A DNA stretch of 64,000 nt from Flectonema sp. DT1601 (lineage: Eukaryota). Positions 1 to 64,000 of the stretch are shown here, in pieces (positions within the stretch are counted from its first letter, which is position 1; every line of letters begins with the position of its first letter). The notes beneath the pieces are model-generated. The model saw nothing but the letters and a program-made list of their open reading frames with translations. It was not told the DNA's origin and did no database searches. The DNA lies in the NCBI GenBank assembly GCA_964019425.1, contig OZ025796.1, positions 1,178,001 to 1,242,000 of the forward strand, read 5' to 3'. Position numbers and translations under genes: made by a program.

Positions 1-3000
1 TCTGAACTTTGATTTTTTTGATCTGAGTGTGAGGGAATGACCTGTTAGTGCATTGGGCATAAGCTGGGCTGCAGTTTAGATGTCTTAGGTGTTAATAAGG
101 GGTTCCTCTTAGCATTTTTCTTTGTTACCACCTTATGATTTTCTTGAAGAAAAAAAATAGAAGTCATAATGGTGCTTCCCTCTGGAAGGGTTGTAAGCCA
201 TGGTGTCCAACTAAATTAAAGGACAAGTCTGGGATAATCCCTGCCAGAGGGGCGAGTATTCTACCATGGTTGAAATACTCTGGCAACTGATCTTCAATTT
301 TATGTTGTTTGTTAGCTGCTGGTGTATCTCGATCATGTGTTGATACTTGCATTTTTTTTTTTATTTGTAATCTTTTACTACAATAACTCTTGCAATTATC
401 TTTTCTTTTTTATTCTCTATCTGTTCTGGTCTGTTTCTTCATTTTTTTACATTAATAATTACATTTTGTTCAAAAAGAAAAAAAAAGAAAAAAGATTTCA
501 TATTAGAAACCAGGAAACTAGGTTAACACTTAGTTAAAATTAAGACCGGTTAGTCAGTTTAAGGTCTTGTCTAGGACCAACATTCTTGTTTAACTTCAGT
601 TATATTCATTTTACTTTTTATTGTTTCCCATCTACTTTTTATTTTCTATTAGTTCTGGTCAGAAACTCCTGGGCAGCAAGAAGGAAAGTAGTTAAGTACT
701 TCTGGGTGTTTGGCATCACCCCCCATAGTGAGCAAGTACAACAGGTAGCATTGGTAGTCTGTTGATCCTGAGTGATCCCAGCTACAGTTTTGTTTTTCTT
801 TCTTTTTTTTAGAAGAAGATCAGGACATTCAAGCACTGCTGGATAGTTGCTGAATGCAGGGCCTGCCTGTGGCATTATAATAACAGGCTAAGTCATTTGT
901 AGTTCATAGTTTACCTTTGATTTTATAACTTCACATAGGGTACTATGAACGATGAGAGATCCAGTGGGATCACTCAGGGTCTAGTAGAGACCACCAATGT
1001 TGTGCGTTGATAGGCAAGGTGACCAACCTTGACATTCTTTCTTTTCTCTCCTGTTGTGACAAACACAAAATACACACACAGCTTACAGTGTGTTCTTTGT
1101 GTATGTTTTCTTCAGGTGTGAGTAGTTTTTTTGTTCTTGCTCTTCAGGGAGGGCCTTAGCCAAAAGCTAACAGTCCAAATCTCACCTGGTAAACTCAACT
1201 CAGTCTTTGTCAGTATTGGCATCAAACCTGTAATGGTTACATTAACTACCATTTCAACAGGTTATTTACTGAAATATTTGTTCTAAAAGTTGCTAAGTAT
1301 CTCTCACTTAGAAATTTTTTTATTTTTTTATTTTCAGCTCAATTAGCTACAAAGTGTTTCTACTAAGTGTTTCTCACTTAGATTTTTTTTTTGCTTTTCA
1401 GCTCCTTAAAAGCTGCTAAGTATTTCTGCTAAGTGTTTCTCACTTAGAATCTTATTGTTATGTTCGTTTTCTATCCCTTCTCCTATCCCTTTTGTTCAAA
1501 AAAAGCGGGAGGAAATTCTCTCATTCATGCTAAGATGCACTCTGAACTTTGATTTTTTTGATCTGAGTGTGAGGGAATGACCTGTTAGTGCATTGGGCAT
1601 AAGCTGGGCTGCAGTTTAGATGTCTTAGGTGTTAATAAGGGGTTCCTCTTAGCATTTTTCTTTGTTACCACCTTATGATTTTCTTGAAGAAAAAAAATAG
1701 AAGTCATAATGGTGCTTCCCTCTGGAAGGGTTGTAAGCCATGGTGTCCAACTAAATTAAAGGACAAGTCTGGGATAATCCCTGCCAGAGGGGCGAGTATT
1801 CTACCATGGTTGAAATACTCTGGCAACTGATCTTCAATTTTATGTTGTTTGTTAGCTGCTGGTGTATCTCGATCATGTGTTGATACTTGCATTTTTTTTT
1901 TTATTTGTAATCTTTTACTACAATAACTCTTGCAATTATCTTTTCTTTTTTATTCTCTATCTGTTCTGGTCTGTTTCTTCATTTTTTTACATTAATAATT
2001 ACATTTTGTTCAAAAAGAAAAAAAAAGAAAAAAGATTTCATATTAGAAACCAGGAAACTAGGTTAACACTTAGTTAAAATTAAGACCGGTTAGTCAGTTT
2101 AAGGTCTTGTCTAGGACCAACATTCTTGTTTAACTTCAGTTATATTCATTTTACTTTTTATTGTTTCCCATCTACTTTTTATTTTCTATTAGTTCTGGTC
2201 AGAAACTCCTGGGCAGCAAGAAGGAAAGTAGTTAAGTACTTCTGGGTGTTTGGCATCACCCCCCATAGTGAGCAAGTACAACAGGTAGCATTGGTAGTCT
2301 GTTGATCCTGAGTGATCCCAGCTACAGTTTTGTTTTTCTTTCTTTTTTTTAGAAGAAGATCAGGACATTCAAGCACTGCTGGATAGTTGCTGAATGCAGG
2401 GCCTGCCTGTGGCATTATAATAACAGGCTAAGTCATTTGTAGTTCATAGTTTACCTTTGATTTTATAACTTCACATAGGGTACTATGAACGATGAGAGAT
2501 CCAGTGGGATCACTCAGGGTCTAGTAGAGACCACCAATGTTGTGCGTTGATAGGCAAGGTGACCAACCTTGACATTCTTTCTTTTCTCTCCTGTTGTGAC
2601 AAACACAAAATACACACACAGCTTACAGTGTGTTCTTTGTGTATGTTTTCTTCAGGTGTGAGTAGTTTTTTTGTTCTTGCTCTTCAGGGAGGGCCTTAGC
2701 CAAAAGCTAACAGTCCAAATCTCACCTGGTAAACTCAACTCAGTCTTTGTCAGTATTGGCATCAAACCTGTAATGGTTACATTAACTACCATTTCAACAG
2801 GTTATTTACTGAAATATTTGTTCTAAAAGTTGCTAAGTATCTCTCACTTAGAAATTTTTTTATTTTTTTATTTTCAGCTCAATTAGCTACAAAGTGTTTC
2901 TACTAAGTGTTTCTCACTTAGATTTTTTTTTTGCTTTTCAGCTCCTTAAAAGCTGCTAAGTATTTCTGCTAAGTGTTTCTCACTTAGAATCTTATTGTTA

Positions 3001-5819
3001 TGTTCGTTTTCTATCCCTTCTCCTATCCCTTTTGTTCAAAAAAAGCGGGAGGAAATTCTCTCATTCATGCTAAGATGCACTCTGAACTTTGATTTTTTTG
3101 ATCTGAGTGTGAGGGAATGACCTGTTAGTGCATTGGGCATAAGCTGGGCTGCAGTTTAGATGTCTTAGGTGTTAATAAGGGGTTCCTCTTAGCATTTTTC
3201 TTTGTTACCACCTTATGATTTTCTTGAAGAAAAAAAATAGAAGTCATAATGGTGCTTCCCTCTGGAAGGGTTGTAAGCCATGGTGTCCAACTAAATTAAA
3301 GGACAAGTCTGGGATAATCCCTGCCAGAGGGGCGAGTATTCTACCATGGTTGAAATACTCTGGCAACTGATCTTCAATTTTATGTTGTTTGTTAGCTGCT
3401 GGTGTATCTCGATCATGTGTTGATACTTGCATTTTTTTTTTTATTTGTAATCTTTTACTACAATAACTCTTGCAATTATCTTTTCTTTTTTATTCTCTAT
3501 CTGTTCTGGTCTGTTTCTTCATTTTTTTACATTAATAATTACATTTTGTTCAAAAAGAAAAAAAAAGAAAAAAGATTTCATATTAGAAACCAGGAAACTA
3601 GGTTAACACTTAGTTAAAATTAAGACCGGTTAGTCAGTTTAAGGTCTTGTCTAGGACCAACATTCTTGTTTAACTTCAGTTATATTCATTTTACTTTTTA
3701 TTGTTTCCCATCTACTTTTTATTTTCTATTAGTTCTGGTCAGAAACTCCTGGGCAGCAAGAAGGAAAGTAGTTAAGTACTTCTGGGTGTTTGGCATCACC
3801 CCCCATAGTGAGCAAGTACAACAGGTAGCATTGGTAGTCTGTTGATCCTGAGTGATCCCAGCTACAGTTTTGTTTTTCTTTCTTTTTTTTAGAAGAAGAT
3901 CAGGACATTCAAGCACTGCTGGATAGTTGCTGAATGCAGGGCCTGCCTGTGGCATTATAATAACAGGCTAAGTCATTTGTAGTTCATAGTTTACCTTTGA
4001 TTTTATAACTTCACATAGGGTACTATGAACGATGAGAGATCCAGTGGGATCACTCAGGGTCTAGTAGAGACCACCAATGTTGTGCGTTGATAGGCAAGGT
4101 GACCAACCTTGACATTCTTTCTTTTCTCTCCTGTTGTGACAAACACAAAATACACACACAGCTTACAGTGTGTTCTTTGTGTATGTTTTCTTCAGGTGTG
4201 AGTAGTTTTTTTGTTCTTGCTCTTCAGGGAGGGCCTTAGCCAAAAGCTAACAGTCCAAATCTCACCTGGTAAACTCAACTCAGTCTTTGTCAGTATTGGC
4301 ATCAAACCTGTAATGGTTACATTAACTACCATTTCAACAGGTTATTTACTGAAATATTTGTTCTAAAAGTTGCTAAGTATCTCTCACTTAGAAATTTTTT
4401 TATTTTTTTATTTTCAGCTCAATTAGCTACAAAGTGTTTCTACTAAGTGTTTCTCACTTAGATTTTTTTTTTGCTTTTCAGCTCCTTAAAAGCTGCTAAG
4501 TATTTCTGCTAAGTGTTTCTCACTTAGAATCTTATTGTTATGTTCGTTTTCTATCCCTTCTCCTATCCCTTTTGTTCAAAAAAAGCGGGAGGAAATTCTC
4601 TCATTCATGCTAAGATGCACTCTGAACTTTGATTTTTTTGATCTGAGTGTGAGGGAATGACCTGTTAGTGCATTGGGCATAAGCTGGGCTGCAGTTTAGA
4701 TGTCTTAGGTGTTAATAAGGGGTTCCTCTTAGCATTTTTCTTTGTTACCACCTTATGATTTTCTTGAAGAAAAAAAATAGAAGTCATAATGGTGCTTCCC
4801 TCTGGAAGGGTTGTAAGCCATGGTGTCCAACTAAATTAAAGGACAAGTCTGGGATAATCCCTGCCAGAGGGGCGAGTATTCTACCATGGTTGAAATACTC
4901 TGGCAACTGATCTTCAATTTTATGTTGTTTGTTAGCTGCTGGTGTATCTCGATCATGTGTTGATACTTGCATTTTTTTTTTTATTTGTAATCTTTTACTA
5001 CAATAACTCTTGCAATTATCTTTTCTTTTTTATTCTCTATCTGTTCTGGTCTGTTTCTTCATTTTTTTACATTAATAATTACATTTTGTTCAAAAAGAAA
5101 AAAAAAGAAAAAAGATTTCATATTAGAAACCAGGAAACTAGGTTAACACTTAGTTAAAATTAAGACCGGTTAGTCAGTTTAAGGTCTTGTCTAGGACCAA
5201 CATTCTTGTTTAACTTCAGTTATATTCATTTTACTTTTTATTGTTTCCCATCTACTTTTTATTTTCTATTAGTTCTGGTCAGAAACTCCTGGGCAGCAAG
5301 AAGGAAAGTAGTTAAGTACTTCTGGGTGTTTGGCATCACCCCCCATAGTGAGCAAGTACAACAGGTAGCATTGGTAGTCTGTTGATCCTGAGTGATCCCA
5401 GCTACAGTTTTGTTTTTCTTTCTTTTTTTTAGAAGAAGATCAGGACATTCAAGCACTGCTGGATAGTTGCTGAATGCAGGGCCTGCCTGTGGCATTATAA
5501 TAACAGGCTAAGTCATTTGTAGTTCATAGTTTACCTTTGATTTTATAACTTCACATAGGGTACTATGAACGATGAGAGATCCAGTGGGATCACTCAGGGT
5601 CTAGTAGAGACCACCAATGTTGTGCGTTGATAGGCAAGGTGACCAACCTTGACATTCTTTCTTTTCTCTCCTGTTGTGACAAACACAAAATACACACACA
5701 GCTTACAGTGTGTTCTTTGTGTATGTTTTCTTCAGGTGTGAGTAGTTTTTTTGTTCTTGCTCTTCAGGGAGGGCCTTAGCCAAAAGCTAACAGTCCAAAT
5801 CTCACCTGGTAAACTCAAC
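1..5819. repeat. 1,540-bp tandem repeat array (about 3.8 copies, apparently identical, runs off the left edge)
   Basis: Sequence and ORF track recur at exact 1,540 offsets (1, 1541, 3081, 4621). Identity stops after 5819, where the satellite begins. No credible protein ORF. Confidence 0.97.
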
Positions 5820-6374
5820 AAAAAGAATTTAAAAAAAAAAAAAAAAAAAAAGAATAAACAATGTTATCATTGTTTTTTTATCGATCGACTATGTCGATCA
5901 CTTTCTATTTTCCGTCCTGGTCAAGACGCTAAACTGATTGTTTTTTCTTTAGAATAATAAAAAGGATTAAAAAAAAAAAAAAAAAAAAAAAGAATAAACA
6001 ATGTTATCATTGTTTTTTTTATCGATCGACTATGTCGATCACTTTCTATTTTCCGTCCTGGTCAAGACGCTAAACTGATTGTTTTTTCTTTAAAATAATA
6101 AAAAGGATTAAAAAAAAAAAAAAAAAAAAAAAAGAATAAACAATGTTATCATTGTTTTTTTATCGATCGACTATGTCGATCACTTTCTATTTTCCGTCCT
6201 GGTCAAGACGCTAAACTGATTGTTTTTTCTTTAAAATAATAAAAAGGATTAAAAAAAAAAAAAAAAAAAAAAAAGAATAAACAATGTTATCATTGTTTTT
6301 TATCGATCGACTATGTCGATCACTTTCTATTTTCCGTCCTGGTCAAGACGCTAAACTGATTGTTTTTTCTTTAA

Positions 6375-8113
6375 CCCATTAAGGACGGGGGGTCCACTAC
6401 AGTGGTTATTTTGAAATTTTATTTTCGCTAAGGGGAAAACCCGGCTAACGCTACCCAGGGGGGGTGTAATCGAGGCCGTTTCGCGACGAATCTTGGGTGG
6501 GATGGCGTGGTTCGCTGTGTTTTCATTCATGAAATTCAAAACTAATAATCGAAATTTTACCACCTAACAAGAAGTTTCGTGTGCCTGTTGAAATTGATAC
6601 AAGTTCGGCGTCCTATGAAAGTCTGATGATGATGGATTCTGTATCGGAGTCGTCATCTGACAGCAACACAGCAAAGGTATCAAAGTGGGGGGGGCAAAAC
6701 CAAGAGAATCTCCAGGGAAAAACGGAAAGGACCTACCCAGAGTGTGAGCGACTTTAATGAAATGAGCGAATTGAAGGCATCCAACTCATTTTCACTGATC
6801 ATGTGCTTAAAATGATATTTCGACACACTCTTGCCTACCCGATTGACAAAGAGACGTCCATGAAGTCACTAGAAGTTGGTGAACTGAAATGCTTTCTCCG
6901 TAATTTCCACACTGCTAACAAACACATTCCTGCTTCTTATGTTCATAGTCTTGTTAAACCCCATAATAATAAAGGGCATTGGGTGACGTTTGACAATTTC
7001 AATTCGTCATACGCATTTCTTGTTTTGATGTTGGCGAAAGGGTTCCACTGTGTTGGAACAGCCTGATGGAACGGAAAGGGAGTTCTGTTGATGTTACAAA
7101 ACCGAAGGCTACCCCTGGACCGGGACGACTAAGCAAATCGGAAGTGAAAGAAAGACCGAAGAATCTTTCTGCTTCTTACCTTCAGTCAAGCACGGCATCC
7201 ACCATATAAAGTGGAGAGACTCAAAGGATGTGCATCTTTTCAGTACTCTTCCCTTACGTGAGCACTGTGTCGATGTATATCGCTGGATTAGGAAGAGAAA
7301 TAAAAAAGAAAAAGTGCCGATCAAACTACCGTGCAAGTAGACAGGTACACCAAAACGATGGGAGGTGTTAACCTGATGGATAGCGTGAAGGGAAGGGCGA
7401 ACAGAAACCTTCAAACTAAACGATGGCATCTAAAAGTTTTCGACTACTTGCTGAAAGTTTCAATGTTCAACACGTTTACCCTTCAAAAGAAATGCGGTAA
7501 GGATACTGGTACCTACATACGGTATGTAGAGGAGCTCGCTATGCAACTCGTCAGTGACGGGACGTCGAGAGACAAGACAACCAATACTACATCTACTATT
7601 GACTCGGGTTCGCACTTTTCACACATGTTCAGCACCACTGAGCACTATCCATCAATATTTGGCGCTGCTAAACAATGTAAGTATCACAATACTCGAGTGA
7701 GGACTACTTATGGATGCCAGGGGTGTAAGGTTTTTATGTGTCCTGCACCCTGTTTTGGCAAATACCACTTAAATCTTACAAAGGGGTGAACATTTGCGTC
7801 CCATACCACCACCTCTGTGTCGGGAGGTGCTATCCGGGAAGAATGTACGAAGGGGAAGACCCCTGCACTCACAACAACATCAAAATTGAAGAGGCGCAGG
7901 GAGTCATAAGAACTGAGCTTATTTTTGTCTTTGGTGGTGTTTTCATTTGTTCTGTTCACCCTTTAGGTGGTGAATGTGTGTGTATTTTTAACGGGCAGGC
8001 AATGGCGGTTCACTTTGTCACATCACCTTTCCGAGCCCCCCTACCCCTTTTCCCCGTTAGCTCTTTTTTCAAAAAAAGTCAAAAAACCGGGTTTTACCCC
8101 CGTCCGTAATGGG
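6375..8113 (+). mobile_element. piggyBac DNA transposon, copy 1 (non-autonomous, decayed transposase)
   Basis: TTAA TSD at 6371-6374 and 8114-8117 restores the satellite monomer. TIRs CCCATTAAGGACGGGGG / CCCCCGTCCGTAATGGG. Transposase motifs VTFDNF, CVGT, WRDSKDV, YTKTMGGVNLMD, KRWHLKVF and a C-terminal Cys-rich domain. Confidence 0.96.
6803..7789 (+). pseudogene. piggyBac transposase remnant
   Basis: Motifs are split over several frames with an in-frame TGA at 7064-7066. The GGVD catalytic Asp is replaced by Asn (GGVN). Confidence 0.88.
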
Positions 8114-8270
8114 TTAAAATAATAAAAAGGATTAAAAAAAAAAAAAAAAAAAAAAAGAATAAACAATGTTATCATTGTTTTTTATCGATCGACTATGTCG
8201 ATCACTTTCTATTTTCCGTCCTGGTCAAGACGCTAAACTGATTGTTTTTTCTTTAAAAAATAATTAAAAG

Positions 8271-8306
<36 letters not shown>

Positions 8307-8559
8307 ATAAACAATGTTATCATTGTTTTTTTATCGATCGACTATGTCGATCACTTTCAATTTTCCGTCCTGGTCAGGACGCTAAACTGATTGTTTTTTC
8401 TTTAAAAATAAATAAAAAGAATAAAAAAAAAAAAAAAAAAAAAAGGAATAAACAATGTTATCATTGTTTTTTATCGATCGACTATGTCGATCACTTTCTA
8501 TTTTCCGTCCTGGTCAAGACGCTAAACTGATTGTTTTTTCTTTAAAAAATAATTAAAAG

Positions 8560-8595
<36 letters not shown>

Positions 8596-9133
8596 ATAAA
8601 CAATGTTATCATTGTTTTTTTTTTATCGATCGACTATGTTGATTACTTTCTATTTTCCGTCCTGGTCAAGACGCTAAACTGATTGTTTTTTCTTTAAAAT
8701 AATTAAAAGGATTTAAAAAAAAAAAAAAAAAAAAAAAAGAATAAACAATGTTATCATTGTTTTTTTATCGATCGACTATGTCGATCACTTTCAATTTTCC
8801 GTCCTGGTCAGGACGCTAAACTGATTGTTTTTTCTTTAAAAATAAATAAAAAGAATAAAAAAAAAAAAAAAAAAAAAAGGAATAAACAATGTTATCATTG
8901 TTTTTTTTTTATCGATCGACTATGTTGATTACTTTCTATTTTCCGTCCTGGTCAAGACGCTAAACTGATTGTTTTTTCTTTAAAATAATTAAAAGGATTT
9001 AAAAAAAAAAAAAAAAAAAAAAAAGAATAAACAATGTTATCATTGATTTTTTTCTATCGATCGACTATGTCGATTAATTTCTATTTTCCGTCCTGATCGA
9101 GACGCTAAACTGATTGTTTCCTTTTTTTAAATA

Positions 9134-9169
<36 letters not shown>

Positions 9170-9172
<3 letters not shown>

Positions 9173-9563
9173 TATCTCCCTGCTATCCTCATATCCCCAC
9201 AATAATATTATACCTTTTCATTTTCTCTTTCCTTTTCTGGTCTTTTTTTTTCTTTTTTTTCCTTTTTCATACAACGTTTTTATTTATATTTTATTTTATT
9301 TTTTTTTTTTTTTCATGTTTGATTATTTCCTCTTCATATTTTTTTCTATTCTTTCTTTTTTTTTTTTTTTTACTTTACCTCTCTCTTAATTCTGTTCGTT
9401 TCTTTGAAACGAAAATTCATTTGAATATTATTCCTTGGTCAGCAACCATCATTGTCGCCCTTTGGGCCTGTTAAAAAAAATAAAAATAAAAAGAAAGTTT
9501 ACATCGGGAATAGGGCAGGAGCCAAAAGCTCCCAGTCCGTTACTTCCCACCTTATCGAAATTC
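9170..9563 (+). repeat. ~400-bp higher-order module, copy 1 (ends in CAAAA-loop hairpin + 25 nt)
   Basis: Near-identical to 11176-13373 (split by the Sola-like insert) and 15876-16278. Each copy is preceded by the same variant satellite monomer (CCTGATCGAGACGC). Confidence 0.9.
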
Positions 9564-10088
9564 CGTGAGCCTCGTGGCCTCAAGCATGGCCGAGCGAGAG
9601 CGCTGTTCTTTTTCGTGGCGTGTTCTTGAGGCGGAAACTGATACGGAAACGGTATATTAGCAAACTGCGCATACAGGGGCACACCAAGACTCACCTCTTC
9701 TCATTGTAAAAAAAATTTATTTGAAGGTGCATTTCACAGTCCTCAAAATTGGACCCCCAGGTACCACACGGTCCACACTTTTTGAGATTTTTCATTCCTT
9801 TGCCGAAATCAGCCAAATCGAGGTTTTTTCGGCCCCGAAATCACATTTTTGGGGGTTCTGATGGGGTCCTGGGTATTTTTTGCCCCCGGGAAGGTTATAT
9901 TTACCAAAATTCGGAAAAAGTACTTTATCGACAGCTTGTACCCAGCTCTTCCCAGCTTGGTAGGCTAAAAAACAAAAAACCCGCCGCAAGCCAAATTTTT
10001 GGGTCAAGTTCGAGTCCTGGTGGACAACTTTTTTTTGTAGGGAGTTGGCGATTTCGCAAACTATTTTTGTTGAATTAGAGGTTTTCCC
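9564..10088. other. Unique CpG-rich 525-bp segment inside the satellite; possible transposon terminal fragment
   Basis: Sharp boundaries against the module end and a satellite A-tract. No homology elsewhere in the window and no convincing ORF. Confidence 0.35.
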
Positions 10089-11175
10089 AAAAAAGAATAA
10101 ACAATGTTATCATTGTTTTTTTTTATCGTTCGACTTTGTTGACTAATTTCTATTTTCCGTTTTTTTTTCTTTAAAAAATAAATAAAAAGAATTTAAAAAA
10201 AAAAAAAAAAAAAGAATAAACAATGTTATCATTGTTTTTTTTATCGATCGACTATGTCGATTACTTCCTATTTTCCGTCCTGGTCAAGACGCTAAACTGA
10301 TTGGTTTTTTTTTTCAAAATTAATAAAAAAGAATATAAAAAAATACAAAAAAAAGAATAAACAATGTTATCATTGTTTTTTTTATCGATCGACTATGTCG
10401 ATTACTTTCTATTTTCCGTCCTGGTCAAGACGCTAAACTGATTGTTTTTTTTTCAAAATTAATAAAAAAGAATATAAAAAAAATAAAAAAAAAAAAGAAT
10501 AAACAATGTTATCATTGTTTTTTTTTATCGTTCGACTTTGTTGACTAATTTCTATTTTCCATTTTTTTTCTTTTTAAAAATAAATAAAAAGAATTAAAAA
10601 AAAAAAAAAAAAAAGAATAAACAATGTTATCATTGTTTTTTTTATCGATCGACTATGTCGATTACTTTCTATTTTCCGTCCTGGTCAGGACGCTAAACTG
10701 ATTGTTTTTTCTTTAAAAATAAATAAAAAGAATTAAAAAAAAAAAAAAAAAAAGAATAAACAATGTTATCATTGTTTTTTTTATCGATCGACTATGTCGA
10801 TTACTTTCTATTTTCCGTCCTGGTCAGGACGCTAAACTGATTGTTTTTTCTTTAAAAATAAATAAAAAGAATAAAAAAAAAAAAAAAAGGAATAAACAAT
10901 GTTATCATTGTTTTTTTTTTATCGATCGACTATGTCGATTACTTACTATTTTCCGTCCTGGTCAAGACGCTAAACTGATTGTTTTTTCTTTAAAACAATT
11001 AAAAAGGTTTAAAAAAAAAAAAAAAAAAAAAAAATGAATAAACAATGTTATCATTGTTTTTTTTTCTATCGATCAACTATGTCGATTAATTTCTATTTTC
11101 CGTCCTGATCGAGACGCTAAACTGATTGTTTCCTTTTTTTAAATAATAAATAAGAAAAAAAAAAAAAAAAAAAAA

Positions 11176-13082
11176 GAGCATCTCCCTGCTATCCCTCATA
11201 TCCCCACAATAATATTATACCTTTTCATTTTCTCTTTCCTTTTCTGGTCTTTTTTTTTTCTTTTTTTTTCCTTTTTCATACAACGTTTTTTATTTATATA
11301 TGAGGACATGTCAAAAGTCTGGTACCGTTTTGGTCAACGGTAAACTGTGGGCATGTACAACTCAATCGAGACCCAACCCGGTCTGAAACATGCCCCAAAA
11401 AATTCAATTCCGGGTGTGGGATCTCACTTTACTCGTAATACTTGTAAAAAAAAAAAAAAATCCTGCATTTTTTGCTTGTGGCTTACAGAGAACTGGCTTG
11501 TGGCTACAGAGAAACCCAAATATTACATATGCAGCCTTGCCAAAAGTATCATCCCCCAAATCTATATTCTAATATTTCATTATAAAAATAAATGGGATTA
11601 TCAGTAAAAATAATACTTTTACTGTGATAATTATTATTAGTTTTTAGCACCACGTTCTACACTTTTTGCACTTCCTTTGGACGTAGTCACATTCTAATCG
11701 AAAGCACTGAGTAGAACCCTCGAAAGAGTTACCATCAGTTTTGAGTTGATTTGTATGCGTCAAAAAAAAGTCAATTTGTCGAGTCTCATTGTGCAACTTG
11801 AAATGCATAGTTATACCCAAACTGTACTTCTCCTGCTGCTAATAATGTGATGATGACTCTTGTGGTAAGGAGTCTTCTCCTTAGGTACCTGTGGCAAGGT
11901 ACTGAAGGAGAAGACTCCTTATAATCAAGTTTTATAATTAAATCATCTCCGTATCAGAAGTGTTTTCTGAATAGACTGCATTCTGTCTCATAAACTCTTC
12001 TACATGATAATGAACCTCAACAAGTCTGTTGTATCATTATAATGAGATAGCAACTGGTCGTACACCAGCTGCTATGACTGGTAAGCCACCCTTACTGGAC
12101 ACTATTGTCAGCTCACTGGCATGTGCAGCATTCCAAACGGTTAATGAACAGTTAATGAGTAACCATTCTGTCATTCAACACTTGCTAAGTAGTTTTGACA
12201 GTTTCTTTCTAATTGTCTGTCCACACGGCAGTAGGAGCAGACATCAGTTCACAGCGCAAGGTGATGATATTCATTCCCACGCATACGATGGTATGTAGAT
12301 TCTGATATCAGATTTCGAATACTGCTGACTTTATAGATAGATTTAAATGTCCCCCAAGGACACCCTGCAACGTAACAGTCTCACCTCGTTGACTTTTTGA
12401 TACCATTGAAGTCGGACGAGGCTGCCTTGAGCTCGTTCTCACTTGACTGCACAACTTCAGGAAGATCTTCATTGGTTCTTATACTTATGGGCACGTGGAT
12501 TCTAGCATCCCAGGCCTTTCTGCCTATTTTTAGCCCAGCTTCTTCTAGAAAGCTTAACTTCCATCCTATTCTTCTAGACACTTCTCGCCTGTCACCCGTT
12601 TCCATGCTCACAATTGTTTCATTTACTACTGAAAGGACAATTGACACCATTCCACAGCACTGCTATTCCCACAACCCTCACGGGGCATAGCAGTAACATC
12701 ACCACCCCCAGAAAGGCATTGTAGCAGTTTTGCACGTTTACCTTTCAAGGTTTTTGAACTCCCATTGAACTTTTTCCTGTCACTCCACTTCGGAGGGTCT
12801 CCCATCTTGTCAATCAGTAATTGCAGTTGCTCAATTATCGCTTTTGTGGTCATATTTTGCTTTTGTTATGCTTGGGGCTCTCTGTAACAGCTTTGTTACC
12901 GGCTACAAGCAAAAAATGCGGGAATTTTTTTTTTTTTTACAAGTATTACGAGTAAAGTGAGATCCCACACCCGGAATTGAATTTTTTGGGGCATGTTTCA
13001 GACGGGGTTGGGTCTCGATTGAGTTGTACATGCCCGCAGTTTACCGTTGACCAAAACGGTACCAGACTTTTGACATCCACTC

Positions 13083-13113
<31 letters not shown>

Positions 13114-13373
13114 CCATGTTTGATTATTTCCTCTTCATATTTTTTTTCTTTTTTCTTTTCTTTCTTTTTCTTCTTTTTTTTCTCTGCCTCTCTCTTAATT
13201 CTGTTCGTTTCTTTGAAACGAAAATTCATTTGAATATTATTCCTTGGTCAGCAACCATCATTGTCGCCCTTTGGGCCTGTTAAAAAAAATAAAAAATAAA
13301 AAGAAAGTTTACATCGGGAATAGGGCAGGAGCCAAAAGCTCCCAGTCCGTTACTTCCCACTTTATCGAAATTC
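11176..13373 (+). repeat. Higher-order module, copy 2 (interrupted by the Sola-like element)
   Basis: 11176-11301 plus 13083-13373 rejoin to match copies 1 and 3. Confidence 0.88.
11302..13082 (-). mobile_element. Sola-like DNA transposon with long TIRs, decayed
   Basis: ~190-bp TIRs (about 11302-11490 and 12880-13082) with GAG...CTC termini flanked by ATAT. The empty site is visible in module copy 3. Minus-strand remnants read ISESTY...TDVCSYC, IIKLDYKE and QESSSHY*QQ, resembling Sola transposase motifs. Confidence 0.8.
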
Positions 13374-13737
13374 TTTTAAAAACAAGATCAGCTCAGCTTG
13401 ATCGTTAATTTTTTTTCTTTCTTTTTTGTTGGTCCTAGTCAAGACCTTAAACTGACTAACCGGTCTTAATTTTAAATAAGTGTTAACCTAGTTTCTCTTT
13501 TCCTTTTCATTTTCCTTTTAATTCTCTCTATCTGGTCTGTTATGTCATATTTCTCAATTAATTTTATCATCCATTTTACTTTTCACTGTTTCCCATCTAC
13601 ATTTTATTTTCAAATTGTTACGGTCTGTTAAAAAAAAAAAAAAAAAAGTTTAAATAAGTTAAATTGAACATGTTAACTCAATTCCTCAATTCTTCCGTCA
13701 TGGTCATGACATTCTTTTTCGTTTCTCTAATGCACAA

Positions 13738-13832
13738 GAGATACCATCACTCATGAGATACCAACGCACATACGAGATACCAGCACTCCAGAGATACCGA
13801 CACGCTAGAGATACCAAGTCACTTGAGATACC
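13738..13832 (+). repeat. Six GAGATACC octamers separated by 9-11-nt variable spacers
   Basis: Copies start at 13738, 13755, 13774, 13791, 13808 and 13825. Confidence 0.85.
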
Positions 13833-14452
13833 TCCTTGTAAATTAATTCCTGGTATTTCAAATTTGAATTGATAGTGTCAACTCTGCTTGCTGCTCTTGT
13901 TCATGTGTTGTCTCCTGAAAGTGATCTTAACTCCTATAAAAAGAAAAAAAAAAAAAAAGAAATCAAAAAAGAAGAATTTTCAAACGAAGTTATAAAAACC
14001 CCTACCACCCATTATGATCAATTCCGCTTGTTTTTTTTTTTTTTTTTAAAAACAAATAAAAAAAATAAAAAAAATTATAAAAGATCAAACAATGTTATCA
14101 TTGTTTTTTTTATCGATCGACTCTGTCGACTAATTTCTATTTTCCGTTTTTTTTTCTTTAAAAAATAAATAAAAAGAATTTAAAAAAAAAAAAAAAAAGA
14201 ATAAACAATGTTATCATTGTTTTTTTATCGATCGACTATGTCGATCACTTTCTATTTCCCGTCCTGGTCAGGACGCTAAACTGATTGTTTTTTCTTTAAA
14301 AATAAATAAAAAGAATAAAAAAAAAAAAAAAAAGGAATAAACAATGTTATCATTGTTTTTATTTTATCGATCGACTATGTCGATTACTTTCTATTTTCCG
14401 TCCTGGTCAAGACGCTAAACTGATTGTTTTTTCTTTAAAAAATAATAAGAAG

Positions 14453-14488
<36 letters not shown>

Positions 14489-15417
14489 ATAAACAATGTT
14501 ATCATTGTTTTTTTATCGATCGACTATGTCGATCACTTTCTATTTTTCGTCCTGGTCAAGACGCTAAACTGATTGTTTTTTCTTTAAAAATAATAAAAAG
14601 GATTTAAAAAAAAAAAAAAAAAAAAAAAAAGAATAAACAATGTTATCATTGTTTTTTTTTATCGATCGACTATGTCGATCACTTTCTATTTTCCGTCCTG
14701 GTCAAGACGCTAAACTGATTGTTTTTTTTTCAAAATTAATAAAAAAGAATATAAAAAAAATAAAAAAAAAAGAATAAACAATGTTATCATTGTTTTTTTT
14801 TTTATCGTTCGACTTTGTTGACTAATTTCTATTTTCCGTTTTTTTTCTTTTTAAAAAATAAATAAAAAGAATTTAAAAAAAAAAAAAAAAAAAAAAAGAA
14901 TAAACAATGTTATCATTGTTTTTTTTTCATCGATCGACTATGTCGATTACTTTCTATTTTCCGTCCTGGTCAAGACGCTAAACTGATTGTTTTTTTTTCA
15001 AAATTAATAAAAAAGAATATAAAAAAAAACAAAAACAAAAAGAATAAACAATGTTATCATTGTTGTTTTTTATCGTTCGACTTTGTCGACTAATTTTTAT
15101 TTTCCGTTTTTTTTTCTTTAAAAATAAATAAAAAGAATTTAAAAAAAAAAAAAAAAAAGAATAAACAATGTTATCATTATTTTTTTATCGATCGACTATG
15201 TCGATCGATAAAAAAACTTTCTATTTTCCGTCCTGGTCAAGACGCTAAACTGATTGTTTTTTCTTTAAAATAATAAAAAGGATTAAAAAAAAAAAAAAAA
15301 AAAAGAATAAACAATGTTATCATTGTTTTTTATCGATCGACTATGTCGATCACTTTCTATTTTCCGTCCTGGTCAAGACGCTAAACTGATTGTTTTTTCT
15401 TTAAAAAATAATTAAAA

Positions 15418-15449
<32 letters not shown>

Positions 15450-15875
15450 GATTAATCAATGTTATCATTGTTTTTTTATCGATCGACTATGTCGATCACT
15501 TTCAATTTTCCGTCCTGGTCAGGACGCTAAACTGATTGTTTTTTCTTTAAAAATAAATGAAAAGAATAAAAAAAAAAAAAAAAAAAAGGAATAAACAATG
15601 TTATCATTGTTTTTTTTTTATCGATCGACTATGTCGATTACTTTCTATTTTCCGTCCTGGTCAAGACGCTAAACTGATTGTTTTTTCTTTAAAATAATTA
15701 AAAGGATTTAAAAAAAAAAAAAAAAAAAAAAAAAGAATAAACAATGTTATCATTGTTTTTTTTCTATCGATCAACTATGTCGATTAATTTCTATTTTCCG
15801 TCCTGATCGAGACGCTAAACTGATTGTTTCCTTTTTTTAAATAATAAATAAAAAAAAAAAAAAAAAAAAAAAAAA

Positions 15876-16278
15876 GAGCATCTCCCTGCTATCCTCATAT
15901 CCCCACAATAATATTATACCTTTTCATTTTCTCTTTCCTTTTCTGGTCTTTTTTTTTTCTTTTTTTCCTTTTTCATACAACGTTTTTTATTTATATATTT
16001 TTTTTTTTTTTTTTTTTTCATGTTTGATTATTTCCTCTTCATATTTTTTTTTTCTATTCTTTCTTTTTTTTTTTTTTTTTTTTCTCTGCCTCTCTCTCAA
16101 TTCTGTTCGTTTCTTTGAAACGAAAATTCATTTGAATATTATTCCTTGGTCAGCAACCATCATTGTCGCCCTTTGGGCCTGTTAAAAAAAAAAAAAAATA
16201 ATAAAAAGAAAGTTTACATCGGGAATAGGGCAGGAGCCAAAAGCTCCCAGTCCGTTACTTCCCACTTTATCGAAATTC
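15876..16278 (+). repeat. Higher-order module, copy 3
   Basis: Matches 9170-9563; its 3' end joins the middle of the satellite GATCGAC-TAT-GTCGAT palindrome. Confidence 0.9.
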
Positions 16279-17385
16279 TGTCGATTACTTTCTATTTTCC
16301 GTCCTGGTCAAGACGCTAAACTGTTTTAAAAAATAAATAAAAAGAATTTAAAAAAAAAAAAAAAAAGAATAAACAATGTTATCATTGTTTTTTTATCAAT
16401 CGACTATGTCGATCACTTTCTATTTTCCGTCCTGGTCAAGACGCTAAACTGATTGTTTTTTTCAAAATTAATAAAAAAGAATATAAAAAAAAAATAAAAA
16501 AAAAAAAGAATAAACAATGTTATCATTATTTTTTCTATCGTTCGACTTTGTCGACTAATTTCTATTTTCCGTTTTTTTTCTTTAAAAAAATAAATAAAAA
16601 GAATTTTAAAAAACAAAAAAAGAATAAACAATGTTATCATTGTTTTTTTATCGATCGACTATGTCGATCACTTTCTATTTTCCGTCCTGGTCAAGACGCT
16701 AAACTGATTGTTTTTTTTTTTTCAAAACTAATTAAAAAGAATAAAAAAAAAAATTAAAAAAAAAAAAAGAATAAACAATGTTATCATTGTTTTTTTTATC
16801 GATCGACTCTGTCGACTAATTTCTATTTTCTTTTTTTTCTTTAAAAAATAAATAAAAAGAAAAAAAAAAAAAAAAAAAAGAATAAACAATGTTATCATTG
16901 TTTTTTTATCGATCGACTATGTCGATTACTTTCTATTTTCCGTCCTGGTCAAGACGCTAAACTGATTGTTTTTTTCAAAATTAATAAAAAAGAATATAAA
17001 AAAAAAAATAAAAAAAAAAGATTAAACAATGTTATCATTGTTTTTTTTATCGTTCGACCTTGTCGACTAATTTCTATTTTCCGTTTTTTTCTTTAAAAAT
17101 AAATAAAAAGAATTTAAAATAAAAAAAAAGAATAAACAATGTTATCATTGTTTTTTTATCGATCGACTATGTCGATTACTTTCTATTTTCCGTCCTGGTC
17201 AAGACGCTAAATTGATTGTTTCTTCTAAAAATAAATTAAAAAAAAAATATAAAAAAAAAAAAAAAAAAAAAAAAAGGAATAAACAATGTTATCATTGTTT
17301 TTATCGATCGACTTTGTCGACTAATTTCTATTTTCCGTCCTGGTCAAGACGCTAAACTGATTGTTTTTTCTAAAAATAAATAAAA

Positions 17386-17738
17386 GAGATTTTCGCTATT
17401 GGGGTGCCTGATAATGTCATTTTCGCTATTCACTAAAAGCAGTAACTTTTTTTTCGCTGTTCACTAGAAGTGATAATTTTTTTTCGCCGTTCAGTAAAAG
17501 AAAAATTTTTTTTTCGCTGTTCACTACTAGTTACAAATTTTTTTTCGCTATTCGCTAGAAGTTGAAATTTTTTTTTCGCTATTCACTACAAGTTATAAAT
17601 TTTTTTTCGCTATTCACTAGAAGTTGAAATTTTTTTTTCGCTGTTCACTACAAGTTACAAATTTTTTTTCGCTGTTCACTACAAGTTACAACTTTTTCCA
17701 CTGCCAAAAAAAATTTTTTTTTCCCCCCTTTTTTTTTT

Positions 17739-17769
<31 letters not shown>

Positions 17770-19820
17770 CTTTTTCTTCTTTTTCTTCTTTGCTGGGAAC
17801 ATGCTGGTACCTTGAACAATTTTTTTTGTCACTTGGACAAAAGCTTTGTGCCGTTTTACTTTCTATTCAGCACACTCATCTGTGGATTTATGATAATGGA
17901 TTGATTGAAAGCCAATAACACAAACGGTCAAAGATGTGATGACTTGGGAAATGATAAAAGTAATCTTTCTGGAACTTCTGCTCAGTACATGCAAATGCAT
18001 CTTGACACGCGGGAACCCTTCGGGCAGTACTGCGCTCTTGATAATTCAAAGTAGCCTTAAAAAAGCTCTCATGCCTGCATGAGTTAGATACCCTGATAAC
18101 CCGGTCAGAAACAGGAGTGTCGCTTGCGACCAGGCTGTCTGTAACTCGCAGGTGTCTTGACTTTGAAATTCGGTTGGAATGACGTGTAAGAGGACAACAG
18201 TTCTCTGTAAGGTGACCCAGCCCTGCACACATACCGTTCTTTGCATGCACTCAGTAAATTTTTCAGAGGCTGAGCACACTATCAGGACCTGACGAACAAC
18301 CCAACCTTTCCGTGAGTACTTGTCTTTGCTAATCTCGTCAAGCCAGATGAACATCATACAAACGTTATCTCAACATCCGTGTGCGGGTGTTATCTTCCTC
18401 ATCTCGGTTTAGCCCTGCACCATCTGCGGATTCTCGAAGGAAACTGGTCGGCTACGATGCTTCGTTCGGTAAAACGTACAAGTTCCTAATCATAAACGTT
18501 TTTCTTTCTCTCTAGGCTTTTACTCTTTTACTACGAACTCTTATTCTCAATCTCTAAGATGCCCGGAAACATAGTTGAAACTCAACCTGCTGCCACTGAA
18601 ACTCAGCCTGCCTCAGCTTTGGCTGACAAAGACCTAGTATTGAGGGAACCTTTCAATCCTTTGATGCACTTCGCGCGAGGGTAACCCTCGCTTCTTGTTC
18701 TTCGGGAAGGGGGTTTAAGACAAGCCACGTAGTGGGGAAAAGGGTGAACATTCACCTGCACAAACGCATGTGGGTGGAAAGTATGTGCCACAGCAACAGA
18801 CGAAGGTTGCTACCACATAACGCGTGTGGTTCTCCGGCACGACAGCACGTGTGCTGCTGGAGAAAGCAGCTCCTACGGTATGAAGAATACTGTCTCATAC
18901 CTTGCTGCTGAAAAGTGTAGGTATGCCTGCCTGCCTCATAATTGTATTCTGGTTGGTTACTATTAGTTTTTGCCACAACACTAAACATAGGTCTCTAGGA
19001 GAGAAATACACCGCGGCGTGTTTAATCGCAGACATGAAGGAGAAGGGGGTCGTGATAAAGAAGGACACCGCCTATCGCGCGCTGCAGAAGGCGGATAGGG
19101 AGATCAACGGGGATCCCCACGACGGGTACAAATTCTTAGAGTCGTGGTGCCGCGCAGCGGAGGTGGCAAACCCTGGGACTAAGTGGCACATTGCGGACAA
19201 GGACGGACGATTTTGTCATTTGTTCCTCGCCCTTTCGCAAAACATTGTCCCCAAGGTTTTGGGGTGACCGATGGGTGCTCCCTGAAAGGGTACTACGTCG
19301 GGAACTTTCTAACGTTGTTGGGCATGGATGCTTCTGGGCGAGAGTTCCCAGTTGCCTTTGCCATCACAGGAAACGAGAGCAAAAAAACCTGGGGATGGTT
19401 TTTTGACAAGTGTCGCAGCACGCTTGGTGAAGATTTTTTCGACGGGTATGCACTGATGTCAGACCAGCAGAAAGGCCTCGACACAGCGATGAAAAAGTCG
19501 TTCCAACCTGGCGGAGAGCTTTAACGCCTCCTTATTTTTTTCCATTTATTCACAGATTTGTATGAAAATGTTCAAGGATATTTTGGTGGCAAAAAAAGTG
19601 TCAATTTTTTTTTTTTTTTTTTTTGAATTTTTTTTTTTTTTTTTTTTTTCATGAACAGCGAAAAATTTTTTTTTTTTGTTACTGAATGGAGAAAAAAAAT
19701 TATCACATTCAGTGAATAGCGAAAAAAAATTATCACATTCAGTGAACAGCGAAAAAAAAAAAAATTCTTTTACTGAATAGCGAAAATGGAATTATTGGAC
19801 CCCCCAATAGCGAAAATCTC
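17386..19820 (+). mobile_element. Mutator-like (MULE/MuDR) foldback-type transposon, internally truncated
   Basis: 9-bp TSD TAAATAAAA at 17377-17385 and 19821-19829. TIRs GAGATTTTCGCTATTGGGG / CCCCAATAGCGAAAATCTC. ~31-bp subterminal tandem repeats in inverted orientation at both ends. Confidence 0.95.
18559..19524 (+). pseudogene. MuDR-type transposase remnant
   Basis: CTNACGWKV...HDSTC zinc DNA-binding domain, AYRALQKA...NPGT, DGCSLKG...GMDASGREFPVAFAI...NESKKTWGWF...MSDQQKGL. Frameshifted and truncated before the CxxH motif and catalytic Glu. Confidence 0.9.
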
Positions 19821-20104
19821 TAAATAAAAAGAATAAAAAAAAAAAAAAAAAAAAAAGGGAATAAACAATGTTATCATTGTTTTTTTTTATCGATCGACTA
19901 TGTCGATTAATTTCTATTTTCCGTCCTGGTCAAGACGCTAAACTGATTGTTTTTTTCTAAAAATAAATAAAAGGAATAAAAAAAAAAAAAAAAAAAAAAA
20001 AAGAATAAACAATGTTATCATTGTTTTTTTATCGATCGACTATGTCGATTACTTTCTATTTTCCGTCCTGGTCAAGATGCTAAACTGATTGTTTTTTTTT
20101 TTAA

Positions 20105-22029
20105 CCCATTAAGGACGGGGGGTCCACTACAGTGGTTATTTTGAAATTTTATTTTCGCTAAGGGGAAAACCCGGCTAACGCTACCCAGGGGGGGTGTAAT
20201 CGAGGCCGTTTCGCGACGAATCTTGGGTGGGATGGCGTGGTTCGCTGTGTTTTTATTCATGAAATTCAAAACTAATAATCAAAATTTTACCACCTAACAA
20301 GAAGTTTCGTCTGCCTGTTGAAATTGATACAAGTTTGGCGTCCTATGAAAGTCTGATGATGATGGATTCTGTATCGGAGTCGTCATCTGACAGCAACACA
20401 GCAAAGGTATCAAAGTGGGGGGGCAAAACCAAGAGAATCCCCAGGGAAAAACAGAAAGGATCTACCCAGAGTGTGAGCGACTTTAATGAAATGAGCGAAT
20501 TGAAGGCATCCAACTCATTTTCACTGATCATGTGCTTAAAATGATATTTCGACACACTCTTACCTACCCGATTGACAAAGAGACGTCCATGAAGTCACTA
20601 GAAGTTGGTGAACTGAAATGCTTTCTCCGTAATTTCCACACTGCTAACAAACACATTCCTGCTTCTTATGTCCATAGTCTTGTTAAACCCCATAATAATA
20701 AAGGGCATTGGGTGACGTTTGACAATTTCAATTCGTCATACGCATTTCTTGTTTTGATGTTGGCGAAAGGGTTCCACTGTGTTGGAACAGCCTGACGGAA
20801 CAGAAAGGGAGTTCTGTTGATGTTACAAAACCGAAGGCTACCCCCTACTAAGCAAATCGGAAGTGAAAGAAAGACCGAAGAATCTTTCTGCTTCTTACCT
20901 TCAGTCAAGCACGGCATCCACCATATAAAGTGGAGAGACTCAAAGGATGTGCATCTTTTCAGTACTCTTCCCCGCAGGGAGAGCCAAGGGTCGAGAACCC
21001 TGGAGATTACCTTTGTTTCTTTTTGTGACTGGATTGCAGTGGCGCAACCCATCACCCCACCTGTTGGTATCTTTTTATTTTTTTTATTTAAAGAAAAAAG
21101 CAGGCTAAGTCGCCTGAGCTGGCATCGCCAGAATATTTAACTTCACATGGCAATGTCAGCTCGTGAAGGGATCCAGTTGGATCAAAGGTTTTCTCCCCCC
21201 ACTCTATTTATCGTCATTGGTGCGCACCTTCGAACAGGAAGGCCAACATTGACGGAATTTTTTACTTCTCTTCCCAAGGTTGAACCTTGGGAAAAAAACA
21301 AACAATAAACACAGTGTAGACAAACACCCGCCGGACATCTGCAGAGCAGCGATCGATGTCGATGTCTTCGTTGTCGAACTTCCTGGCGTTTATGTTTTTG
21401 TTTTTAACAACAACACAACACCAACTAACAGGTTTGTCTCATTGCCCGTTCTTTCTTGTTTCCCTTTGCCGCCGGAAGAACGAAGGTCGACGGAGGTCCG
21501 AAGCATTGCTTGCGATGATGTTCCGGTATGTGTTGCGTCTCTGTTATTTGTTTGTTTCAACTCAATTGGTTCATCTCAGGTTTTAGAAGTCTTCGTCCTG
21601 TTCGATGGGAAGGGCCTGAACCAAAAGTTCACTGCCCCTATTCCTCTCCCAAATTTCTTATTCACGTGAGCACCGTGTCGATGTATATCGCTGGATTAGG
21701 AAGAGAAATAAAAAAGAAAAAGTGCCGATCAAACTACCGTGCAAGTAGACAGGTACACCAAGACGATGGGAGGTGCTAACCTGATGGATAGCGTGAAGGC
21801 AAGGGCGAACAGAAACCTTCAAACTAAACGATGGCATCTAAAGGTTTTCGACTACTTGCTGAAAGTTTCGATGTTCAACACGTTTACCCTTCAAAAGAAA
21901 TGCGGTAAGGATACTGGTACCTACATACGGTATGTGGAGGAGCTCGCTATGCAACTCGTCAGTGACGGGACGTCGAGAGACAAGACAACCAATACTACAT
22001 CTACTATTGACTCGGGTTCGCACTTTTCA
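20105..22029 (+). mobile_element. piggyBac copy 2, 3'-truncated, carrying a 691-bp insert
   Basis: TTAA at 20101-20104 plus left TIR. Colinear with copy 1 except the insert at 20973-21663. Homology ends at 22029 with no right TIR. Confidence 0.93.
20973..21663 (+). mobile_element. Non-coding, highly structured insertion; divergent homolog of part of the 1,540-bp repeat unit
   Basis: Absent from piggyBac copies 1 and 3, no clear TSD. Shares ordered blocks CAGGCTAAGTC, TAACTTCACAT, GATCCAGTKGGATCA, GTGCG, CCAACMTTGAC and the CAAAA hairpin with unit positions about 740-1201. Confidence 0.8.
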
Positions 22030-22569
22030 GTTTACCCGCCAGCTTCATGGTCTTGACTCCGTCAGTTATTGGGCTGCACGAAGAGAGATGATCCGGTGGT
22101 TGTATGTGCAGGATAGTGTGTTTCTCATTCGCAACCGGGAGAGTACCTTCTGCCTAGTAAGTGACGCAACATCTGTGACAGAAAACTCGTCAGCGCTACA
22201 CATCACTGCTGCTACAGCTACGACTGCATGCTATAGTCTTGCATGCAGACTGACACAGAGCCACCAAGCTCAATCATTCTGTGACACACTACGACGTGCG
22301 CTGCACCACTTCCAGCAGCTCGGAATCTTAATCACTGATCCGGCACCACCACCTCTGTCAACCTGCACGATTACCTCTGCGCTCAGTGATCGGGGTGGAT
22401 CAGAATACAGGGGGTTTAAATTATTTGACCAAGATGGCAATATCTGCCTCATCACAGGAAGGGTGATGGGTCACTGGGCACAAGCGATGCCCATTTAGTT
22501 GTCAAAGTGACATGTATGGCAAACTGTCCAGGTTTGACATTGCACAGCACCAACGGTACCATCTGGATA

Positions 22570-22768
22570 TCACTCACTTTTTTCACTAGAATTCACACAT
22601 TTTCACACATTTTCACACATTTTCACACATTTTCACACATTTTCACACATTTTCACAGGATTTCACTACCAGAAAGCAGCAAAAAATTAAGTGAAAAATC
22701 GTGAAAAATCGTGAAAAATCGTGAATTTTCGTGTAGCAAAGTGAAAAATCGTGAACACCTCCACCCTG
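22570..22768 (-). mobile_element. Solo transposon end with 10-bp subterminal repeats (hAT-like)
   Basis: (TTTCACACAT)x6 at 22591-22650 faces inverted (GTGAAAAATC)n at 22691-22755. Reverse strand begins CAGGGTGG, a hAT-type terminus. No partner end found. Confidence 0.45.
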
Positions 22769-23530
22769 CCGATCGCCTCAATGATGATTACGAACTTCTC
22801 TCCCTAGAATCTATGATGATGCGGGCTATCGTATCGGTTTGGTTCTGTGGTGGGCTGAGGGCTACCGATATTGTGCTTGTCTAATGTCCAAATGCCACTA
22901 CGATACATTCGAGGAAGTGACCAGCAAGTAGCTGACGTGGCTAGGAGGAGCCAGACAGACAAACCTGTCCCGCAGCCAAGTCAAAGACTAGAAATTGTCG
23001 TAAAGACGGAGAAAAGTATTTGAACGCTATAATTATGGCAAAATAACTTCACCAGAAACAGAGAAGAATATTAGGAATAATTAAACGGCCCGATTAGGTT
23101 CAACGGAACACCGGCGCCACCACGTGAGTGATACTCCCAACATCCCCAATGTTCCCCGAAGCAGATTTCGAAGACCAGCATCACTCCTTATGACATTGAG
23201 ATCGATGCTCATTGGTATCTCTTTTTTCACATGTTCCAGATCCACTCCAACTAATCTCATCATTGGTTCCGTTCCAACTTTCTCCTTCCAAGCTACACCT
23301 GATTAAAGATTATTGAGTGTGGTGAACACAGGGATAGAGAAATCTGATAAAGGGGAAATTGTTATCGTTCGAAAGGCAAGATGAATAGTAATTTTATTGC
23401 AGAAAATTGATCGGTGAATGAACATGTCAGCTGCAACGCTGACAATGACTTTTAATGATAGGATATGAGGAGCTATCAGAGTACCAACAGAACATCGTCA
23501 ATAGGAAGGAAATATTCCATTGGTAATCAT

Positions 23531-23733
23531 AAGAAATTGATATGTGACTTCAACGATCGTATCAAGCAGGTATACAACATCGAGTACCTCAAGTTCCTCC
23601 TCGATCATGGTTTGGTATTGAAGAAGGTTCACAGCTCAGCTACAAGTAAGCGCTTGGATGAAAAGGTCCATTGAATTGAACAGCGACTTCCGCCAGAAAC
23701 GCTACAAACGACTTCGACAAAGACCTCTACAAG
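23531..23733 (+). pseudogene. Fragment of Polinton/Maverick-type protein-primed family B DNA polymerase
   Basis: Across frameshifts reads KKLICDFNDRIKQVYNIEYLKFLLDHGLVLKKVH...WMKRSIELNSDFRQK/ATNDFDKDLYK, matching the pPolB region leading into motif B (KLxxNS). Confidence 0.7.
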
Positions 23734-24085
23734 GACAAGATGCCGGCACTTCGAGAACAAAGCTATTATCTTCGGCGGTTGTCACATCCGCGCTGACACT
23801 CATTCTTCTATACAATATCTGAGTGCCTTCAAGAAAAATAATTTATGAACATAATTTCCACAGCTTACAAGGCAAATGTTACCAGAAACAGTCAAAAAAA
23901 ATAGAATTTTGAAACTGGTGGGCAGTTAGAGGGTGCCCCGGTGAGTGGGCTTGGATTGGGTGTTGGATGTCACAAGATAGCCTGATAAAAATAGGAGGTT
24001 GCAGACCCTCACATGTTCTTTCCATTAATCGATGTTATAATTTAAACACTATTGTCACAGTTTTCTTTTTATTATTACTATTATT

Positions 24086-24490
24086 ATGAGTAAACGAACT
24101 GTATCCTCTGCATCAATATCGTGGAACGAAAGAGAAGAACGAAATGAAGCATTGAATGCTGTTGCGGAAGTGTCGATGGAACAAACAAAAAGAAGGCACA
24201 TTCAATATAAAGCTTATAAAAAACAAGGATTAACTCATAAAGAAGCCATAGAACTGGTCGCTTCAAATAGTAGAAAGGAAGACGGCATTCAAGAGTCGAA
24301 ATGTCCAATTTGTGGTAAGAAAGTATTAGATAGTATTATTGAAGATCATGCATCTGATTGTGTAGAAAAGCAAACAGATTTACTTGAGATGGGATTTGAT
24401 GAAAATAAAATTAATAAAGCTTTACGATCTCATGAAGGGGATTCTGTAGCAGACATTTCAAACTATTTATGTGATGCTGAGGATACTTAG
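24086..24490 (+). CDS. Small protein with UBZ-type zinc finger and UBA domain
   Basis: CPICGKKVLDSIIEDHASDC followed by LLEMGFDENKINKALR (UBA MGF motif). Confidence 0.75.
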   Translation: MSKRTVSSASISWNEREERNEALNAVAEVSMEQTKRRHIQYKAYKKQGLTHKEAIELVASNSRKEDGIQESKCPICGKKVLDSIIEDHASDCVEKQTDLLEMGFDENKINKALRSHEGDSVADISNYLCDAEDT

Positions 24491-24575
24491 CAATGTGTAT
24501 TGTTAGATCTACGCCACTCCCCAAAGAATGTCTCAGCTGCGCATTATTTTTATTTATTTTTTCAGACATTACAAA

Positions 24576-25924
24576 ATGTCGGAGTCAGATGAACCAAGGA
24601 AGAAATCTGCTCTTGCCTGCGTGGCTAAGAGAATTCAAGCCGTAGCTGAGGAGCTTGATCCTGAGCTCTCCATGGATGTATGTTTTTTATTAAAAATAAT
24701 ATTTAGTGAGAAATAACTGCATTCTTAACAACCAAACCCAGGATTTTACTGTAACTAGAGTTGAGAGGGGAAAACGAATTGTTGTTGCGAGTGATGAGGA
24801 GTTAAATATTATAAATGTGTGTGTCTTTTGTATTATTTTACTTTACATTAAACTATTCTGATAATAAATTACATCAGGTACCAGCTGATATGATGGCAGC
24901 TCGAATCATAGATGATTTACAACCTAAGAGTCTTAATACGAAAACTTTTTGTATTCTATTGTGTGGAGACGTTGCCATTCGTTTAGTTGATAAACTAGTA
25001 GTCATAAAAGATGAAAGTAAAAATTTATATTCATTCGTGATGTCGGGATTTTTTTTTGAAATTACCAGTGAAGACGATGAAGATATTGAATACTTAGATG
25101 AGGCGCTCAAAGGATCTTCCGTCATCCTTCGCAGCAAAGGAACAAAAGCTCCTAAGGGAGTAATTCCTATTAAATTAACACCTGACGGCAACCTGATTGA
25201 AGGAATTGGAGAACGACTTGAACGTGAAATCGGAGGTTCAGCACATTTCTTAGCAAAACGAATTAAAGAATATCGCGGTGATGCCTTAGATAGATTAAAG
25301 GACTCTTCAAAAGCAATAAAAAAAATCACACCATCCAATAAAGAAGGAAGAGACTTACAAATAACTCAGGAAACAATTGCCGACCTAAAGAAATGTAAGA
25401 CAACTCACTTATCACTAAACTTGCAACTGACAAAAAATATTCTTCGTGCGATGGCAGAATTAGTTGGTAAAAAAGTTGGAGAAGAAGTCCACGAATCTAA
25501 CTTTGGTCAAGAATTAGCAAAAGAAGGACCCAACAACAGAGGGTTACAGGAAGCTCGTCGAGTGATATTAGCAACCTGTAAAGGAGCTGATAAATTATTT
25601 GATGCTCTCAAGGATGTTCCACGTGACATAGCCACAGTAATATCAGGTATTCTTCTTGATGTTGTCTCACACATTTGGGGACCCCGCGGTGCTGAAGTTG
25701 GAAAACATGTCTACAGTCTCTTGTTAGACATAATGATTGGTCACTGGAAAGCAAGATGGGCATTTCCATCTGCACTTGCTGCACATGGTATGAAGCACGC
25801 CTTAGTAGTGTTTAGCGATCATCCCAGCAACGCTGCTCTGGAACACATCTCTGCTAAGAATCAGCGTGCTGAGAAGGAATCTGAGCTAAAAGCACGAATA
25901 TTAGATAGCCTTGGCAAGTCATAG
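24576..25924 (+). CDS. Senescence/spartin-associated domain protein (3 exons: 24576-24677, 24742-24816, 24878-25924)
   Basis: Two phase-0 GT-AG introns give a continuous frame. C-terminal GADKLFDAL...DVVSHIWGPRGAEVG resembles the spartin/ERD7 senescence domain. Confidence 0.7.
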
Positions 25925-26349
25925 CATGTCGCTTGTGTAATTCAACCATAACACCATTGAGATTGATTGTCCATTCTGTACTGTTATCCAATGCTTAAGT
26001 TACAGCAAATAAGAAAAAAAAAAAAAAAAAATCTGGTTAGTTTCTTATTGTTATCTGTTTCTTAAGAAGTGGGAAGGAAAAAAAAAAAAAAAAAAAAAAA
26101 AATTATTGGCCAACGGCCATTTCAGTAGCAGCAATACAAATAGTGTATTGGAATAGATTGTTATTTTTTTTTCTTCCTTTTCCCCTTCTTTTTTTCTTTG
26201 TTGTTCGATAAAAATAATATTTTATCTATCTTGGATAAAAATAGTACGTTCATTTTTTTTCAGTTGTTATAAATTAAGTATTATTACCATTTTTTTTTCT
26301 CTTTTCTTTTTTTTTAAAAAAAACAGAAAATAATCAACTAGCAACAACC

Positions 26350-29300
26350 ATGTTAGTACTTGAGGGTAAGGCATTTCTCAGTCCTGCACAGATTACTGCA
26401 GCTCTTGCCGAAGTAAATGAAAAATTGCAAACAACAGTAGAACAGCTAGCTGTGAACTCTGTCCACTATATTCATTTAAAAGATGGAGTGAAAGACTTAA
26501 CTGACGAACAGAGAGTAACCGTTAATAACTGTTTAGATTTTGGGTACAAGAGAATTGACATTGAAAAGAAGTGCAGTGTTATTGTTCTACCAAGACCGGG
26601 TACCATTACCCCATGGAGCAGTAAGGCAACAGAGATTCTAGGACTCTGTATTGAAAATTTTCCTATAGAGAGAATCGAACATGGAACCGAATGGACCTTC
26701 AACAGACAACTAACAGACGATGAACTCACTGCTGTGAAACCAGTCATCCACGACAGAATGACTCAGGTTGTTTTACCACCAACTAAACAAGCAACAGAAG
26801 ACATGTTGTTCCACGTTGGTACCCCTGCTGAGCTTAGATCAGTCGACCGTGCTGTTGAAAGTTTAAATAAGGCAAATTCCGAGTTCGGACTTGCCTTAAA
26901 AGAAGATGAAATTGAATACATTGTTGACTCCTGGACTAGACCACCAACTAATGTTGAATTAATGATGTTCGCGCAGGTTAACAGCGAACATTGTAGACAT
27001 AAAATATTTAATGCCGAATGGGTAATTGACGACAAGGTTCAGGATCATTCACTATTCGCGATGATCCGCAATACTCATAAAGAGAACCCAAAGGGTGTAC
27101 TCTCCGCTTACAAAGACAACGCTGCTGTCCTTCAGGGTCCAACAGCTCAGCGTTTCTTCGCAAACCATACCACAAGAGAGTATGGAACGTCTGAGGAACC
27201 AATTCACATTGTAATTAAGGTTGAGACTCACAATCACCCAACTGCTGTTTCACCATTCTCTGGTGCTGCTACTGGAAGTGGTGGTGAGATCAGAGACGAG
27301 GGTGCCACAGGTATCGGAGGAAAGCCAAAAGCAGGTCTCTGCGGATTCAGCGTCTCACACTTACTGATCCCAGATTGTATTAGAGAATGGGAAGAAGATG
27401 TCGGAAAACCATCTCGTATCTCTTCAGCAATGGACATCATGCTTGATGCTCCAATTGGTAGTGCTCGTTTTAATAACGAATTTGGAAGACCAAACATTTG
27501 TGGATACTTCCGTAGTTTTCTTCAGAAGGTAAATGGTGAGATTAAGGGTTACCACAAGCCTATCATGCTGGCAGGTGGTCTCGGTAACATCCGTGACAAA
27601 GACATTGAGAAGAGATCAGTTCCACCAGGTGCTCATGTTGTTGTATTGGGAGGACCATCAATGTTAATTGGATTAGGTGGAGGAGCTGCTTCATCTATGG
27701 CTCAGGGACAGGCTTCTGAGACCATTGATTTCGCATCAGTTCAGAGAGACAATGCCGAGTTAGAACGCAGATGTCAGGAGGTAATTGACGCGTGTTGGGC
27801 TGCAGGTGAATCGAACCCAATCTTATTAATCCACGACGTTGGCGCTGGTGGATTAAGTAACGCCATACCTGAAGTCCTTCACGACTCTGGTCTTGGTGGT
27901 CTCATTGATATTAGAAAGGTTCCTTCAACTGAACTGGGAATGTCCCCAATGGAAATCTGGTGTAACGAAGCCCAGGAACGTTACGTCATTGCGTGTGATG
28001 AAGAAGGTTTTAAAACACTCGAATCGTTCTGTAAGAGAGAGAGATGCCCATACGCATCCGTTGGTAAAACTACTTCTGAACTCCGTCTCATTGTACACGA
28101 TCCTCACTTCAACAATAATCCTGTTGACCTTTCGATGGAGACCTTGTATGTGATATACTTTATTGTATTACTTATAAATATTATTGTAAGCCGAACAAAC
28201 AAACAAACAAACAAATATAAACAGATTCGGAAAACCACCAAGAATGACTAAGACATGCACAACCAACAAGCCAGCCTTCAGTGAAGTAGCTTTAAAGTGT
28301 GACGTTGCGGAGGCAGCTAAGAGAGTGTTGTCAAACCCAACTGTTGGATCAAAGAACTTTTTGATTACAATCGGTGATAGAAGTGTAACAGGTTTAGTAG
28401 CGAGAGATCAAATGGTTGGAAGATGGCAGGTACCTTGCTCTGACGTATCAGTGACATGCAGCAGTTACGAAGGAAATAATGGTGAAGCCATGGCATGTGG
28501 TGAACGTACCCCTGTCGCAGTCATAGACGGTCCTTCATCAGCCGGTATGGCAGTAGGAGAAGCCATCACTAACATCTTGGCTGCTGATGTCGCAACACTG
28601 AAAGACGTTCGCTTTTCAGCGAATTGGATGGTCAACAGCGGAAACAACGTCGACGACTACAGCCTTTTCAAAACTGTTGAAAAAATTGGAATGGATCTCG
28701 CCCCAAAACTTGGTATCTGTATCCCTGTTGGTAAGGATTCTATGTCGATGAAATCTATTTGGGATGATAAAAAGGTTTCTGCTCCACTTTCTGTCGTCAT
28801 CACAGCCTTCTCTCCAATTAGTGATGTTAGGAAAACACTTACTCCTGACTTAAAGAAACTGTCGACTGAGAGTAAGTTAGTTTTTGTTGATCTGGCACTT
28901 GGAAAGACAAGACTTGGAGCATCGATCCTTGAACAATGTTACAAAGAAATGAGTGGAACTGCACCAGACATGGTCTCGACTGATGCTATCCTGGCATTCA
29001 CTAAAGCAATGCATGAAGTTCGTAAGGAACCAATTGTGCTTGCGTACCACGACAGGTCTGACGGAGGGTTGTTTGCTGCTATTACGGAGATGTGTTTTGC
29101 AGGACGTTGTGGTGTTTCTGTTGACGCTAAGATGTCTGGTACTCCTTTAGAAGTATTATTCAATGAGGAGTTAGGTGTCGTACTTCAGGTAAGATCATCT
29201 GACATTGAAAAGCTAACAAAGACCTTCACCTCTGCAGGATACCCAGAAGAACATATTCACACTATTGGTGTTGTAAGACAGGATGAAGTCATATCTGTTG

Positions 29301-30458
29301 CTGTTAGTGGAAAGACCGTATTCGAATCAACTCGATCAGCTCTGCAGCAAATCTGGTCTGAAACGTCTTATAAAATGCAGCATCACAGAGACAACGCAAA
29401 GACCGCAAAGCAGGAATTCGATCAAATTGCTAACACCTCTGACACTGGTCTCTTCTCATCCCTTACTTTTGACATCCCAAAGCCAATCTCAATAACTGAC
29501 TCATCTCCACACATTGCTATTCTTAGAGAGCAGGGTGTTAATGGACATGTTGAGATGGCTTGGTCATTTAGACTCGCTGGGTTCAAGACCCATGATGTTC
29601 ATATGAGTGACTTGTTGTCGGGTTCAGTTGTATGTTATTTTATTGTTTAAAGTGTGAGTAGTGGGTTTTTTGTAGAAAATAAAAAATAATAATAATAAAA
29701 TCAATCACCACAGTCATTAACTAACTTTAGAGGAATCGCATTTTGCGGTGGATTTTCGTACGGAGATACCTTTGGAGCTGGTCGTGGATGGGCGAATACT
29801 ATTCGTGGAAATGCCACCACGTTGGCTGAATTCAAGGAGTTCTTTAACAGAAAAGATACTTTTGCTTTGGGTGTTTGCAACGGTTGTCAGATGCTTGGCT
29901 CTCTTTGGGACCTCATTCCTGGAGCTCAGAACTGGCCAAACTTTACCTACAATGAGAGTACCCAGGTATGTTTTTATTATTATTTATTTAATATGTTAAT
30001 ACAATTAAGGTTTGAAATACGACAAACAATTATAAAAAAAACAGTTTGAAGCTCGTCAGATCATGGTCAAGGTGACAGACTCAAAATCTATTTTATTAGA
30101 CGGAATGAGTGGAAGTGTGATTCCAGTTGTTGCTTCTCATGGAGAGGGCAGAGCAGAGTTCAGAACTGAAGATGATCTGTCGAAGGTATCCTCAGCAGTG
30201 AGTTACGTAGACTACAGTGGAACTGCTACTACGAACTTCCCAGCCAATCCTAACGGATCTCCACAAGGTATCGCTGGAGTAACGAGCGAGTGCGGAAGGT
30301 TCACTGCGATGATGCCTCACCCTGAACGTGTTATTAGAACTGTTGCTCACAGTTGGTCTCCAGATCTCGAACCTGAACCAAAAGAATCAAAGTGGGGTGA
30401 CTACAGCCCTTGGCTGAAAATGTTCCAAAATGCTAAAAAGTGGTGTGATGCTAACTAA
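26350..30458 (+). CDS. purL: Phosphoribosylformylglycinamidine synthase, large single-chain type (4 exons; introns 28146-28224, 29630-29713, 29966-30044)
   Basis: AQVNSEHCRHKIFNA, KVETHNHPTA, HDVGAGGLSNA, GKDSMSM, GGFSYGD, GVCNGCQM, SHGEGR and MMPHPER. Splicing restores LFGKPP and FEAR. Confidence 0.97.
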
Positions 30459-31190
30459 CAACATGTCTTAAAAAAAAATATACCCAAAATGTACCATTGC
30501 GTACGTTAAGACTTTTGTGATTGTCAGCCTCTCCTCACTTTGTTGTTCCCTTTTTACTTTTATTCAGTAACCTATATATATTTCGTTTTTTTTTCTTCCA
30601 TTCTCGGGGGTAGGTACTCGGGCACACAGAATACAGTCAGTATCAAGTGTACAAAGAAGGAAAAGCGAAAAAAAAAACAAAAATGCATTTCCAGGGTGGA
30701 CTCAGTGACAGTTTTTTTACTAGTACGTCCTACCGAAACTGGATTCACTCTTTTTTTTTTTTCTCTTTCCGTATTCTAGTTTACCTCTCTCGCAGAAAAG
30801 CCCTGGGCTTTAATTTCTTCTGGAAGAAAAAAAAAAAAAAAAACCGACATTTTCCCATTTCCATTTCCCCATTTCGTGAACGCGCAATAATTGGTATTGC
30901 CAGGTTTGATCATGTGCTTTTTACGGCAGAAGAAGTGCGAGTGCGTTAGTCAAGGGGATTCCCCTTGGACACTGCATCATGCTTCATCGGTAAGCAAAAA
31001 AGAAAAGAACAAAAAAAAAAAAAAAAAACAAACAAACAAAACGTGATGCCATCATTGAATTCTGTTATTTTATTTATTTTCTTTTTGAAATTTATTCATT
31101 CCTATTGAACTCATCGTTATCACCAGTGAAAAAGAAAATTACAATGAGATAAAACAAGACGACGAAGTAAGAGTGAACCAACAATACAAG

Positions 31191-32468
31191 ATGGGTAAGG
31201 TTTCTCTAGCGATAGCAATCTTATTGTTGGTAGCAGTTATGTGTTGGATCAGTTCTGCGATTCGACCTATAAAACCCGAATTAACAAAGAAATCAAACTC
31301 ACTTACAACACCTGAAAAACGAGACTTAAAATGCTTAACAAACGGTTGTCCAAAAATAGCGTACATCATGGGAAATAATGCCTTAACGATTCTATCAAAA
31401 CAAGGTTGGGTTTCGACACGTGAATTACAATCAGCAACACTCATATGGTGTCGTAAACACACTGGTATAAAACATGAAAAAAGAAGTCAAATTATCAACC
31501 AAATACCATCACCCCTACCCATTAGTGATAAAGCCTTTATGTGTAAACACACCCGATACTATGAAAGACAACATGGTCTGACCGATACCAGACTACCAGA
31601 AACAATCCTCATGACTACTACTGATGAAATGCGTTGGATATCATCTTTTTCAAAGAAGGATGAATCGAAAGGTATTTGGATCGTAAAAAGGACATCACAA
31701 TCAATGGGAAGAGGAATTATAATAGTAGAAAACATGTCGACTTGGGTTCGAACCCAGCAATTCTCTGTAATAGCATTAGAAATAGCAGCTGGTGAACGAT
31801 TTGTTTGTCAACGTTATATAAGAAATCCACTTCTCCTGAATGGTAGAAAGTCTGAACTGAGAATGTATTGGAACATAGCAAGTCTTAACCCACTTATCGT
31901 AGCCGTTCATAACGAAGGTCAGGTTAGGCTTAATAGTGAGGCTTATGAGGAAGGTGATTATTCAAATCCAAGAAAACACTTAACAAATGCTCATCAGCAA
32001 AAAGATCACCCGGAATATAAAGAAATGATGGCGACTGGTAAATTAAAATGGACATTTGACCATTGGAGATCACATCTAATATCTACTGGAGTTAGTACTG
32101 AAGTGATCGATAGAATGTTTGGGAATATGAAACTAGCAATAGTCAGGTCAGTGAACGCAACAAGAAACCACCTGATGGGAAAATCAAACACGATTGGGAT
32201 GTTTGAAATGTTTGGAGCTGATTTCATTATTGACGACCAATTTAATGTGTATCTCACTGAGATACAACAAGGACCTGGATTGTCCTTTACTGATCCAGTT
32301 AAAGGTCGCATTATTACAAGTGCTGTGAATGGTGCTGTCGACATGGCGTACGAAATCATGACTCGAAGACAACAGAATCAAACAATTGGAAATATTACGA
32401 CTCCACTTGGATACCAAATAGTTATAAATGAGGGTACAAAACCAAAATACTATCTTCAAAATAATTAA
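31191..32468 (+). CDS. Tubulin-tyrosine ligase-like (ATP-grasp) protein with N-terminal signal peptide/anchor
   Basis: WIVK...SMGRGI, CQRYIRNPLLLNGRKSELRMY, HLTN and FEMFGADFIID...LTEIQQGP; hydrophobic N-terminus VSLAIAILLLVAVMCWISSA. Confidence 0.9.
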   Translation: MGKVSLAIAILLLVAVMCWISSAIRPIKPELTKKSNSLTTPEKRDLKCLTNGCPKIAYIMGNNALTILSKQGWVSTRELQSATLIWCRKHTGIKHEKRSQIINQIPSPLPISDKAFMCKHTRYYERQHGLTDTRLPETILMTTTDEMRWISSFSKKDESKGIWIVKRTSQSMGRGIIIVENMSTWVRTQQFSVIALEIAAGERFVCQRYIRNPLLLNGRKSELRMYWNIASLNPLIVAVHNEGQVRLNSEAYEEGDYSNPRKHLTNAHQQKDHPEYKEMMATGKLKWTFDHWRSHLISTGVSTEVIDRMFGNMKLAIVRSVNATRNHLMGKSNTIGMFEMFGADFIIDDQFNVYLTEIQQGPGLSFTDPVKGRIITSAVNGAVDMAYEIMTRRQQNQTIGNITTPLGYQIVINEGTKPKYYLQNN

Positions 32469-32856
32469 CCACTCCACCTTGGCTGATGGAATGTCTTACC
32501 TCACTTGAGCTAATCCAGTTCTCCGTTGGAACGTCATTCGTGTTCTTATGTCAGTCGTGTTGACAATATGATCTTTTCAACGTAAAGTTTCTTCTTAAAT
32601 GTTTCTTTTTTTGTACCGACGTTGTCGGAGAAGCAACTATTCAGATTGAAAGCCGGTATTTCTTATGGTCATGATTTATTTTCCCCGTGCAACAGGATTT
32701 TGTCTGCGTTCAACGAAATATAAGGCTAATCTGAATGGTTTTTTTTTATATTTTTTCTTTTTTTATATAAAGAAAATGTCAGCTAGACCTCTATTTTTTG
32801 TGATTATTTCTTTTTACAGGAAAATAATAATAAAAAGAGATGCCTTTAAAGTAAGA

Positions 32857-33371
32857 ATGAGTACTTCTTTGTTAGAATGCTACGATGAGGACACACAAAC
32901 AGCAACTCGAACACAATGTCGATTGCTTCAACAACAACATGGTGACATTGATTGTGTTGTAAACCCTCGATGGGAGAATTACAACGCTCGAACAGTCGCT
33001 GAAGCAATGAGGGAAGATGAGGACATCTGTATTATTGTAAAGAGGAGTATTGGTACTTTAGAAGAGCGAATGTTAATAGAAAAGGCGAAGGCTGACATTG
33101 TTGCAGCGTCTCCCCCACAGGCTCCGGAATCGGTATTTTATTATGATATTTATTTGTGATTGTTTGATTTTGATTTTGATTTTTTTTTTTTTTTTTTTTT
33201 GTTACTGAGGGGATGCGATTTTTATATAAACCAACTCAAAAACAGCGTGCATCACTTAGTACGTCGCTACAGACTCAGGGGATGTCGTTTTTAACAAATA
33301 ATTTAGTGGTCCCGTTGGCAAGTAGACAGGTCTTGAATGCGCAATTCAAGCCACCGGCAGGAAGATTCTGA
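32857..33371 (+). CDS. Hypothetical protein (2 exons; intron 33133-33245)
   Basis: Coding-like ORF after a pyrimidine-AG at 32819. A phase-0 GT...AAACAG intron leads to an open second exon ending in TGA. Confidence 0.55.
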
Positions 33372-33449
33372 TTTCTGTTTGTGTGCACTCGAATTACTTG
33401 ATATGATTCCATAAAATATTATTATTATTTTTTCAAACATAGTCTAACA

Positions 33450-35828
33450 ATGTCTAACCGAATATGGAAGTACTCTTCTCGAAGGCATTGCGCTAGGAAA
33501 GCCTATGGTGGAGCTGGTTCTGTTGAGGAACCAGCTTCAGAAGCTTTTGGACTGAAACCGAGAAGTTATACAAATACGAGTGGACCTCTTGCAACAGAAC
33601 CACAGATTCTCGATGTCGATAATAAAACAATGTTTGAAGAAGTTGTATCAAGCGTTCAATATGAAAAAATAAAAACAAACTACGACCTTGACAGATCCTA
33701 CTGGTTCTCTGGTGACAGTAAAATATTCCATCCACCAGTACCTCCAAATATTACTGAGGTGTCAAACTTACAACCGTCTGACTTACAAGTCCCAGAAACA
33801 TGGGATGAGTTAGGACTTAGTAACGACTTTGTCGACTTAGCGAAAGAATACATCGGAGAGCGACCTTCATCAGTTCAGAAGGATGTCATCCCGGGAATGT
33901 TAAATATTAAAGACAGAGATATCGTGTACTCATCAGCGACTGGAACTGGTAAGACCATGGCATACATACTCTCACTACTTCAATTAATATCACGTGAGGA
34001 TAGAGGAGTTAATCTTATTCTAGTTCCATCAAAGCAATTGGCAATGCAGATATATGCTTTTGCTCTGAAGTGGTCAAAAAAAGGTGAAATCTACGGAAGA
34101 AATGATAGAGAATGGCTTCAGCTACATCTGTCTGATCCAAATGAAGATTCTGATAAAATGCATGAACAATACACGGCTTTAAAAAGTACCTGGTATGGAG
34201 GTCCTAGACTAGTGATTGCTCAACCTAACAGATGGGTTGATTATTTGATTCATTGGAGATTAACGTTACCGATTAGAAGAATTATTATTGATGAGGCGTT
34301 TACTTGTTTTGATCCAATTCATCCAACGAAGTCACCAATTCGAGAAAGGAACCATCGGAATATCCATCCAAATACAACCGACATAATTATGTCGAATTAT
34401 CTCGCTTTTCCGGCTTTTAAAACTCTGGTCAGGGCTCAGGTGATAATGCTGACAGCGACCTTTACTCCGGTCCTTGAAAATCATGTTGAACGATACTTAA
34501 AAACTGATAAGTGGGTTCACTTAACAACAAAACAACAATTTCCAGAACATATAAAACATAAGTTCATAAAAACTGAGAATGCTACTGGGACGCTACTGCT
34601 TAAAGCGAATGAACTCCTTCCTGAAATAAACAAAGCAATCGTATTCGTATCGAACACAGAAGATATAGATAGCGTCTATCAGGATATGTTGGAGTCTGGA
34701 TTGAAAACTAGAATGTTCGATTTATCATCGAGAGAAAACGCAACGCTTCCGACATCAGATTCATCATGGCAATTCCTCCTTCTTAGGGAAGGAGTGTCAT
34801 ACGGTCTCGACATAGAAGGGATCACTCATTGTTTTATTACACACTTACCATCATCAACTGAATCATATTGCCACATGGTTGGTAGATGTGGCAGGTTTGC
34901 AAGTCCAGGAACAGCCTACTCACTTGTTGGAAGTTCTGAAATAATAAAATGGGATCGGTCGATGCATCAATTAGATATTCCATTATCATCGAGGTTGGTC
35001 GATGAATCCGGAAAGTCTCTCGAAAATGAAGTTCTCTCTCTCCAAGATGGTGAAGCAAAACTTCTAATAGATGGCGAAGAACAACTAAAACAAAATCGAC
35101 TCGCAAAGTATACTGGCAAAAGAAATGTTCAGCTTTACACTTTAGCGAGACCCGCAGGATCCGCTTGGGAAAAAACTCAACCCGCGCACTCCCTACAAAC
35201 AATGTTGGGACAGCAGAAACTTCCAAATCACTACGTTGGACCAATGACTGCATCAGAGCTTGATAAGGCGAGAGATGATCACAAAAAGAAATTCATAGAA
35301 GTGGCATCCATGCACGGAATCCATAACAGATACAAGGCAATGTTCTTCCCGTATGCAAAAGAATACACTCAACAACATTTAGAACATCAAACGCATAAGT
35401 TTATGATGAAATGGGGTCGCAGTACTGGACGTGCAGGTAAATCTCGATACCAGAAACTGTCTGGGGTTATGAATTCTCAAATTCACAGAATGAGGTACTT
35501 GTTGGAAGAGAGACAGATGTCGAAGTTTAAAAGATCAATTAGTCTTGAACCCGATGAGAAGGATATTGTTCATCAGGGTATCCCAGTTGTCTCTAGGCGA
35601 TTAGTCGAAGGAAAGCCTTCAAATAAATGGGCGACTGTATCACATCTTTCATCATCTCCAATTGACGAATACTTAAAAGGAGCTGAACTCTTCGACTACG
35701 ATAAACATCAACAGAATGCTGTTAAAAAGGAGGCTGAACTCGCAGAATACGATGAACAAATGCGACTTGACAACAATAACTCAACACCACCTCTCGATAG
35801 TATCCCTTCGAATGTTAACAATGCATAG
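33450..35828 (+). CDS. Divergent DEAD-box-like RNA helicase (DEAF), probably mitochondrial
   Basis: Q motif PSSVQ, ATGTGKT, VPSKQLA, DEAF, TAT, YGLDI and HMVGRCGR; Arg/Ser-rich N-terminus. Confidence 0.85.
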   Translation: MSNRIWKYSSRRHCARKAYGGAGSVEEPASEAFGLKPRSYTNTSGPLATEPQILDVDNKTMFEEVVSSVQYEKIKTNYDLDRSYWFSGDSKIFHPPVPPNITEVSNLQPSDLQVPETWDELGLSNDFVDLAKEYIGERPSSVQKDVIPGMLNIKDRDIVYSSATGTGKTMAYILSLLQLISREDRGVNLILVPSKQLAMQIYAFALKWSKKGEIYGRNDREWLQLHLSDPNEDSDKMHEQYTALKSTWYGGPRLVIAQPNRWVDYLIHWRLTLPIRRIIIDEAFTCFDPIHPTKSPIRERNHRNIHPNTTDIIMSNYLAFPAFKTLVRAQVIMLTATFTPVLENHVERYLKTDKWVHLTTKQQFPEHIKHKFIKTENATGTLLLKANELLPEINKAIVFVSNTEDIDSVYQDMLESGLKTRMFDLSSRENATLPTSDSSWQFLLLREGVSYGLDIEGITHCFITHLPSSTESYCHMVGRCGRFASPGTAYSLVGSSEIIKWDRSMHQLDIPLSSRLVDESGKSLENEVLSLQDGEAKLLIDGEEQLKQNRLAKYTGKRNVQLYTLARPAGSAWEKTQPAHSLQTMLGQQKLPNHYVGPMTASELDKARDDHKKKFIEVASMHGIHNRYKAMFFPYAKEYTQQHLEHQTHKFMMKWGRSTGRAGKSRYQKLSGVMNSQIHRMRYLLEERQMSKFKRSISLEPDEKDIVHQGIPVVSRRLVEGKPSNKWATVSHLSSSPIDEYLKGAELFDYDKHQQNAVKKEAELAEYDEQMRLDNNNSTPPLDSIPSNVNNA

Positions 35829-36004
35829 ATCAACATTTATTTATTTGTGTTATTCAGATCAAATTTTCTTTTTTTTTTTTTTTTGCCGTAATAGGTCAAC
35901 ACTGACTGTACTCTACGACATCATTTAGTTTTCATATTGTAATTTCCTTTATATCTCTTTTTTTTTTTCTTTTTGTCAGGATTTTCATCATCAATAACAC
36001 AACC

Positions 36005-36958
36005 ATGTCGCTCCACGTTAAAACTCCTTATCTGAAATCTGTACAACTGTCAAAAGACAGTAACACTAACGTCTACTTAAAACTTGATGCCTTACAAGCA
36101 TCTGGTAGCTTCAAAGACAGAGGAATGCTGAGACTTTGTCAAGATTTTAAAGAGAAGGGAATAACAAGAGTTGTATCAAGCAGTGGAGGTAACGCTGGTA
36201 TCGCAGTAGCGTATAGTGGACAACGTTTGGGAATGAGTGTCCATGTCGTTGTACCAACGACTACTAAGCAAACGATGATTGATAAAATAGAAGGATTTGG
36301 AGCTACTGTTCAAGTACATGGTGATAATTGGAATGCCGCCAATACAGTGGCACAGAAAATGTGTGATGACCCAAAAACAGGATACGCTCATCCATTTGAT
36401 CATCCTTTAATATGGACTGGTCACTCTTCACTAATTGATGAAATCTGTGAACAGACAAAAGCGCAAAACCTTCCAAAACCAGATGCGATCATCTGTGTTG
36501 TTGGTGGTGGTGGATTACTAAGTGGCATATATGAAGGTCTTGAGAGAAACAACTGGACAGATACTGAAGTGATAGCAGTTGAGACTAATGGCGCTCAGTC
36601 ATTCAACAAGTCATTCGAGTCGGGTTCACTTCAATCGTTGTCTTCAATTGATTCGATCGCTACATCACTTGGAGCTTTACAAGTAGCTCCTGATGTTTTA
36701 TTGCGATCAAAGAAACATCCTAAAACTCATTCTCTTGTTGTTTCTGATTCTGAAGCCGTTTCTGCAATTTGCTCCTTTGCACTTCATCATCGAATTCTTG
36801 TTGAACCTGCTTGTGCTGCAGCCTTGTCTGTTGTTTATGGTGATTCTCACAGAGATTTTTTATCAAAATATGAAAACATCGCTGTTGTCGTTTGTGGTGG
36901 TAGCGGAGTCACACTAGATCTCATATCTCAGTGGAAAAAAACGTTCGATATTCAGTAA
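36005..36958 (+). CDS. SDS: PLP-dependent L-serine/threonine dehydratase
   Basis: LQASGSFKDRG, SSGGNAG, HPFDHP, VGGGGL, LVEPACAA and VCGGS. Confidence 0.92.
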   Translation: MSLHVKTPYLKSVQLSKDSNTNVYLKLDALQASGSFKDRGMLRLCQDFKEKGITRVVSSSGGNAGIAVAYSGQRLGMSVHVVVPTTTKQTMIDKIEGFGATVQVHGDNWNAANTVAQKMCDDPKTGYAHPFDHPLIWTGHSSLIDEICEQTKAQNLPKPDAIICVVGGGGLLSGIYEGLERNNWTDTEVIAVETNGAQSFNKSFESGSLQSLSSIDSIATSLGALQVAPDVLLRSKKHPKTHSLVVSDSEAVSAICSFALHHRILVEPACAAALSVVYGDSHRDFLSKYENIAVVVCGGSGVTLDLISQWKKTFDIQ

Positions 36959-37589
36959 GGGCCATCCCCTAACTGATATTTCTGTTTGATATTTTTATTT
37001 TTTTTATATTCCGAACGTTGTTTATCTCCGCAACGTCACGTGACATACGATGATGAATACTTTTAAGTTGTTAAACCACAATGAATACCACAATACCATA
37101 ATGAATATTTCACTTTATCTTCTATAGTCAGGCCTGTGACTCACTCTAAGGTTGCTAGGTTCCACTCGGAGATCAATCTGAAATACGTTCTTTGCTTTGC
37201 TTCGTCAGTCGCAAGCAAATATTATTTCCGGTTGTTATTTGAAAAAAATGAAAATTGAATTTTTTTTTTTTTTTTTTTCTCCTTCCCAACAGTTGTAGTT
37301 CAACGGGTGACGTTTGCGTATCTTACATGCGATGATTGGATTGTAGTGATCAAAGTCTGCTTTTCATTGATCCAACACAGAGCCTAGTGCGTTCTCCATC
37401 TCGGGGTGTTCGTCATTCCTCAGACAGTGCTGTCTTCTTAGTCGGGTTTATAATTACTTTTCCTTTTCTAGCTTTGTTAAAAAGAATCGTTTGAAGAAGT
37501 TCGTGTGTCAGCGCTGTCTTTACTTTGTGTTTTACTGCATGTCATCATCTAACTGTTTTTGATATTGTTATCGTTATTTTATTTTTTAA

Positions 37590-39329
37590 CCCATTAAGGA
37601 CGGGGGGTCCACTACAGTGGTTATTTTGAAATTTTATTTTCGCTAAGGGGAAAACCCGGCTAACGCTACCCAGGGGGGGTGTAATCGAGGCCGTTTCGCG
37701 ACGAATCTTGGGTGGGATGGCGTGGTTCGCTGTGTTTTTATTCATGAAATTCAAAACTAATAATCGAAATTTTACCACCTAACAAGAAGTTTCGTGTGCC
37801 TGTTGAAATTGATACAAGTTCGGCGTCCAATGAAGGTCTGATGATGATGGATTCTGTATCGGAGTCGTCATCTGACAGCAACACAGCAAAGGTATCAAAG
37901 TGGGGGGGGGCAAAACCAAGAGAATCCCCAGGAAAAAACGAAAAGGACCTACCCAGAGTGTGAGCGACTTTAATGAAATGAGCGAATTGTAGGCATCCAA
38001 CTCATTTTCACTGATCATGTGCTTAAGATGATATTTCGACACACTCTTACCTGCCCGATTGACAAAGAGACGTCCATGAAGTCACTAGAAGTTGGTGAAC
38101 TGAAATGCTTTCTCCGTAATTTCCACACTGCTAACAAACACATTCCTGCTTCTTATGTTCATAGTCTTGTTAAACCCCATAATAATAAAGGGCATTGGGT
38201 GACGTTTGACAATTTCAATTCGTCATACGCATTTCTTGTTTTGATGTTGGCGAAAGGGTTCCACTGTGTTGGAACAGCCTGACGGAACAGAAAGGGAGTT
38301 CTGTTGATGTTACAAAACCGAAGGCTACCCCTGGACCGGGACGACTAAGCAAATCGGAAGTGAAAGAAAGACCGAAGGATCTTACTGCTTCTTACCTTCA
38401 GTCAAGCACGGCATCCACCATATAAAGTGGAGAGACTCAAAGGATGTGCATCTTTTCAGTACTCTTCCCTTACGTAAGCACTGTGTCGATGTATATCGCT
38501 GGATTAGGAAGAGAAATAAAAAAGAGAAAGTGCCGATCAAACTACCGTGCAAGTAGACAGGTACACCAAGACGATGGGAGGTGTTAACCTGATGGATAGC
38601 GTGAAGGGAAGGGCGAACAGAAACCTTCAAACTAAACGATGGCATCTAAAGGTTTTCGACTACTTGCTGAAAGTTTCAATGTTCAACACGTTTACCCTTC
38701 AAAAGAAATGCGGTAAGGATACTGGTACCTACATACGGTATGTAGAGGAGCTCGCTATGCAACACGTCAGTGACGGGACGTCGAGAGACAAGACAACCAA
38801 TACTACATCTACTATTGACTCGGGTTCGCACTTTTCACACATGTTCAGCATCACTGAGCACTATTCATCAATATTTGGCGCTGCTAAACAATGTAAGTAT
38901 CACAATACTCGAGTGAGGACTACTTATGGATGCCAGGGGTGTAAGGTTTTTATGTGTCCTGCACCCTGTTTTGGCAAATACCACTTAAATCTTACAAAGG
39001 GGAGAACATTTGCGTCCCATACCACCACCTCTGTGTCGGGAGGTGCTATCCGGGAAGAATGTACTAAGGGGAAGACCCCTGCACTCACAACAACATCAAA
39101 ATTGAAGAGGCGCAGGGAGTCATAAGAACTGAGCTTATTTTTGTCTTTGGTGGTGTTTTCATTTGTTCTGTTCACCCTTTAGGTGGTGAATGTGTGTGTA
39201 TTTTTAACGGGCAGGCAATGGCGGTTCACTTTGTCACATCACCTTTCCGAGCCCCCCTACCCCTTTTCCCCGTTAGCTCTTTTTTCAAAAAAAGTCAAAA
39301 AACCGGGTTTTACCCCCGTCCGTAATGGG
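37590..39329 (+). mobile_element. piggyBac copy 3 (complete ends, decayed transposase)
   Basis: TTAA at 37586-37589 and 39330-39333; same TIRs and near-identical interior to copy 1. Confidence 0.96.
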
Positions 39330-39488
39330 TTAAAAAAAAAAAATTGTACCGACATGTTCGAAGAATTATTCTTTCTTTTTAGTGTGCTTTGTATTTTACC
39401 ATTCCACCCAATGCCAGCCTTTACAACAAAAAAAAAAAAAAAAAAAGAACCGAATGACTACATACCAATACCGGAAATAATTAATGGT

Positions 39489-41336
39489 ATGGCTGACTAT
39501 CAGGTAGAGCTTGGAACATGGGATTATATACTGTCGGCGACACTGTTGGCGTATGTCACTGGAGTGTCAATTCATGCATTACTGACTCAAGAATCGAACG
39601 TAACGAACTATTTATTAGCTGGAAAGAAAGCAAAATGGTGGGTTGTAGGCTGTAGTTTATTCAGTTACGGAACTGGTGTTGAATATATTGGAATGATGGT
39701 TTCTGATGGAGCGACAGTCGGAATCAGTGGAAGTATTGCCATGTGGGGATCGATACCTCCTTTGTTAGTTCTCGGATATATTCTTTATGGAGAATACGTC
39801 ACTGCTGATATAATAACGTTACCAACGTTCTTGTATAAATCATTTAATAAACAAGTCAGAGTTCTGTACACGTTCTTCTCACTGGTTTTATCTGTTACTA
39901 AAATAGCTGTTTCTCTTCATTATACTTCAGAGTTGTTGGAGGGGTTGTTGGGAATAAATCCGACTGCGTCGAAAATTATTTTTATAACATTCATTGAAGC
40001 CTACACGATGGTTGGAGGACTGCGAGCTATAATGTCAACAGAGGTAGTGCAAACAATCTTGTTGTTAATCTTGTCTAGCCTATTGATGAGCAACACGGTA
40101 TCAAAAGCTGGTGGCTACAACCGAATCAAACAAACACTTCCACAAAACTACACAAAACTAGTCCATTCTGGTTACGATAAAAACAGTCCTTGGCAAGGTT
40201 TATTATTTGGATTTCCGGTAGAGGCTCTTGTCCATTGGTGTTGTGATCAAGTCTTAACACAAAAAGCACTCGCATCAAAGAATGAATTCAACGCTAAAAT
40301 CGGATGTTGTTTATGTTGCATACTAAATATTATACCGCCTTTTTTATTTGTGTTATCAGGAATGGCTGTTAAAGCATCTTATCTTCAACAACCAGATCAC
40401 TTGGCAGTACCAGATCCGGATGATTCATTGATGTTTATTATTAGTACGCAAATGCCGTATGGATCTGTGGGAATATTTATAAGTGTTTTATTGTGCTCGT
40501 TGGTGACGTCGGTTGCTTCTGTTCTCACTGCGTGCAGTGCTATTGTGACTGTTGACGTTGTTGAAGCAAATATTATGATGTTTAAAAATTGTAGGGGAAG
40601 TAAAGGACAACAAATAAAAATTGCTTTAGGACGAGTGTCTTGTCTCTGTGTTGGATTGCTCGGACTCGGTTGGTCATTTGTACTTCCTGAACTTAATCGG
40701 CACATGGATCGTTATATGATGGATTCTAGTACGTTCTCAGCTGCTATCTTGACTGCATTTTTATGTGCATTTTCGTTTGCGTCGCTTTATCAGATTAAGT
40801 CGTATTCGATTTCTATTATTTTATTTATTGGGATCCTGTTGGGTTCGTTGAGAATTACACTCGTTGGAATGGAAGAGTCAACACCCAAAGAGTTGGAATG
40901 GTACAGAGATGTGAATCACTATTCTCTTACAGCAGTGTTGTTTGTTGCTTTTTTGGGTATTGTATTTTTACTAAATAAAATAAGAATGTCAAGTAGTTGG
41001 AATATTATGCACATGTCTCAACTGACTAGTGTGAGATCAGTTGTCGGGAGTGTCGTTGGCTCAACAGATTCAGATGACGAGTTGGATTCTGATAATGGAG
41101 GAACTCCGTTAGCTCCGCCTGACTGTAGTCATTCTGACTATGGAAGTACTTATCAGGCTACACTTGCGTACGGAGGTGATACTGATCAAGCAAATGATCA
41201 CACTTGCGCTGCTACTACTGTTGCAGACTCCGACTACTCTCCTCAACATCTTGACGTCAACTCAGCCAGAATCGCAAACGCACTGGCTGCGCTTTGTTTC
41301 TTCGCATTTCTGGCTCTTGTTATTATCTGGTTTTGA
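39489..41336 (+). CDS. Sodium:solute symporter (SLC5/SSS family)
   Basis: NYLLAGKKAKWWVVGCSLF, YTMVGGLRAIMSTEVVQ, WCCDQVLTQKALAS and many TM segments. The ORF-track 5' extension is piggyBac and A-tract sequence. Confidence 0.9.
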   Translation: MADYQVELGTWDYILSATLLAYVTGVSIHALLTQESNVTNYLLAGKKAKWWVVGCSLFSYGTGVEYIGMMVSDGATVGISGSIAMWGSIPPLLVLGYILYGEYVTADIITLPTFLYKSFNKQVRVLYTFFSLVLSVTKIAVSLHYTSELLEGLLGINPTASKIIFITFIEAYTMVGGLRAIMSTEVVQTILLLILSSLLMSNTVSKAGGYNRIKQTLPQNYTKLVHSGYDKNSPWQGLLFGFPVEALVHWCCDQVLTQKALASKNEFNAKIGCCLCCILNIIPPFLFVLSGMAVKASYLQQPDHLAVPDPDDSLMFIISTQMPYGSVGIFISVLLCSLVTSVASVLTACSAIVTVDVVEANIMMFKNCRGSKGQQIKIALGRVSCLCVGLLGLGWSFVLPELNRHMDRYMMDSSTFSAAILTAFLCAFSFASLYQIKSYSISIILFIGILLGSLRITLVGMEESTPKELEWYRDVNHYSLTAVLFVAFLGIVFLLNKIRMSSSWNIMHMSQLTSVRSVVGSVVGSTDSDDELDSDNGGTPLAPPDCSHSDYGSTYQATLAYGGDTDQANDHTCAATTVADSDYSPQHLDVNSARIANALAALCFFAFLALVIIWF

Positions 41337-42482
41337 ACTATTCAGTAATGGTTTATATTTGGGAATAGGGTTTTTCCTCAAACATCAGCACAGGCAGTGA
41401 TTTCCTTCAGTGAAAATGAAGGAAAATTGTCTTTGTTGTTTGTCCATATATTATAACATTTTATTTTCTACAGTCTTTTTGTTATTGTGTTGATTCGCTC
41501 TGTTTTTTTTTTTCCTTCTTTTTCTTTCTTCCCCCTTTTTTGATTCTTAATGCGGAGTTCTTGGTGGCTCAGCGGAAAGATAAGAAACCTGCCTTTGCGA
41601 TTTCAAATTGTTTTTGTTTTTTTGTTATTGTTGTCCATAAAATAATGTTCTATTTTTTTTTGAAAACTGTTATTTTTTATTGCAAGTCTGAATGAATGAC
41701 AGTTTCGTACAAATAAAAAGTAGTGAGTTTTTTTTATTGTTTTTCTGATTGCAAATGGACATTCTTCCACATTACTTCAATGTTTCAAACGCAACCCAGA
41801 GAACTCAATTCAGCTTGACTGTTAGATTTTTGCGCACAAGCAAAATCACGTAGTCCCCTCCCTTCTTTCACCTTTCATTCATCCTGTGTGTTGAAAACGT
41901 GTGTACGTGTAGGGTGTTGTCTAAGTGTTGGAACGCCTTTCAAGATTCGAAAAGCACTGTTAGTAAGTTCAACCTCAGAGGTCTTAATAAATAAGTTGCC
42001 ACTATCATCTTGTAATTGTGAATGGACTATATAAAAAAGGAATGGAAAGGGGAAAAAAAAAAAAAAATATAGAAAAATGAAAAAAGGTCAAACTGGTACT
42101 TCGTAATTGGATTTGTTTTTATGTTTTGTTTGGACCACTTTCAGCTTCAGTTCTGGTGGTGGAAGTGTTTTGCGGGTCTTCTGAGTTTGTAGAATGTGAT
42201 TATTTAACGTAAAGTAAAACAGCTATTCTTTTAAACATCGAGAAACAACATAATAATAAGTGATTTGATGCTTCACTCTAGTGTGGTTGCGTTATCTTAA
42301 TTATATTAACTTGTCGCCCCCTAAAACAGGGAAAACCCAACCCCCTACACAAACACATTACACAGTCACTTTGATGACGTTTTTAAAACCTTCTGCTCCT
42401 CATGTCGGGGGACCAGGCTGTCATAAAGTAGGTACGAAGACTGCTGCCAGCAGGTATGTTGTCAACATTACTTTTATATAAA

Positions 42483-42546
42483 ACACGTGAATCAAGCCCT
42501 GCGCTGCTAATACTGCGGGGTAGGGTGTAGTACATGTGTGAGATAC
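42483..42546 (+). ncRNA. Candidate single-hairpin H/ACA-like (AGA-box) guide snoRNA, copy 1
   Basis: Lower stem ACACGTG/CATGTGT, pocket AATCAA/GTAGTA, upper stem GCCCTGC/GTAGGGT, AGA box 14 nt below the upper stem. Confidence 0.6.
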
Positions 42547-42635
42547 CGGCAACGACGCGGAACATAAGGGTAATAGTAAGTGGTACTATGAATAACAAGG
42601 AAAAGAATTCTTGAGCGCAGACTAGTTACTGTTTA

Positions 42636-42699
42636 ACACATGAATCAAGCCCTGCGCTGCTTATACTGCGGGGTAGGGTGTAGTACATGTGTGAGATAT
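42636..42699 (+). ncRNA. Candidate single-hairpin H/ACA-like (AGA-box) guide snoRNA, copy 2
   Basis: Direct repeat of 42483-42546. Differences are one G-U to A-U stem change, one apical loop base and the tail. Confidence 0.6.
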
Positions 42700-43352
42700 C
42701 TTCCGATCAATCTTGAAGACTACTTTTGAGATGAGCAAACAAACAACCAAACAAAACACAGAATGGCGTCGCATGGTTTCTCAGACGTGGCAGGACCGAT
42801 TGGATTCCCTGCTATTCACGATCCAAGTTGGTGGGCAGGAGAGCCTGTTAACATGGAGCCACTCCGTGGGCTTCCATCTATGGTCGGAAAGTAAACCGAT
42901 TGCCTTAATATATCCGTAAGGAGATTGACAGTAGAGTCTTTGGTGATGACAAAGTAATAATAAAAACAAAAACAAAACAAAAAGAGATTAACGAAAATTC
43001 AAAATAATGAAATAAATTGAATGAAAAAAAAAAAAAAAAGAAAGCAAGCAATGGCACCCACAGAAGTAGGATAGTTTTCTATGGGAAAAAGAATACTAAT
43101 TTCCTCTGTCTGAATTAAAGTGCCATTCCTTTTTTTGTTTTTTTTTTGACACACACTTACCAGTTTTTTATTGATTGTTATTACTATTTGAAAGCAGCCT
43201 GAACTCTTCTTTCCCCCCCCACTTGAGCTTGAAAATACAGTATCAAATTACCCCCACTCATGAGAAGCTCCGGTGACATTATTTATTTATTGCAGTTTAC
43301 TTGACTTCACTTTTTCTTATTTCTATTATTTTTTTTCCAGTGCTTCCTTACA

Positions 43353-45629
43353 ATGCCGAGCAAACAGCTAAGCATCGCATCGATGTTCCGAAAGGCATCA
43401 AAGACATCAAAGAAACAGGAAGAATCGCAACCAGTAGAACCAAAGAAATGTTCTGAAAAGACGAAAGACCGCCCTGACGATGATATCAATGACAGGAATA
43501 TTAAAAGGCCACACACAAGTGAACCTTTTCAACAAAAGGAAGTAGTTGCTGAAGAGCCTAAGAAGGAAATTCCAGAAGAAAAATATCAGTTGAATAAAAT
43601 ATTCTCAGAACCGCTACCCAGCTACTTGGATGTTGAAGAGATTGATGAGGATAAGCTACCTGTCGCACTGACACATGCAAAGTTGATTTTAGAAGTAGAG
43701 CCTCAAAAGAAGACCTGGAAAGACAATGAAAATGTTCCTTACATGTATCTTTGTGATGCTCTTGTAGAAATATCTGCCATCGGATCGAGACTGGAAGTGT
43801 CAACACTCATGACAAGTTGCTTTTATGGAATTCTTGTTTATTCTCCAACAACTCTTTTACACACAGCTTACTTAGCATTGAATAAGTTAGCTCCAGAAGT
43901 AGAAGGTGTTGAACTTGGAATTGGTGATGCTTTCTTAATGAAATGTATTGCTGCTGGTACTGGTTTATCTCTTCAAAGAGTTCGAGAGAAATATAAAACC
44001 CTTGGTGACCTTGCTGAACTAACTCAAAACAGTAAAATAAATCAAACATTTTTAGTTCAACCACAACGACTTACAATTCACAGTGTTTTTAACATGTTGA
44101 GACAAGTGGCTGATATGAGTGGAAAGGATGTGCAAAAGAGACGGACTGACCTAATTTGTAAGTCTCTCAGATCAGCCAAACCAGTTGAGTCAAATTTCAT
44201 AGTCAGATCTCTGCAAGGTAAAATGAGACTTGGATTGGCTCTGAATACTATAATGATGTCATTAGCACACGCATTCCTACTACATGAATTTCCCAAAAAA
44301 GATTTAAAGAAAATGGGACCAGCACAGTTGCAATGGTTGCTAAACAGTTCATCTGACAGAATGAAGCAAAGTTTTAATGAAATGCCTTCTTTTGACATAC
44401 TAATTCCAGCCTTATTAAAGGATGGACTTAGAGCTCTTCAGAATGTCACATTAAGACTAAACCTACCAGTCAAACCTATGCTTGCAAAACCAATGAAGGA
44501 TGTTAAACTCGTTCTTAAACGTTTCACTGATGGTGATTTCTTATGTGAGTATAAATATGATGGTGAGAGAGCACAGATACACTATTCAAAGCATCCAGAA
44601 ACAGGTTTGGAAAAGGTAGAAATTTTCAGCAGAAATAGTGAACATCACACAACTAAATATCCAGATGTGATCAAAATGTTAAAAGAGAATGGTTCCATCA
44701 AGGAGCAAACTACTTCTTTTATTGTTGACTCAGAGATTGTCGCGTTTGATACCGAAGAAAGAAAGATTCTTCCTTTTCAAGTTTTACAAGGAAGAGCACG
44801 CAAAGACGTTGCGATAGAAAATGTAAAAGTAAAAGTATGTGTGTATGCCTTCGATATCTTGTATCTTAACGGCGAAGTCCTTCTTCACAAGACTCTTAAG
44901 GAGCGTAAATCTCATCTTCATGAAGCTTTCAATGAAGCAGAAGGAGATTTTCAATTTGCTACTGGAAGGGAATGCAGTGATCAAGAAACAATTGAAACCT
45001 TCTTAGCAGATTCTATAAAACATTCATGTGAAGGTCTGATGGTGAAAACTTTGGTTAAAAATTCACAATACACACCTTCTCGAAGGACTTTCAATTGGTT
45101 AAAACTAAAAAAAGACTATTTAGAAGGTGTGGGAGATTCTGTGGACTTGGTACCAATCGCAGCATGGCATGGAAAGGGAAAGCGAACTGGAACATACAGC
45201 GCTTACTTGTTGGCATGCTTCGAACCTGACTCTGACATGTACCAAGCTGTGTGTAAAGTTGGAACTGGATTTAAGGATGAGGACTTGGTTTCTCTAACCG
45301 AAAAGCTTATTGAGCACGAAATCCCAAAACCGAACTCCAACTACACCTCATTCCCAGCAGGCGGAGATTCCCCTGATGTGTGGCTTAACAATGTCACTGT
45401 TTGGGAAGTGAAGGCAGCTGATCTTTCAATTTCACCAAAATATCCAGCAGCTGCTGGGCTTGTAGACAGTGTCAAAGGAATAGCTCTGAGATTTCCTCGT
45501 TTTATTCGTGTTCGCGATGATAAGGGAACTACAGACGCAACAAGCGCCCACCAAATTGCTGATCTTTATCGTCAGCAATTTGCCAGTGATGAACCTGAGA
45601 AGGCTGATGACAGTGATGATGACTATTAA
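43353..45629 (+). CDS. LIG1: DNA ligase I
   Basis: N-terminal PIP box KQLSIASMF, KPMLAKP, active site EYKYDGERAQIH, EGLMVK, WLKLKKDY and LRFPRF. Confidence 0.97.
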   Translation: MPSKQLSIASMFRKASKTSKKQEESQPVEPKKCSEKTKDRPDDDINDRNIKRPHTSEPFQQKEVVAEEPKKEIPEEKYQLNKIFSEPLPSYLDVEEIDEDKLPVALTHAKLILEVEPQKKTWKDNENVPYMYLCDALVEISAIGSRLEVSTLMTSCFYGILVYSPTTLLHTAYLALNKLAPEVEGVELGIGDAFLMKCIAAGTGLSLQRVREKYKTLGDLAELTQNSKINQTFLVQPQRLTIHSVFNMLRQVADMSGKDVQKRRTDLICKSLRSAKPVESNFIVRSLQGKMRLGLALNTIMMSLAHAFLLHEFPKKDLKKMGPAQLQWLLNSSSDRMKQSFNEMPSFDILIPALLKDGLRALQNVTLRLNLPVKPMLAKPMKDVKLVLKRFTDGDFLCEYKYDGERAQIHYSKHPETGLEKVEIFSRNSEHHTTKYPDVIKMLKENGSIKEQTTSFIVDSEIVAFDTEERKILPFQVLQGRARKDVAIENVKVKVCVYAFDILYLNGEVLLHKTLKERKSHLHEAFNEAEGDFQFATGRECSDQETIETFLADSIKHSCEGLMVKTLVKNSQYTPSRRTFNWLKLKKDYLEGVGDSVDLVPIAAWHGKGKRTGTYSAYLLACFEPDSDMYQAVCKVGTGFKDEDLVSLTEKLIEHEIPKPNSNYTSFPAGGDSPDVWLNNVTVWEVKAADLSISPKYPAAAGLVDSVKGIALRFPRFIRVRDDKGTTDATSAHQIADLYRQQFASDEPEKADDSDDDY

Positions 45630-45819
45630 AAATTTTCATAGTCATGCTCAAAATGTAGCACGATTTTCGGTTGATATTCAGCATTGTTTTCAACAATGCG
45701 TTGCCAATCAGTCAGCCGCGATCGCTGTTGTATGATTTGAACAGCCACAGTAATGAAACCGCGTTCTCAAATCCGCAAATGGGTAACTGTAAACATCTTT
45801 GAGTAAGGAAATTAAAAAG

Positions 45820-45901
45820 TGACGAGAGTGGGGTTTGAACCCACGCATCCGAAGATATTGCGGCCTAAACGCAACGCCTTAGACCGCTCGGCCATCTCGC
45901 C
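45820..45901 (-). tRNA. trnL: tRNA-Leu(UAG)
   Basis: Reverse complement GGCGAGATGGCCGAGCGGTCTAAGGCGTTGCGTTTAGGCCGCAATATCTTCGGATGCGTGGGTTCAAACCCCACTCTCGTCA folds as a cloverleaf with a long variable arm; T-run terminator follows. Confidence 0.96.
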
Positions 45902-46121
45902 ATGCCGGTTACAAAAAATATTAAGTTTGTCAGAGGTCTAATTAATTTAGACGTTTAGATTTTTATTTTTTTCGAATGCCTGTTTATTTATTCTGCAATC
46001 TCGCACAACGGTGGATTGACAGCTTAAGACAGCAAAAAATTTTACCTTATTCTGCATGTTTAGTATTCGTTCAAGACATTCAGCTTCAGTGTTACAGTAT
46101 CACTTTACTTTATCAGTTGTT

Positions 46122-47261
46122 ATGACAATCACAATATTCGCTGTGGATTTTGCCGGAAATGTAACACCTGTCGACATAGGATTGGAAACAACTGTTGCCG
46201 ATGTGAAACAGCAGATCTACGATGGAGAGACTGATGACACCCTAAGCGATCTTATATATTGTGGTGAGGTATTGCCTGATAATAATCCACTGATGGAGTT
46301 TGGGACAGCACAAGGTGATGAGATAGAAGTAATGCCCACCAGGAAGTGTATCGCTCTTAAAGAATTGAGAAGTAAAGGAAAAGACGCAACGATAGCAAAT
46401 CTGATTTCCGAAATTGGAAATGATGGTGAATTGATAACGTCATATCTAGATGCTGGCATAGCGATCAATGGAGTTGACAAACAAGGCAAGACTGCACTGA
46501 TTGCTGCATGTGAATCAGCCTCTATTGACGTTGTGAAGTTACTGCTAAGTAGAGGAGCTGATGTCAATCCTGAGCCAGTTCGATATGTTCTCCCTCCTCT
46601 TCTCTGTGCTGTTTTAACAGATGACAGCAGGCGAATAGAACTTTTAAACCTGCTGATTTCAAAAGGTTCTAATTTAGACATCACCGATACCTTTGGAGGT
46701 ACTGCTCTTCACTATGCCTCAGTTGAGAGGAGTTTCGATGTTATCAAATTGCTTCTCGACAATGGAGCAAACCCTTCTACTCGAGACAATGATGGTTGCA
46801 CTCCTCTACATTATGCTGCATACTACAGTTGTATTCGTTGTGTTAAAGCTCTTGTTAGCCGAAGTAGAAAAGGATTAACAATATGTGATTCGAATGGTAA
46901 TACTCCTTTACATGTTGCCGCAAGTAGTGAAGGACTTTGTCAATTTGAGATAGTTGAGTATTTTATTTTAATGGGATCAGACCATAGCAAACGAAATAAA
47001 TGTGGCCTCTCACCAATTATGTTATCGATATCTCAGGCAGCTCCATCAATCATAAGCTATTTGTTACGTTGTAGTGGTACCAACATCAATACACAGTTTT
47101 ATAATGGTTGGTATCCAATTCACTACGCTATAAAGAGAGGTGATTCTCGTATTGTTAACATACTTATAAGTGCGGGTGCAGATGTTAATGTTATCAATAA
47201 AAGAGGTGACACTCCCTTAGACATGTTGTTGAAGAAGCGAGCAGTGTTGACCTTCGCATAA
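46122..47261 (+). CDS. Ubiquitin-like domain + ankyrin repeat protein
   Basis: N-terminal TVADVKQQI...LIYCGEVL (Ubl-like) and about 7 ankyrin repeats (GKTALIAA, GGTALHYA, GCTPLHYA, GNTPLHVA, GWYPIHYA). Confidence 0.9.
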   Translation: MTITIFAVDFAGNVTPVDIGLETTVADVKQQIYDGETDDTLSDLIYCGEVLPDNNPLMEFGTAQGDEIEVMPTRKCIALKELRSKGKDATIANLISEIGNDGELITSYLDAGIAINGVDKQGKTALIAACESASIDVVKLLLSRGADVNPEPVRYVLPPLLCAVLTDDSRRIELLNLLISKGSNLDITDTFGGTALHYASVERSFDVIKLLLDNGANPSTRDNDGCTPLHYAAYYSCIRCVKALVSRSRKGLTICDSNGNTPLHVAASSEGLCQFEIVEYFILMGSDHSKRNKCGLSPIMLSISQAAPSIISYLLRCSGTNINTQFYNGWYPIHYAIKRGDSRIVNILISAGADVNVINKRGDTPLDMLLKKRAVLTFA

Positions 47262-48017
47262 GAAATGAATAGGTACCTCTCACTAAATAATTTTCTTTTG
47301 TTTTGTTTGTGCGCAACCGGAAACCTATAAAATAAGTGTTAACGTTACGCTATCACAATTCTCTCTCACACGTCTTCGAGATGAAAAAGAGTTGTGTTTG
47401 GCTAGCAGTTTTTTTGATACTTTGTGCTAAAAATCCGGGATTTTGATGGGTTTTTTGTCCCAAAAAAGTTTTCTGTTAATTATTGTTTTTCTTGTGAAAA
47501 ATCAGCTTTACTATTTTTTTTTCCTTCTTCTTATTTTTTTTTTTCCGTTTTCGTTTTCGTTTATGAGTGTTGCTAAACTGATGTAAATTGGAAAAAAAAA
47601 AAAAAAAATAAAAAAAATTCAATTTATCGATCGGTTTAAAGTGACAGTCGTATTCTTGAGAGATACCAATGTGAGGGTAGCTCTGAAATCCTCTCACCAT
47701 GCGATACTCGAGTGCTAAAAGTATGCTCTTACCTCCCTTCCCTGGAGATGCTGCACCCAGCAAAGGCGTTTCTTATTACGTTATTAAAATATTTTTAAAA
47801 GAAAAGAAAAGAAAAAAAAGGATCTTAGTTTTCAACCTGACTGATGATTCCCTCTCAGAAATCAGTGCCTAGGATCTGGATATATAGTTGTCGAATTATG
47901 TTGGTGTGCAGTGTGATGATGTTTTACAATAATTATTTTCATAAAGTGTAATATGACAACAAGTGAACCGACACGTTACGTCAATTATTAATAATTCATC
48001 CCTCTTTCCAGGTAGAG

Positions 48018-49438
48018 ATGGCATTTCGCCTAACTACACGACTAAGATGTCAATTTGACAGTACGCCAACAAAAATACAAAGGACTGGACTACAAGGTTC
48101 TCAAGGGACATGGGAACATGATGAGAAAGTGGTTTGGAGAGGTCCACCGACACACTCAAGTGAAGTTCCCTCAGTTGGGTATTTGGGAAATATAAGAACA
48201 CCGAATTGGATGTTGGGTTCAACAGACGAAGAGGGTGATGAAATATTTCACAAAGCAAAATCAATTTTTCAACCATTCTCTCCATCAGTAAAGAAAGCTG
48301 TTGGTAATTTTAGACTGAGACTCGTTCCGGGACAAGCTAGTGCTGGTCCACCAGTTGGTCCAACTTTTTCAGGAATGGGTGTGAAGAGTATGGATTTCAT
48401 AAAAGAGTTTAATGCAAAGACAGACGGGGTTTTCGAAAGAGACCCAGACCTCAAACTGAAAGTCTATCTCAGATTCTACGAAGACAAGACTTACCAATAT
48501 AGAATACTACCTCCGCCGACTGGGTACCTTATCGCTAAGGCATCGGGTCTACCACCAGCTGGTAAGAAGAAACGAGGTATCAAGGGATGGAATGACACTG
48601 CTCTTGAAGGATACGCAGGATATATAACTTTACAACAGCTGTATCACATTGCTGCTCTTGCTAATTCATGGGGACATCATCCTGATTGGGCACCCCTTGA
48701 GATGAGAGTAACTGGAATGATAAACTCAGCTAAAATACAAGGTCTCTGTGTTCTAGGTGTTCACTCTGATACTCCACCAGTTCTAGGATTCACTGATAAA
48801 CAATACCGCGATCATATTAATGTAAAAGCTGATGAGTGGGATAAAACACGTTATGCAGAACTTCAACTGAACCCTCTGGATAGACTTCCTTGGCATACTC
48901 GTATGAGATTTAAAAATACAGAAGGCTACGTATTCAAAGATTCAACAGAAAAAAAGGTTTTGTTTTTTTTTATTTTGTTTTTTTACTCTGATGTGGTGTT
49001 GTCATTTATTTAATACCAACAACAACAACAACAACAACAACAACAACGACAGACTGTAATCAAAGACGCAATGGCTATCGATAAATCCTATCAAGAACTT
49101 TTACAAAAAGAAAAAAAGGATGAGCAACCCAGTGGAGTAGTCAACTGGGACTACTGGAGGGAGACTGGTCAGATTCATAAGAGGAAAGCTGCCCCAACAG
49201 ATCCTGAAATCAAGCATATTCGAGAGGTATGTGTTTTTTTGATTCATCTTTTGTCAGATGGGAATAATAAATTCAAAAAAACCAACAAAACCAACAGAAC
49301 ATCGACAAACAAGTTGATTATCTCCTCAAGAGACATCCTTCATCGCTTTCCCGAACAGGAAACTACAGAGCACTGTGGCACGAAGACGATTGGACTTCTG
49401 CTTTACCTGAAACCTCTCTGGCTTCCAGAGTTCGGTAG
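48018..49438 (+). CDS. MRPL11: Mitochondrial ribosomal protein uL11m with extensions (3 exons; introns 48957-49052, 49227-49297)
   Basis: PGQASAGPPVGP...DFIKEFNAKT...PPTGYLI...ITLQQLYHIA L11 signature; presequence-like MAFRLTTRLRC; phase-0 introns keep the frame. Confidence 0.85.
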
Positions 49439-49817
49439 TATCAATCCAGCCTTCTATTGCTAACATAAATAACAAGTACGAATAACACTTTGTTTATATC
49501 AAGTAAACAAAGCGTTACTACAACCAAATAGGTTTTACTTAAATTACGTTTTTTTAAAAAGGGACTTTTTCCCCGTAGCTGTCATGATACAGATTATGTG
49601 TATTCAAGTGTCTGAAGAGGGAAAAAAAAAAAAAAAAAAAAATAGAAAAACTGCTGATTAAATTTCATTCCTTATCAGTATTGCTGGCATGGCATTGGTG
49701 TGTCGTATCGATCTGAATTGCTCTTTTTTTTTTTTTTTTTTTCTCTAACAAAAAAAAAAGCACCAAATCTAGTAGTTACTTACCTCTTCAAAAAAAAAAC
49801 CAGTCTGGACGTGAGAA

Positions 49818-51950
49818 ATGTCACATGCACAAATAAAATTAAAATATGCTTTTCGGAAGGAAATTAGAATGCTGACGGTAAAGAGTGATATCACACACGC
49901 TGAATTGGTTAGTCAATTACAGACGAGTACTAAGCAAATGTCAAAATCAGAAGGGAGTTGTTCAAGCAAACTGATGCTTCGATACATTGATGACGATTTA
50001 ATAATCCTGTGGGATGAGAGTGATTGGAGGCAATGTGTTGATTACTATAATGAAGAATTGTTGCCATCGGGTCAGAAATTAAAACTTTTTATTGAATATG
50101 AGAACTCAACTGAGACACTACTAGAACAATTACCGCCAACATGGGCGTTGGTTCCGACTACATTTAGAGGTGGCTCAGTTAGACCTAACTCGAACAAAAC
50201 TGAGGCAACTATTGATCAAAATACGACCATCAAACAAGGAACACCACCTACCCCTGTTGATCAGATCAGGGGTTGGGTTAAGGGTAATATGATTGGTACT
50301 GGAGCCTCATCGGAGGTATTCTTCGGAATGGACAAACATACGGCAAAGTTTTTCGCAGCTAAGCAAACCCCTATTGATAAACGTAATCCTGATCACACTG
50401 AAAAGATCAGAGCTTTACAAAAAGAAATCGAACTGATGTCAAAACATCAACACGAAAACATCGTCCGATACCTTGGAAGTGAAATCAAAGCAGGAGTTTT
50501 CAGTATCTTTATTGAGTATGTACCGGGAGGTTCAATCGCTTCGTTGCTATTCCGATTTGGATCTTTTCATGAAAAAGTAATCCGAGTCTACACCAGACAA
50601 ATATTATTAGGACTTCACTTCCTACACGCGAATGGAATTATCCACAGAGATATAAAAGGGGGTAATATTCTAGTCTCTGATAAGGGTCAGGTTAAAGTTG
50701 CTGATTTTGGTTGTTCAAAAAAAGTAGCGGTTGACAGTACTGGTACGCAAACTTTATTAGGAACTGCCTTGTGGATGGCACCAGAGGTAATTAAATTTGC
50801 ACGGTATGGTGAAAGCTCAGACATTTGGTCTGTTGGATGTACAGTTGTAGAAATGGCAACCGGAAAACCCCCATGGACAATGGACAATTCCTTTGAAACT
50901 GAAATACAAGCAATGTATCATATCGCAAAGAGTGGAACTCACCCGAGAATACCAAGTCACTTGTCCCGCAATGCGAAGGATTTCTTACGAAGTACCTTCT
51001 CAGCTGATAATGTTATGAGAAGTTCAGCAGCTCAATTACTGAAGCATTCATTTATAACAGAAGAGTGTGTTGATATTTCTGATATTGGGAAGTCACCAAC
51101 AACAACCATAACAGGAAAGGATGATATTTCATCTGATGAAGTTACAGAAGACAGGAATTCATCGATCGTAACGTCGATGGCTACTCTCAATTGGGAAGAG
51201 TCATCTGGAGAACAACCTCGTTCTCAATCACTCCGTTGGGGTAATGTTACTCGAACACCTGATATGTCATTAGTTAGTAACATTCCTCCATTAGCGTCTT
51301 CTGGTGATCTGAGTGAGGAAACAGTTGCTGCGCCATATGCTGCTGTTGTTCCATCGAGCAGTTTGAATGTTAGTATTTCAAACAGTGTTGTTTCTTATAA
51401 TAACGTAACTTGTGAAGATGATACAAAAAGTAACGATCCCTCAACATCATCAGGTGTTGTCAGAGATGAAAGTGTTCTTTTAGATTACTTATCAGAGAAT
51501 GCTATGATGCATATGGTTGGAGGTACGTCATCATCAAATAAAACTGTTCTAAGGGACTCATCAAGTCTGCGATCGTTCCCAAGTCGATTGTCAGAACTGG
51601 CAGCAGAGCAGGTTCAACAAATGGCTGCATTCCCAGTTGGGAAACCAACAAAAACATCATCTCCGAGGAGGACAACTTCAATTTCAAAAAAATCAAAAAA
51701 GAGTGCTGTTTCGTCTTCTGCGCCTTCTGTGCGAACTGCAGCAGCTCACAAAGGGAAAACAAGAGCAAGTATGCCTCTGATCCCTCAGAGTAGTGAAGAA
51801 CCAGCTCCGACGAGACCAACAGGAAGACGTCAATCGCAGTCGGGAAGTGGTCGGAATTTGATGTCTGCGAGAAGACATCAGCAGTTTGAATATTCCGAAA
51901 TGCTTATCGACGCTCAGGCTCTTAGCAGCGACCTCCCTCCAGAGTCTTAG
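49818..51950 (+). CDS. MAP kinase kinase kinase (STE11/NPK1-like) with N-terminal PB1-like domain
   Basis: IGTGAS, HENIVRYLG, EYVPGGS, HRDIKGGN, ADFGCSK, GTALWMAPE and DIWSVGC; N-terminal IKLKY...LRYIDDD. Confidence 0.92.
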   Translation: MSHAQIKLKYAFRKEIRMLTVKSDITHAELVSQLQTSTKQMSKSEGSCSSKLMLRYIDDDLIILWDESDWRQCVDYYNEELLPSGQKLKLFIEYENSTETLLEQLPPTWALVPTTFRGGSVRPNSNKTEATIDQNTTIKQGTPPTPVDQIRGWVKGNMIGTGASSEVFFGMDKHTAKFFAAKQTPIDKRNPDHTEKIRALQKEIELMSKHQHENIVRYLGSEIKAGVFSIFIEYVPGGSIASLLFRFGSFHEKVIRVYTRQILLGLHFLHANGIIHRDIKGGNILVSDKGQVKVADFGCSKKVAVDSTGTQTLLGTALWMAPEVIKFARYGESSDIWSVGCTVVEMATGKPPWTMDNSFETEIQAMYHIAKSGTHPRIPSHLSRNAKDFLRSTFSADNVMRSSAAQLLKHSFITEECVDISDIGKSPTTTITGKDDISSDEVTEDRNSSIVTSMATLNWEESSGEQPRSQSLRWGNVTRTPDMSLVSNIPPLASSGDLSEETVAAPYAAVVPSSSLNVSISNSVVSYNNVTCEDDTKSNDPSTSSGVVRDESVLLDYLSENAMMHMVGGTSSSNKTVLRDSSSLRSFPSRLSELAAEQVQQMAAFPVGKPTKTSSPRRTTSISKKSKKSAVSSSAPSVRTAAAHKGKTRASMPLIPQSSEEPAPTRPTGRRQSQSGSGRNLMSARRHQQFEYSEMLIDAQALSSDLPPES

Positions 51951-53660
51951 CTCAAATGATGGGTTTCATTTTTTTTTTTGCTGATTTGTCTTCTCCGAAT
52001 TCCTCAAGTCGTTCTCCTTAACTTAAATTTATCATACAAGACGAACGCCTGCTTTTTGACAAGCTGGTTTGTTCACAGAGCCTAAAAGTACTTTCCGATC
52101 AGCTATTTCCCGCGTCTTGTCAAAAAAAAAAAAATAGCAAAGACGTGCTTGTTAAGTTATTGTTGCATGTGATCATTCTTCTCTTTCCTTACACTTTACT
52201 ATTCCTTTTTTTTTTTTTTTTTTGTTCGTTTTATTTCTATTGCTCCAATTGTGACCTTTACACTTCATGTTGGAAAAAATAAAATTTTAATTTTCTCCTG
52301 TTGTTGAATTTTTCTTTTTAAAAAAAAAAATGAAACCATCCTGAATTCCTGAAGAAGGAAAATATGTTTTTTTTTTTTTTTTTTTTTTTTTTGCACCGAC
52401 GAAGTCGAAGAAGAAACTATTCAGACTAAGAGCCATACTGCTTGCGGTTACCTGTATGGATTCCTTTCTTCCTCAAACACTCTAAAAGATGAATATATTC
52501 GTATTCCATTCGTATTGTTTTCCTAATTGAATTCTTGTACTAGTGTTCTACACTAAATCCTCCACTCATGGATGGATTCGAGGAAAAACAATTTTTTTTT
52601 TTACTTGCGAAATTCCTAGACAGTCTTCTTTGTTATTGGAAGGACTTTTTTTAATTCGAAGCGCAACTTTTTATGTTTGAGATGGAGAAGTATTTCCGAA
52701 AGGGTGACTTGGAGACATCACTTTGTATCAATAATTTAAAGCACGATGGGTTAGTTTTTATTGGATTACTTTGATGTTTCTCTGTGTCACTTCTTGGTTT
52801 GAAATCTCTCTGTCTGCTTGTCCTCCGAAAAGGTAAAGAAAGATTGTTATTCGGGAAAAAAAAAAAAAAAAAAAAAAGACAGTTATTGACAACCTACTGT
52901 CTTGTTTGCTTGTTGCTTTTCTAAATGCACCCTCTTGCGAAACGAATCTGAGCACATTACAAAAAGGCCTCGTTTCTTTTCTTCCTATTTGTTGGATGAT
53001 TCGTTTTTTCTTTCTTTCTTTTTTTCCCTAGCCTCTAGTCATTGGGTTTATAGTGAAATAAATATGCTCCCCGTTAGTAGTATTTTCTATGGGGAAAATT
53101 CTCCAAAAAAAAAAAAAAAAATCTTGAAAAGCATCATGGGGAATTCCCATGGAAATAGATTAAAAAAAAATATTCTGGTGCTCAACACACTCCCTCCTGT
53201 CAGACACAGGTGCGGATCTTAGCAGCATGAGAGGTACTCCTGGTGACATCAGTTGATTCTAAACGAGTATTCTCCTTCCTGAAGTTCCTTAAGTTAAGAC
53301 AAGGCTTCGTTCTCCACACCATTGATGACCTACTGCTTCCAAAGATGCTGATCTGAGCGAGGGGTGGTCACAATGTCTGGTGATGTGAGTGACTGTGTAA
53401 TGCTGAAGTGCAAATCTCTCGGTTATGCCAACCAAGTGTGTGGATATCCTAGGTGCTGGGAATCCCCAATGCCTCCAATCACAGCTATCCTGAGGGAAAC
53501 TTCGGAGTGAACCAGCTACTGGACTGGATCTTTTGCCCTATCCGAAAAAAAAATACAGACCAAAATAAAGATAGATTGTCTTAGCGGTTTTTCTGTCTTC
53601 AACATCGACTGTTTTCTTAACCCATTTATCTGTTACAGTTTACATTTGAGACAGCAAACA

Positions 53661-54935
53661 ATGAGTCAGCGGCCACAACCATCTATGTCTGCGGGAGAAT
53701 ACTCAAACTCGATAATGAATACTTACAAGGGATTCTCATTGAGAGATGTTTATACTTTTCATTGTGAAAAAATGTCAATGAGAGAGATAAGTGGAATACG
53801 AGATTCACTTCCAAAGGAAATTGATGATTTTAGTTGTGCAGTTGAACTTGATTTCTCATCTGTTGTACTCGGTGACAGGGGATGCTACACTATACTGGAG
53901 TTGGTACGAGTTTGTTATAAACTCGAAGTGTTGAAACTGAGCAACTGTGGCTTGTCGAATGACATTACTGGACTACTAGGACAAGTATTAACAGAGCACC
54001 CAACACTTCAATACATTGATGTTAGTGATAATTGTTTTTTAACAGCACCGTCAGGGGATAAGTTACTGCTGGCGTGTCAGGCAAATGAGAACATTATATC
54101 TGTTGACGTCTCTGGTACGAATGTACCGTCGGATTTGGAAAAACGAATCAATAAAATTGTTGAAAAGAATGTTAACAAGTTTTTAAATAAAGCTTCTCAA
54201 GCAAAAATCAGATCTTTTAAAGTAGCAAATGCTGTTGATTTGGTTCTTTCAAAAACAGAAAAATACGAGTTAAGCTATATCGTCAGACGAGCCAGACTGA
54301 ATGAGATGGAATTCGAATCGTGTAGTCAAGCAATCAGTGTTGATGGATCGGGTTTACCAAAGCTTTTCGATGATGAAAACAACAGAGCAATCGATTGCTT
54401 TACATCGGCAGACATAAACAACTCTGGATCGATATCGTATTCTGGGGTCATAAAAGCCTTGAAACTTTATGGTTTGGTGGTAGAACCTGAAGACGCGTAC
54501 CTAATAAATCTATTCTCAAAACTTGATGTATCAGAAGAGAGCATCCTAACTCAACGACAATGGTTAATATTTTTAAGAAATTTTTTAACTTATGAAGGAG
54601 AGACTTGGAAGGCTACATACCTCAGTCAGTTGAGAGGTGCTTTCATGGCTGTCAGTGAATCTGATGGGGAGTCTGGAATACCTCTTCTCAAACTCAGTTC
54701 TTGTTTGTTGCATTTAAGCAAAATAACTGGAATCCAAATGGACGATGTCTTTGAAGATAAATGTTTTAATTTTCTTCGTGTTATGAGTAACACAAATTCA
54801 GACGACTCAGTAATTAGAATACATCTTAGAGATTTCACAGAGGCATTGTTAGTAATGCAATGTGTTACGTTTAGGTCATTCAGAACTACCCTCATATATC
54901 ACAAATTATCTGTTAACCCTGCAAAGGAAAGATGA
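53661..54935 (+). CDS. RNI-like leucine-rich repeat + EF-hand protein
   Basis: LEVLKLSNCGL, LQYIDVSDN and IISVDVSGT LRRs; DINNSGSISYS EF-hand-like loop. Confidence 0.75.
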   Translation: MSQRPQPSMSAGEYSNSIMNTYKGFSLRDVYTFHCEKMSMREISGIRDSLPKEIDDFSCAVELDFSSVVLGDRGCYTILELVRVCYKLEVLKLSNCGLSNDITGLLGQVLTEHPTLQYIDVSDNCFLTAPSGDKLLLACQANENIISVDVSGTNVPSDLEKRINKIVEKNVNKFLNKASQAKIRSFKVANAVDLVLSKTEKYELSYIVRRARLNEMEFESCSQAISVDGSGLPKLFDDENNRAIDCFTSADINNSGSISYSGVIKALKLYGLVVEPEDAYLINLFSKLDVSEESILTQRQWLIFLRNFLTYEGETWKATYLSQLRGAFMAVSESDGESGIPLLKLSSCLLHLSKITGIQMDDVFEDKCFNFLRVMSNTNSDDSVIRIHLRDFTEALLVMQCVTFRSFRTTLIYHKLSVNPAKER

Positions 54936-55066
54936 AAAAAAAAAAAAAAAAATTAAAAAATATTTACACTGTTATAAACACCCTTCTTATGGAGGAAGTG
55001 TTTTCTTATGTTTTTTTTTTCCTTCTTTTTTCCTTCTCTCAAAAGTCTGGGATTGTGTGGCTATTT

Positions 55067-55068
<2 letters not shown>

Positions 55069-55131
<63 letters not shown>

Positions 55132-55151
55132 TTTAAATTTTTCTATTCAGG

Positions 55152-55185
<34 letters not shown>
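55069..55185. repeat. (ATT)n and (CT)n microsatellites
   Basis: About 21 ATT units at 55069-55131 and a CT run at 55157-55185. Confidence 0.95.
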
Positions 55186-55188
<3 letters not shown>

Positions 55189-55287
55189 ATCACCAAATTG
55201 CTATTTCAACTGTGTCGGTGTCGAGGTAGGTTTTAGATATTAACAAAAAGCAGCAGCTCAAACACCATGCAGCGGTAGCACAAAGTG

Positions 55288-57075
55288 ATGAATTGGAGAA
55301 TTCAGTGGGCGTTGTTGTTGGTTTGGAACTTTATTGTTATCGTTACGGCTGAGGGAGAACCGCTTTTTGATGATCCTCCTGAAGAAGTTGAACCACCGAT
55401 AGAAGAACTAATCACACCAATACCAAGTGGAGATATAGAACCAGTTGATGTCAGGGTCCGGATATCTACTTTAGAGGGAATTGATTTTGATTTTGTCACT
55501 TTTGAAGAAGTAATTCAACGACGATATTCTAATGCAATGATCATAACAACAAGAAGATCATACGCAGTTTTGGTTACTGGAATGGAAATTACCGTTCGAG
55601 TATTTCTATCGTGGGATTCGAATACCAGAGCAGAACTAACTGTGGTCATAACCGACGCTGCTACACAAGCTGGAGCTTCAGAAGTAAGCATATTATCGAT
55701 ACTGGTGTCTGGACAGTCTGCTTGGCCAGTTCATTCCGCCACATCTAAGTATTGTATTGCTGGAGTTGATATTGGTTATTATACTCCTGAAGTTGTTTCA
55801 GAAATTAGAACGCTGACACTAAATGACATCCCCAGCCAACGACATAGAACTGTTTCTATATCTACTATATGTTTACATGAACATGAAACAACATGCGTAT
55901 CTGATAGTACCCTCGCTGCGGGTAACAATCCACTAATCCCTAGTAATCCACCTATCAATATTCGATATAATTACGAGAACGCTTCTCGTTTGGCAATGGT
56001 ACACATACATCTGACCAGTCCTGAGGCGGATTCAGATGCATCGTACCTGTCTAATAAAATTAAAGCTCATGTCACAAGTTCAGATTTAAATATTTTTCAA
56101 TTAATCGTTTGTGTAGATCCAACTCCGAATCAACCTGTTTCGGGAGGTACGAATGCAAATGAATTAGCTTTCCTAGTAATTGGTGGTGCTGTTCTTATTA
56201 TTATCGGAACGGTTGTCTTTTTGAAAAGAAAAAGATTCGCAGCTAGTTGTCACAAGTTATTTTCAAATCCGAGAGCGAGATCGGAATTGCACTCAAAACA
56301 ATCAACTGGTCACAATCCAGACCAAGATGAGGATCTACCAGAGCAGACTACCGATGGATGGCTTGACGTAGCTCATCCCTACATGCCTACCTTCCCAAAT
56401 ACAACAGTTGGAGGTGACACTTATGCATGGGAACGTCATTCCCTGGACGGAGTTAATTATTACTATAACACCAACACTGGTAGGACACGCTGGGATACCC
56501 CTACTGATGATGAAAATCTCGCAAGTCTTGCAGAGACTTTAAATAATTCAACATCAGATATCACTCATCCTGATCATGAGGGGGGTTCAAAGTTTGAAAC
56601 ACCCGAAAGACGTACAAAAATTATAAACAAGAATCGAACACCTGATGCGGGAAGTGGAAATGCTCCAACACGAAGCACTGCGTCGACTGATCGCCGTACT
56701 AAAGCGAGTGAAATAGAATCACCATTCTCAGGTAGAGTTTCTCGTAATGAGCCGGATGCGAGTGATCAGCTTTCACGCACAGCATTTGCCACCTCATCTG
56801 ACAGCATTGTTGAAAAACGAGAACGACTTCAACAAGCCATGACTCACAGTGATAATGACGTTAATAAGGAAACTTCAGATAAAAAATATCAACAAAATAA
56901 CTCCAGAAAGGATATCGATCGTCGGTTTCGATCTCAAAGTAATCCTCTCAAGGCAGTTGAACAAACTGTCGATAAGAACGCAGGAAAGCATGCATCTCAG
57001 TCTAATTCAGGTCATAAACAAAAAAAGCATCGTCCGACACCTTCACATCATCCAGATGATGAATCTCCTTGTTAG
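55288..57075 (+). CDS. Type I membrane protein with cytoplasmic WW domain
   Basis: Signal peptide, TM segment LAFLVIGGAVLIIIGTVVFL followed by KRKR, WW motif WERHSLDGVNYYYNTNTGRTRWDTP. Confidence 0.82.
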   Translation: MNWRIQWALLLVWNFIVIVTAEGEPLFDDPPEEVEPPIEELITPIPSGDIEPVDVRVRISTLEGIDFDFVTFEEVIQRRYSNAMIITTRRSYAVLVTGMEITVRVFLSWDSNTRAELTVVITDAATQAGASEVSILSILVSGQSAWPVHSATSKYCIAGVDIGYYTPEVVSEIRTLTLNDIPSQRHRTVSISTICLHEHETTCVSDSTLAAGNNPLIPSNPPINIRYNYENASRLAMVHIHLTSPEADSDASYLSNKIKAHVTSSDLNIFQLIVCVDPTPNQPVSGGTNANELAFLVIGGAVLIIIGTVVFLKRKRFAASCHKLFSNPRARSELHSKQSTGHNPDQDEDLPEQTTDGWLDVAHPYMPTFPNTTVGGDTYAWERHSLDGVNYYYNTNTGRTRWDTPTDDENLASLAETLNNSTSDITHPDHEGGSKFETPERRTKIINKNRTPDAGSGNAPTRSTASTDRRTKASEIESPFSGRVSRNEPDASDQLSRTAFATSSDSIVEKRERLQQAMTHSDNDVNKETSDKKYQQNNSRKDIDRRFRSQSNPLKAVEQTVDKNAGKHASQSNSGHKQKKHRPTPSHHPDDESPC

Positions 57076-57162
57076 GTATCCATGTCTGCTGCTTGATTAG
57101 AATTCCAAATCGTAGTAATGTGAGGTGCTTCCTGCATCTGTTGGCTTAGAAATTTGATATCT

Positions 57163-57209
<47 letters not shown>

Positions 57210-57667
57210 TTTCCTTTTGGTTGAAATTACCAAAAAAAAAAAAAAAAATAAAGGGTAATAATAATTAATTACACTCAACATTCTCTTAGGGTGTTTTCCC
57301 CCATCTGTACTACCTGCGTCTTTGTTATGTTATGTAGTGCAGTACCTTTTTTTTAAATCTTTTATTTAGCCCTCCTCTTTTTTTTTTTCTCTTATTTTTT
57401 TTTCCTCAGGATGATGTAAACACGATGACGCATTCGTCACATGCTGTGTGGGTTGTTTCATGAAGCAATAAGGCATCATGAAATGATCACAGGCAATTTT
57501 TTAAAAAAAAAAAAAGAAACAAAAATTTTCATTTTTGTCCCTTACAGTGTAGCTAGGGCGACATGCAGCCTGGTTACCAAACATTTATCAGTTAGTTGAT
57601 CATGTGGGATTGTGTGTCTCTGATTATTCAAGAACAAAAAACACGAAAAAAAAAAATAGATTTCCAG

Positions 57668-57698
<31 letters not shown>

Positions 57699-59022
57699 GA
57701 GAATGCCATAGTAGTCTCACTAGTCTAATTGTAGTGTTAGGGTGATAGTCTGACCTTTCAAAGGAAAAAAAGAAAAAAAAAAAAATATTAAGGTAGTAAG
57801 CTAAAAAAATAAAATAAAAAGATATTTTATGGTATTTTTGGTTGCGCGTATGCCGATTTCTTTTTTCTCTCTCTTCAAATTTCACTTCGATTTTCAAAAA
57901 GTCGGAGTAAATAATTAAAAAGTATACATTTATTTATTCATGAGATGCTGCTCACCTTTCCTCACTGAAAGTGTAACCCAACCCAATCCACCTAAATTAT
58001 CACTGGTGATTTCCCCAATCTTCCCCTTCTCTGGTAGTTTATTTGAAGCATGCAATTTTGTGTAGACGGGATCCAGTTTATAATGATTCGCAAGTCTAAT
58101 TAATTGTGTGTTAACCTGGATTTATTAATCCAAGTTTCCCCCCTCCATTCTTCTTTTTTTTTTCCTTCCCCCCTTTCATGCTGTTGTTTCTTAACAGCTT
58201 GCCTTGTGGTCTCGCCCAACCCAAAACCCGGATGCATTGGTTATACAGCAGAGGGAAAAAAAAAAAAAAAAAAAAATATCACTGTAAGATAAAGTCTGGT
58301 CAATGTGTAAGAGAACAGGAATGGGAACGAAAATAGCTGCATTTCTCACGGAAATGTAGTGAAACATACTTGTACCCCCTTTTTTTTTTTTTTTTGCAAA
58401 GGGAATTTCTAAAATAAATCGAAAAAATAAAGGGACTTTTTCCCTTTCGTCATATGCACCTTTTTGTCAACTGCATCGAACCCCTCTTTATTTTCCCTTC
58501 TATTTTGGAAAAAAAAAAAGGGAAAAATAACTGTCCTTTAAACTAATTAAATGCCCCTTTTATTTCCGTTTTGTTTTTTTCCTTTAAAAAAAGGGTACAG
58601 GTATAATGATATAAAAAAATAAATTTGGCCTTTTTGATATTGTTCAGTAATTCTTATTGAGGGTGAAGTATAATTTGGTTAGCGAATTACTTGCATAGCA
58701 ATCAGAAAAAAAACCCGTTACGAATATACACGAACACCTTTTTTGCATTTTCGCAGTCGCTGAGGACGATTTAACCTAAGGGTAAGAGGTTGGTTTTAGT
58801 TTCAGCTAGAGAAAAAGGAAAAAAAAAAAAGAGAAAAAACACGGAGGGAGGAAAACAAAAGAACGAAGTTATGAATTATGATCAGTCGGGTCATTCATAT
58901 TTCCTACCATGCAAAACGTGTGGGTGCAAAAAAAAAAAAAAAAAAAAAAAAGTTATGTTGTTTTTCTCTTTCAAAAACATCACCTTGTGTCATAAGCCAA
59001 CAAGGCTAAAGCAATATCTAAG

Positions 59023-59058
<36 letters not shown>

Positions 59059-60111
59059 CATGTTGTTGGTCATTGCTATGAGACTGCAGAGACCCAACCC
59101 AAAACCCTTTTCGTCGGTTATTTCCGTCTTATGAACAGACGATTAAAAAAAAAAAAAAAAAAAATCAGCAATAAATTTTATTTGACAGAGCACATTACCC
59201 CTTTCCTTTACCAACCCTATCTTGCATTCAGTTAACTTGAATGTAATTGTTATGGTTGGATGATTTCATCTCGACCTTTCTCATTCATTCCCATATTCTT
59301 TTTTTTTTTTTTTTTTGTTTTTTTTTAAAAATATTTTTTTTGTACTTACAGACCCATTGTTCGGTAGAAAGAGAATTGTGGCAGCGTAGCTAACCTATTA
59401 ACCCTTATTTAGGATTTTGTACTTAGTTGCGCACAAACACAATACAAAAGTGTTGAGTGAAAAATGTAAAAAAAAAGTGACGATCATCATAATAATAATA
59501 ATAATAATAATAATAATTTTTTTTTTTTTTTTGTCTGGGTTTGTGTACCCCTTGGTACGAAAATAATTTTTAAAAAAAATTTAAAAAAAAAAAAAAATAT
59601 CTGTGTAATGTGACCCAGGTTTGCCTCAATTTGGTGAAGCAGGCCCCCGAGTTATGTTTTCTAGGAATTGGTTACGTACTAAGGTACAGTCTTTTTTTTA
59701 TATGATTTTTTATGATTTATTTTTCGTTGACCTCTTCATTCAGGAAACGAATCTACTGAACAATAAGTTGCCATTATGTCGTTGTTTCAATTTCCTCCCA
59801 ATGAAGAAAGGGAAGAGGGGGGGAAACAAAAAAAAAAAAAAAAAAAAAAGAAGAAAGAAAAGAAAGGCGTATTATTTCCTCATTCTGGTTTTATGTTTTT
59901 ATCTTTTTCGTTCTGCTACCCTAGTGCAGTATGGTGCTAGCGAGTACTGTTTCTAATTTTGTTGATATTTTTGTGATATTGATTTCTCACCAGTGGTAAG
60001 ACACAATGTAAGCAGTCGACTTTTTACAACGTACTTCACTTCATTGAATGCTGATTAGTGCTTCTGTATTCTACTTATCTTTTCAGTAATACAGAACGAC
60101 AGCTGCACCAC

Positions 60112-61206
60112 ATGAGCGTCGAAAAACAGGTGCTCCTCGCGGGCACTAAGGTAATGTACCCGTTAGTAGGTTTGGGTACTTGGAAGTCACCAGCTGGTAA
60201 AACTGGTGAAGCAGTGAAAGCCGCAGTCCGAGCTGGGTACAGAATGATTGACACAGCAAACGACTACAACAACGAACACGAGATTGGAATTGCTCTCAAA
60301 GAACTCTTCGATGCTGGGGAGGTAAAGAGAGAGGAGCTATTTATCCAGTCGAAGTTGTGGAATGCAAACCACCGGCCGCAGAATGCAGAGAAAGACTTAC
60401 ACGCGACACTAAAAGATCTACAAATTGACTACCTCGACGCTTACTTGATACATTGGCCAATGGCTTGTCCTGCTCTTCCAGATGGAAGCCGTCACGGGGT
60501 TAGAGAATCTGGTGCCGCGCCAGGTCTTTACTCTGATGAACGTCCTGGTGGAGGCTGTTGGATGTTTCCACTTGATGATGAAGGAAAGTACTGTTCTGAT
60601 AACGATCATCATTACACTACTACTTGGAAATGGATGGAAACACAAGTTGAGAAGAAACTAGTCCGTTCTATTGGTGTTTGTAACTTCAACAAACGTCAGC
60701 TTACAGAACTTCTTAATATAGCAACTGTCCCCGTGTCGATAGTTCAGAATGAAATTCATCCTTACAATCAACAAAAAGATTATATCGATTTCTGTAAACA
60801 CAACAAAGTTCTGGTCCAAGCATTCTCACCACTCGGGTCATCAGACCGTCCTAGTTGTTACAGAAAGACTGATGACCCTCCGAGTGTGATGGAGAATTCT
60901 GTTATTACAGCTATTGCTGAAGAGTTAGGAAGGACTCCTGCTCAAGTTATTGTCAGATGGCATCTTCAAAGAGGTGTTTCTTGTGTACCGAAATCAATTA
61001 CTCCGTCGAGAGTGGAATCGAACTACAAAGTCTGGGATTTTGAACTCAACCGTGAACACATGGACAAGATTGGTGATCTTAATATCGGATGGCACTTCTT
61101 ACTTTGGGAAGACACTTCAATGCACCCTGACTACCCTTTCAGAGATGAGATTCCCCCAAACTTCAAACCTGGTAAGGCACCACTTGCTACGACTACTGCT
61201 TCTTAG
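60112..61206 (+). CDS. Aldo-keto reductase
   Basis: GLGTW, GYRMIDTANDY, SKLW, LDAYLIHWP, RSIGVCNF, QNEIHPY, AFSPLG and PKS. Confidence 0.95.
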   Translation: MSVEKQVLLAGTKVMYPLVGLGTWKSPAGKTGEAVKAAVRAGYRMIDTANDYNNEHEIGIALKELFDAGEVKREELFIQSKLWNANHRPQNAEKDLHATLKDLQIDYLDAYLIHWPMACPALPDGSRHGVRESGAAPGLYSDERPGGGCWMFPLDDEGKYCSDNDHHYTTTWKWMETQVEKKLVRSIGVCNFNKRQLTELLNIATVPVSIVQNEIHPYNQQKDYIDFCKHNKVLVQAFSPLGSSDRPSCYRKTDDPPSVMENSVITAIAEELGRTPAQVIVRWHLQRGVSCVPKSITPSRVESNYKVWDFELNREHMDKIGDLNIGWHFLLWEDTSMHPDYPFRDEIPPNFKPGKAPLATTTAS

Positions 61207-61669
61207 GAATTTAAAATTTAAAAAAAAAAAAAAAAAAAAATGAAAATGTTTTTATTTTATTTTTTCGTGCATTTCATTATTTTTTGTGAAAAGAAAAGAA
61301 AAGAAAACTTGAAAGCAATGTTTTATAGAACAGAGTCCAACAGCTGTGATTCTGACACTACACAACCACAGCCGACCGCAGTTGTACCTACTCACGGTTG
61401 GGAAGAGTAGCAGCCATCGTGTGTCATAAGAAGGATGTCTTTATTTATGTTTCAAATATTACACACCGATTGTCAGTATTCACATTTATGAGAGATATGA
61501 CTTTTCCGTGTCCCTGCTTCGTACGATGACAACAAAAGAATAAAAAATAAAAATAAAAAAAAATAAATTCATTCCTTTCCTAATTATATGGAACTAGGTA
61601 ATACTCTGAGGAAAGACAGATTTGAAGTCTTTTTGCTATGCTTTTGTGGGAATTTGAAGGGAGAAGGGG

Positions 61670-61705
<36 letters not shown>

Positions 61706-62228
61706 CAAGAAAACAACAACGAAAAACCTTAACACTCACACTCGCTATTTTAAACATGTTCACATTCCGATCCAGAGAAAGTATTTATGATTACAGTAAT
61801 TATCAATAATATGGGTGTATGGAAAACTTGGAATATAACAATTTCGTAAATAAAAGAAGATAGTCAATTCTCGGGATCCGTTGGGTTGGATAGTAGGCTC
61901 GACTGCGAACAAGTAAAAACGTTTTGTGTGTGTCCGTAAAGGGGTTTTTCTGATTTCCGACTGGCAGCGCCAAGCCCTATGCAGGTGATTCTTTAACTCC
62001 ATTATACTTCACCCCTCAGGAATTACCGAACAAGATCAAAAGGCTCAATTATATATTTTTTTTTTCAGACTTTTATCCTAAACCCTGTCACCATTTAGTA
62101 ATGTAACGAGGGTTTGAAGAAAAAAAAAAAAGATGAATTATTATTTTCATTTTATTGCTTAAAGAGTGTTACCACTACCTCATCATAACAACAATTGTAT
62201 TTCGAAGTAAAAAGAGACAACACAAAAA

Positions 62229-63410
62229 ATGACTGCAGTCATCATCTCAATTATTATGACGTGTGCGGTCAGTCCTCCAGAAGTACCTCCGCAGTTTACT
62301 TCGAACGTCGAACAAATAACATCGTTCTCTAATGAAAAATGGATTTCTGGTTCTCTTGTATATGATCGATCTCATAGTAGACTTAAACTTTATTCATCAA
62401 ACTTAATGGGAGTAGCACCAGTGCAGTGGGAAGGAACACCTTTAGCATGGTCGAATTGGACCCAATGGACTGTTTCTGATGGTACGTATTACAGTGGGGA
62501 GGGTCAATATAGAAAGTTAATACCTGCTGATCAGTTTAATGACATGTTTTCATGGGTTGGTGGTTCTAGTTTTTCAGGTACGACAACCATTCGAAATATC
62601 ACAACTGATGTTTGGTCACTATTCTCTTCAACAAGTAGACTTCAATACTATGTCACACCAGCTGGGATTCCAATTCGTTATGTTGCGAATGCGTCATTTC
62701 CGTTTTTGCCTGGAACTCCACCAATATGGCAGAATACAACTATCGATTTCATGACGTACACGCCGGTAGCGAATCCTTCTGAATTTGCTGATTTTAATAA
62801 AAGTAAAGCATTGCATCCAACGCGATGCCCTCCACCTCAAGATCTGACTCCGATAGTACTCGACATGTACATCTTTCATCCGAGTCGTTATTACAACATA
62901 TCTGGTCAGGATACTGCTGATGCTGTTGGTGATGCTGCCTTTGTGTGCTTTGATTTTCTTAATAACAATACTAAAAATGATAATTATTCCGTTATATCAT
63001 TGTACAGTGTGGAAGTATACCCTCAATTCGGTCAATATAAACTCTGCAACCACTACAATCCTTCTGTTTGTATCGGTGATGAACCTATTCTTGTTGGGAG
63101 AGAAGGAGGTTTGTCATTCGGTGAGTTTGGAGGTCAGTGTACATCAAATAATCTGACTGGTAGTTGGTATTCTCTTCCTCCTGCTGGTTTATGTGTTAAT
63201 GACAGTAGGCCAACCTCTCCAGATGTATGCACCTGGAGGATAATTAAAAAAGTAAAAACGATTGACTCAAAATGTCTTACGCAACGAGGAATGCTTTCAG
63301 CTTGTTCTGAAGATGTCAGACTTCCGTATCCAAAAGCGACAAAAATTTTTGTAACCGCATTTAATGAAGATGATCCTTCTAAGGGAGGATGTCCTCCATA
63401 TTCTAACTGA
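62229..63410 (+). CDS. Secreted cysteine-rich protein, possibly ependymin-related fold at the N-terminus
   Basis: Hydrophobic N-terminus, PPQFT...GSLVYD pattern, many N-glycosylation sequons, Cys-rich C-terminal half. Family call is tentative. Confidence 0.65.
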   Translation: MTAVIISIIMTCAVSPPEVPPQFTSNVEQITSFSNEKWISGSLVYDRSHSRLKLYSSNLMGVAPVQWEGTPLAWSNWTQWTVSDGTYYSGEGQYRKLIPADQFNDMFSWVGGSSFSGTTTIRNITTDVWSLFSSTSRLQYYVTPAGIPIRYVANASFPFLPGTPPIWQNTTIDFMTYTPVANPSEFADFNKSKALHPTRCPPPQDLTPIVLDMYIFHPSRYYNISGQDTADAVGDAAFVCFDFLNNNTKNDNYSVISLYSVEVYPQFGQYKLCNHYNPSVCIGDEPILVGREGGLSFGEFGGQCTSNNLTGSWYSLPPAGLCVNDSRPTSPDVCTWRIIKKVKTIDSKCLTQRGMLSACSEDVRLPYPKATKIFVTAFNEDDPSKGGCPPYSN

Positions 63411-64000
63411 GGGAACTCTTTAACTTATTAACTTCTCTCTTTTCAGTTCTTTCTGTTGATCCTTTTTGACCAAACACTTAGACATGCGGTGTTGATGTGT
63501 AAGGTAGAATAGAGCTGATTGAAATCTCAATTTTTCCGTCACTGTCTTCCAAATGCTAGCGATAATTTGTATTCTTTTATCTTCGGTCCTCCAAAAGATT
63601 AATTCTGAAATCCTTCGAGGGTTCTTTGTGGTAAAACAATCCATCGTGTAGTTGTTATTGTTGATTTAATTTTTTTTTTTTTTTTTTGTCGTCTCTTTTC
63701 ATCATCTATTTTAGAAGAGACTAGAAAAAGTCATGTCTCCCCTTTCTTCCGTTACCTAGCCTGCTATGGAGGTATTTTTTTGTGTTTTAAACATTTTCAA
63801 TTGTTGGACTTGTAATCCTCTTATCCTGTTAGGGGATCGGGTTCGACATAAAGTCGGGCTTGCTAACTATAACTATAGTACTCCGATGGACATTAGGAAA
63901 TCAGTTTTTTATTGATAAATCTGTTATCTAACCTCCGATGTGGAGGTATTTTTGTATTTTAGTGGTACTTCAATCATAAGAACATATTCTTTTTGTAAAC

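Follow-up and report, generated by a model that had tools for sequence, protein, structure and literature searches.

What does it mean that one short hairpin recurs near the right ends of three repeats in the genome of a diplonemid, a marine single-celled eukaryote, and how would DNA marked in this way be copied? The window (the whole 64-kb stretch analysed) holds eight copies of the pattern GGGC-n-N5-CAAAA-N5'-nn-GYCC, all on the plus strand and all from three repeats, here families A, B and C. We put at about 0.5 the probability that these are non-coding diplonemid mobile elements with a common terminal hairpin, copied from RNA by retrotransposition through target-primed reverse transcription (TPRT), with the hairpin as the predicted 3' recognition signal. 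The features on which this reading draws are as follows.

1..5819, plus: family A, head-to-tail 1540-bp units, running off the left edge of the window
1..1201, 1202..2741, 2742..4281 and 4282..5819, plus: A units (partial, full, full, and a last unit 2 nt short)
1151..1176, plus: A hairpin, copy 1, with ACTC at +22..+25
2691..2716 and 4231..4256, plus: further A hairpins
5459..5653, plus: folded block common to A and C, last A copy
5771..5796, plus: last A hairpin; the array passes into satellite after 5819 (+23)
5820..9563, plus: B1, 11 units of an approximately 141-bp satellite and a tail of approximately 390 bp, ending ATTC
6375..8113: piggyBac-like element nested in B1 at TTAA
9513..9538, plus: B1 hairpin; end at +25 (9563), then CGTGAGC
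9564..10090, no strand: unique spacer right of the B1 end, probably target DNA
10091..13373, plus: B2, 8 satellite units and tail, ending ATTC
about 11291..13093: TIR element interrupting B2
13323..13348, plus: B2 hairpin; end at +25 (13373)
13374..14030, no strand: spacer with three blocks in common with the A unit, among them an inverted one of 69 bp at 97%, and a fourth in common with the satellite unit
14031..16278, plus: B3, 13 satellite units and intact tail, ending ATTC; adjoins a further satellite array mid-unit
16228..16253, plus: B3 hairpin; end at +25 (16278)
20973..21663, plus: family C, a non-coding, strongly folded insert of 691 bp (692 with the next A)
21029..21253, plus: folded block common to A and C, C copy
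21612..21637, plus: C hairpin; end at +26/+27

The hairpin and its pairing

The initial annotation had described the same hairpin geometry in three repeats, and every coordinate that it gave proved correct. Against the eight copies present, shuffled versions of the window yielded 0.03 matches on average and never more than 1 (100 shuffles, 1 mismatch allowed). The 5-bp upper stem is perfect in 8/8 copies, and neither a sequence-free geometry scan nor a covariance model found a ninth copy in the window. All eight lie inside 22 kb, with none in the gene-rich 40 kb.

Nine of nine hairpin pairs are retained, three of them (in the upper stem) through changes on both sides, a covariation that draws on just three independent hairpin sequences. 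The earlier statement that all stem changes are compensatory is borne out for these three pairs and fails in the lower stem, where the change from G-T to G-C is on one side only. The non-canonical pairs, namely the G-T in A and B and the pair made by a C>T variant at 21621 in public sequencing runs X3 and X4, are in both cases wobbles on the plus strand only.

A looser pattern gave 37 matches in public collections (19 metagenome, 1 viral, 17 prokaryote-genome). We take these as chance, since none of the 37 has a perfect 5-bp stem and none of the 18 viral and genome matches carries A(C/T)TC in place. The tight pattern had no match in the viral collection. These collections hold little eukaryotic DNA, so blank scans of them say little about diplonemids.

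Right ends and satellite cargo

The right ends fall where they had been placed. All three B copies stop 25 nt past the hairpin at ATTC (9563, 13373 and 16278) and are followed by differing sequence; C ends with ATTC at 21663 (+26), or at 21664 (ATTCA, +27), because the next A is also present at its second insertion site; and the A array breaks at 5819 (+23), its internal copies reading ACTC at +22..+25. Neither a poly(A) nor a simple-repeat tail is present at the right junctions. The heptamer CGTGAGC follows 2 of the 7 right ends, out of just three occurrences in the window, which hints at a sequence-preferring nuclease. When the 5' hairpin foot was compared by eye with the terminal tetramer in the three families, no clean covariation of the kind expected from an IS608-type guide rule emerged.

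The final two to three satellite units ahead of the tail are collinear among the B copies, so satellite is carried with the hairpin-marked end, as had been proposed. Past those units the arrays are visibly reshuffled, and the left ends of B lie hidden within satellite sequence, which prevents their placement. The A units are 100% identical to one another, and the array contains no ORF of at least 120 aa.

The C insert at two sites

In family C the left end, too, can be placed. Its host is a piggyBac-like copy, in which it replaces the TT (or TTA) of the empty site, so that, by comparison with two empty paralogues and with the empty alleles of runs X1 and X3, 2-3 bp are missing. A second genomic site appears in public sequencing runs: the left end at 20973 recurs in 3 of 4 (X1, X3 and X4; the coverage of X7 is only of a low-complexity stretch and is no real cover), and the matches there end at 21661-21664. 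X1 and X3 show an identical second site, which we therefore count as one event. A 5-bp duplication, GCTTG, stands on both flanks of it in one contig of X1 (chance about 0.002). The target signature of C thus comes from two sites, the second read from 30-letter contig ends at a depth of 5-9. The left flanks differ between the two sites, and the left end of C is constant; of the earlier idea of one precise end and one that varies, the precise right end stands and the variable left end finds no support in C.

The insert starts with CGC and ends with ATTC(A); hairpins lie close to either end, and an asymmetric inverted repeat of 7 bp is present. No direct repeat above 15 nt at 80% identity was found in C, which thus appears to be without split direct repeats, and no short direct repeat is common to its two termini. 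It has no match among phage sequences. An intron-like reading of C was rejected, because its removal would leave the host sequence 2-3 bp short.

A folded block common to A and C

The three repeats had been called unrelated-looking, and for A and C this does not hold: about 200 nt that precede the hairpin can be aligned between the two (score 53.5; highest shuffle score 38). The common block comprises a CTGGAT/ATCCAG closing helix, a TGC/GCA hairpin, a CCTGT/RCAGG hairpin, a CTAAGTC linker and a long stem with the tip TAACTTCACAT. It forms a multi-helix fold 100-480 nt from the end, in which the long stem differs in sequence and keeps its position. B is without this block. No convincing protein-level similarity joins A and C (best tblastx E 0.017, with stops present), and the block pattern had no match in the viral collection.

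The sequences fold about equally well on either strand and as DNA, and the mismatches in the long stems have no strand bias (G-T against A-C: 1 against 2 in C, 1 against 1 in A). Strong folding alone is not specific, since a control stretch of A outside the block is just as strongly folded (z -5.3). RNAalifold, run on the two-sequence MAFFT alignment, failed to reproduce the single-sequence folds, and an Rfam search of positions 1-24000, C and one A unit returned sub-threshold noise only. Descriptor scans found no hammerhead or HDV-like fold, with no plus-strand HDV solution for C in two scans; two minus-strand solutions in C and 186 loose ones in A were discarded, the expected core being missing.

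How the elements may be copied

Under retrotransposition, the plus-strand transcript would fold the CAAAA hairpin, which the RT-endonuclease of an autonomous non-LTR element would bind. This enzyme would most plausibly come from the SLACS/CRE clade, with its restriction-like endonuclease, or otherwise from a Penelope-like element. cDNA synthesis would begin 25-27 nt downstream of the hairpin, with no poly(A) tail, and, with the second strand cut at a variable position, either a few duplicated or a few deleted bases could result. Any sequence upstream would be carried along: the fixed 691-nt unit in C, satellite units in B, the tandem 1540-nt unit in A. Support for this comes from C, which is found at two sites with identical ends, one with a deletion and one with a duplication; the wobble pairs of the hairpin, confined to the plus strand, and the expansion of the SLACS-like RT family in D. 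papillatum point the same way. There is precedent among restriction-like-endonuclease elements, where R2Bm makes a 2-bp deletion and its relatives make duplications (PMC6895275), and the non-autonomous R2 SIDEs, of about 530 bp, have structured 5' and 3' ends with compensatory changes (PMC3414825). Against it, the elements lack the poly(A) tail and the ribozyme of R2 SIDEs, the scans having shown neither a hammerhead nor an HDV-like fold; their folding shows no strand preference, B does not share the A/C block, and the target signature comes from only two sites. Neither an RT nor an endonuclease ORF is present in the region. The identity of the 1540-bp tandems and the kilobase length of the satellite cargo would sit well with rolling-circle copying.

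That copying mode is possible, though we lean against it. The hairpin would then mark the right terminus of a Helitron-like (HUH) family of non-canonical type, nicked at the left end, with the plus strand displaced as ssDNA and a stop 23-27 nt past the hairpin; circles would give the 1540-bp tandem, and the satellites would be cargo. The layout resembles that of Paramecium Helitrons, where, in the available part of the source, satellite arrays stand a short way ahead of right termini that occur in alternative versions, with stem-loops that change in a compensatory manner, the invariant tetramer CCAA and a single orientation (PMC13085455). The terminal hairpins and inverted repeat of C are loosely Helitron2-like (PMC5148889), the A unit would start with TC if +23 were its true end, Helitron-like ORFs are reported from D. 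papillatum, and Replitron-1 and some Chlamydomonas Helitrons also make variable duplications (PMC10288648). However, the termini of C are not TC...CTRR; C has no T flanks and its target TT is lost, where HINEs show 'no target site modification'; its inverted repeat is 7 bp rather than 12-15; TC is kept on the right end in all B and C copies; and the window contains no RepHel ORF. The multi-helix interior of A and C also appears to exceed what a rolling-circle terminus should need. The initial annotation had offered one-ended rolling-circle transposition or 3'-anchored retrotransposition; the former is weakened, because the target is changed at both C sites and is reported unchanged for Helentron HINEs (PMC4067079) and IS608 (PMC3201880), and the latter fits better.

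Passive spread is unlikely. It would have the hairpin end a structured host or parasite RNA gene whose copies, in cDNA or DNA form, are trapped as filler in double-strand breaks; duplication nearby and unequal crossing-over would then follow. Small deletions are typical of end-joining, and the loss at the window site is of that type; the clustering of all hairpins within 22 kb and the reshuffled satellite arrays would also suit it, but the identical ends of C at two sites, one with a duplication, and the three base-exact B ends speak against it, as does the lack of an Rfam match. It is highly improbable that the three families derive from tyrosine-recombinase retroelements (TATE/VIPER) as non-autonomous forms resembling SIRE, integrated from circles. 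D. papillatum does have a TATE-like orthogroup of 281 members, TATE occurs in tandem clusters, and SIRE, which is short and non-coding, derives from VIPER (PMC6681497); yet the split direct repeats are not found in C, and its two junctions, where the target has lost or gained bases, have no core in common.

The retrotransposition reading has a bolder form that we consider doubtful: an undescribed, poly(A)-less retro-mobilisation of diplonemids in which the 26-nt CAAAA-loop hairpin would act as a portable 3' tag, so that a single enzyme could copy whatever DNA precedes it, kilobase satellite arrays included, and the A/C block would represent a new type of RNA motif, perhaps a new self-cleaving ribozyme or an RT-loading domain.

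The repeats of diplonemids, eukaryotes that abound in the sea, have for the most part not been classified, and rigorous identification of transposons was deferred in the genome paper on D. papillatum. A terminal tag conserved in structure on three different bodies gives a direct search handle for the autonomous element; a partner ending in this hairpin would reveal the enzyme and decide between RNA and ssDNA. If the retrotransposition reading is true, satellite spread in this lineage, whose transcription is polycistronic, would be tied to a defined cis signal, and in vitro work would gain a minimal recognition tag to test, together with a candidate for a new RNA fold.

Relation to known elements

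SINE/SIDE partners and Helitron-like elements already provide examples of a subterminal hairpin that fixes one end of non-autonomous tandem-repeat carriers. At their termini, the hairpin-ended elements fail the tests of every family compared.

Helitron1 has 5'-TC, 3'-CTRR, a hairpin 10-12 nt from the end and insertion between A and T; C departs from this, with its hairpin 26 nt from the end. Helitron2/Helentron HINEs (PMC4067079, PMC5148889, PMC11417382) are also non-coding, with internal tandem repeats and a subterminal hairpin 8-50 nt from the 3' end, and the window target of C is likewise TT; here, in contrast, the TT is lost rather than kept, T flanks are absent, and 12-15 bp subterminal or asymmetric inverted repeats are replaced by 7 bp. 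Paramecium Helitrons of the third HLE clade share a satellite followed by a covarying stem-loop terminus, a fixed tetramer, ORF-less derivatives and one orientation; as far as the available part of PMC13085455 goes, the present elements differ in A(T/C)TC instead of CCAA, in having no telomeric flanks, in lost or duplicated target bases and in the lack of a visible transposase. IS200/IS605 elements use a fixed target tetranucleotide with no gain or loss of DNA, whereas C has differing left flanks and an altered target, and C also lacks the short direct repeat at both termini of Replitrons.

Non-autonomous Penelope-like elements (Chlamys MRC1, animal retrozymes; PMC8557442, 10.64898/2026.07.22.740005) resemble our families in multi-copy head-to-tail insertions and 3'-end similarity; A is tandem, with its left end outside the window, and C is a monomer without a pseudo-LTR. 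They differ from ours in the hammerhead motif, which is absent also from Naiad and most Chlamys.

The R2 SIDEs and other partners of non-LTR elements with a restriction-like endonuclease (PMC3414825, PMC6895275) are, like C, short and non-coding, with two fixed ends, a structured 5' region and 3' end, and a small target change. C has the 3' structure, maintained by compensatory changes and set at a fixed distance from the junction, and, at its two sites only, the short target change (2-3 bp deletion, 5-bp duplication); it has neither the 3' poly(A) tail nor the 5' HDV-like ribozyme. Unlike R2 SIDEs, the present elements lie outside rDNA in several targets, and one 3' hairpin terminates three different bodies.

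In the CRE/SLACS/Cnl1/MoTeR/FoTeR clade, variable tandem repeats likewise stand upstream of a fixed end; telomeric repeats and an RT ORF are absent from the window, and the hairpin is not among the clade's features as described in the available part of PMC12857005, where FoTeRs have variable tandem repeats upstream and no clear duplications. The SLACS-like RT family is also expanded in a diplonemid, its orthogroup counting 745 members in D. papillatum (PMC10161547, supplement).

The hairpin and its right ends

The pattern GGGC-n-N5-CAAAA-N5-Cn-GYCC matches eight times in the window, always on the forward strand and always with a perfect 5-bp upper stem, against a mean of 0.03 matches (maximum 1) in 100 shuffles. 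Searches of the window, a covariance model among them, found no ninth copy. The matches lie in three repeats:

1..5819, +: A, tandem array of 1540-bp units
Hairpins at 9513, 13323 and 16228, +: B1, B2 and B3, with 11, 8 and 13 satellite units of about 141 bp, then a tail of about 390 bp
20973..21663, hairpin at 21612-21637: C, 691-bp non-coding insert in a piggyBac-like copy

The eight hairpins comprise three distinct sequences, one for each repeat, identical at 19-21 of 26 positions in pairwise comparison; the 60 nt upstream have near-random identity (13-22/60). In a five-row alignment all 45 cells pair, versus 22-51% in slid controls, and among looser-pattern matches in public collections, taken as a control, 0 of 37 have a perfect stem. 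The initial annotation had all stem changes compensatory, which holds for three pairs with two-sided change and fails for one with one-sided change; five pairs are invariant. It is suggestive that pairing may have been kept through sequence change, in three independent sequences and short of formal covariation proof.

The right ends fall where they had been placed before: at +25 in all three B copies, whose right flanks all differ, and at +26 (ATTC) in C, while the A array breaks at +23 and its internal copies show ACTC at +25. The hairpin-linked end is a real, non-random terminal signal. Both the B1 and the C end are followed by CGTGAGC, a sequence with only three occurrences in the window; a post hoc comparison of seven right junctions gives p roughly 0.007, a mere hint of target preference.

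C is a mobile unit with two fixed ends

Our structural work covered the window and the contigs of four public sequencing runs (X1, X3, X4 and X7). C interrupts one of three piggyBac-like copies; because the other two keep TT at this position (CCC-TT-ACG), C took the place of TT, or of TTA should the next A be part of C. The empty allele, with TT between both sides, is present in X1 and X3. C itself is present in X1, X3 and X4 with 3-5 differences (X7 gives no real cover); the match begins precisely at 20973 and stops at 21661-21664, and the contigs continue into other sequence. The flanks in X1 and X3 are identical and thus define one further insertion site; they are absent from the window. 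If the element ends ATTCA, it is bracketed at this second site by the 5-mer GCTTG, with both copies on one contig in X1 (chance expectation about 0.002). X1 shows ATCC, so the terminal motif is not invariant. These ends and target changes establish C as a moved unit with two fixed ends, with 5 bp of target duplicated at the second site and 2-3 bp deleted at the window site; the earlier idea that the opposite end varies is not supported for C, whose left end is constant.

C contains no ORF of note, long terminal repeat, split direct repeats or tail. Its predicted fold is strong (z -5.9), and in the centroid structure a 7-nt stretch close to either end is paired.

Relations among A, B and C

The three repeats had been called unrelated-looking, a description that does not survive for A and C: about 200 nt of A aligns with C upstream of the hairpin (score 53.5, against a mean of 29 and a maximum of 38 in shuffles), and four motifs of this block occur in the window only in four A copies and C. 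By sequence, A and C are relatives. Folded alone, the A block is predicted to form a closing helix, two hairpins (a small one of TGC/GCA and one of CCTGT/ACAGG) and a long stem with TAACTTCACAT at its tip; the C block gives the same long TAACTTCACAT-tipped stem from different sequence, and its other helices differ from model to model. Rfam, hammerhead and HDV scans gave the block no known class. This fold should be read with caution, because folding of A and C is about equal on both strands, as RNA or as DNA, there is no strand bias in mismatch types, and a different stretch of A has an equally strong fold.

In B, the last satellite unit is a variant confined to that position in all three copies. 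Units -2 and -3 of B1 have their least distance, alone or in a tie, to the corresponding units of B3 (1.0, 2.0); in B2 this holds for unit -2 and fails for unit -3. Because the last units correspond between copies, at least two to three satellite units moved together with the B end. The proposal that the signal mobilises whole satellite arrays is sustained only that far; farther upstream the arrays are reshuffled.

Classification and mechanism of movement

The mitochondrial-type L11 protein of the window shares 51% identity with its Diplonema papillatum counterpart, and its ten best matches lie far above all others; judged from this protein, the source is a diplonemid. A, B and C work like 3'-anchored non-autonomous retroelements or Helitron right termini, and this general design is already known. 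They are assigned to no known family, because for each family tested a defining terminal feature is missing. A literature search by subject, not by motif letters, found no description of the hairpin, and neither 'CAAAA' nor 'hairpin' occurs in seven supplementary files to the D. papillatum genome paper (PMC10161547). A, B and C are probably an undescribed family of mobile elements from a little-studied lineage.

Since the window holds no partner enzyme for A, B and C, we infer every mechanistic step. The main discriminator is the target change at both C sites. R2Bm is described with a 2-bp target deletion and its relatives with duplications (PMC6895275); R2 SIDEs offer a precedent for non-coding partners of about 530 bp with structured ends (PMC3414825), and FoTeRs, of the clade of SLACS and CRE, have tandem repeats upstream (PMC12857005). 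A supplement (file 5, PMC10161547) gives 745 SLACS-like reverse transcriptases for D. papillatum, a different species from ours. From the C target changes and these comparisons we place copying by target-primed reverse transcription first, with a probability of about 0.5.

A rolling-circle, Helitron-like origin is a strong rival, if on balance somewhat unlikely. Identical tandems such as A suit circles, and Paramecium Helitrons are reported with the same satellite-then-terminus layout and compensatory stem-loops (PMC13085455). The target change at both C sites argues against it, however, as the cited accounts have Helentron-type non-autonomous elements (HINEs) flanked by T without target modification (PMC4067079) and IS608 moving with no DNA gained or lost (PMC3201880), although Replitron-1 and some Chlamydomonas Helitrons are credited with variable duplications (PMC10288648).

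Other features of the window

Positions 24000-64000 are gene-dense, and 1-24000 consist of nested repeats with piggyBac-like and MULE remnants. Noted along the window:

5852-20100: 141-bp satellite, each unit with three small hairpins and a poly(A) stretch about 20-30 long; arranged as a mosaic of long and short variants
6375-8113, 20105-22029 (truncated), 37590-39329: decayed piggyBac-like copies, 96-98% identical, inserted at TTAA, two of three inside the satellite (Pfam DDE_Tnp_1_7 match)
11291-13093: non-coding 1.8-kb element in the B2 tail, 192-bp TIRs, TA-rich site, internal 56-bp palindrome at 11866-11921
13733-13835: short tandem array, 17-bp units, core GAGATACC
17385-19821: decayed MULE element in satellite (PF10551, E 7e-9), long imperfect TIRs containing 31-bp repeats
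22592-22755: short tandem arrays of 10-bp TTCACACATT and GTGAAAAATC in facing orientation

A frameshifted peptide at 23460-23820 may resemble a Polinton-type DNA polymerase B, an identity for which Pfam, PHROGs and PDB gave no support. The spacer between B2 and B3 (13374..14030) has three blocks in common with the A unit (13427-13625 and 5021-5280), one of them inverted (69 bp, 97%); because part of the 141-bp unit is similar to this block too, A, the spacer and the satellite are mosaics of common pieces. At 13995-14023 the spacer has a stretch with ATTC at its end that looks like the 25-nt tail shared by B and C on visual comparison, with no hairpin before it and no score with the hairpin covariance model. 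At 39183-41336, a sodium:solute symporter ORF is preceded, in frame, by the right end of the third piggyBac-like copy.

Follow-up and report, generated by a model that had tools for sequence, protein, structure and literature searches.

What kind of element is the 691-bp insert that interrupts a decayed piggyBac transposon at this locus, and by what means does it move? In the window, the 64-kb stretch of DNA that we analyzed, the left third is rich in repeats and a same-strand gene cluster begins at about 24 kb. Judged by its sequence the host belongs to the diplonemids and is a near relative of Flectonema neradi, because one of the three window proteins looked up belongs to a 90% cluster with a protein of that species. 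The piggyBac copy that carries the insert (20101..22029, + strand) is 3' truncated and differs by just 1.5-1.9% from both sister copies (6373-8116 and 37587-39330); because the three copies are so similar, the insertion is recent. The earlier note had described the insert as absent from both sisters, and both indeed show an empty site, CCC-TT-ACG. A 141-bp satellite (5820-20098), each unit of which contains long A/T runs and forms three small hairpins, houses two piggyBacs and a MULE transposon (17390-19820), which has long, repeated inverted ends and a MULE domain at 19183-19521 (E 7e-9). At 22592-22755 a facing pair of 10-bp tandem runs, TTCACACATT and GTGAAAAATC, is possibly the end of another element, and the broken frames at 23400-23850 presumably resemble a Polinton-type DNA polymerase, a likeness with no supporting Pfam match. 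Telomere repeats are absent from the window.

The insert, here called E1 (20973..21663, + strand), is a full element, and the site that it fills lacks the TT of the empty site and has no duplication. Most of E1 is present in eight of the 18 sequencing runs listed (6 studies), and its ends outside piggyBac are identical in all four runs examined (4 studies). Since these ends recur outside piggyBac, E1 moved with self-defined ends, and the earlier claim of mobility holds. At this second locus the flank is visible and identical in three runs (X1, X4 and X5; 3 studies), and contigs span the locus unbroken in three runs, which is consistent with one locus; in run X2 the E1 ends are seen and the flank is not among the matches listed. 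The flanks of the second locus are absent from the 64-kb window. A 5-bp direct repeat, GCTTG, lies at the E1 ends there, with one additional A on the right, and because it sits exactly at those ends the second locus is probably itself an insertion. The target change differs between the two known sites of E1 (two sites only), being a 2-bp loss at one and a 5-bp repeat at the other, so that the previous statement of no clear TSD is right for the piggyBac site and wrong for the second locus. The empty piggyBac site is also seen in runs X1 and X5, for which the sister copies may be the source. E1 varies among strains at six substituted sites, five at predicted paired positions and one unpaired; four of the five paired-site differences retain the pair as G-U on the + strand, and the one at 21605 breaks it.

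A homologue of E1, here called E', is located inside a 1540-bp tandem unit at 729..1201 (+ strand), with further copies at 2269-2741 and 3809-4281 and a last copy at 5349..5819 (+ strand), where the array halts 2 nt before the E' 3' end and adjoins the 141-bp satellite. The spacer of the unit, X (1202..2268, + strand), is more variable among strains than E' (12 substitutions in 610 nt against 2 in 461 nt, p 0.03), a comparison that amounts to one test only, since the runs share variants. The unit is tandem or circular in three of the four runs examined; unit positions 1190-1256 are swapped for 56 other letters in three runs, and in run X1 a degenerate remnant of an E'-like 3' end sits in a different flank. 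An origin of the unit as a mitochondrial chromosome was rejected because one uniform contig crosses the variable linker in each of three runs. E' is bracketed by a 9-bp direct repeat, TTGGCATCA (710-718 and 1217-1225), 10 nt to the left and 15 nt to the right of its ends; this bracket is equalled by 8 of 5000 random window pairs and could be an old duplication with extra bases. X also contains a second folded region (1490-1860, z -2.8), which has no counterpart in E1.

E1 and E' (unit 729-1201) are colinear over their full length. The ordered short blocks that had been proposed as common to the insert and the unit are present: CAGGCTAAGTC at 884/21101 (unit/insert), TAACTTCACAT at 926/21138, GATCCAGT at 958/21170, GTGCG at 1002/21220 and CCAACMTTGAC at 1023/21243, with exact matches of the first two found only in the four units and the insert. 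The length difference between E1 and E' resides in a variable middle, which in E1 runs from GTGCG to YTCAG (21220..21579, + strand) and consists of AC-rich and U/G-rich tracts that are weakly intron-like. Sequence alone is modest evidence for kinship, with two shared 11-mers arising in 3% of shuffles (n=500); the score of the ordered chain was reached in one of 500 shuffles and in none of 150 real tiles. Structure is the stronger evidence. The insert and unit segments fold with z of -4.2 and -5.0, and the TAACTTCACAT arm folds equally well in just 3 and 2 of 2000 shuffles in which the block was held fixed. Covarying stems, as the earlier note had suggested, are found in 11 manually placed helices: pairing is possible in E1 as well as in E' at 61 of 63 positions, with 19 positions changed on both sides and seven on one side, a count that describes a hand-placed model of the only two core-bearing members and is not a significance test.

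The structured core of E1 (21003..21196, + strand) comprises an outer arm, a CTGGAT/ATCCAG helix, a TTGC/GCAA hairpin, a CCTGT/GCAGG hairpin, a CTAAGTC junction and a long arm with a TAACTTCACA loop. The upstream CTGGAT pairs with ATCCAG in both E1 and E', a helix that had been missed previously. Because of this pairing the GATCC-AGTK-GGATC block, present as described, is probably not a conserved hairpin. The CCAACMTTGAC match likewise stands in position but is ambiguous, because the CAAGG/CCTTG hairpin of the unit fits 21275-21289 equally well. Additionally, a pairing of the 5' GCARG with a stretch ahead of the terminal hairpin was added to the model. A candidate pseudoknot (21040..21115, + strand) would join loop 21040-43 with 21112-15, and unit 852-855 with 895-898; it has three double-sided changes and a null of 21 in 20000, evaluated post hoc. 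Covariation of the core extends over about 200 nt, located 30-230 nt inside the 5' end. We take + provisionally as the folding strand. A fair comparison of the strands gives six G-U against four A-C, E1 core folding reaches z -7.5 on the - strand against -5.9 on the + strand, and the energies of the terminal hairpin do not separate the strands.

The 3' end of E1 consists of a terminal hairpin, GGGC-C-TGAAC-CAAAA-GTTCA-CT-GCCC, and a 26-nt tail (together 21612..21663, + strand). When the 3' ends of E1 and E' were combined into a profile, it matched three more places (E 0.002-0.005). These are copies of E3, a U-rich repeat of about 390 bp that has no core and ends in GGGC-A-GGAGC-CAAAA-GCTCC-CA-GTCC. 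All three lie on the + strand: copy 1 at 9170..9563 (hairpin 9513-9538, 25-nt tail), copy 2 at 11177..13373 (hairpin 13323-13348), which is split by a TIR element at about 11300-13085, and copy 3 at 15876..16278 (hairpin 16228-16253). The TIR element, about 1.8 kb between TA runs, appears Tc1/mariner-like by eye and gave no Pfam match in the frames tested. The 141-bp satellite accompanies E3, and a scrambled relative of X (13374-14032), with a 69-bp piece inverted, lies directly behind copy 2. Across the three families the upper stems read TGAAC/GTTCA, TTAGC/GCTAA and GGAGC/GCTCC. All nine stem pairs are kept in all five rows, three of which are E3 copies, with three double-sided changes. The hairpin pattern occurs eight times in the window, always on the + strand, against 0.01 expected, and a window scan with its covariance model gave no further copy below E 0.25.

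The tail past the hairpin measures 26 nt in E1, 25 nt in E3 and 25 nt in E', where the end at 1201 is model-placed. The 3' ends read TTATTC, AACTC and AATTC; the right flanks of E1, E' and E3 begin with A, A, C, T and T and have no base in common, and a poly(A) tail, a trait of ingi/L1Tc derivatives and of CRE/SLACS, is absent from the ends of all three. The E3 copies have three different right flanks and share at least three upstream satellite units in conserved order. The 3' end is therefore fixed in E1, E' and E3, whereas a fixed 5' extent goes with possession of the core and is seen for E1 only. The mobility signal had been placed in the core; this does not agree with the core-less E3, which terminates at the same distance past its hairpin, and the terminal hairpin at the 3' end is the better supported candidate. 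The TTCA of the conserved loop (21138-21148) equals the last bases of E1 plus the next A (21661-21664), with TCA in E'; this match recalls loop-templated priming, a resemblance noticed post hoc.

The shared blocks are not codons of a decayed protein gene, because their spacing of 42 against 37 nt breaks the reading frame, and no above-chance Pfam or PDB match was obtained; a GOLD-like peptide in frame 21253-21666 failed the same comparison. A scan of the window with Rfam 15 at gathering thresholds returned one tRNA only, in agreement with the previous assessment that no known family is involved, and relaxed scans (insert and unit E<=10, E3 E<=5) gave weak, unrelated matches only. Descriptors that follow the general rules of each fold were used for the hammerhead, HDV-like, twister and pistol ribozymes and for group I and group II introns. 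A relaxed descriptor of the HDV-like ribozymes of R2 and Pr77 (the nested double pseudoknot P1-P2-P3-P1.1-P4 with J4/2) has no homologous match in both elements, where 9 and 15 nt are present and the fold needs about 22, so that the double pseudoknot could not be built here either. The three-stem core boxes of a hammerhead or retrozyme are absent from either strand, circular permutations included. A group I intron was rejected: E1 and E' do not both retain a P7 partner for the R-like block, there is no Rfam match, and the E1 junction bases do not fit an exon-final U and intron-final G. A group II intron was also rejected, as GTGCG is internal (21220/1002) and not 5', the terminal hairpin has no triad, and the domain V pattern matches X only, neither E1 nor E'. 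Twister and pistol failed or applied to one element only, and a resemblance to the P4 of RNase P/MRP also failed. A U2 snRNA-like stretch and a putatively Pr77-like 12-mer (unit 975-986) were rejected too, each occurring in the unit only. A spliceosomal intron starting at GTGCG is a weak lead, because host introns are 16-28% GC and mostly begin with GTATG, while the E segments are 41-43% GC. The three host introns considered (28146-28224, 29966-30044 and 48957-49052) are about 80-100 nt long, U-rich and then A/AAC-rich, with a terminal ACAG and, in two of three, a GTATG start.

Scans for homologues gave 2, 6, 0 and 0 matches in viral contigs, 4 in metagenomes and 0 and 23 in prokaryote genomes, all treated as chance, and phage blastn gave none; these collections contain few diplonemid sequences. 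One of two viral matches and all four metagenome matches were inspected by eye and have no common helices, and the CTGGAT partner is absent from all 29 pattern matches (6 viral and 23 prokaryote). With a core HMM the best match beyond the known copies was no better than E 0.03. The literature searched holds no description of the element; the repeat supplement of one study (Additional file 1, PMC10161547), which lay outside that search, may bear on the point. We conclude that E1, E' and E3 are real, recently active, low-copy structured non-coding mobile elements.

In our proposal, to which we give an even chance, they are non-coding RNA parasites of a reverse transcriptase (RT) that binds the 3' hairpin, like R2 SIDEs. 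A trans-acting RT would copy their RNA into DNA by target-primed reverse transcription: the + strand RNA would be cut from a polycistronic transcript, the RT would bind its 3' hairpin, and reverse transcription would begin at a set distance from the hairpin, no poly(A) tail being needed. The E1/E' core would make or protect the exact 5' end, or would serve as a second protein-binding domain. The contrast between E1 and E3 suggests that the core likely sets the exact 5' end; that it does so by self-cleavage there is somewhat doubtful. Since E3 has no core, it would carry upstream sequence along, as in its three copies with common upstream satellite units. The X+E' tandem would have arisen later, by amplification or read-through. 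The partner enzyme would be an R2/CRE-like or Penelope-like RT encoded outside the window, in which we found neither an RT-like motif pair nor an autonomous RT element ending in the hairpin.

An RT is favored because the target changes vary, the right flanks share no base and the core covaries over a long range. The recurrence of the E1 ends at a second locus, the strain differences that retain pairing as G-U and the lower substitution count of E' relative to X also speak for the proposal. E1, E' and E3 also share the trait of R2-type SIDEs of a structured common 3' end with a fixed 3' junction. R2 SIDEs are described as having no requirement beyond a ribozyme at the 5' end and structure at the 3' end, with a free middle (PMC3414825, in part), and R2 5' junctions as carrying 2-3 bp deletions or duplications (PMC3774820, in part). 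D. papillatum is reported to have RT genes of the LINE, SLACS and R2/jockey types (PMC10161547, in part), and tandems with an internal start would suit Penelope-like elements too (PMC8557442 and PMC11167929, both in part). Several observations count against an RT: the core begins only some 30 nt in from the 5' end, extends to about 230 nt and fits no known ribozyme fold; E' follows X in the tandem array, an arrangement not directly accounted for by an RNA that cleaves at its 5' end; poly(A) is missing, the helices are hand-placed and the better E1 core fold is on the - strand; and satellite carriage with a 3' hairpin is typical of Helentron derivatives too. A bolder version, which we hold tentatively and consider rather doubtful, is that the core represents a self-processing ribozyme of a new class and, together with the CAAAA hairpin, a kind of mobile RNA not described before, primed by a rule of its own. 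A multi-way junction with the CUAAGUC strand and a loop pseudoknot would then free tailless RNA from polycistronic transcripts, and copying would start at a point 25-26 nt beyond the hairpin, where the UUCA in the conserved loop, equal to the last bases of the element, might act as the seed.

The main rival, rolling-circle mobilization, is unlikely. If the elements were non-autonomous relatives of Helitron/Helentron-like HUH rolling-circle transposons, the hairpin would be the ssDNA end signal and the core a passenger RNA, the upstream satellite would have been captured, and the tandem arrays would stem from read-through. The hairpin, 25-26 nt from the 3' end, does lie where HINE palindromes are placed (8-35 bp), TT is the target in piggyBac, and E' has a 7-bp inverted repeat at +2 and about 60 nt from its 3' end; HINEs are described as carrying tandem repeats (PMC4067079, in part), and Helitron ORFs are reported in D. 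papillatum (PMC10161547, in part). However, in the same partial account HINEs leave their targets unmodified, with T on both sides (PMC4067079), whereas here TT is lost, 5 bp are repeated elsewhere and the right flanks are A, C or T. Subterminal repeats of 11-15 bp are absent, the best being 7 bp, and 200 nt of internal covariation would be left unexplained. A canonical Helitron was rejected, as its 5'-TC and CTRR-3' ends in an AT target are not found. Solo LTRs or TRIM-like elements with TG...CA ends, in which E would be the LTR and X the internal part, so that the array would be an LTR-internal-LTR succession, are very improbable: GCARG does have a TG before it, both in the unit (729) and in the flank at the second E1 locus, CA is readable at the right end, and TGG lies near both E' ends, 3 nt from the end on the - strand, but the duplication would be just 3 bp (4-6 bp expected), the piggyBac copy has no TG, no polypurine tract is seen by eye, and E3 ends in TC followed by C, T and T.

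E1 and E' as host non-coding RNA genes, with the piggyBac insert a tailless retrocopy of the mature RNA, would account for the same flank of the second E1 locus in three runs (3 studies) with unbroken contigs and for the conservation of E' relative to X. We consider this improbable, given the direct repeat exactly at the E1 ends, the same end in the core-less U-rich E3 and the decayed E'-like 3' piece in another flank in run X1. A mobile non-canonical intron (introner) of euglenozoan type would be excised through end pairing and short direct repeats; direct repeats and pairing between the ends are reported for such introns (PMC12621601, in part), and E1 offers both the 5-bp repeat at the second locus and a 5' GGGAGAG able to pair with CTCTCCC near its 3' end. 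This pairing, however, is not kept in E', the known copies lie in repeats rather than genes, the 5' end of E3 is not defined, and Diplonemidae introns are described as mostly canonical (PMC12621601, in part), which makes an introner quite improbable. Chance likeness among AT-rich, strongly folding repeats could draw on the two shared 11-mers in 3% of shuffles and on the hand-chosen helices, but it is exceedingly improbable in view of the ordered chain, the anchored helix tests, the CTGGAT partner (0 of 29), the common hairpin and the common end distance.

Diplonemids are among the most abundant marine protists. One end signal in three unalignable families offers a precise probe for the mobilizing enzyme, and in the E1/E' core some 200 nt form a conserved RNA fold that matches nothing in Rfam. 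If the core self-cleaves, a ribozyme class would be added; if it does not, it would still define a new RNA signal by which retrotransposition proceeds with no poly(A) tail. The mobile elements of diplonemids are described as uncurated (PMC10161547, in part).

Several known systems resemble parts of this family. The NARTc/RIME/SIDER elements of trypanosomatids, with the Pr77 HDV-like ribozyme, are likewise short and non-autonomous, carry a structured RNA that is conserved, and reside in a euglenozoan genome with polycistronic transcription (PMC4035085 and PMC12278014, both in part); in contrast to Pr77, the E1/E' core is not within the first 77 nt and fails the HDV descriptor, and there is no poly(A) tail. 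Trypanosomatid elements are given as INGI, CRE, VIPER and TATE, with poly(A) tails on INGI and CRE (PMC12278014, in part), and none of the four fits E1, E' or E3. Non-autonomous Penelope-like elements (MRC1) and animal retrozymes share head-to-tail tandems, an internal RT start at a stem-loop, variable sequence past the end and possibly retained introns (PMC8557442, PMC11167929 and 10.64898/2026.07.22.740005, all in part). Unlike them, E1 and E' have no hammerhead, which Naiad/Chlamys also lack, and the 5' end of E1 is exact at two loci; the term PLE is absent from the part of the D. papillatum supplementary material searched. HINE/DINE-1 Helentrons have a near-end 3' hairpin, carried tandem repeats and, as here at one target, TT (PMC4067079, in part), whereas here the target is modified, T flanks and long subterminal repeats are absent, and there is a large covarying internal fold. 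The R2 SIDEs and R2/R1 hybrid SIDEs of Drosophila are, like E1 and E', about 0.5 kb long and non-coding with an unrelated middle; they have structured 5' and 3' domains, compensatory changes and low copy number, and we count their dependence on co-transcription as a further likeness (PMC3414825, in part). E1 and E' differ from them in having no HDV-like ribozyme, poly(A) or rDNA target. The family is a member of no family that we tested, yet it appears to work like a SIDE.
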